From Saccostrea cucullata (lineage: Eukaryota): a stretch of DNA of 64,000 nt. The stretch covers positions 310,001-374,000 of the forward strand of contig NW_026940631.1 in the NCBI RefSeq assembly GCF_032062105.1, in the 5' to 3' direction. Positions 1-64,000 of the stretch are shown piece by piece. Under the pieces are notes generated by a model. That model was not told the DNA's origin. It did not search any database and saw nothing but the letters and a program-made list of their open reading frames with translations. Positions within the stretch are counted from its first letter, which is position 1. The number at the start of each line of letters is the position of its first letter. The position numbers and the translations under genes are program-made.

Positions 1-823
1 AGTTCATCGTCCGGATGAACAGTGACTTTTCAGGTTGTATACATTTTGAACAGTGGAACGAACTCTGTTTAATATGACATGATCTAGTTATTTTTCACAA
101 AGATAAAGAAAATCAATTTAAAGGCTATGAAAACTGGTAGCATTAACCCACTACTATTCATTTTCTTCATCATAGGATAGGGAAGTTGCATGTGAAGTGA
201 TTTGTGTTCATGATGACAAAAATAGGCTAATCAGTATTATTTTCTAGAGTTCTTTACTATACTGTCATTATAAAAGGCAGTAATCAGTTCTGAAATCAAT
301 TCATCACGGGTGAACGTGACTAGCCTGTTTATATACCCATCGAGTGGGTCGGAATGCTTCCCCATGGTCCAAAGTCCAAGTTAAAACATGTTTTTAAAAA
401 TGTTGTTTACCTACTGACTAGACATATGCATTTCCCCCGTGAAATAGGCCAAGGGCACTGTATTGCTTTAACTATTGCAATAATTAATCATAATGACACG
501 CATACAAATATTATACTGTATATTAGTATATAGGTATATCGAAAACATAATTTTTTTTTAATAATTAACATCGAGTACTATCAAATGAGGGTTTTTGAAA
601 ATTTATACTCGAAGGACTAATAACCAATACAAATATTCAAGAAAGCGTTTTCTGACAACTGAGTTTCCCTTGATTAACGAGTTAAATCAGCTAAATATTT
701 CATACCATTCAATCATTGATTATCTAATAAAGTTGTGATGTTTTTTTTATCAATTAAAATAAAGTTGCTATTTCTAGACAAGCACCCCTCCCCCATGAGA
801 CTGTTGACAGCTCGTTTACTTAC

Positions 824-1025
824 CAGCACAATTTATTACATCCTTGTCAATACGATCAGAGCTTGTACAGAGTAGGGCGTTCACGCCTCGCACTCCGTTT
901 AAGAGCTCTCCCCTTGGAACCGGATCGGAACTCTCCCAGATGGTAATATCTGCCACTTTTAACAGTACATCCAGGCAACATTGGGGAACATCGGCTGTCA
1001 CGTAAATTTTAGACCGAGGCTTCAT
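824..1025 (-). CDS. GRHPR-like D-2-hydroxyacid dehydrogenase, paralog A, coding exon 1 only (gene continues below position 1)
   Basis: ATG at 1025: MKPRSKIYVTADVPQ...ELLNGVRGVNALLCTSSDRIDKDVINCAG, a typical GRHPR N-terminus. Ends at phase-1 donor G|gtaagt (823). Exon length 202 nt, identical to exon 1 of paralog B. Confidence 0.85.
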
Positions 1026-1084
1026 ACTGCTTCGTTCCGTGTTGTTCTGTTGTTGTGTGAAGCCAGCTGGGGAAGATCTGTTTG

Positions 1085-1113
1085 TATTTATGTTTAGCTT
1101 CCTTGTGACGTCA
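1085..1113 (-). promoter_or_regulatory. Putative core promoter of GRHPR paralog A: CRE palindrome TGACGTCA (1106-1113) and TATA-like CATAAATA (1092-1085)
   Basis: Perfect TGACGTCA ~80 bp upstream of the ATG, with a TATA-like box between it and the ATG. Motif match only. Confidence 0.35.
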
Positions 1114-2667
1114 GAGCGTTCTACTTGAGTACATTTTACTTATATCCGATTTGCTGTCGCATTTGTTTCGTATTCAAAAATAATAGCGCTCCGCTATCAA
1201 ATACATGGATTTGCATATTTAAATAGCTAGACAAGTGTATTAGTTCTCTAAGTGAGATTAATGTTCGTAATTATTCATAACGAAAAAATTAAATATAGCG
1301 TGCTTGGATGATGCAATGTCACTCTTGGAACACGGAATGGTATACCTTTGTCCACTCACGGGATGATGCAAGTTAATTTGGCATCGAGTGACCAAGTTTT
1401 TAAAATCAGACAATTCAAGTTTATAAAGTTACGTCCGCAAATGTAAATTATTATATACTTTTATATATTACTTTTTTCTTTTTCTTTTTTTTTTAATTCA
1501 ATTTTTGTTTATAAGGAAGTAAACTGCAATCCATTACCCTATAGTTCAGCAATAAGCACCAAGTGGAAACTTATACCAAAATTAAGGACCCAAACTACAA
1601 TCTTTAATTAACTTCTTTGAATGCTTTTAGAGCAATACAAGTAAACCCATGCGATTAGTCGAGACTAAAAATTGACGCGCCATTATTTTAAAAATGTTAC
1701 TTCAAATACTTTCTCCCTCTGTAATTATACTTTTAACTAATAAATCACTTGAGTGCTGTATATGTAGAGGATGAATGATTTTGTATCCTTTTGTTCAATT
1801 TGTTATCAAATTCCTGTAGATTTGCCTGTTCATTAATTATAGTACACATAGTACATTTGTAAAATGCATTGATTCAGCTGTAAACAGTAGTACCTGTACA
1901 TGATACATCTATTCCATCCGATGAGTAACTCATAAGGCGCCATCCTTGTTGTTTTACTAAGCATGAGTTATTAATACATGTAATTTAATTGTCTACGCCA
2001 TCCTCATAGGTTATGATATACGTACATGTATACATACATGTATATAAATATTTATATTGTTACGAGATAAACAAAAGTTAAACGAAATACTAGTGTTAGT
2101 ATTAAGTTAAAAGGGAACACTTCCTTCTTCGGAGAAGAAAAGTTGATTGCGTATATTTCATTATTTATAGTGATTACGATACATATAACGGACGGTTATC
2201 AATCTAAAAAAATAAAGTAAAATAAAAAAAATATATATTAAATTTACAATTGAAATATATGTACAGGAAATTCAAAAGGCGAGATCAAGGAGAAGGACTA
2301 CAAAGAACAGACGTAAGTCCAAATTTCAAACAAATACATTAGAAGCACAAATTTTCGTCGGGATAAAATTTCGTTGATTTGTCAAAAAAAAAAAATAGTT
2401 TCATGGGCATTTTATTTCGTTGTTTTGAAAGTATCTTAGCATCGAAGTCAGTGTCGAATGCTGCCTTGATTTATAGATACTGAATGCTTGAAAAGCAGGT
2501 TTCATATTTTGGCGACTTTGGTGTGGACAACAATGCGCTAATTCATGGATACTATTAAAAATCATTTAAAAATAATTAAAATATAATATACAGTACGGAC
2601 ATGTGCATGATTACGCCAACCACATCGAGTTGAAGACCAAAGCAAATGTTTTCTTTTTCTCATTTAG

Positions 2668-3740
2668 TTAAGGAATGACTCTAATTCTTGGCCATATTAT
2701 CGAGTATAATCTGGTTTGGGTCAGTTTACGCTTTATAATCCGCGAAGCTGACCCAAACCAGATTATACTCGATAATATGGCCAAGAATTAAAGTCATTCC
2801 TTATAATTTAATTTTGAAATAATTAAACAACTTTTGATGTAAAATTGTGTTGCTTTTTATAAGTTCAAATTTACCGCGCAATAATACAACCGTAGTAACG
2901 GAAGTGATTTGAAGCGAGGGGAGGTAATGACTGATACATAGATCTAGCAGCCATGATGTTTGTTTACATGAGGTAAGAACGAGTTATTGATTAAAGTTGA
3001 AGGTACATTTATTAAATCTGGAATTTTCCATGGATTCCGAGGACTGGAAATGAGGGGATTGCATGGATATGATGATTAAGCTGGTCGTCAAGGGGGTGTG
3101 TCCCCATACCAAACCAGATTATACAAAATGTTATGCGTTCCTTTTTGGAAATCAACCAATGAGAGGCGAGAATACAAATAAAATTAAATTATTTAAGGAA
3201 TGACTCTAATTCTTGGCCATATTATCGAGTATAATCTGGTTTGGGTCAGTTTACGCTTTATAATCCGCGAAGCGGATTATAAAAAAGCGTAAACTGACCC
3301 AAACCAGATTATACTCGATAATATGGCCAAGAATTAGAGTCATTCCTTATGATTTAATTTTAAAATAATTAAACAACTTTGGATGTAAAATTGTGTTGCT
3401 TTTTACGAGTTCAAATTTACTGCGCAATAATACAACCGTATTAACGGAAGTGATGTGAAGCGAGGGGAGGTAATAACTGATACATGGATCTAGCAGCCAT
3501 GATGTGTGTTTACATGAGGTAAGATCGAGTAAGTGTTTGAATTTAAAGATAAGAGTTATTAAATCTTGAATTTTCCATGGATTCCGAGGACTGGAAATGA
3601 GGGGATTGCATGGATATGATGATTAAGCTGGTCGTCAAGGGGGTGTGTCCCCATACCAAACCAGATTATACAAAATGTTATGCGTTCCTTTTTGGAAATC
3701 AACCAATGAGAGGCGAGAATATAAACAAAATTAAATTATT
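2668..3740. mobile_element. Head-to-tail dimer of a ~525-550 bp non-autonomous hairpin element (possibly Crypton-like)
   Basis: Copies start TTAAGGAATGAC at 2668 and 3193. Copy 2 has a near-perfect palindrome (3194-3349) centred on CCGCGAAGCGG; copy 1 has a deletion next to the loop. A short IR (ATAATTTAATTTT / AAAATTAAATTAT) links the hairpin foot to the far end. Confidence 0.75.
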
Positions 3741-4375
3741 TTTGAATGATTTCTGTTTCACCTGAATACCAAAAAATCGGTAAATAAAGGAGCACAATTA
3801 GTGCCTATCATATTTCCAACAGATTGATGGAAGAGACTAAAATATAAATTATGACCACTGACCAAGTAGTACCCCCCCCCTGTAATCAGTCTCAAATTAT
3901 TTTATTTGAAGCATCAAACTGAATTTCAACAAGCTGATTTTGTGGATGAACAATCACAAGACATGGACATTTCCGAGTTGTCTTTTTATTGAAGAAGCAG
4001 TTGTCTGTTATTCAAAGTCTAAATTGCAATCTATCACAAGGAATCAGAATGGTTGTATAAAATGAAGAAAAGTCAAAACGTTTTAAGAACATAAAGAGTA
4101 CATTATAAAATCGCACTCATCAAACACCCGTTTATCTTGAGTGAAACGTATAAAACAAGTAAAAAGTTTATTTTACAGTTCATTTTCCTGAAACTCCCTC
4201 TATATAGAGAAAAATGTAAAATTATAAATAAATGCGCATTCCTTTAATATGATAAATATATATATATATGATACGGTGTGCAAGAAATCAGCTACATGTA
4301 TATGTTTTCAAATAAATTTTAAAATAAAGCTATATGTATCTAAAATAGTTTGACATATTCGCTTAACCAAATAAG

Positions 4376-7300
4376 TTAATTCCATCTTTGAAGCACCTCC
4401 CCTTTAGGGTGGCCGTTGTTTAGTACAGTTATGATATTTTCTGCCGCTATTTCTGCCATGCGATTTCTGGACTCCCACGTATTACTTCCCATGTGCGGAA
4501 GAATGACACAGTTATTCAACGTGAGTAACGGGTGATCAGCCGGAAGAGGTTCTGGATCAGTGACGTCAAGTCCCGCAGCAGCGATTTGATTGGAAGTGAG
4601 AGCATCAAAGAGATCGGGGTGGTTAATAACACCCCCTCTCCCTGTATTGATGAGAATAGCAGAATTTTTCATTTTTTGGAACGTATCTTTGTTAAATAAG
4701 TGTTTCGTTTGAGGATTAAGATTGCAACAAATACACAAAATGTCGGATTCTTTGGCTAAATCTTCAAATTCCACATACTCTCCTCCGAAGTCAGAGTCGT
4801 AGCTCAGTTTCTGTACATCGTGGTAAACAATTCTTCCCACACCGAACGGTTTCAATCTTTTGGCCACCCCGTAACCTATACGTCCCAGACCCATTATACC
4901 CAGGGTCCTCTTCTTCATCTCCACCCCACATAACCACATGGGCTTCCACTTCCCCCATTGACCATTCTTCACTGCATAAGCACCTGAAAAATACATGCAA
5001 TGTGAAAAATTTAATTACTGTTTTTATGCCCCTGTTATTGAAGATTCGGGGATATATTATAGTTTGTGCCCTGTCCGTCAATCTTTCTCTCTGTTTGTCC
5101 GCAAAAATTTTTACCTTTCCAGAACTTTTGAGTTGGTGGGTATATGGCTTTGACATTTCACAGGTGTATTTCATCTGAAAAGATATGTCTTTGGGTACCA
5201 CCTAATTTGACCTCGTGACCTTTAATTTTTATTTTTGACGTTTGCCATACCTTTGCATGGTTGGTGCCAACGCTTTCATAATGCACATGTGTATTCACTG
5301 TGACAAGACCTCTCAAAGTACAGTATAAGCAGAATTTTTAGCGAGGATTTAATTTTGGCATTATTAGGGAGGGTGTCAAGATATAAAGCTAAAATTAAAT
5401 ATCGCTAAATACTAATTTCGTTTTATTTGTAATAGCTTCTTTGGTGAGCTTTTCAAAATCGCTGAAATTACATCTCGCTAAAAATAAAATACCATTTTTT
5501 AAAGGACAAATCGCTAAATTTGCGTCTCGCTAAAATTTCCACTTATATGGTATTAAAAAGTACACGTATTTGACCTTTTGACATTGAACAGAGATTGACC
5601 CACTTTTAAAAATTTAACCTTGACTATAACTTTTGAACCAATAGAACCAGGGCTTTCATATTCCTTTTGACCTTGACCTTGGGGTTTGACTTTGCAATAG
5701 AGAAATTTCAACTCTTACCATAAGCTGTCATACGGGGGCACCAGTGTTTCACAAACACATCTTGCTTTTTTGGCCAATACAAAGAACTAACAGAGAGCCC
5801 ATCTGATCATTAAGCTAGAACACGTAAACGCACTCGAAAAATTCAAGTACATGTATAGTTTGCCCATGTATAAGAAAAAAGCTACATGTAGATACATGTT
5901 ATAGAATAGTAATGTAATACAATACGAACATTTTAAACTTCTGTTTCGCCATTCTTTGAACATCCTTACCATATCCTCAAGAAAATCATCTCCCATTAAA
6001 GGCATTTCTCTAAAAAAAAAAAAAAACTTGCCTTCTAGAAGTCGTCTGGCAGTGAGGAGGACCAGCGCCACCGTCAGTTCCGCCACGCTGTCGGAGGACA
6101 CGTTAGGGGTATTGGTCACTGCTACACCCTTCTCCCGGCAAGCTTTCAGGTCAATGTGCTCATACCCAACAGACATCGTGGACACCACTTGCAATTTGGG
6201 ACCTGTTTCAGAAAGTCTAAAAATCTTAAAGCGAAGTGATTCCCCACTCTTATAATAGTTATTCTTTACTCGAATGCCTTTTATGTTTCGGAATTATTTG
6301 CATTTTTATGCCCCGTAATCGAAGACTCGGGGATATAAAGTTTTTGCCCTGTCTGTCTGTCTGTTAATCTGTTTGTCTATTGTGAAAATACTTTTCTTTG
6401 GATACCGTCAAATCTGACATAGGAGTTTGAACTACGTTTACTAAAAAATAATACCACTCTTTAACCTTGGTCATAATTTTTTAACAGTTGGTGCTAGTGC
6501 TTTCATACTTCACGCGTTTATTTATTGTGACAAGATCTTTCAGTGGATATAAATATTTTTGACCTTGACCCTAAAGTCTGACACACTTTTAAAAAACTTT
6601 AACTTACACCCATAACTTTTGAACTATGGCTTTTACATTTCACAGGTGTGTTCTATGTGCCAAGACCTTCCTTGGCATAGCAACAATTTTGACCTTGACC
6701 TCTTGAGTTTGACTTGCATCAGAGAAACTTCAACCCTCACTATTAGTTATGCTACACGGAGGTATCAGTGTTTCACAAACACATCTTGTTTCATCATAAA
6801 TAAGTATATCAATTTTGATTTAAACTTTCACTTGAGGATAAAATTAAATTCACTGCGAAATTTAAAGGCATTCTCTTTGAGAGAAATCAACAGTAAATAA
6901 AAAAGAAATGTAATCAAAATTATAAAGTTATTTAATAATAGTATTTTACATTACCTCAACGAGGTATTTAACGAGTAATTTAAATGTAAAATTCGGTCCA
7001 CGACTTAGTGATTAATTTTTGTCTCCCGCTTTCGCGAAAATGAGGGGACATTAAATCTCATTCGTCTAGACATCGGTCTATAGGTCAGTCAGTCTGTCAC
7101 GAAAACTTGAACCTTGGTCATATCTTTTGATCAAAAGTACAGCAAAACTCGTTTAGTACGAACATGGATATTGCGAATTCACGGATATAGCGAAGGTATC
7201 TTGGATCCCCAGCTGTTTAAATTCAACGAATTTCTTAAACGGGTATAACTAATTACGGATATAGCGAAGTAATTTTATAGGTCCCAATGACTTCGTTATA

Positions 7301-10300
7301 GCTGATGTTTTACCAAAGAAGATGGGGGGATAAGGCGGGCAGAATGCCTATAGCTCGACAGATAAGAAGTGAAAAATTTAATCTCAATTAATTTATATCC
7401 AAATTTTATTTTATATTTCATCTAATATCAAAGTATACCTAATGTAACATCTCTATAATTTACAAAAATCTCACAAAGACTGAAAATATTTGCCTATAAA
7501 AAAGCATACACAGACTTAAAAGTACAAAAACAATCATTTTTTCATACTTTAGCAAAATTTTCCAATATGAGTTGGTCTTCGCTCCATTTTTTTTTTGAAA
7601 GATAATCCTAAAAGTTTGCGATAAAATAAATATTTTTTGGTTTACAAAAAAATGGAGCGAAGACCCACTATACCTTAAAAGTACACTTTTATGACAAAAC
7701 ATTCGCATCTTTCCGAGAAATACTTCGTCCATTAAGTCAAGGGTCATATCACAAACATAATTTAAATGCCCTGATTGATCATGAGCCATGTAGCATAATG
7801 GTTAGCGCGTTAGTCTCAAAGCAGTGTGATAATTCGGTATTTTATTGCTGGGGTTCGAATCCCACGTATACCATTAGTCCCCTACCTGTGAAACCGGAGG
7901 GGACTATAGGTTTCCTCTGCGTCTGTCCGTCTGTCTGTCTGTCTGTCTGTCTAGCTGTCTGTCTGTCCCCGTCTGTCTGTCAGTCTGTCCCACATGGTTT
8001 TTCGCACTTTTTTTTCTAAATGCTGGCAGATATTGAGCTGATTTATGGTACGTCGATGTATCTTGATGTGTTACAGATCAAGTTTGAATATCGTTCCGAT
8101 TCAATGATTTTTTACGGAATTACGGCCTTTTCAATTTTTCAGGGTTTTCCGCACTTTTCTCCTAAACGCTTGCAGATATTGAGCTGGTTTTTAGTATGAG
8201 ACTTTACCTTAATTAGTTATAGATCAAGTTTGCATTTCGTTCTGCTTAATTGATTTTTGAAAGAATTATGGTATTTTTATTTTTTAAAATTTTATAATTT
8301 GGTTAAATATAGGGTTCGTGATGCACTATATTTATGTCGTGATGCACTCAATTTATGTTCTAAACGAGATTGTCATGAATTGAAACTTGCTGGATAGCTT
8401 TTATAAATTAATTAGTTATAGGGCCGCACCAATTTAATTTCTTGTTCGTCGGACATTTGAGGAAAAAAAGTACGAGCGGGCTAGCAGTTAAATAATAATA
8501 TTATTACTTTTTTGAAGACAATTTTTTAGGCGGAGCGTGAAAAAAATTTGAACGGACAATTATTTTTTTCTGATTTGCAGATTAAAAATACGATAGATAC
8601 AGCGGAAATTGAACAGAAAATGGCACAAAATTCTAATGGTGCGGGAAATTTAAATTAATATTATTTTTATAGTTCTGTTTAAATACGAGCGCGCGGGTCC
8701 GACGAACAAGAAATTTTATTGGTGTGGCCTAGATCAAGTTTGCATTTCGTTCTACTTCATTGATTTCTGAAGAAATTGTGTTTTGTCACAATAGGGTTCG
8801 TGATGCACTAAATTAATGTCGTGATGCACTACTGGATTAATGTTCTAAACGAGATTATCATGATTTGAAACTTGCTGGATACCTATATAGTGACAAATAT
8901 AGATCAAGTTTGATTTTCTCTGGTATAAAATTGTTGTTCAACCATGTAAAATAAGCTGTTCTGATCAAGGCATTTGTGTGTGTCAAATGGCATTCAAAGA
9001 CGTCACGAGTCTTTCTTTGTAAGGCAGATCCAATACATTTTGAACATTCATATTCAAGTAATAACTGAAATGTCCATATCTAAGTAACAATTTTCCTTAC
9101 ACAGGCTCTAATAAAATGACACCCCAAAGAGAAAAGGGGAACCCGGTAGGGGACATGTATTGCTTATGTAATACTCTCAGAATGCTTGTTTATTAATGAA
9201 ATTTTTTAGAGATTTATTTTCTCTTAGAAAAGGTTTTCTTTCTCATAATGTCATAAATTTCAATAATGAGAGGAAAATTTAAATACTCAATTTACTTATC
9301 AAATGTGATTTCTTAATATCTGACGCTATAGGCATTCTGCCCGCCTTATCCCCCTATCTTCTTTTCAAAAAATTAACTTTGGTGATTACTTTTGAATGAC
9401 ATATGATATGGCGTTCATATCTGACACAATACACCATAAATAATGACATCTCGCCCACGGAGACACCGAAAGCGGATCCCCAATTCTTTATATTTCTTAA
9501 AAGTTGAAATAGAATGAAACGGAACCGACGCGTATTAAAATTGTCATTTATCAACCGGCAATGCAATAAATAATAAAATGCACATTGTTTTTTCTGGTGA
9601 CCGCCCAGTATTCCGACGGTCCGATAGTCCGACAACCCAGTATTTTGGCCGATAATCCGACAGCTTCAAACCAAATTTTGGCCGACAGCCCAAAAGTCCG
9701 ACGGCCGATGGCCGACAGCCCAGTAGTCCGACGGTCCGATAATCCGACTGCCCGGTAATTTGCAGTCACATGTAAATAATTTCTACAGCAGAAAATTTGA
9801 ACAAAGACCGCCTTTCTGTGAATTTTTTTGTTTTAACTTTCACACAGAAAATTTTATGATCGGGTAAATAACATATTTCTGTTGAAAATGTATTGAAAAT
9901 CATAAAATAATATAAAACAAGTTTATTTTTAAATGAAGATTTTCTAATCAGTTGCAATGCTGAAGAGTATAACAAAGCTATTTATAGCATATCCATAACA
10001 AAGAAACATATTAAACTTAGTTGATATAGTTAACTATAGTGATAACTTTTTTTTTTTGAAAAATTTGAGGAAAACTTTGACATTTTTAAAACTTGATCAA
10101 AAATTTAGACTTTACAAAAATTTAACGTTTTCGAAAACACAAAGAAAAACTTTATCGAAAACTTTGTATTAAAAACGTTTTCGAAAGCCCAGATAAAAAA
10201 ACTTTTCGAAAATTTGCTATTTTAAAAACTTTTCGAAAATTTTTTTTTTGAAAAACTTCATTGAAAACTTTGGCAAAAACTTTTTTTGAAAAACTTTGCG

Positions 10301-13300
10301 AAAATTTGACACTTTGATTTACTAAAGTTATTTAAGTAAACTGATATATTAAGTAATTAGCCACATTTTATATGATAGGGTTCTAATGGTCTGGTTCATA
10401 GGATGCGATTGTTTTACAGCACAAATGTTAATAAACTATCATCAAACTCAACTTTTGTTTGATAATTGTATGTAGTGAAAGTTGTAACAGGAAATTCTTT
10501 ACAAATCATGGGTGGCTTAACAGCCTGTGCACATAAACATTTCATTTGTTGTTTTAACATCAACCAACTCCCAGAAAGTTGGAACTCTTCAATTTTGAAA
10601 AATTTTTTATTTTGATATCCAATTAAATTTTTTGACGCTCAGTTAAAAGAAGTTTATTTAAAACAATAAATGTTATTTAATTTAAATAATAACTGTTCTG
10701 ATATTAAAGTAAATTTTTAACAGCAAAATCAAATCAGTATTTAAGCTGTATAAAGTTTTATCTCTGTTTTTGCATTGATATATGCATACGTATATATTTA
10801 TATAAAAATTCTTTGGTGCCTGTATCCATATATCACATTAAAGATGATGCAGGCATAACAGTAACACAACACTCTATTTAGTTTGTAACAGGTGATGATT
10901 AATCACTTAACAAGTGGGAATTTTTCAGAGCTATTAATGACATTTAACATGAATTATTACTAGAGATTTTTTTTTCAATATGCACAATTTGGAAAACACA
11001 AAATAAATTCTGATATTTTTTTCTATATAATTAAGCAAGAGTGTCGGTAGTGTGTGAAATACCGCGGTCATCAAAACATTAAATGAAATAAGTGAACACT
11101 GATCGATTGATAATCAATAAAATAAAGCATATTGGTGGTAGTACATGATTATTTTTAATGTTCACATTTACATATCAATGGAAATCTTTGAAAAAATGAA
11201 ACTAATTTTTAAAAAATCAATCAAATCAATCAAATTCTGAAAAAGAAATTATTTTTGAGTGAGGTCAAAATTGAGGCCAAAAATTTTTACAGAGGCCAAA
11301 TTTGAGGCCAGGCAAATTTTGAGGCCAGGCCAAAATTTGGTTAAGGACAAGCCAAATTAGAGGCCAAAATAGAGGCCAGGCCAACTTAGAGGCCAGGCCA
11401 GGCCAAAGGGGCCAGGCCAGGTTTTAGAGTATGCCTTAAAATTGTCATTTATCAACCGGCAATGCAATAAATAATAAAATGCACATTGTTTTTTATAGGT
11501 AGCACTAGTGAGAGGTTTGTTTGATGGGAATTCTAGAAGGCATACTCTAAAACCTGGCCTTCATTTAGTGGAACTCTTGGCCTGGCCTGGCAAAAAAGTT
11601 CAAACCACGGCCTGGCCTCTATTTTGGCCTCTTATTTGGCTTCAAACCAAATTTTGGCCTGGCCTCAAAAGTTGGCCTGGCCTCATATTTGTTAAACCTC
11701 ATAATAAAAATTAATGACACAACGATATTGTTATCCTCAGTCAAAAATAATTTCTTTTTCAGAATTTGATTGATTTTATTGATTTTTTATTGGTTTCATT
11801 TTTTCAAACACACAGCAGGTAAATAATATATTTCTGTTGATATGTAGATGTGAATATTAAAATAATGATACACTACCACCAATATGATTTATTTTATTGA
11901 TTTTCTATTGATCAGTTGCAATTCTTAAGACTTTCCATAGTAGGATTGAGGATTTTATAAAGTAAAACATTTAGAAACATCAATCTAAATCATCAAGAAA
12001 ACAAATAAATGCAGATGGGTAGTAATTACCTAAGACCTAAAAAGAATTTTAAATTTGCTATTTCAAGTATCACTTGTTACATGTTTTATATACTCTTTAT
12101 TCAGAATAAAAAAATCTTCTTGATAATGTGGACTACTCTTACAAACTGTTAGAAAAAGTGTCAATACTATGATATGCAAGTAATTGGCCACATTTTATAT
12201 AATAGGGTTCTAATGGTCTGGTTGATAGGATGCAAATGTTTTTCATCACAATGTTAATAAACTATCATCAAACTCAACTTTTGTTTTGATAATTGTAGAT
12301 AGTGAAACTTGTAGTAGGAAATTCTTTACAAATAATGGATGGCTTAACAGCCTATGCACATATATATTTCATTGCTGATTAACTTCAACCTTATCTCCTG
12401 TCGAGAGCCATGCTGCAGAATTTTTTGTCATTAGATATCCAATTACAGTGTTTCCGCACAGGAACAGAAAGTTATAAATTATCTGATAATGTCATTTATA
12501 TTACTTTTTTTTAAATACAAACTGTGACAAGATTAAGTACATGTGAGTTTTTAACAGAGTAATCAAATCAGTATAATATAAATATTTTGGTATCTGCATA
12601 GGTATAAGGTAGTTTATATATCTTTATTTAAAAATTCTTTGGTGCCTCTATTCAAATATCTCATTTAAGATGATGCAGGCATAACAATAACACAATTAAC
12701 ACTCTACAGTGTGTGAAGGCTGTATTTTCAAAGCTATTAATGACATTTGACATATATAAGATTTTTTCAATGTGCACAATTTGGAATCTGATACTTTTTT
12801 TTATAATAATTAAGCAAGAGTTTTGTCGGTAATGTCAAAAGATACCTGTCATCAAATCATAAAATAAAATAAGTGTACACCGATTGATTGATAATCAATA
12901 AAATAAATCATATTGGTGGTAGTACATGATTATTTTCAATGTTAACATTTACATATCAACAGAAATATGTTATTTATCTGCTTTGTTTTTTTAAAAACTA
13001 AAACTAATTTTAAAAAATTAATAAAATCAATTCTGAAAAGAAATAATTTAGATTGATGTTTCTAAATGTTTTACCGGTATTTTGCAAAATCCTTAATCCT
13101 ACTAAGGAATGTCTTAAGAATTGCAACTGATCAATAGAAAATCAATAAAATATATCATATTGGTGGTAGTGTATTGTTATTTTAATATTAACTTCTACAT
13201 ATCAACAGAAATATATTATTTACCTGCTTAATCTTTGAAAAAATGAAACCAATAAAAAATCAATAAAATCAATCAAATTCTGAAAAAGAAATTATTTTTG

Positions 13301-14023
13301 AGTGAGGCCAAAAATTTTTACAGAGGCCAAATCTGAGGCCAGGCCAACTTTTGAGGCCAGGCCAAAATTTGGTTTGAAGCCAAATTAGAGGCCAAAATAG
13401 AGGCCAGGCCAACTAAGAGGCCAGGCCAGGCCAAAGGGGCCAGGCCAGGTTTTAGAGTATGCCATTCTAGAATTGTTGTCATTCGATTAGTCTGGCTTAC
13501 ATCAGCTGAAGAAGAAGACATGTTAATGGAATTGCAGTATCGATCGACTTTACAATACTGCGCCTTTACAACCGTCCTCTAGACGTGAACAAACAAGGTC
13601 AGGGCATACAGTAGAATGATCTAGAATGGTTACGAAGATGCATTGTTATTGAGAAAACAGTTTATAGCCTTGTTCTGTTTAAATAAATACATAATAATAC
13701 ATAATAGTTATAAAAATTAAAAAAAAAAATAAATACATTCAAATTAATATCCCAAACTTATCCACGATAGCAAATACCAATATCACAAGAGAAGCAACTC
13801 GGTTACATATAATTTGTTTACCTGCATGTTCCAAAACTTCATCGTTAATTTTATCCGTTAGCATGCACAATATTGCGTCCACTCCTTTAACGTTCTTCAA
13901 AAGCTCTTCTCGTGGAATCACGTCATCACTGTCCCAGAAAGTAACGTCAAAGCTGGAGTCCAACAGCCTCGTCCCTGGGTCGGGGATCCGGCGTGTCACG
14001 TACACCTTGTACCGCTGGCTCAT
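4376..14023 (-). CDS. GRHPR: Glyoxylate reductase/hydroxypyruvate reductase-like, paralog B, complete 3-exon CDS (326 aa)
   Basis: Exons 14023-13822, 6202-6032 and 4983-4376 (202+171+608=981 nt) join in frame at phase-1 junctions. Motifs: VSTMSVGYEHID, VTNTP, GLGRIG Rossmann loop, catalytic INTGRG (Arg), DPEPLP (Glu), LPHMGS (His). Intron 2 donor is GC. Confidence 0.92.
5021..5765. mobile_element. HINE (Helentron-like non-autonomous element) with nested TIR MITE at ~5320-5553
   Basis: Starts TTTTTATGCCCC...GGGGATAT...TGTCCGTC and ends GGGGGCACCAGTGTTTCACAAACACATCTTG. Inner MITE runs TACAGTATAAGCAGAATTTTTAGCGAG...CTCGCTAAAATTTCCACTTATATGGTA. Confidence 0.7.
6303..6790. mobile_element. Second HINE copy of the 5021-5765 family
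   Basis: Same termini (TTTTTATGCCCCG...CGGGGATAT, TGTCTGTC microsatellite; CAGTGTTTCACAAACACATCTTG) and TGACCTTGACC internal repeats. Confidence 0.7.
7138..7313. mobile_element. CAG(T/C)AAAAC-type Tc1/mariner-like MITE
   Basis: Clear similarity to the element at 53316-53784 (GGATATAGCGAA/TTCGTTATA motifs). Confidence 0.6.
7783..7873 (+). pseudogene. tRNA-like sequence (tRNA-derived SINE head or tRNA pseudogene)
   Basis: A-box TAGCATAATGG (7791-7801), B-box/T-loop GGTTCGAATCC (7852-7862), ends ACCA. Acceptor and anticodon stems do not pair properly. Confidence 0.55.
7874..9190. mobile_element. HINE with GTCT/GTCC microsatellite and internal degenerate repeats
   Basis: TTAGTCCCCTAC...GGGGACTA hairpin, then (GTCT)n at ~7920-7990, repeated AGATCAAGTTTG units, and 3' GTAGGGGACA...GCTTGTT. 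Confidence 0.75.
8422..8729. mobile_element. PIF/Harbinger-type MITE (3-bp TAG TSD)
   Basis: TIRs GGCCGCACCAATTTAATTTCTTGTTCGTCGGAC / GTCCGACGAACAAGAAATTTTATTGGTGTGGCC, flanked by TAG. Removing it restores the host unit TTAGTTATAGATCAAGTTTGC seen at ~8213. Confidence 0.8.
9594..11435. mobile_element. Chimeric transposon segment: CCGA-repeat left end plus truncated copy of the Mutator-like element
   Basis: 9596-9770 has tandem (G/T)CCGA motifs. ~10350-11435 matches ~12170-13463 and ends in the same GAGTATGCC terminus. Bracketed by a 59-bp direct repeat (9535-9593 = 11436-11494). Confidence 0.6.
11539..13463. mobile_element. Mutator-like (MULE) non-autonomous foldback element with long TIRs and 9-bp TSD
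   Basis: Termini GGCATACTCTAAAACCTGGCC / GGCCAGGTTTTAGAGTATGCC. TSD ATTCTAGAA at 11530-11538 and 13464-13472. Inverted arms ~450 bp with GGCCT/AGGCC subterminal repeats. No transposase ORF. Confidence 0.85.
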
Positions 14024-14968
14024 TTTTGTGTGTGTTGTATTGAGCAAGTCACGGAATCGTGTGGATAACCTTGCTTCGCTTGGAATTTTGCGACTTAGAT
14101 ATTTTTAACTTCCAGGAACCTCGGCATCGATTTTCTCGTGGAAGCATTCAACATAATTATCGTGATCGAATTAAGGTATCCGACCCATAAAAGCCTCAGA
14201 TTCAATGAATCTGAATGTATAACAGATATACTGTTGGCCGAATACTCGGTATATGTCAGTATACCAGGTAGACATATAATCTTCGTGTTTTAGGATTAAT
14301 ATGTAAGAGCGGAATGTGTCCTAATTTTGACCTTGATCTGTCCTTGAAGAGTTACCCCCTTTGCTTAATTTTAATCAATAAAAATCATTTCTAAAAAAAA
14401 TCTATCTGGTGAAAAATTATTTTTTAATCGTTTTTCTATTCTTAATAATTAAATACATCTTTCAACTGTACATAGCATTTTGGGATATTCATAGTATGTA
14501 TTTAAATTTTTATTTAAAAAAAATTGCTTGTTCCCATAGACTTCAATGCTTTCTTCATTAATTAATTTCTGCTCAGGTAATTATATTTTTGCAAATTTCT
14601 CCTGGTAACTCTAAGTTAATACAGATTGATATTTTTTTAATGCAGAAAAAATATATATATTGGATATTTAAAGTTAGTAAAAATTCTGTGTACATATTTA
14701 TTACTTATAAATATCCAACAAAAGAACTGGATCTGATACCATATGAATCATCGTGAAATAAAAAATATATATACTAGATAAGGAAGAAGGGAAGAGTATA
14801 TTTTGTGATAAATAATTTTTGTGTACAATAGGTACACTTGATATGTTATATTTTGAAATTTTCCATACAAAATAATTGATAATATACAATTTGATAGTTA
14901 ATCCATTCTATCACAACTCAGTAAAATATTCTGTTATTTTATTTTTATGAGGTCAACGGCCAATGTCA

Positions 14969-15444
14969 TGTGACCAAATAATTACATATATTTTATTTCA
15001 TATATTTATTTTGGCTAATACCGTGCTCACTATTGTAAACATTTCTTATTCGATTATTTGAATCAAGTGAGTATATAATAACATGCATTTTGTAAAGGCT
15101 TTTGTCGAACATTCTTTTGTAATCTTATTCCTGACTGGCGTATCAATCCACTTGCGCAGTAGGTCTGGGTATAAATACTCCATGTTCGATTGAAATTACT
15201 TGTCCCGTCAGCCAGTTTTCAAGGTCACAACTCCTCGAGGCCGTGCTGTCCATATAGGTATTTGCTTTTGTAATACTTTTCTTTTTCATAACTTGTTATT
15301 TTTCATTCTATTTGAAGTTATAATTTATGTATATTCTTTTAAAGACACGTGCCATTGCCGTTTATTGCTGTTGAATAAACTACATGTAAAGATTTAAACG
15401 TGACCTGGTGTTGTTCTGCTCAGTTACAGTCAGATCAGGTCACA
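14969..15444 (+). mobile_element. Possible solo LTR
   Basis: TGTGACC...GGTCACA termini, internal TATAAATA (~15170) and AATAAA (~15373). No convincing TSD. Confidence 0.3.
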
Positions 15445-15810
15445 TATCCATGTTCAAGTCAAGGGACCTAGTTCACCAACTTATCAGAATTCGTAACTAC
15501 TGGGCAATTTTCTGGGAGAAAAATGAATATATAGATCTACTCGGTCATTTTTCGAGAGAGAAATAACTTTTATCGTTCATGGAAATGGCTGAGTAGTTAC
15601 GATTGACTTATAAATAAGGAATACACATGTATTTATCTATTTCAGTTGTGTCTCAGATTAAAAAGTGAAGTAAAACTTTGCGAGTTCTATAATATATTCA
15701 TTAACTGCTAACATATTTTTTACATATCTTTTTATTTAAAAAAAAAACCGATAATGCTACTTTACAGCTCATTGAATTTACACATAGCTGTAATTTAAAA
15801 TTTAAAAATT

Positions 15811-15975
15811 TTGGGTTCAAACTTTGCCAATCTTAAAGTTTCTACACAGCCTTTAGAAATTGAAACTAGAAGATACTGGAAACCCTGCATAGAAAGTTTT
15901 TTTTTAACATGCAAGGATATTGAAAAGGATGAATCACATTTCAAAATTTTCAGGGAACTTGATACAAGTATTGGT
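15811..15975 (+). mobile_element. Degenerate non-LTR retrotransposon ORF2 C-terminal fragment
   Basis: Translation LKVSTQPLEIETRRY...CKDIEKDESHF resembles the 'R.S.H.L.IETGRY...C..EDE.HF' C-terminal motif of LINE ORF2 proteins. Confidence 0.5.
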
Positions 15976-17065
15976 CAGATGTTTGCAACATGCATGTACA
16001 TGTAAATACATGTGCATGTCATGTATTTAATTTTTCAGTAAAGGTAAAACCATTATTTTCATAGTAAAAAAGACTTTATTTTTGTCTATCTGGATCTCTA
16101 TACTCGTAACAACGCTTCGCCTCAAAGAGGATTTTACACATAGTATGTTGCATTGTGTTGGTCTTTTATTTACAATTTTAAATTTTTCTTTGTATAAAAA
16201 TTAGTTTATTGAAAATGCAAGGTTCTCTGCACACATCCTATTGTGTTATTTGCTACATGCATTAGCTAGGTACCCGAGGCATTCCGAAGTGCAAGCTTTT
16301 TCCCCCCCCCCCCTCCCCGTCAATGTCAAGATCTGTAAAAATAGACATGTATGTTGAGAGAAATTTATGTAATTTATGTAATTTTGGCTCCTTTTCTTGG
16401 GATAAGCTAATTATTTTCATTTCGGAAAAAAATGGGTTGCAATTTTTTTTACAGTACGATTTGAGCTTCCGGTGTTACATAATCAGCCGTTACAAACAGC
16501 CAAAGAAGGTAATCCATCAATCTGTCAACAATAACAAAATACTAAAATAGACTGGACCAAGGAGACTATAGTTTTTTATTCTTAAAATAAGAAACCATAG
16601 TATTTCATTACTGAAGAGAAACCGACTTTCATATACTTCTGTGAATACAATAATTATTTTATGGCATGGGCTGGTCAGTGGTCAGTTCATTGGTGATGGC
16701 TGTCGGGATAACAGTCTAACAAAGGACATTCTTACTCCATTGGACCTCTGAACTGAAGGTTTCATGCACCAGTGTATTTAGTAGTCTGTGAACATGGTGA
16801 ACGATTTTTTTTAAACGGTTAACAATTCTAAAGTTGTTTTTTTTTGAAATTTCAAATTACAAATGATCAAAATTCATAAGCATTAATAATTAATTTTCAG
16901 TGACATATGGAATGATAATTTGTAATTTCTGAAGGTGTTGAAACTGTTGTTTTTCTACTAGAAATTACAAATGATCATAGTTTTTCGACTAGTATTCCCT
17001 TCATAGTTAATACAAATTTTGATAAAATATTTACATTTAGATAGAAAATTTTAAGCTACAATTAT

Positions 17066-17651
17066 TGGTCCTACTAAACAGAGTACGCTAGTACGATAGA
17101 GTACTTTAGAGTACGCTTATAAAATTTTATAAATTAATGCAATTAAACTGCTTTTTGCATGTTTTCTACATTAGTTTAACATAATAAAAATATATTTAAT
17201 TTCGAATAAAATGGTTTATTTTCCTTATTTTAGAAGTTATTTTAATTTTTGATTTCATGTTACAGTTTATCATTTGATCCTGATCCCGATCTAATTTAAC
17301 TTGAAATGTTTTCATTGTTCATGTGAAAAATGTTAAATTTTACGTAATGTAATTAATTTAATCTTTGATAAATAAAATTTAGTTGAAATTAATAAGTCTG
17401 AAACAAAATAATATAGTAATCGAGATCGGGATGATATTAACCTGTAAGTGTAATGCATTGATTCATTAATGTTGCTGTCTTGTCAAACTATTGCTAAAAA
17501 ACAAATATTTGAGACAAATATTGCAATATTATTTTATAATAGTGTTTAATCAAGTTGTATTTACATAAATAAACAGTCTAATTATATTAAATTGCACATT
17601 TTTTTCTAGCGTACTCTAAAGTACTCTATCATACTCTGATTAGTAGTACCC
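17066..17651. mobile_element. TIR MITE with 8-9 bp TSD (hAT- or MULE-type)
   Basis: GATAGAGTACTTTAGAGTACGCT is inverted as AGCGTACTCTAAAGTACTCTATC. TACAATTA occurs on both flanks. Confidence 0.7.
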
Positions 17652-18041
17652 TACAATTACCATGATTACTGTTAAAATACAGTTCAATCAGTTGTATTAA
17701 AATTTTAGAATCATCTGTACCAGATGGTAATATCACAAAGAATTAGATCAGAACTATGGAAAAACATGGGCTTAGTTGATATACTTGTATCTAGCTGTAG
17801 AACTGTAGCTCTCTTCTTGAGAAAATTCTGACAGATAAAGCAGAGACCTACAGATCCAAGCATTGTAAAAAACCTTTGATTTCTGTTACATGGAAATAAA
17901 TGCATAGTAAAGTCTACATTGTGGCATGTTTTGTTGTACAAACTACCATATAACAGATATATCACATTAAAAATAAATTATTTTATAAGACATGTATTAT
18001 AAATAAATTAAAATGATTTATTTTGCAGCTTTTCTGGTAAG

Positions 18042-18821
18042 ATGGAAGCTACTAATCATGTGACTGAGGATTTCCAGAATGAACAAGATGACAGAAGTAA
18101 GGACACACCTATCCATGCCTGTGAAATCTGTGGGAAGACTTTTGGTTTATTGGCCTCTTTAAGGGTCCATAGAAGAACCCACTCAGAAGATCGGCCTTAT
18201 AAATGTGAGGTGTGTGATAAGGCCTTCAAACAGCTGTGTGCCCTCCAACGGCACAACAGGATACACACAGGGGAGATGTTATATAAATGTGACTACTGCC
18301 AAAAAGAGTTTAATGATCAGTCAAGTATCCAGAGGCACATCAGAACTCATACTGGAGAAAAGCCTTTTGTCTGTGACCTGTGTGGAAGGGCCTTTGTAGA
18401 GAACCAGCAGTTACGACGCCACGTTCTCCGTATACATACCAACGAACGCCCGTTTGTCTGTGAAACATGCGGAGCCCGGTTTGCTGAGAAAGGAACACTG
18501 ACTTGTCATTTGTTGATTCACACCGACAAGAAACCTCATGCCTGTGATAAGTGCGACAAGGCATACCGCTCGTCTAGTCATCTAAAGCGACACAAAATAT
18601 GGGCTCATGAAGGGGTGAAGCGCATCCGCAATCCACTGAATTTAACATACACCTGTGAGGTGTGCTTGAAAGACTTTCACGACAAAAACGACTTTACAAG
18701 ACACACAAGAACTCACACTAAAGAAAAGCCCTACCAATGTCCAGTGTGTTCAAAGTGGTTCAGTGTTCAGTCAAATCGCAACAAACATGTGAGAGCAGTG
18801 CATCCACAGTCATCAATTTAA
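18042..18821 (+). CDS. C2H2 zinc-finger protein (8 fingers, 259 aa), single coding exon
   Basis: Eight CxxC-x12-Hx3-4H units with TGEKP-like linkers. Splice acceptor TTTTGCAG at 18028 just upstream of the ATG implies an upstream exon (candidate donor at 16509). Confidence 0.9.
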   Translation: MEATNHVTEDFQNEQDDRSKDTPIHACEICGKTFGLLASLRVHRRTHSEDRPYKCEVCDKAFKQLCALQRHNRIHTGEMLYKCDYCQKEFNDQSSIQRHIRTHTGEKPFVCDLCGRAFVENQQLRRHVLRIHTNERPFVCETCGARFAEKGTLTCHLLIHTDKKPHACDKCDKAYRSSSHLKRHKIWAHEGVKRIRNPLNLTYTCEVCLKDFHDKNDFTRHTRTHTKEKPYQCPVCSKWFSVQSNRNKHVRAVHPQSSI

Positions 18822-20339
18822 TAAATTAAACATTTAATTACCGAAGGATAATTTATTGGAAATCTTTATCATTCTTCTGATGTTTATATCCTGTTGGGTA
18901 CATGTAGTATACGTTAGATATTTTTTGAAAAATTACAATGATCCTGTCAGTAGATAAGAACAGTTAAACATGCTTGAAATGAAAAGATGGGGACGGACAA
19001 TTTTGCTCCGTTATAAGTATAATTTATTACATCCGTTAAATTTACAATATATTTTAATGTTACAGGGAATAAAAAAAACTTTGCTGTAAGCGTTAACTGA
19101 TTATAAATTTATAAGCGTGTTTGCTATAAGCATGTATTACTGTACTTATTTGAATTAAACACAGGACATCACTAATTATAATGAATAACATCTGTCCCCA
19201 CAATTACTAGGATTTTTTGTGTAAACATTAATGTTTTGATTGATTAAAAAGCTGAATTTTTTTGGTGCGTAGGGGAAGGGGTGGTGGTGGTGGCAAGACT
19301 TGCCCATTGAATTGTTACTTATTGATATTGTTTAATTAATTTGTTTTCCCCTCTCAAATTATGGGTAACCTTATCTCCAGCAAAACATAGAATAAAAATG
19401 AGCAATATCAATTTTTGTATTAGTCAGTTTTTCGAAGACAATGAATCCTGTATATTTTGTTTTCACCTTTACAATTTTACAATATCGATGCTCTGTAACT
19501 CTTATGAGATAAAGTGTTATTAATGTTAAAGTGACTTGAGAATTTGAAGAAACACTTACATCTTGTACCATGTTATAGATTATCCTTTTGTTGACTTTTT
19601 GATGCCGTTGATTATTCAGTATTACATGTATTTACTTACAAAGAAATGAATCTCTATATGTATTTCTTGTTGGGCATTGCATTTGCCATTATTGCAGTGA
19701 TATATTTAATTAATTTATTATTCATTCTCTTGTTATAATTGTTGATCCTGTTCCTCGTTTTGAAGTGTGTTGCTGAGATCTTTTATCAGCTGGCATTTAG
19801 ATTGATTAGAAGTGTTGAAATACAAGTGTATATTTTAAAAACATCTTTTCTGTGTTAACTGATTTCATATACTTGTTGTAATGAATGAGGCAGAAGGTGT
19901 ACTGCAACAGATTTTTTGTCAAAAAATGTATCTGATTCTCTTTTGGAAATTAAGGAATCGATCTATATGACAAATGCATATTTTGTTGCATAACTCTTGT
20001 TAAAGTAACATATTATTGAGGGAAGAAAGAGAACAGATCTATCTCTGGAAGTGAAGAAAGGACTTAATTATGATAATTGAAAGGGGATCAATAAAAAAAA
20101 TTAGATAAAAAGTTCACCTTAGACAGGACTCTGCCCAAATGTAATAATACTTCAAAGGTCAATGGAATGTAGTTCCAAGATATTTTTAAGAAATGGAGGG
20201 GTAACTTGTCAAAGATAATTTTATTGATAGAGGATGTGATGGTACTGAAAAGTGCGCTATATATCATAGACATAAATCGAAGGGACTGTCGACTCTCTGT
20301 ATCTCGTAAATCCATGCAGTGAACAAAACAAATATGGTC

Positions 20340-20450
20340 ATGCAATGGCAATACATGGATCCCTTGGTATAACATCAGAGGTGGGATCAGGTGTCTGGGA
20401 GGAGTAAACAGCCCCCGTTGATTGTCTATACCTGCCATTAGCCTTGTGTA
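20340..20450 (-). repeat. Fragment of an interspersed repeat, probably retroelement-derived (TACTCCTCC...CACCTGATCCCACCTC core)
   Basis: A degenerate copy of the same core lies at ~61261-61335 in the opposite orientation. Confidence 0.45.
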
Positions 20451-20659
20451 TTGATCATTCAGGTTGATGGAGTATATGTTGTTAAATTTAGTATAAAAAT
20501 TAAGTCATTTGGATCAAACAGATGGTATGAAACATGCCAGACAAAGTACAACCCAATAAGAGGCTTTACAAACACAGTTAATATAACCACCATCACAAAA
20601 TATGATATGTAGGCTTATAAATTGAATTGTTAAAATTCCCTGTTATAATTTATGTATAG

Positions 20660-20917
20660 TTCTTGAGATGAAGATTTTTTAAAGATCCCCACCCTTTTCT
20701 GTCTTTCCTTGATGATTTCCCTTTGAAAGGGGGCTTGGCCCTTCATTTTTACAATTTAAACTCCCCTTTACCCAAGGATGCTTTGTACACATTTTGGTCA
20801 AAATTGGTCCAGTGGTTCGTTCTTGAGAAGTTGAAAAATCTGAAAAGTTTACAGACAATCGACGGACATTTTGGTGATCAAAAACGCTTACTTGAACTTT
20901 CAGCTCAGCTGAGCTAA
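20660..20917. mobile_element. Truncated HINE (Cg170-associated family)
   Basis: Matches ~45065-45335, including GACGGACA...GATCA and the terminal AGCTCAGCTGAGCT hairpin. Confidence 0.7.
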
Positions 20918-22065
20918 CATAAACATTAGTTAAACCTTTCATATGATTAAACAGGGAAACTATTATAATGTGTTATGGAGCTAGGTGTGATGTGCGAAAT
21001 ATTTACGTACGACTTATCTTAGGCCGAAATCTCAAACATTTGTGTGATGATGATTTATTTGTTTACTGCGTGTCAATGGAGAAATTGATCAGCAAATGAT
21101 ACGATTGAACTCCGAATCCCCGAAGAAGCAGGTGTCTGGTCAAACTCCGTCAAGTTCCATGTGGAATTATTTATATTTTTATATCTAAAGGTAATGTTTG
21201 GGTGTTGCAACTACTCTTGATTTATTTGATTATTGTAGAAAATATTTTTCAGATCAACTCGAATTTTCTCAAGTTAAAAAATCGTGTATACGGTATATTT
21301 TAGTTAGAATAATCTAACTGTGTTTCGGGGCAAGCCCTAAACACAGTTAGAATACCTCTCATATACTCGCAATGTAGCAAAAAGTTGCAGAATCGCTCTG
21401 AAACGATTTTAAAGAATACCAAGGGATTTGCATTGAAAGTATTCCAGTTAGAATGCTTTTGATAATCAAGGTAAATACATGGTTGTGGATTGGTTTTGTA
21501 CATAGAATTTTTACATGTTCATGCCAAAAGATTGCGTGACCCGCAATTGGAGAAACAACTACAGTTTGATTTAATAATCATTATACTTTTATTTGAGGAG
21601 CGATCATTATGATTGATTTCTGAGTTAAAACTAAATGCATTTGCCATACTTTCGAGCTATCATTATTTATCTAGAACTTTTATATCAGCCTTTCTGTAGC
21701 GAACAAAAACGAAAGTAGCCCGTCACCACAGCAGAAACATCCAAGTCTTTAATGCGTGCGTTTCAGAATTTCGATTGTCGGAAGCTCTCTTAAAGTTTAT
21801 ATTCAAAATTTTGTAATACAGAAAGACCAGTTCTTCATGACCAGCGTATTCATTAAGTTTTTGGTGCTTAAATTTTAACACTAGGCATAAAATACACGCG
21901 AGTGACCCGGAATTGGAGATGACCCGGAATTGGCGACTCCACTGTAAACCTTTAAGGGGTAGCATAAGTATTTAAATCTAAAATATAATCCAAATAGACG
22001 AAAATCAACTAATTTTCTCAACGTTTTTCTCACTTCATGCGGCTGCCCTTCATGCTACGTATACA

Positions 22066-22815
22066 GCACAGGCACTTTTTTTTCAGAAATGAAATTTTAA
22101 TCCATAGTATGATAATAACACAAGGTATCTAACTCCGATTTACACGGAATATACCCCTCCTGGAGACTAGCATTTATTTAAACGTTCAGAGAAAATACGC
22201 TAACAAACCGTTTATACCTATGTCTTCTACGATAATTTATCTAAAAAACCATGTATAGCATACTTGTCTTTACTTTCTTCAGTCTCCGTTATCAGTGTCA
22301 CAACTCTGCTCACAGTAGAATTCAACAATGAAACAGTATGTGCTAATCTCGGGCAAAGAAGAATTTCAAGATTTGAAAAATGAGTGGGTTTTAAAAATTC
22401 AATTCCAGTGTTTAAATATTGCAGTAAGTAAATAAAACTTGTTTACATCTGATTTTCCCTGAAAACATTACTTTGTTTATCCGACGTAATTTCAGTAACA
22501 GATTTTTAGCCAGTCAGAATCTCTGTGTGGGATCAGCACATACCCTTTCATGGTAGAGTCAACTTTTCCACTTGGCGAGCAGAGTTTTGATGCTGTTTAC
22601 GGAAAAAAAAAACAAAGACATGCATGCCATCTATGGTTGTGTAGATAAATTATTATAGAAGACAATGGTTATAAACAGTTTGCCGGTACATTTCCTCTGA
22701 AAGTGTAAATGAGTGAGTTTTTGAGGAAGGGGTACTAAGTATAAATTGGAGTTAGATACCTTGTGTTATTATTATACTATGGTTAAAATCTTATTTTCGA
22801 AAAAAGTGCTTGTGG
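22066..22815. mobile_element. MITE with ~100-bp imperfect TIRs
   Basis: CCATAGTATGATAATAACACAAGGTATCTAACTCC (~22102) is inverted at ~22748-22782. Confidence 0.7.
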
Positions 22816-22905
22816 TATATGAGACTCTGACAGCTGTCTGATGTCACATGACATCGTATCTAAGTCGCATTTTCAGACAGAAGTTTGAACAGTGCAGATT
22901 TTAAT

Positions 22906-23334
22906 TAAGAAATAAGGTATCATTTTTAAACATCTATCGGGATATAAATACGGGTTGGTCACGAGATTAAGTTCCATAAAGCCCGAGGGCTTTTATGATG
23001 AATTTAATCTCGTACCAACCTGTTTTTATAGCCCGATAGATGTTTTAAAATGATACCTTATTACTTATATTTACATTTGTGACTTATTCATACTTAATAT
23101 TTGCCTGATTGTGACTTTTAACATTCAAAATGCATTATTTTTCAAACCCATCGGCACTTATGTAATCCACTGAACGCGTGTCGATCCTTTTTGACATCAC
23201 TGAGAAATTAGGTTGAAGGTTTATCCATACGCATGTCTATGACCTCTTGACCACGTACCGGTATTTATACAGTTATAGATATGCATTGCTTTCAGTAGTG
23301 TTATGTAAAGAAAAACATTTGCAAATGTAAATAT
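22906..23334. mobile_element. Hairpin element (possibly Crypton-like), second family
   Basis: Palindrome 22911-23062 centred on GCCCGAGGGC. IR ATATTTACATTTG (23067-23079) / CAAATGTAAATAT (23322-23334). Confidence 0.7.
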
Positions 23335-23764
23335 TGAAGAATATTTATTTACTATTTATCTGCAGTATATCCATTAAAATCAAAATGAGTTTATTTTTTG
23401 TTTAACTTTTTTGGTTATTCTCGCGAGAACGTAGCTTTAACAAATGATGCATTGTGAGTTCAAAGTTACTCCGGAAAAAATTATATAAAACACATGTTAA
23501 ATGAATGTGCAGTAATCCAAATTTTCTCTTTGCCAAGGTGTTATTATAAGAGCTGGCATTTTGTGTCACTCACTGCGCTCACTGTTACATAAGATATTGT
23601 ATTTTTTATTTGGAATTTTTATTTAGTTTTGATATCTTGAAAAAAGTTGTTGCTTGCACTAGCTATTTGGTTAAAGGCTTAGAAAAGAATACTGATACAT
23701 GTGTATGATATGGATATATTTTAACAGTTTTGTTTTGTAAAATAACAGATTAAATCCATTCAGA

Positions 23765-26700
23765 ATGTCTGGATCTCTTTCGGTGGTTTCCTTTGAAGGG
23801 GAACTGAATGCTGTTGTGCAGGAGGCAAGTATTTAAGATTGAATTCACATATTTTTTTTTTAAAAATTGTAATCTTGGTAGTTGGTAAATAAAATAAATT
23901 CATGAAAATATTCTATGCACTCATGTTTAGATTGTTATGTTTAAATCATCATGTAAATATTGATTAATATTCAAAGTTTGTCACAGATATCATAGGTTAT
24001 TAAAGATACATTACCTAGTTCGTATTGTTTGAAAAATTCTTTTAAAATTTTTTCTTTTTCATTTCAGTATCTAGAGTTTAGTGGCTTTGATAAATGTACA
24101 TCAGTGTTCCTCAAGGAATGTGAGCAGAAAAGCAAACCTATAGCAACTCACAGTATCAAATCCAAATCCAATCAAAAATTAGTCGCAATTCAGGTAATTT
24201 CTCAAACATGTCAAATAGTATTGAATCCAATCTCAAAAAGATCTCAGAAAGATGTTAATCAACATTAACATCAAGATAATTTTTACAGACTGAAAATGCG
24301 AACATGTTGAAATTGGGTTTTTATGCTACATACCAAGTTATTTTCTTGATTGAGAAAATTTCCTTGTTTTGAAGTAAAGATGCAATAATTTTTTTTGCTT
24401 GTATCTAAATATTACATATTTCATTGTTGGTTATCATCAGAAGATTTGCTATCAAGAATTAGTCACCTGAATATGAAAACAAAAAATAATACACTGTCAA
24501 AATAACAGGATATACACAATTATATTATTTTTTTTCACATGTAAGTTTGATTGAGAAGTATTCTTTGTTACAGGAATTGTTGTACATTCACCTGTCACTT
24601 ATTATATGTACTAGCTGGAACTTTGTTCTCCCTCTTTGACAGAATGAATTGATGCAACACTTCCACAAAGGAAGGAGGGAGAAATTTTTCAAAGAATGGA
24701 ATGACAGCCTCCATCCCTCTATCAGAGATGGGGACGCAGTGGCAAAGAAGCTGGAGTTCTACCTGAACATTTACTTTGCAACCTTTCCCATAAAATTTGC
24801 CAGAGGACAGGTAAAGCATGCAGCTTATGTTCAATTTATTTCTTTAATTTTTAAATGAAAATGGAAATAAAAATCTTGTTTGATTCATTTAATTATTTTC
24901 AACATTTTGATATTTATTTAAAGCATTGATGAATGACAATTTTAGCATTAAAACCACTTACGTTTTACTTACTCCTGGGGTAACATGCTAATATTTCAGA
25001 GGGAGGCAGATCGAGCTATGGGAGACTTCAAGAAATATCTGGAGACGAGGGGTGCCTCTCTAAGTCAGACCACTGAGTTTCTGCCTTTTTATGCCTTACC
25101 ATTTGTTCCTAATGCCAAGAGTCACCCATCTTACAAAGAAATCTTTACAGTAGGCATTTCTATCAGCAACTTAACATATTCTACAGATTATCATTAAAAT
25201 ATGTACTCCATGATGACAGTAGTCTTATTTGTAGGGAAAATATATGCTGTGTTATAATTCCTGAAACTCTTATTACTTTCTTTACAGGATTCTTGGGTAA
25301 AAGATCTAGAAGTTCGAGTGGAGAAATTTCTCACCCTGACCCTTAAGTCAAGGCCACAACCCAAACTGTTTGAACTTTATGTATCCTTAATTCATAAAAT
25401 GTTTGAGATTTCCAATAGTCACATTTAAACCTCCATAGGACTCTTCAAAATACATTTGTAATCTGATTTCCGGTAATTACTGGTATTGATTTGTATAAAA
25501 GAAAATTTCCTTAACTCTTTATGACAGAGAGGAAGTAAAGATGGAGATGAAACAGGTAAGAAATAGAGAGAAACTAAAAAAAAATCAATATTATAAAGAG
25601 GGGCAGAGTGATACGAGAGTTGTGAATATACAAGTAAATGTGGTTTGAAATTTTGAATATACTGTGCCTGGATGTACAGTAGAGGGACCCTTTTTTGGGC
25701 ACATGGTTAATTCTTGAAAAACCCCCAAGACCTGATTTCATTTCAATAACTTTATAATATTGCTAGTGCTAATACATTTTTGTGGAAAAAGTACATGACC
25801 TACATTTAAAGGTACTTGGACACAGATTTGAAGTTAATATTTTCTCATTTTTTCTGTATAATATCACGAATTATATATTTTAATAGCATTTCACACAAAA
25901 ATTAATTAAAAATTTTATTTCATTTAAAAGTTATTAAAACTTTAAATTTTTTGGCGGGTTTGATTGACACATCCTTGCACTTTCACAAATTTTAACTTTA
26001 TTCTTAATCCTTAGGAAAAGTAGCAATTTTGATGTGTTTTAATGAGAAATATTAAAACTTTTATCAAAAAAAATAATTTTATTCAGAGTAGAAATGTTAG
26101 AAAGCAAAACACCTTCACAAGTATCGTCATTCCGAACTAAGAGATGCGTACAGAGTTTAGCAAATCGAGCACACTCGTGTTATGTACACAGTTTTTGTAA
26201 ACAGGGCTCGAGTTCTGTTATTGTTTATATTTAGAATTCACCGTGTGCGTTCAATCGTCACAGTCTGCTTACTACAACTGCACGGACTGACAATATATTG
26301 TGTGTATGTTTTGCTTTCGAACGTGTCTACTCTGAATTTTCTGGATTATAGTATTAATATTTTTCATTTATACAAAACGAGATTGCCACTTTTCCTAAGG
26401 ATTAAGAATAAAATTAAATTTGTGAGAGTGCAAGGATATGTCAATCAAACCCGCCGAAAAATTTGAAATTTCAATATCTTTTAAACGAAATAAGATTTTT
26501 AATTAATTTTTGTGCGAAATGCTATTAAAATATATAAGTCGTAATATTATAGAGAAAATAATAACTTCAAATCTGTGTCCAAGTACCTTTAACATGTACT
26601 AAAATTTTCATACAGCATGGAAGGAAAAAAAGAATTCAAATGTTTTATTTTTAAAGCTATCCTTTGTTACATCAATAGTATTATAGTTAAAAAAAATCGC

Positions 26701-29700
26701 TGATGTCGTTTTTGTTAATAATAATTTCTGCAGACCAATTTCAACAAATATCTCGCCTGCAACAACAACTGGTGGACTCGGAGCGTAAAACAATGTCTTA
26801 CATAAAGCGCCACAATCGAGTACAGGTAAAGATAAAAAATGTCTTCACATGGCACAGAGCACCTTAAGCACCTGTTGTATAGAGGAGTCAAGGGAGGAAA
26901 TCTGATGCTGTTTCAGGATACTGTCTCTGTGCATTCACTCTGTATACTAACGTTTAGTTCAATGGGGATCTTAGCTGTTGTATGCTATTATTTTGTTACT
27001 AACACAGTCTGTTCTTATTTTGGTCTGTCTGTGGGAAAACAGTCAGCTTTGGGGTAAGTTTTATCACCAGAGACAAAATTCCAAGAGTTCTAAATGATTT
27101 TGTTGAAAAGTATAGTGTAAATCTTCCAATATTTTAATGTGAAAAATATTTGTAAAATTCAGATTTTGTCTTTGGTGTCTTCAGTTTGATTTTGATTTTT
27201 GACATTTTAAGCTGCACATTACTAGAGTGTTAGAGAGTATTTTAGGCAGATTGCTATCATTGTTTCCAACTCCCTGTAATCTTCAGATAAGCACAATTTT
27301 AAAGACAGGATACTATTTACATGTAGCTGAAGTTGACTTCTGTTCTCTATAAATTTATTTATTTTTACTTATTTTTAGTACTTCTATTATTTTCATTATC
27401 ATTTTGGCTTTATTTTTTTTGGTTTTTATATAAAGACTTATTCCAAGTTTACTTAATATTGTACATGTACAATTAAAACTAGGATTAATTTTAAACATTG
27501 AATTTTGCTGACTGATTTCTTTCTACATGTACATGTATATAAAGGATTGTTTCAATTGTTGATCTATCAATGAATCATTAACTTATATTACACTGTACAC
27601 AGATGTCATGTACATGTACATGTATAGGTAGAGAATTACTTTAACTAATTGAAAATTTTCTGTGATATCCATTGCTTCCGCTAAGTACATGTACCTGGTT
27701 TACTGTTTAGGGAGTAAATGTTCTTAAATATTTGTTATAGTTCCTTTTTTTAATGGAGGAAAATAATTTTAGGCTGATTACCACAACTTGATTGGAATTA
27801 CAGCAGACTTGGTAGATGCTCTAGAGTCCACTGTTCAAGGAAAGCCGGTAAGATTTATCTATCATTTACACTTAAGTTGATAATCAGACATTTAATAATG
27901 ATTCATTAGTATGTCTCTGATAGATTTTGTTGTCACAGATCTGTAATATATAGATAATATATTTAACAGAATATTGGAATTTCTGCATTATGTGTACTCT
28001 GAACAGCTGTATCTATAATATTAGTACAAACTTCTGTTTCCTTATTAAATAATCTGTTGTATAGATGAATATAAACCCCACATGGCGATTTTGGTTGATA
28101 AGTTAAGGTACTGTAAAATTACATGTTTTCATGGGGTCAGAGTTTTAGAAAAAAAATCTTTTGGTTCGTAGGGATTTGATTTTGAGGATCAAGAATTAAT
28201 GATTACTTAAGTATGTAACATTTCGAGGTGAACATGAATTCGTTGGTCTCGTCATACCTCGAAAACAATGAAAATTAAACCCCCTCGGAAATTTGTAATT
28301 TCGCAGTAATTGTGTCTATTTCAGATAACTCCTGAGTATCTACAGGAGATCTGTTCACGTCTCTTTAGTCACCATGTCTCCGGCTCCGTCGATTTCACAC
28401 GGCCAGGTACAGCTAGTCATTTTCTCCGACAGTCCATTGCACCACAAGTGTAAGTATATCTTACTGGTTTATAAAAACTATAAACATATTTTATTGTAGC
28501 CTTATTAGTACTTCTGAATTTCAGGTGTCTAAAATTAAAATTAATGATGATTGAAGTTGCTAATCCACTTGGATAGTTTTTTTTTCATTTGACTCACTTA
28601 CCAGTATATTTTTTCAACACTATTATTCTTTACTGAATTAAGATGTTCGCAAGTGAGTTAAGGCTTCATATGGAGGTTTCTATGCAAAATATCTAATTAA
28701 ATTCCATAATTGCTCTACCTAACGCACAGAAAATGTTAAGACTTGTTTTATAATACATTCTTGGTACCCACGACATGCGATAGCCAGTACACATTATGAC
28801 GTCATATTATGACGTCATCAACTCTACTACACAAGTTTATAAGAAACATCAACAAAATCGCTTCGGCGCAAGGGCATACCTTACTTTGTTTTACAGAAAC
28901 AAGGTAGAAAAAGACGCAGGATATTCCAAGGATTTAAGATATTGCTGCACAAATGTCGGCACTACAATTGTTCAGTTACTATTCGTGCAGTTTTAAGTTA
29001 AAAAAGGGTAAAAATTCACAGTCCAGTGTAAGTTTCCTAATATTTTTATCGATTAAGAAAGTTCATAGGATTTGTGCAGCAATTTTATTAATTTTAACAA
29101 TATTCTCCTTAATATTATACATTGTTCATTTTGAATTAGATATGTTATGCCCTTGCGCCGACGTGATTTTGTTGATGTGATTTATTACCTTGAATGAGAG
29201 AGAGAAATGACGTCATGATATGACGTCATAATGTGCACTTGCATTAATAAACTGAGGGTACTTAGTTTGTATTAGAAAATCAATTTGATCTTTCTCTGTA
29301 CATAAAATATACAAATTATGAATTTTTATTAGCTCATTTGCATAGAAATATTAATATTTAGCCTTAACTCACTTGCGTTGGTGTGTTGTTTACAGGCAGC
29401 CCATGCAGGAGCCTGATGCCTACCCACCCCTAGACTACACCAAGGTCAAGGATGATCTAGCTAATGGACAATACAAAAGAATAGCTCTACTCCTACAGGC
29501 CATCAGATGGGTGAGATTTATTTAGCAGAAATTATATTTGCCAAGTGTTCCTTTTGCTGAACTGATTTTCAATCTTTCTATTTGGTTCTCTAAAGTAAGA
29601 ATCAGGGGTATCTTTTAAAAATCTTTCAGTTTATGCCAGATTCATAACTCTGGAAAATGTCCTCCTGTAGTAAGCAAAAGTAGGTCTGATTAAAAAAAGG

Positions 29701-32700
29701 GACAGACATTATTTAAAGTACAAGAGTAAAAATTATTAAAAAAAAAAGTTAATTAAATAAAAGTTGCTGTCATTACAGAGGCTGACCCAGTCCAATCCCC
29801 AGCAGAGAGACACGACGATGACGGCGTACAGAGATAATGACCTGTTAGGGTGTGCTAAAGCTGGGGCTCACAGGGTAGGTCTGACGGCTCTAATACAGAG
29901 TACGTGTATGTCTTGTGAATTATCTAGAGTATTATTATTTATTGTGATATCGGAATTACAGACAGCAGTCCTGGGTCTTCTTACCTCCCCTGATGATATG
30001 GTGAAACAGACTGCAGCCAGACTCTTCAATGCATTTGCTTCTCTCTGTGCAGGTCAGGAAATCAATATTTTATAATATATATAGTGGTCAGGAATCACAT
30101 TTACATGTAGTTCTTCATATATCCTGTATTAATTGTTGATTATTACATATGAATGCAGCAGATATAGGTTTCAGTATCAGTATCATTGTGATCAGCAACT
30201 CTTCACTGTATCACACCTTCAGGATAAACGTATTGAATACATCGTACATGCTTTTCAGGGAGAACCTATCTGGCTCAGAACCAGGATATAGGCTCTGTTT
30301 CCATAGTATCAGTATCAGAGAAATTGTGATCAGAAACTCAGTCTTAGGTCACTGTATATCACACCTTCAGGAGAAACTCAGTCTTAGGTATGTAGTCATG
30401 TTAACATTCAGTGTATATCTATCACCAGAGAAATGGTGCTTTTCAGGGAGAACCTATCTGGCTCAGAACCAGGAATTGTTTAAGGCTCTGTTAGACAACC
30501 TCCATAGTGAGGAGAAGGAGTCTATTACCAGAGAGATGGTGTTAGGGGCACTCCAGAAACTCAGTCTTAGGTATGTAGTCATGTTAACATTCAGTGTATA
30601 TCTATCACCAGAGAGATGGTGTTAGGGGCACTCCGTAAACTAGGTCTCAGGTACCCAGTGAGTAGTCACCACATTTCATTCTTTTTAAAATTCAGTTAAC
30701 GTCATTATATTCTTGGATTAATAGTAACAATCTTTGTCATTATTTTATTGTAATTTCCAATTCTTTTGTCTGATCTATGTTTCAGTAGGATTATCTGCGG
30801 TTTTTTTTACAGACGTAACCTGCAGTCCTCTATGATTGATGCTGGGCTGATTGAGTGGCTTGTCAAAGTTCTAGAAGATAATGACAACCTGTCAGATTAC
30901 ACTTTAGAGTACTCCGTGGCTCTTCTCATGAACCTCTGTCTCAGAACGTCAGGTAAGGTCACGCAGTAATCTCATCATCATGAACCTGTGTCTCAGGACA
31001 TTTGTGTGTATTACTATGAAGCGCAATGAAGTGGTAAAATTTTCTGTTTGGATGGAACGTTTTGAGCTATCTTTAGACATGCCCATTTCTTTAGAAAGGA
31101 AAATTCGGTCAAATGATTCAATTGAATACCTGTAGAACAGGTATTTCATAAATATAATAGCCAATGAAATTGACAGTCTAAATAAACACCGAGTAAACAC
31201 GTGTTCGACCAATACATGTATTATTGTAATTACAATCAACATTATAAAATTATAATTATGTGCAAATCCGTTGCAATGCGTGTTTTACATAAGCGGGAAG
31301 TCTATATATAGCTCTTTCTTATTTAAAAATCTTCATTTCATTGTAACTCATGTTGCTTGTCGCGGAAAGTGTAGTGTCCTAAGACATTACGATGAATATT
31401 CCTTTCTCATTTCTAAAGAAATGGGCGTGTCGTTATGTTATAATTGACGTTCAAAACATGACTCAGGACGTTTCATCCAAACGGAAAATTTTACCGCTTC
31501 AGTGCGCTTCATTGTACTCATGAACCTGTCTCTAAATGTATGGCAGTGTTATTCAAGATTTTTTTACTCAGACCTTCAGGTAATGAACCTATTCTATATT
31601 ACCGTATTTGGCCGAGTATAATACGCATTGATGTAAAATACGCACCCCCCTTTTTGAGTCTGAAACTGGGGAAAAAAACGCAGTTCGGATGTATTATACG
31701 CAACAGAAAAATTTACCAAGTGATGTTCTGAACCGGTAATTTGCTACGAAAATCGGCGCGAGGATTAAGTGTCAAAAATTTACTGAACACACTTTTTTCT
31801 AAAATACACACTTTATAACTTCTCTTAATCCTGGCATTCCATATCGCGGCAATCTGGAGAAAATTATTTATTCATTTATTTCAACAAAGTACAAGATAAT
31901 ATTGCGTAAAAGTATTAACAGATTTTTTTAAAGAATAGTTACAGTGATTTTGAAATAATGCGTCGCCGTATTCTTAGATGAAATAATTTTATTTCAACAA
32001 AGCAAGAGATATTGTCGAAAGTTTTATCAATTGTCATATTTAATTTTGGTTCTAGATAATCATGCTGAAAATTATCTTACAATATTTTAACAGGAAACGA
32101 AATTGAAACATCAAAGTATTTATTTCTTTAAGAAGACTACAATTTTCCTCTTCTAAATCTTCGCGGATATCTTATTTTCTAGATGATACCACCTTTATTA
32201 AAAGTTTAAGCATAATTTATTTTTCATTTGTCAACTCTCAATTATTTAAACAAGAGGCCGATAAGTATAAGGTAAGGTAAAATTACATTTAACAAGTGTT
32301 AATTGTTTAAAGTGCCGTAATCAACACATGCTCACCATGCTCACACAAACCGACCCCCTTTTTAACAAAGAAAATAATCAAAGCAATTAACATGGCAGTA
32401 AATAATCAGTGCTGTAACTGTAAAAACATTGCTTTGGAGTCGGTAGACAATTAATTGCCCCGAGGGGTGTTGATAGGTAATTATCATTTGACCAGCGCAC
32501 GTGTGTCACAACATTGGCTTCCTTTCATTGGAACGTATAGAGGGGTGTTAAATATTGTTGCAGATTATCAATGAGTTATTTTAAACCTAAAATTAATATT
32601 TATTGTATTTCATTAAAAAATGATTTATTACTTTGTCTGGCAGATAAGGTGCATGTGCACTATCATTACGGAAACATGACATAAGCATGAGTTAACGTTT

Positions 32701-35700
32701 AACATCAGTAATTCTCGGAGACAATCAACATGCAGCTCAAATTACTTTTAACTTACTTTTTCATATTATTTTGGTATCAAAAGATTGTAAAAGTGACATT
32801 TTTAAGAAGCATACCTTCCAACAATAACTTTCCGAAGTTTAAAATATGGTAATAAACAAAAGAAATTGCATATGTCTCTAGGTAATACTACGGTATGTAC
32901 GTATGATAGCCGTGTTTCACCTGAAAGAAAAACTTGTCAAAATCCCATTGTGATGTAAAATACGCATCCCTTTCTCACAGTAATTTATTTTAGGAAAAAA
33001 GTGCGTATTGTACTCCCCGAAATACGGTAGTTGTCACAAAGGAGAGGACATTGTAAGTTTTCAGAACTTGTTTCTGGTCCTTTTTAAACTATAAAACTGC
33101 AGTATGTTAGAATCAGTAGAGGTTAAATTTAAAACAAAATATTGCTTTTACAAGCTAGCTTCATCTGTTTTAGGCAAAAAGCGTTGTGTGGGAAATGCAC
33201 ACCAGACCCTGAAAGTGCTAAGTGATCTCCTTGGACATGAAAATCAGGAAGTAAGACATGGTTACACAATTTTATAGCATGAAAAAGTTGATGTTCCATG
33301 ATTTAAAAGTGTAGAAGTAGGATATTTATACAAGCTTAAACATTATAACAATGTAGTGAATATACTGAATGTATACATTGACAGATCCGTCCTTATGTAA
33401 ATGGTGCCTTGTACAGCATTTTAGCTATTCCATCCATCAGAGAAGAAGCAAAGGCTATGGTAAGACTATCTTTCTTCCTTATTAAGTGATTTGTGTTTTA
33501 CCATTACGCATGGTTCCAAAAATTGCACCCAAACCCACATCTACATGCGAGCGGTGCGGATCTTGTTATGTGTTGGTGTTAGCAGGCATACTCTCTCTAA
33601 ACGATCCTTGAGTGTGCTCACACCCCCAGATAAGGTCGGTTAAACTATGAATAGGTTCTGTCATAATCTTTAAACTTTTCATACTGTTATAAATTTTAGT
33701 GTTTTAGAATTGTTGCATATTGGTTTGAGCATAAATGGTTGTAGAATGAATAAAACTTTTATACAAGAATTTAAATTTGTAGGTATATATGAGGTTTTTG
33801 AATGAATTTTTCAATAGAATTGAGTTTAAAAAGTAGAATTTTTCTTAAAATGTCAAATAAAATTGCTATGTAAAAATAGTGCTATTTAAAAGGGAGGTAA
33901 TTATAATCAGATGAATTTGAATTATCTTTCTTTGATTTTCTAGGGTATGGAGGAAATTCTGCGATGCTTTATTAAAGATGATCAACCAGATATGAACAGA
34001 CAGATTGAATTTATCATAAAACAGCTGAATTCAGGTATGTCCTTCAGATAAAAGTGAATGTCTATGTTTGCAACAGATGTACATTTAGTCATTTTTAAAA
34101 ACTATTTAAATTCAGACCTGTGAATTTAGAAAAATTCTTGTATTTGATAATGAACACATGATATCTTTGAAAAGAAATTTGAAATAGGCCTTTTATATTA
34201 TTTTATGATTCATTGATATGTATGAAAAAGAGTTTAGAATTAAACGTGTATTAATTACTCTTGGTCCTCAGCGGAGACTGTAGACGAGTACGAATCAGAT
34301 GACGAGGAAGATGACGAAGAAGAGGTCAGTGGGTTTTAAGTTTATTCAATATTCCTTATAGTTTTATAAAGTATTCTATAAAATTAAAAAATATATATAT
34401 TTTACTGTTTGAAATTAGTAATTTGTATGGGTTTTTAATTGGGTTTTGTTTTTTTGTATTCAGAGACCGAAAAGTTTACATCCTCCAGAAAATGTAAACA
34501 TTTCATTCTGCAGTATGTCTCTCCTTTAAACCCCAAAATAAATCCAATTGAATCATTTATTTTCTAACCCCATAAAATATTACCCCACAATTAGGTAAAT
34601 TTACAAACAGTTCAAAAATTATAAATTTATGTACGTTTATAAATGCCAGATAGTACAGGTATTTGACATAATCATTTTTTGTAGGAGGACCAGGATGCCA
34701 TGGAGTTAGATTTAGACAAAGACGAGGACATTCAGATTGATGACAGTGAACCGACGGGAGAGAAATTACTGACAGAGGAATACCAGGCTCTGGCCGGCTC
34801 TGGGAAACCAAAGAAAAAGGTCAGGGCGAGAACTAACAAGAAAGATCACTCCTGAAATGATAATATTTTATTGATGCAGTAATATATGTTGAAGATTTTA
34901 ATAAATGTCAGTGATTGTTTAAAGGATATGCTTTTTTGTTTTATAAATCTGATAAATTATTCTTTTAACTATTTTTAGCATTTTGATGCAGTCATGCATG
35001 AACCTCTCCAGAGACCGATTACTCCAAGTCAACGTCGCGCTACAGAGCATCCGTCAATCATCCAGTGAGTGATCATATATAACACAGAAACAATCAGATT
35101 AACATTCAAAGTATTTACCAGTTATCTAATTTGTTTATCAATTTTTTTAATCTCAATTCAAAAACACAAATTCCTGAGAAGATTTGTATTTATGGATTTA
35201 TTGTAATTTTCATGATCATTAGTTATCGTTCTGTATAATCTTTGGAACTGCAAATATATTTATCCCGCTTCAGACAAATTTGTCGATTACTGATTGGATA
35301 AAAGCTAATCACGTGACGCCCTGAAATTTTCCGTATTACGTCTCCGTTTCCATATTACGTCTCCGTCGAGGCGTAATATGAAAATCGGGCACGCGATTCC
35401 GTTCGAAGCGTTGTGATTGTAAATAAAAATGGCGGCTAAGAAACGGTTAAACGTAGGTAGTTCAGTTAAATTTCTTGTTACCATAACGATATTTTATGTT
35501 GATTGTTATTGGATAAAAACTAATATTTTCATAATATTCACAAATATTTTTTTTATATTGAAAAAGGTCTTCAGCGGGATAAATTCGTTACACAGTCAGT
35601 TAGTGACCTAATATGGATTCATACAGGGTGTGAAATGGAAATCCGTATTGGGACTCGGCTTCGCCTCGCCCAATACGGATTTCCATTTCACACCCTGTAT

Positions 35701-59974: not shown

Positions 59975-62007
59975 AATTCAATATTGCAGACACATTGGAA
60001 ATCATTTTCAGTGGACTAAATTTTACTAAGAATTGACTATATATTCTAATTCAATGTTGGGCTTGCAAAGCTGAAAGACTGACTTAATATTCTAAGAGCT
60101 TTTTAGAGCTGTAATAAAATCAAAGAAAGGATTGAACAAAAATGATTGAATTCATTAAAACATTAATAATTTGTAATGCATAATCAATAAAGCCAGCTTT
60201 GCCATCTAAAAGCAATTTTTAAAAAATGACAAAAAACACTCAAGCTAAAAGCTGCAGTAATCTTAACTATACAACAGCAAGTACATACATAAAATCTTTT
60301 GCCAGATCAGTTGGTTTGACATAACGCTTTGTAAAGCTTGTAAAATTGCAAGGATATATTATACTAAACATGCTGTACAACATGTGCATGTGTTATCAAT
60401 GTGTGTGATATAATACTCAACCAAGTCTTCAAGCAATTTCAGCATTCTTATTGCTTACAAACATGTTTAATAGACTTCTTCACATTTGGTACCATACAAT
60501 GAAATCCAAATTTAAGGACAGATTTAGATAAGAGAAGAAATATTTCAAAAATTAAGTGCCTGCAGTTAACGGGTCAGTAATTGAAATAATGGATTCATTT
60601 AGTTGATGAAGACTAGGTGTTTACATATGTGCATGCAACATGCCTCTACACATGCCTGTGATTTAAGATACATGTACATATATTACATGGGTGAATTCAT
60701 TCAAAAAAAGCTTTTTATTCACTGCACTCCTACCTATACCAAAGTTAATTGCCTAATAGGGGATTTATTTTGTCTTGGGTTGATGACTGATTTATATATT
60801 AACTCATAAAATGAAATTACTTGCTGATATTTCTAAACTGTTGAAATACATGTAAAAAAAAATCTTAACCAACAGTCTATTTGCAAATTTTGATATCCAT
60901 ATTAAGTCAGTTCACAAAATAAAGTTCATGCTCAAAACAAAGAATCTAGAAAAAATGTTGAGGTCTCCTAACTGATTGTTACTGAAGAGTATGTTCTGAG
61001 TGTGATCATTAAACAGAGGCAGGCTACTGTCCAATAAGTTGAACTCATTACAATTTACAAAATTTTCACCTATTACACTTGAAGACTGCATTGTGTAAAT
61101 TTTATGGCCATTATAATGGCCCTACTTGCATATACAACCTGTTGTTTGGCTTGACTGACAAGTTTCCCACTAATCATTAATGAAGCCAATGTTTGTAATG
61201 GTATACTTTTTTGAATACATATTACTTGATCAGTATCTTTAGAGGACTGACTGTGTGCTGGGTCTACAGGAGATGCTTACTCCTCCTCAGCACTTGATTC
61301 TATATTTAGATCTTCCAGAAGTCTGTGTTTCCCCATCACGTACTGTTAAACATTCTATCTAGCTGTAGTGATACAAACTTGCCGGGTGTTATTAAGTGCA
61401 TTTATGCAGTAGTGGAGTTAATGCTAAATAGCTTTCTACTTTTTAAATATTCCAGGAATTTTGTGAATGTTGCAAACTCTATACATGAACATGGTGTGAA
61501 CTGGTGAGTAAATGATTAAAACAAAATTTTACAGAGCAGCCAGTAAATGAAAGTGTTTCTCTGTTCTAGCGGCTCAACACCATAAACCTGTGGACAGACA
61601 AACACATGACCACACACAATGTAACAGTGGTTCTGACTGGTTCAAATATTACAGCAACCTTTCAAAAAAACTAATAAAGCCTGCAATGCATTCTCATTAA
61701 TAGAATAAACAGGCAGCATGGACTCAGTCATGAAAATTTAATTATGTGAAAATAATTTTGCAAATACATTGCTATCTGTGCTACCAATTCAAGTTCATAA
61801 ACTATAGATAAAAAAAAAAAGATTTAAGATTCCTGTAATATTTTTGAGTCTACCAGAACCACAAAGTTGTATCATATATTAAATTAGCTAGAGTCACATG
61901 AAGTTAGGAGCCACACCAGGACAAATACTCACTTGACTGGCAATAACCGCTCATCGTAGGGGGTTCTAGGAGGGGGAGGGGAGTCACTGGACGGCTTTGT
62001 GTCTTTA
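42248..62007 (-). CDS. CEP104: Centrosomal protein of 104 kDa (TOG domain + C-terminal zinc fingers); 5' exons lie beyond the window
   Basis: Phase-consistent exons: 62007-61933, 59329-59280, 52937-52855, 52609-52445, 51666-51605, 51368-51296, 50548-50483, 50388-50264, 50087-49853, 49712-49617, 43796-43714, 43616-43508, 42880-42742, 42555-42412, 42291-42248 (TGA). Hallmarks: YSKTWSYREDALL (TOG), CIFCGERNESFTEEGLDLHYWKHCPML, EHLLTEC, HCPLCHQNI...GWKAHLM. Confidence 0.93.
43095..43507 (-). repeat. 48-bp tandem array derived from the CEP104 zinc-finger exon end plus splice donor
   Basis: Unit = AAACATTGCCCTATGTTAAAGAGATGTACAAACTGTAAACAG|GTCAGT, i.e. the last 14 codons of exon 43616-43508 plus 6 donor nt. 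About 9 copies, some truncated. Confidence 0.9.
44255..45335. mobile_element. HINE containing a Cg170-type 166-bp satellite array (~5 units)
   Basis: TTTTGGCCCCA recurs at 44464, 44630, 44796 and 44966 (spacing 166/166/170). GACGACAAC microsatellite and AGCTCACTTGAGCC-TTC-GGCTCAGGTGAGCT terminal hairpin. Confidence 0.85.
46068..47780. mobile_element. PIF/Harbinger-type MITE (TTA TSD) interrupted by a HINE
   Basis: TTA|GGCCAAAAAAAATTAATCAATTGTTTCTCAGGC...GCCTGAGAAACTATTAATTAATTTTTTTTTTGGCC|TTA. Confidence 0.75.
46465..47705. mobile_element. HINE with ~161-bp tandem array (7 units)
   Basis: TCCAAGGGG at 46525, 46688, 46850, 47009, 47169, 47330, 47491. AACAAGAG start, GACC/GACA microsatellite, ATGCCCTCCC...GGGGGGCAT end. 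The ORFs here are repeat artefacts. Confidence 0.85.
48333..49133. mobile_element. HINE with ~150-bp tandem repeats (~4 units)
   Basis: AACAAGAAATC start; repeated GCCTCAGAGAAGATTGTGTTAAAATTTCAAG; GGAC/AGAC microsatellite; TATACCCCCC...GGGGGTATA end. Confidence 0.8.
49276..49323 (-). CDS. CEP104: Candidate 48-nt cassette exon of CEP104 (DYQPSPRPKKHKSKLK)
   Basis: CCTTTAG|...|GTACCC, phase 0-0, open and basic like the flanking linker. Confidence 0.5.
50678..51295 (-). repeat. ~50-bp degenerate tandem array derived from the CEP104 exon 51368-51296 end plus donor
   Basis: Recurrent CCCA...TAAAGCAGGAGATA(C/T)T|GTAA units directly downstream of the exon. Confidence 0.75.
50858..51090. mobile_element. 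Tc1/mariner-type MITE inserted in the exon-derived array
   Basis: TA|CCGTATATCCG...GGATATACGG|TA. The empty site matches the neighbouring unit TTACAATATATTGTCTCC. Confidence 0.8.
53122..53286. mobile_element. Short CAGT-terminated MITE
   Basis: TA|CAGTAAAACCT...AGTTCAACTG|TA. Confidence 0.55.
53316..53784. mobile_element. Tc1/mariner-type MITE
   Basis: TA|CAGTAAAACACG...CGTGTTTTACTG|TA. Confidence 0.8.
54700..55110. mobile_element. GGCGGATCCAGG-type short TIR element
   Basis: GGCGGATCCAGG (54703) / CCTGGATCCG (~55095), with internal poly-C and poly-G runs. Confidence 0.55.
55603..56107. repeat. ~171-bp near-identical direct duplication (55603-55774 and 55937-56107)
   Basis: AAAGGAA(A/G)TGCGACAGA...AAATGACGTAATAC occurs twice. 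Confidence 0.85.
56557..56876. mobile_element. Short element with HINE-like hairpin+microsatellite ends in inverted orientation
   Basis: TTTTTACCTCCC...GTCTGTCTGTCTGTTACGCTT ... AAGCGTAACAGACGGACGGAC...GAGGGTAAAAAA. Confidence 0.6.
57031..58632. mobile_element. HINE with ~170-180 bp tandem repeats
   Basis: AACCAAGAGGCCCACAGGCC start; repeated CCTGGGGCCATAAAATTCACAATTTTGG; GACGGACGAC microsatellite; AGGTCAC-TCAG-GTGACCT end. Confidence 0.8.
59906..59971. repeat. (TA)n microsatellite
   Basis: About 33 TA units. Confidence 0.95.
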
Positions 62008-63655
62008 CTGATTTACAAAGAAAATTGGTCAGTCTATCAGTTCAGTGAAAATCTTATCGGGGTATAAATAACATGGAAAGTTCTGGTATACTGCTCTTCA
62101 TAGATTTGTCTGTTTTTTTTGGGTAAACTAATTGACTATAAATAGAATAATTACAAACCAAGAAAAGGGACAATAACTTTCACATTGCAAAGTGCAGATG
62201 TCCAGAAAACATTTACAGAACCATTTACAAGAACTTCTTTTACATAAAAAGATTAAAAGATTTCTCTGTTGTTCATTATAATTTCAAATGGGAATTTACA
62301 AAATTTTGCCTCTCCACTCAAATTCAAGAACTGAAAACAAATATCGGTAGACAAATATTCCCTTTCGAAAACTATGAAACATATTTGATTGCGCCCATGA
62401 CAAAAGGGTCCTTATGGCATTTTTGCTAAAACAGAGAAATAACGTCATAAAGATGTGACGTTGCAGAATGACGGTGAACTTCGACGCAGATTTTTTTAAC
62501 CACGTGTTTTGACAAACGACGCATTTTATGTTTTTATCGCTGTTTCCAACATGTGGAATTTATTTTCATTTATAAATCAATTTAATCAATATCTGAATCA
62601 CTAATCCATTGATTTTTAAAAGATATTAATAAAAACATTTAGAACTGGTTTCTTACCAAACATTATTAAATACGTCTCTATAACATGTATAATACCAATA
62701 GTTTTCCTACATGCGTAAATGTATAGAAGCTGTAGACAAGGTGTTTTCTGATATGATAATGAACCTTTATACTCTAGATAAATTTTATTTACATATTTAT
62801 ACCATTTTAAGAATACATCTTAGACAGGGTATATCGTAAAAAAAATTGCAAAGGAAAATATTGTCTTCCTACTTCTTTTAGATCCGCTCCACCATTCTCG
62901 CGATCGCGTCGATCACACGTAAACATTGATTCATCAGTGCATACTGCTTTAACTGTTGTTAAACTGTTTGTACAAATGTTGAAACTAAACATACATCTTC
63001 CACGTTTTCTACAAATCTAGCAAGAATGTGTAAGAACGATTGTCAAGATTATTTGTATTTTCTATATATAAAAATAGGAGAGATAACTCTGATGTAAACA
63101 ATCGATGAAACACAGTAACAGGGGTACCAGACAGGGACATTCATTTTAGCTATTGCGTACTTTTTCACATTTCAGCTGCATGTTCGCATGAATTTGCTTC
63201 CAGATTATGAGAGAGATATTTTATGACCAAATAAAAACACTTTTAATCGTCAGCATAATTATGATTTTTTAAATAAAAAAATATTGTTGTACTTTGGGAA
63301 TAAGGTTTATGTAGAAAAAGGAAAAACAAAGAAAAAAAAAGGAAAACTGCAAAATTAAACAGACTTTAATTTTTTTTTCAGATCTCTTATCTATAGCTTT
63401 TTTTTTGCATGAAATAATTTCATGGCGAATTTAATTTTTTTTTAAAAATAATAAAAATGTAAAGCGTCTACCTTATAATCATGATTAAATAAATTAAAAT
63501 TTTAAAATGTTGTTTTGTCTTATATTCGTGTTGCACAACTTATATTCGTGTTGCACAAAGACATTTCAACTAAGAGAAATTAAAACAAGCAAAAACATCC
63601 AAATGAAAATAATGTTCTTTATGTTCTAACTTAAATAGAGCTGGTCAAGTAAATC

Positions 63656-63658
<3 letters not shown>

Positions 63659-63688
<30 letters not shown>
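63659..63688. repeat. (GA)n microsatellite
   Basis: About 14-15 GA units. Confidence 0.9.
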
Positions 63689-63692
<4 letters not shown>

Positions 63693-64000
63693 GAGGGTAG
63701 ATGAAAATATTTATATTGAATCTATTTATCTAATATTGAGAAATGTGAAACTCTATTGAAAAAGATGAGTTTTCAAAACAAATGAAATAATAAATCAAAG
63801 AAAATACCATTGTTGTTTAAACTATATATTCATGTATAGCTATTTATTTTCAAGATCTCCAAATTTAATATACATGTAACTCTTTGGTACTTACGTGTTG
63901 TTGTTTTTTTTTTCACACGGAGTTCAAATGTTTTAAGCATTATCTTCAAATTAATTCCTTAAGCCATGACGAACCTTGTCTTTCATAAAAGCTCGATCAG

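What the first reader, a model, noticed from the sequence alone, without database searches (positions are those of the whole stretch)
23765..62007. ARMC9 and CEP104, partners in the ciliary tip module, are immediate tail-to-tail neighbours
Seen: stop codons at 38408 (+) and 42248 (-), with no gene detected between them. Established: both are Joubert-syndrome genes acting at axonemal microtubule plus ends with TOGARAM1, CSPP1 and CCDC66; in human they are unlinked (chr2 vs chr1). Inference: possibly an ancient or selected functional micro-cluster with shared regulation or overlapping 3' UTRs.
Basis: partly seen in the sequence, partly recalled or inferred. Interest (0 to 1): 0.7.

Follow-up and report, generated by a model that had tools for sequence, protein, structure and literature searches.

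The report
Oyster cilia genes, likely passive neighbours
Two cilia-tip genes, ARMC9 and CEP104, sit tail-to-tail in this oyster, likely as an inherited by-product of gene shuffling on a shared ancestral chromosome rather than as a working cluster, while CEP104's head-to-head neighbour on its other side, DFFB, is the same in oyster and human.

Summary
Observation confirmed. Single-copy ARMC9 (+, stop 38406-38408) and CEP104 (-, stop 42250-42248) converge across 3,839 bp with no gene found between them; CEP104 starts 9.7 kb beyond the window.

The pair is not oyster-only. Accession and scaffold proxies put the genes together in two scallops and two ids apart in Nucella. They lie 87-3,158 ids apart in six other invertebrates and on separate draft scaffolds in mussels. 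They share one chromosome-scale sequence in 25 of 27 invertebrates and 0 of 10 vertebrates. So the chromosome linkage is ancient, but the adjacency is patchy and confined to molluscs in these data.

Against a functional cluster: the orientation is tail-to-tail, the spacer holds a dispersed repeat, CSPP1 and CCDC66 lie on other contigs, and no direct ARMC9-CEP104 binding is described. Co-expression was not tested.

The deeper link lies just outside the window. CEP104 is head-to-head with DFFB, start codons 2.6 kb apart, as in human, mouse and chicken.

Verdict: a real, old, probably neutral mollusc neighbourhood next to a likely bilaterian-age CEP104-DFFB pair.

The parts
23765..38408 (+). ARMC9 coding span (ATG to TAG), multi-exon, 832-aa isoform
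   Evidence: tblastn of P0001 on the window; Pfam; stop codon; single locus in G000
38409..42247 (.). 3,839-bp stop-to-stop spacer holding both 3' UTRs; no gene found
38409..39990 (+). Region covered by contigs that continue from the ARMC9 last exon; likely ARMC9 3' UTR, possibly running on past 40315
   Evidence: X3 records 6 and 7 (38343-38628, 38624-39052), X5 record 11 (38743-39257, 39793-39990), joint 39990>40315 in X5 and X8; unstranded contigs roughly 93-97% alike in exons
39998..40292 (.). Dispersed repeat copy inside the spacer
   Evidence: 39 other places among the 40 scored of 4,468 candidates, 86-96% identity; skipped by the joint 39990>40315 in 2 of 4 runs
40948..41067 (.). Hairpin-like sequence, probably a small repeat; not a miRNA by score
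   Evidence: 3 Rfam miRNA hits, all below gathering score; many contigs pile up there
41486..42247 (-). Likely CEP104 3' UTR (about 760 nt), with an ATTAAA on the - strand at 41500-41505
   Evidence: contigs spliced to CEP104 exons or overlapping such contigs reach 41486-41542 in 6 of 8 runs; hexamer scan
42248..62009 (-). CEP104 3' part (residues 344-883: linker, TOG, ZnF, tail). The 5' part (residues 1-343) lies beyond the window at G000:C22768:379174-383701, followed head-to-head by DFFB/CAD at G000:C22768:386337-394493 (+)
   Evidence: tblastn of P0175 and P0398; Pfam; DFF40 search

Best explanation
ARMC9 and CEP104 are tail-to-tail neighbours here, likely because shuffling within a chromosome they have likely shared since early bilaterians brought them together in a mollusc ancestor and no breakpoint has since fallen between them in oysters or scallops. 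Inferred: each gene has its own promoter and 3' end; the spacer carries no shared function; the constraint at the locus sits on CEP104's 5' side, where CEP104 and DFFB likely share a bidirectional promoter as old as bilaterians, and ARMC9 is a passenger at its 3' side. The vertebrate split is inferred to follow genome duplication and reciprocal loss from one ancestral linkage group.
For: Shared chromosome: both genes report the same sequence length in 25 of 27 chromosome-scale invertebrates, including Liolophura, Lineus, Tubulanus, Owenia, Ptychodera, Glandiceps and two Branchiostoma species, and in 0 of 10 chromosome-scale vertebrates (invertebrate tally). Adjacency is often broken: GenBank id or tag gaps are 87 (Littorina), 260 (Bradybaena), 540 (B. 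lanceolatum), 1,607 (Patella), 1,721 (Pomacea) and 3,158 (Owenia). The genes are on different scaffolds in 6 of 10 scaffold-only species and in the draft assemblies of two Mytilus species. The spacer carries a dispersed repeat. CCDC66 and CSPP1 family hits are on other contigs. PMC12170345 says no direct ARMC9-CEP104 interaction has been described, could not confirm the weak co-IP, and calls the module non-stoichiometric (passages). PMC3514665 finds ancient co-regulated pairs enriched for 5'-5' orientation, 68.6% in Lottia (passages). PMC13508932 counts 2,471 especially close pairs in Spiralia from 2,361 markers and leaves selection versus neutrality open (passages). DFFB-KIAA0562/CEP104 is head-to-head in human (TSS distance 259 bp; 53 bp in a later annotation), mouse (435 bp) and chicken (supplement rows).
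Against: Close linkage has likely lasted since the oyster-scallop split (more than 330 My, the calibration quoted in PMC10225492): Mizuhopecten has consecutive GenBank ids and Ylistrum has both genes on one 220,813-bp scaffold. Nucella has them two ids apart on a 1.67-Mb scaffold, which has a crude chance of about 1-2% across seven lineages if the order is independent. An adjacent pair within a five-gene module is a priori rare (about 0.0007-0.0008). 10.1101/817213 reports ARMC9-CEP104 co-IP (passages). No background rate of oyster-scallop neighbour retention was measured, and co-expression was not tested. Id order is only a proxy, and RefSeq XP order failed the positive control (25 apart for this adjacent pair).
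Confidence: 0.65

Rival explanations
1. A selected ciliary micro-cluster: ARMC9 and CEP104 share an enhancer or chromatin domain, so adjacency is kept in bivalves and some gastropods.
For: Both genes belong to one module. Close linkage in an oyster, two scallops and Nucella. Low prior chance for a five-gene set. Littorina (87 tags) and Pinctada (42 ids, order doubtful) may be loosely near.
Against: The pair is split in Mytilus drafts, Patella, Pomacea, Bradybaena, Owenia and amphioxus. Convergent orientation is not the enriched class. There is a repeat in the spacer. No third module gene was found on this contig for the two families that gave a hit.
Confidence: 0.2
2. The adjacency is young (oyster lineage only), and the scallop and Nucella signals are looser linkage or artefacts of id order.
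For: Adjacency was read from DNA in this genome only. RefSeq id order proved non-positional. Pinctada, by recall a closer relative of oysters than scallops are, shows 42 ids between the genes. Orientation in scallops and Nucella is unknown.
Against: Ylistrum has both genes on one 221-kb scaffold, whatever the id order, and Mizuhopecten has consecutive ids on a 2.3-Mb scaffold.
Confidence: 0.1
3. The two 3' UTRs overlap and regulate each other as sense-antisense RNA.
For: Convergent orientation, a spacer of only 3.8 kb, and contigs that suggest a long ARMC9 3' UTR of at least 1.6 kb.
Against: Contigs over CEP104's likely 3' UTR end at 41486-41542 in 6 of 8 runs, beside an ATTAAA on the - strand. 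This is a weak hint only: the contigs are unstranded, come from a divergent relative, and no DNA run was laid.
Confidence: 0.05

Closest known systems
Clade-specific stable or close locus pairs (PMC13508932; passages and supplementary PDF seen, tables not readable)
   Same: Two loci from one ancestral chromosome that become close in one clade and vary in distance elsewhere; thousands are reported in Spiralia.
   Different: Here closeness is patchy within molluscs (split in mussel drafts and most gastropods seen), so it may fail that paper's 50%-of-species threshold. Whether the pair is in its tables could not be checked.
Conserved ancient microsyntenic pairs, co-regulated class (PMC3514665; passages seen, supplement unavailable)
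   Same: CEP104-DFFB fits: head-to-head, short spacing, shared between a protostome and vertebrates.
   Different: ARMC9-CEP104 is tail-to-tail and not adjacent in the annelid, amphioxus or vertebrates examined. For CEP104-DFFB only one invertebrate was examined.
Human bidirectional pair DFFB-KIAA0562/CEP104 (PMC1487180 and PMC6585903, supplement rows seen)
   Same: Same two genes and same divergent orientation in this oyster.
   Different: Oyster transcription starts were not mapped (ATG-to-ATG 2.6 kb; human CDS distance 5,197 bp). PMC1487180 lists the pair as without shared function.
Ciliary tip module CEP104-CSPP1-TOGARAM1-ARMC9-CCDC66 (PMC12170345, 10.1101/817213; passages seen)
   Same: Both oyster proteins carry the family domains of the human members.
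   Different: The module is a protein network, not a gene cluster. Oyster CEP104 has no SxIP-like motif in its last 120 aa, whereas 4 of 4 vertebrate proteins checked do.

Membership tests
ARMC9 orthologue | LisH + CTLH-like + ARM domains, single copy | tested here: met
   about 50% identity to vertebrate ARMC9
CEP104 orthologue | N-terminal domain + TOG + ZnF, single copy | tested here: met
Co-regulated ancient microsyntenic pair (ARMC9-CEP104) | Adjacent in several distant animal lineages | tested here: not met
   by id and scaffold proxies, within 2 ids in 2 of 9 species with GenBank ids on one sequence, both molluscs; far apart in Owenia and B. lanceolatum; separate in 10 of 10 vertebrates
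Co-regulated ancient microsyntenic pair (ARMC9-CEP104) | Head-to-head orientation with short spacer | tested here: not met
   tail-to-tail
Co-regulated ancient microsyntenic pair (ARMC9-CEP104) | Co-expression above matched neighbour pairs | not testable with these tools
   only contigs were served, which give no expression level
Co-regulated ancient microsyntenic pair (ARMC9-CEP104) | Conserved intergenic sequence | not testable with these tools
   no relative genome held; the spacer holds a repeat
Convergent pair with overlapping 3' UTRs | Transcript ends overlap | tested here: inconclusive
   unstranded contigs of 8 runs from a divergent relative
Clade-specific close pair | Close in most species of a clade, variable outside | tested here: inconclusive
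   close in this oyster and two scallops; separate scaffolds in two Mytilus drafts; unknown in other oysters, Pecten, Mercenaria and Mya, where only RefSeq ids or contig lengths were available
Ancient head-to-head pair (CEP104-DFFB) | Same genes adjacent and divergent in distant lineages | tested here: met
   oyster; human, mouse, chicken; only one invertebrate examined
Ancient head-to-head pair (CEP104-DFFB) | Transcription starts under 1 kb apart, shared promoter | not tested
   oyster 5' ends not mapped; ATG-to-ATG about 2.6 kb

The most novel reading that the evidence does not exclude
An ARMC9-CEP104-DFFB block formed in a Cambrian mollusc ancestor by adding ARMC9 to a bilaterian-age CEP104-DFFB promoter pair, and has been kept by selection for joint ciliary expression in oysters, scallops and a whelk: a functional cluster of ciliary-tip genes.
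Probability: 0.15. Interest if true: 0.65.

Novelty: new member of a known kind. Interest (0 to 1): 0.3.

Why it matters
If neutral, the pair is a synteny marker and a caution: genes of one pathway that share an ancestral chromosome will sometimes be neighbours, and being unlinked in human says little. If selected, species with and without the adjacency (scallop versus mussel, Nucella versus Littorina) would give a natural test of whether gene position tunes a ciliopathy module. The CEP104-DFFB pair, if confirmed in more invertebrates, is a bidirectional promoter kept since the protostome-deuterostome split between a Joubert gene and the apoptotic DNase. I did not find that oyster-vertebrate link in the listings of the paper searches made, but it may be in supplements I could not see.

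Tried and rejected
RefSeq XP numbers as a position proxy: rejected, since the pair adjacent in this window is 25 apart and the congener 520 apart. Gaps for Pecten, Mercenaria, Mya, Mytilus, Liolophura, Tubulanus, Ptychodera and RefSeq amphioxus were therefore not used. Pinctada (42 ids, 945 tags) is kept as doubtful.

3' UTR overlap by public RNA contigs: the bin 41236-41479 has no cover in 4 of 4 runs and no listed contig bridges the two genes, but missing cover in contigs proves nothing. All 22 runs held under a tenth of the words, and 8 of 22 were laid.

Metagenome scan for ARMC9 neighbours: 30 loci, 0 of 30 with a credible CEP104 profile match (best E 0.85); most end inside the gene, so it is uninformative.

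TOGARAM1 position: the CLASP_N search rang nowhere, so it is unknown.

Strict X-box pattern (recalled consensus): no hit in the window or three flanking loci; no control was run, so it is uninformative.

Hidden gene or RNA family in the spacer: none found.

Literature: ARMC9 + CEP104 + synteny gave 2 papers; in the passages seen, 10.1101/817213 uses synteny only for zebrafish togaram, and the other was seen as a listing only. A search for a 1p36/2q37 paralogon gave one relevant paper among 15 listed of 188, which lists CROCC at 1p36 and CROCC2 at 2q37 but argues against whole-genome duplication (PMC6585022, passages), so that paralogy rests mainly on recall.

Earlier findings of the scan: nothing in 3 look-ups.

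No complex or fold job was run, as none was needed for a gene-order question.

Full report
Observation. The window is G000:C22768:310001-374000 of a 1.17-Gb assembly with no relatives held. An exon search returned P0001, named ARMC9-like of Saccostrea cucullata by NCBI and 100% identical over that exon. It tiles exons from the ATG at 23765 to the TAG at 38406-38408. CEP104 runs on the minus strand to a TGA at 42250-42248; residues 344-883 lie in the window and residues 1-343 beyond it, with the ATG at G000:C22768:383701. Family domains pass Pfam cut-offs for both genes, and each has one full locus in the assembly. The 3,839-bp spacer has no frame over 84 aa, no Pfam match in 5 frames tested and no Rfam match at gathering score. 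It holds a copy of a dispersed repeat at 39998-40292.

Chance. With 25,000-30,000 genes, an adjacent pair among five named genes has a probability of about 0.0007-0.0008. It is 5-6% for about 40 Joubert genes, and 8-40 adjacent pairs are expected among 500-1,000 ciliary genes (set sizes assumed). One adjacency in a wide scan is therefore not evidence of function by itself; its spread across species is what counts.

Spread, chromosome level. No relative genomes were available, so I used the contig length and accession printed with each homologue (searches list the best 120 of 884 and of 1,379 hits; searches cover 30 clusters). Among invertebrates present for both genes on sequences over 10 Mb, 25 of 27 species report the same length for both. 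They include bivalves, gastropods, a chiton, two nemerteans, Owenia, two hemichordates and two amphioxus species (tally; two amphioxus hybrid assemblies left out, both also matching). Dreissena and Biomphalaria differ, the latter perhaps through two assemblies. All 10 chromosome-scale vertebrates in both lists differ (Acipenser sinensis, on small scaffolds, and Lepisosteus, without a contig for ARMC9, left out). This fits one ancestral bilaterian linkage group (24 such groups, PMC11175523, passages), split in vertebrates. That the split came through genome duplication and reciprocal loss between paralogous 1p36 and 2q37 is inference from recall; the one relevant paper found disputes the duplication model. 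The chr2 position of human ARMC9 is recalled; chr1 for CEP104 is.

Spread, gene level. RefSeq ids failed the positive control (25 apart for this adjacent pair) and were dropped. GenBank ids or tags for 9 species with both genes on one sequence give gaps of 1 (Mizuhopecten), 2 (Nucella), 42 (Pinctada, order doubtful), 87 (Littorina), 260 (Bradybaena), 540 (B. lanceolatum), 1,607 (Patella), 1,721 (Pomacea) and 3,158 (Owenia). That these ids follow position is assumed. Ylistrum has both genes on one 220,813-bp scaffold. Of 10 scaffold-only species, 4 share a scaffold (this oyster, two scallops, Nucella) and 6 do not (Physella, Bulinus, Elysia, Aplysia, Batillaria, Lingula). Draft assemblies of two Mytilus species also separate them. 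Close linkage therefore likely predates the oyster-scallop split (over 330 My) and may reach the bivalve-gastropod ancestor, but it is frequently lost and was not seen outside molluscs. Adjacency in other oysters and orientation in scallops and Nucella were not seen directly.

Function. PMC12170345 (passages) states that no direct ARMC9-CEP104 interaction has been described, that a weak co-IP could not be confirmed, and that the module is a flexible network rather than a stoichiometric complex. 10.1101/817213 (passages) does report the co-IP. CCDC66 and CSPP1 family hits lie on other contigs, in a fragmented assembly where that does not exclude the same chromosome; TOGARAM1 was not located. 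Co-regulated ancient pairs are enriched for head-to-head orientation (PMC3514665, passages), which this pair lacks. Clade-specific close pairs number in the thousands in Spiralia, with cause left open (PMC13508932, passages). Public RNA contigs, roughly 93-97% alike in exons, confirm the splicing of both 3' ends. Those after ARMC9's stop cover up to at least 39990, and those over CEP104's likely 3' UTR reach 41486-41542 in 6 of 8 runs, next to a minus-strand ATTAAA. This is only a weak hint of separate ends. Co-expression could not be tested.

What lies on the other side. The gene 5' of CEP104 is DFFB/CAD (CIDE-N and DFF40 over cut-off; the only DFF40 locus found), on the plus strand with its ATG at G000:C22768:386337, about 2.6 kb from CEP104's. 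Supplement rows list DFFB-KIAA0562 as head-to-head in human (259 bp), mouse (435 bp) and chicken (PMC1487180), and CEP104-DFFB at 53 bp (PMC6585903, 12 of 15 files searched). That KIAA0562 and the mouse partner BC046331 are CEP104 is recalled, and for human it agrees. The same two genes, each found once in this assembly, in the same orientation in an oyster and in amniotes most simply descend from the bilaterian ancestor. This rests on one invertebrate, and oyster transcription starts were not mapped.

Mechanism and verdict. Most likely (0.65), intrachromosomal shuffling placed ARMC9 at the 3' side of an older CEP104-DFFB unit in a mollusc ancestor, and slow rearrangement in oysters and scallops left it there without a shared function. 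Rivals are a selected ciliary cluster (0.2), a young oyster-only adjacency with misleading proxies (0.1) and UTR overlap (0.05). The ARMC9-CEP104 link did not turn up in the paper search, nor the oyster-vertebrate CEP104-DFFB link in the listings. The supplement of PMC3514665 and the tables of PMC13508932 could not be read and may list either pair. It is a new member of a known kind, with interest 0.3.

Noticed in passing
L003:2337 to L004:493 (G000:C22768:386337-394493, +), beyond the window end: DFFB/CAD is head-to-head with CEP104, as in human, mouse and chicken; likely the deepest conserved adjacency at this locus.
   Followed up: partly
window 816-1139, 4376-6293 and 13739-14104 (-): Exons of D-2-hydroxyacid dehydrogenase (GRHPR-like by recall) genes, with two separate N-terminal exons, suggesting two tandem copies or alternative first exons.
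   Followed up: partly
window 18012-18821 (+): Single-exon C2H2 zinc-finger array upstream of ARMC9.
   Followed up: no
window 42248-42290 (-), CEP104 tail: Oyster CEP104 has no SxIP-like motif in its last 120 aa. 4 of 4 vertebrate and 4 of 16 invertebrate proteins checked have a match, so EB-dependent tip tracking may differ.
   Followed up: partly
window 36909-38343 (+): Contigs of 4 of 4 runs splice straight across a short exon near 37016-37034 that the 832-aa isoform appears to include; alternative splicing of the ARMC9 tail.
   Followed up: no
window 30255-30660 (+) and L002:5664-6427 (-): Partial duplications of exon ends inside introns of ARMC9 and of CEP104, the latter with about six extra copies of a 20-codon exon end.
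   Followed up: no
L002:775-2885 (+): Two long ORFs (397 and 310 aa) that look like a LINE reverse transcriptase by eye, inside a CEP104 intron.
   Followed up: no
window 44340-49100, 57400-58600: Arrays of high-copy tandem and dispersed repeats in CEP104 introns.
   Followed up: no
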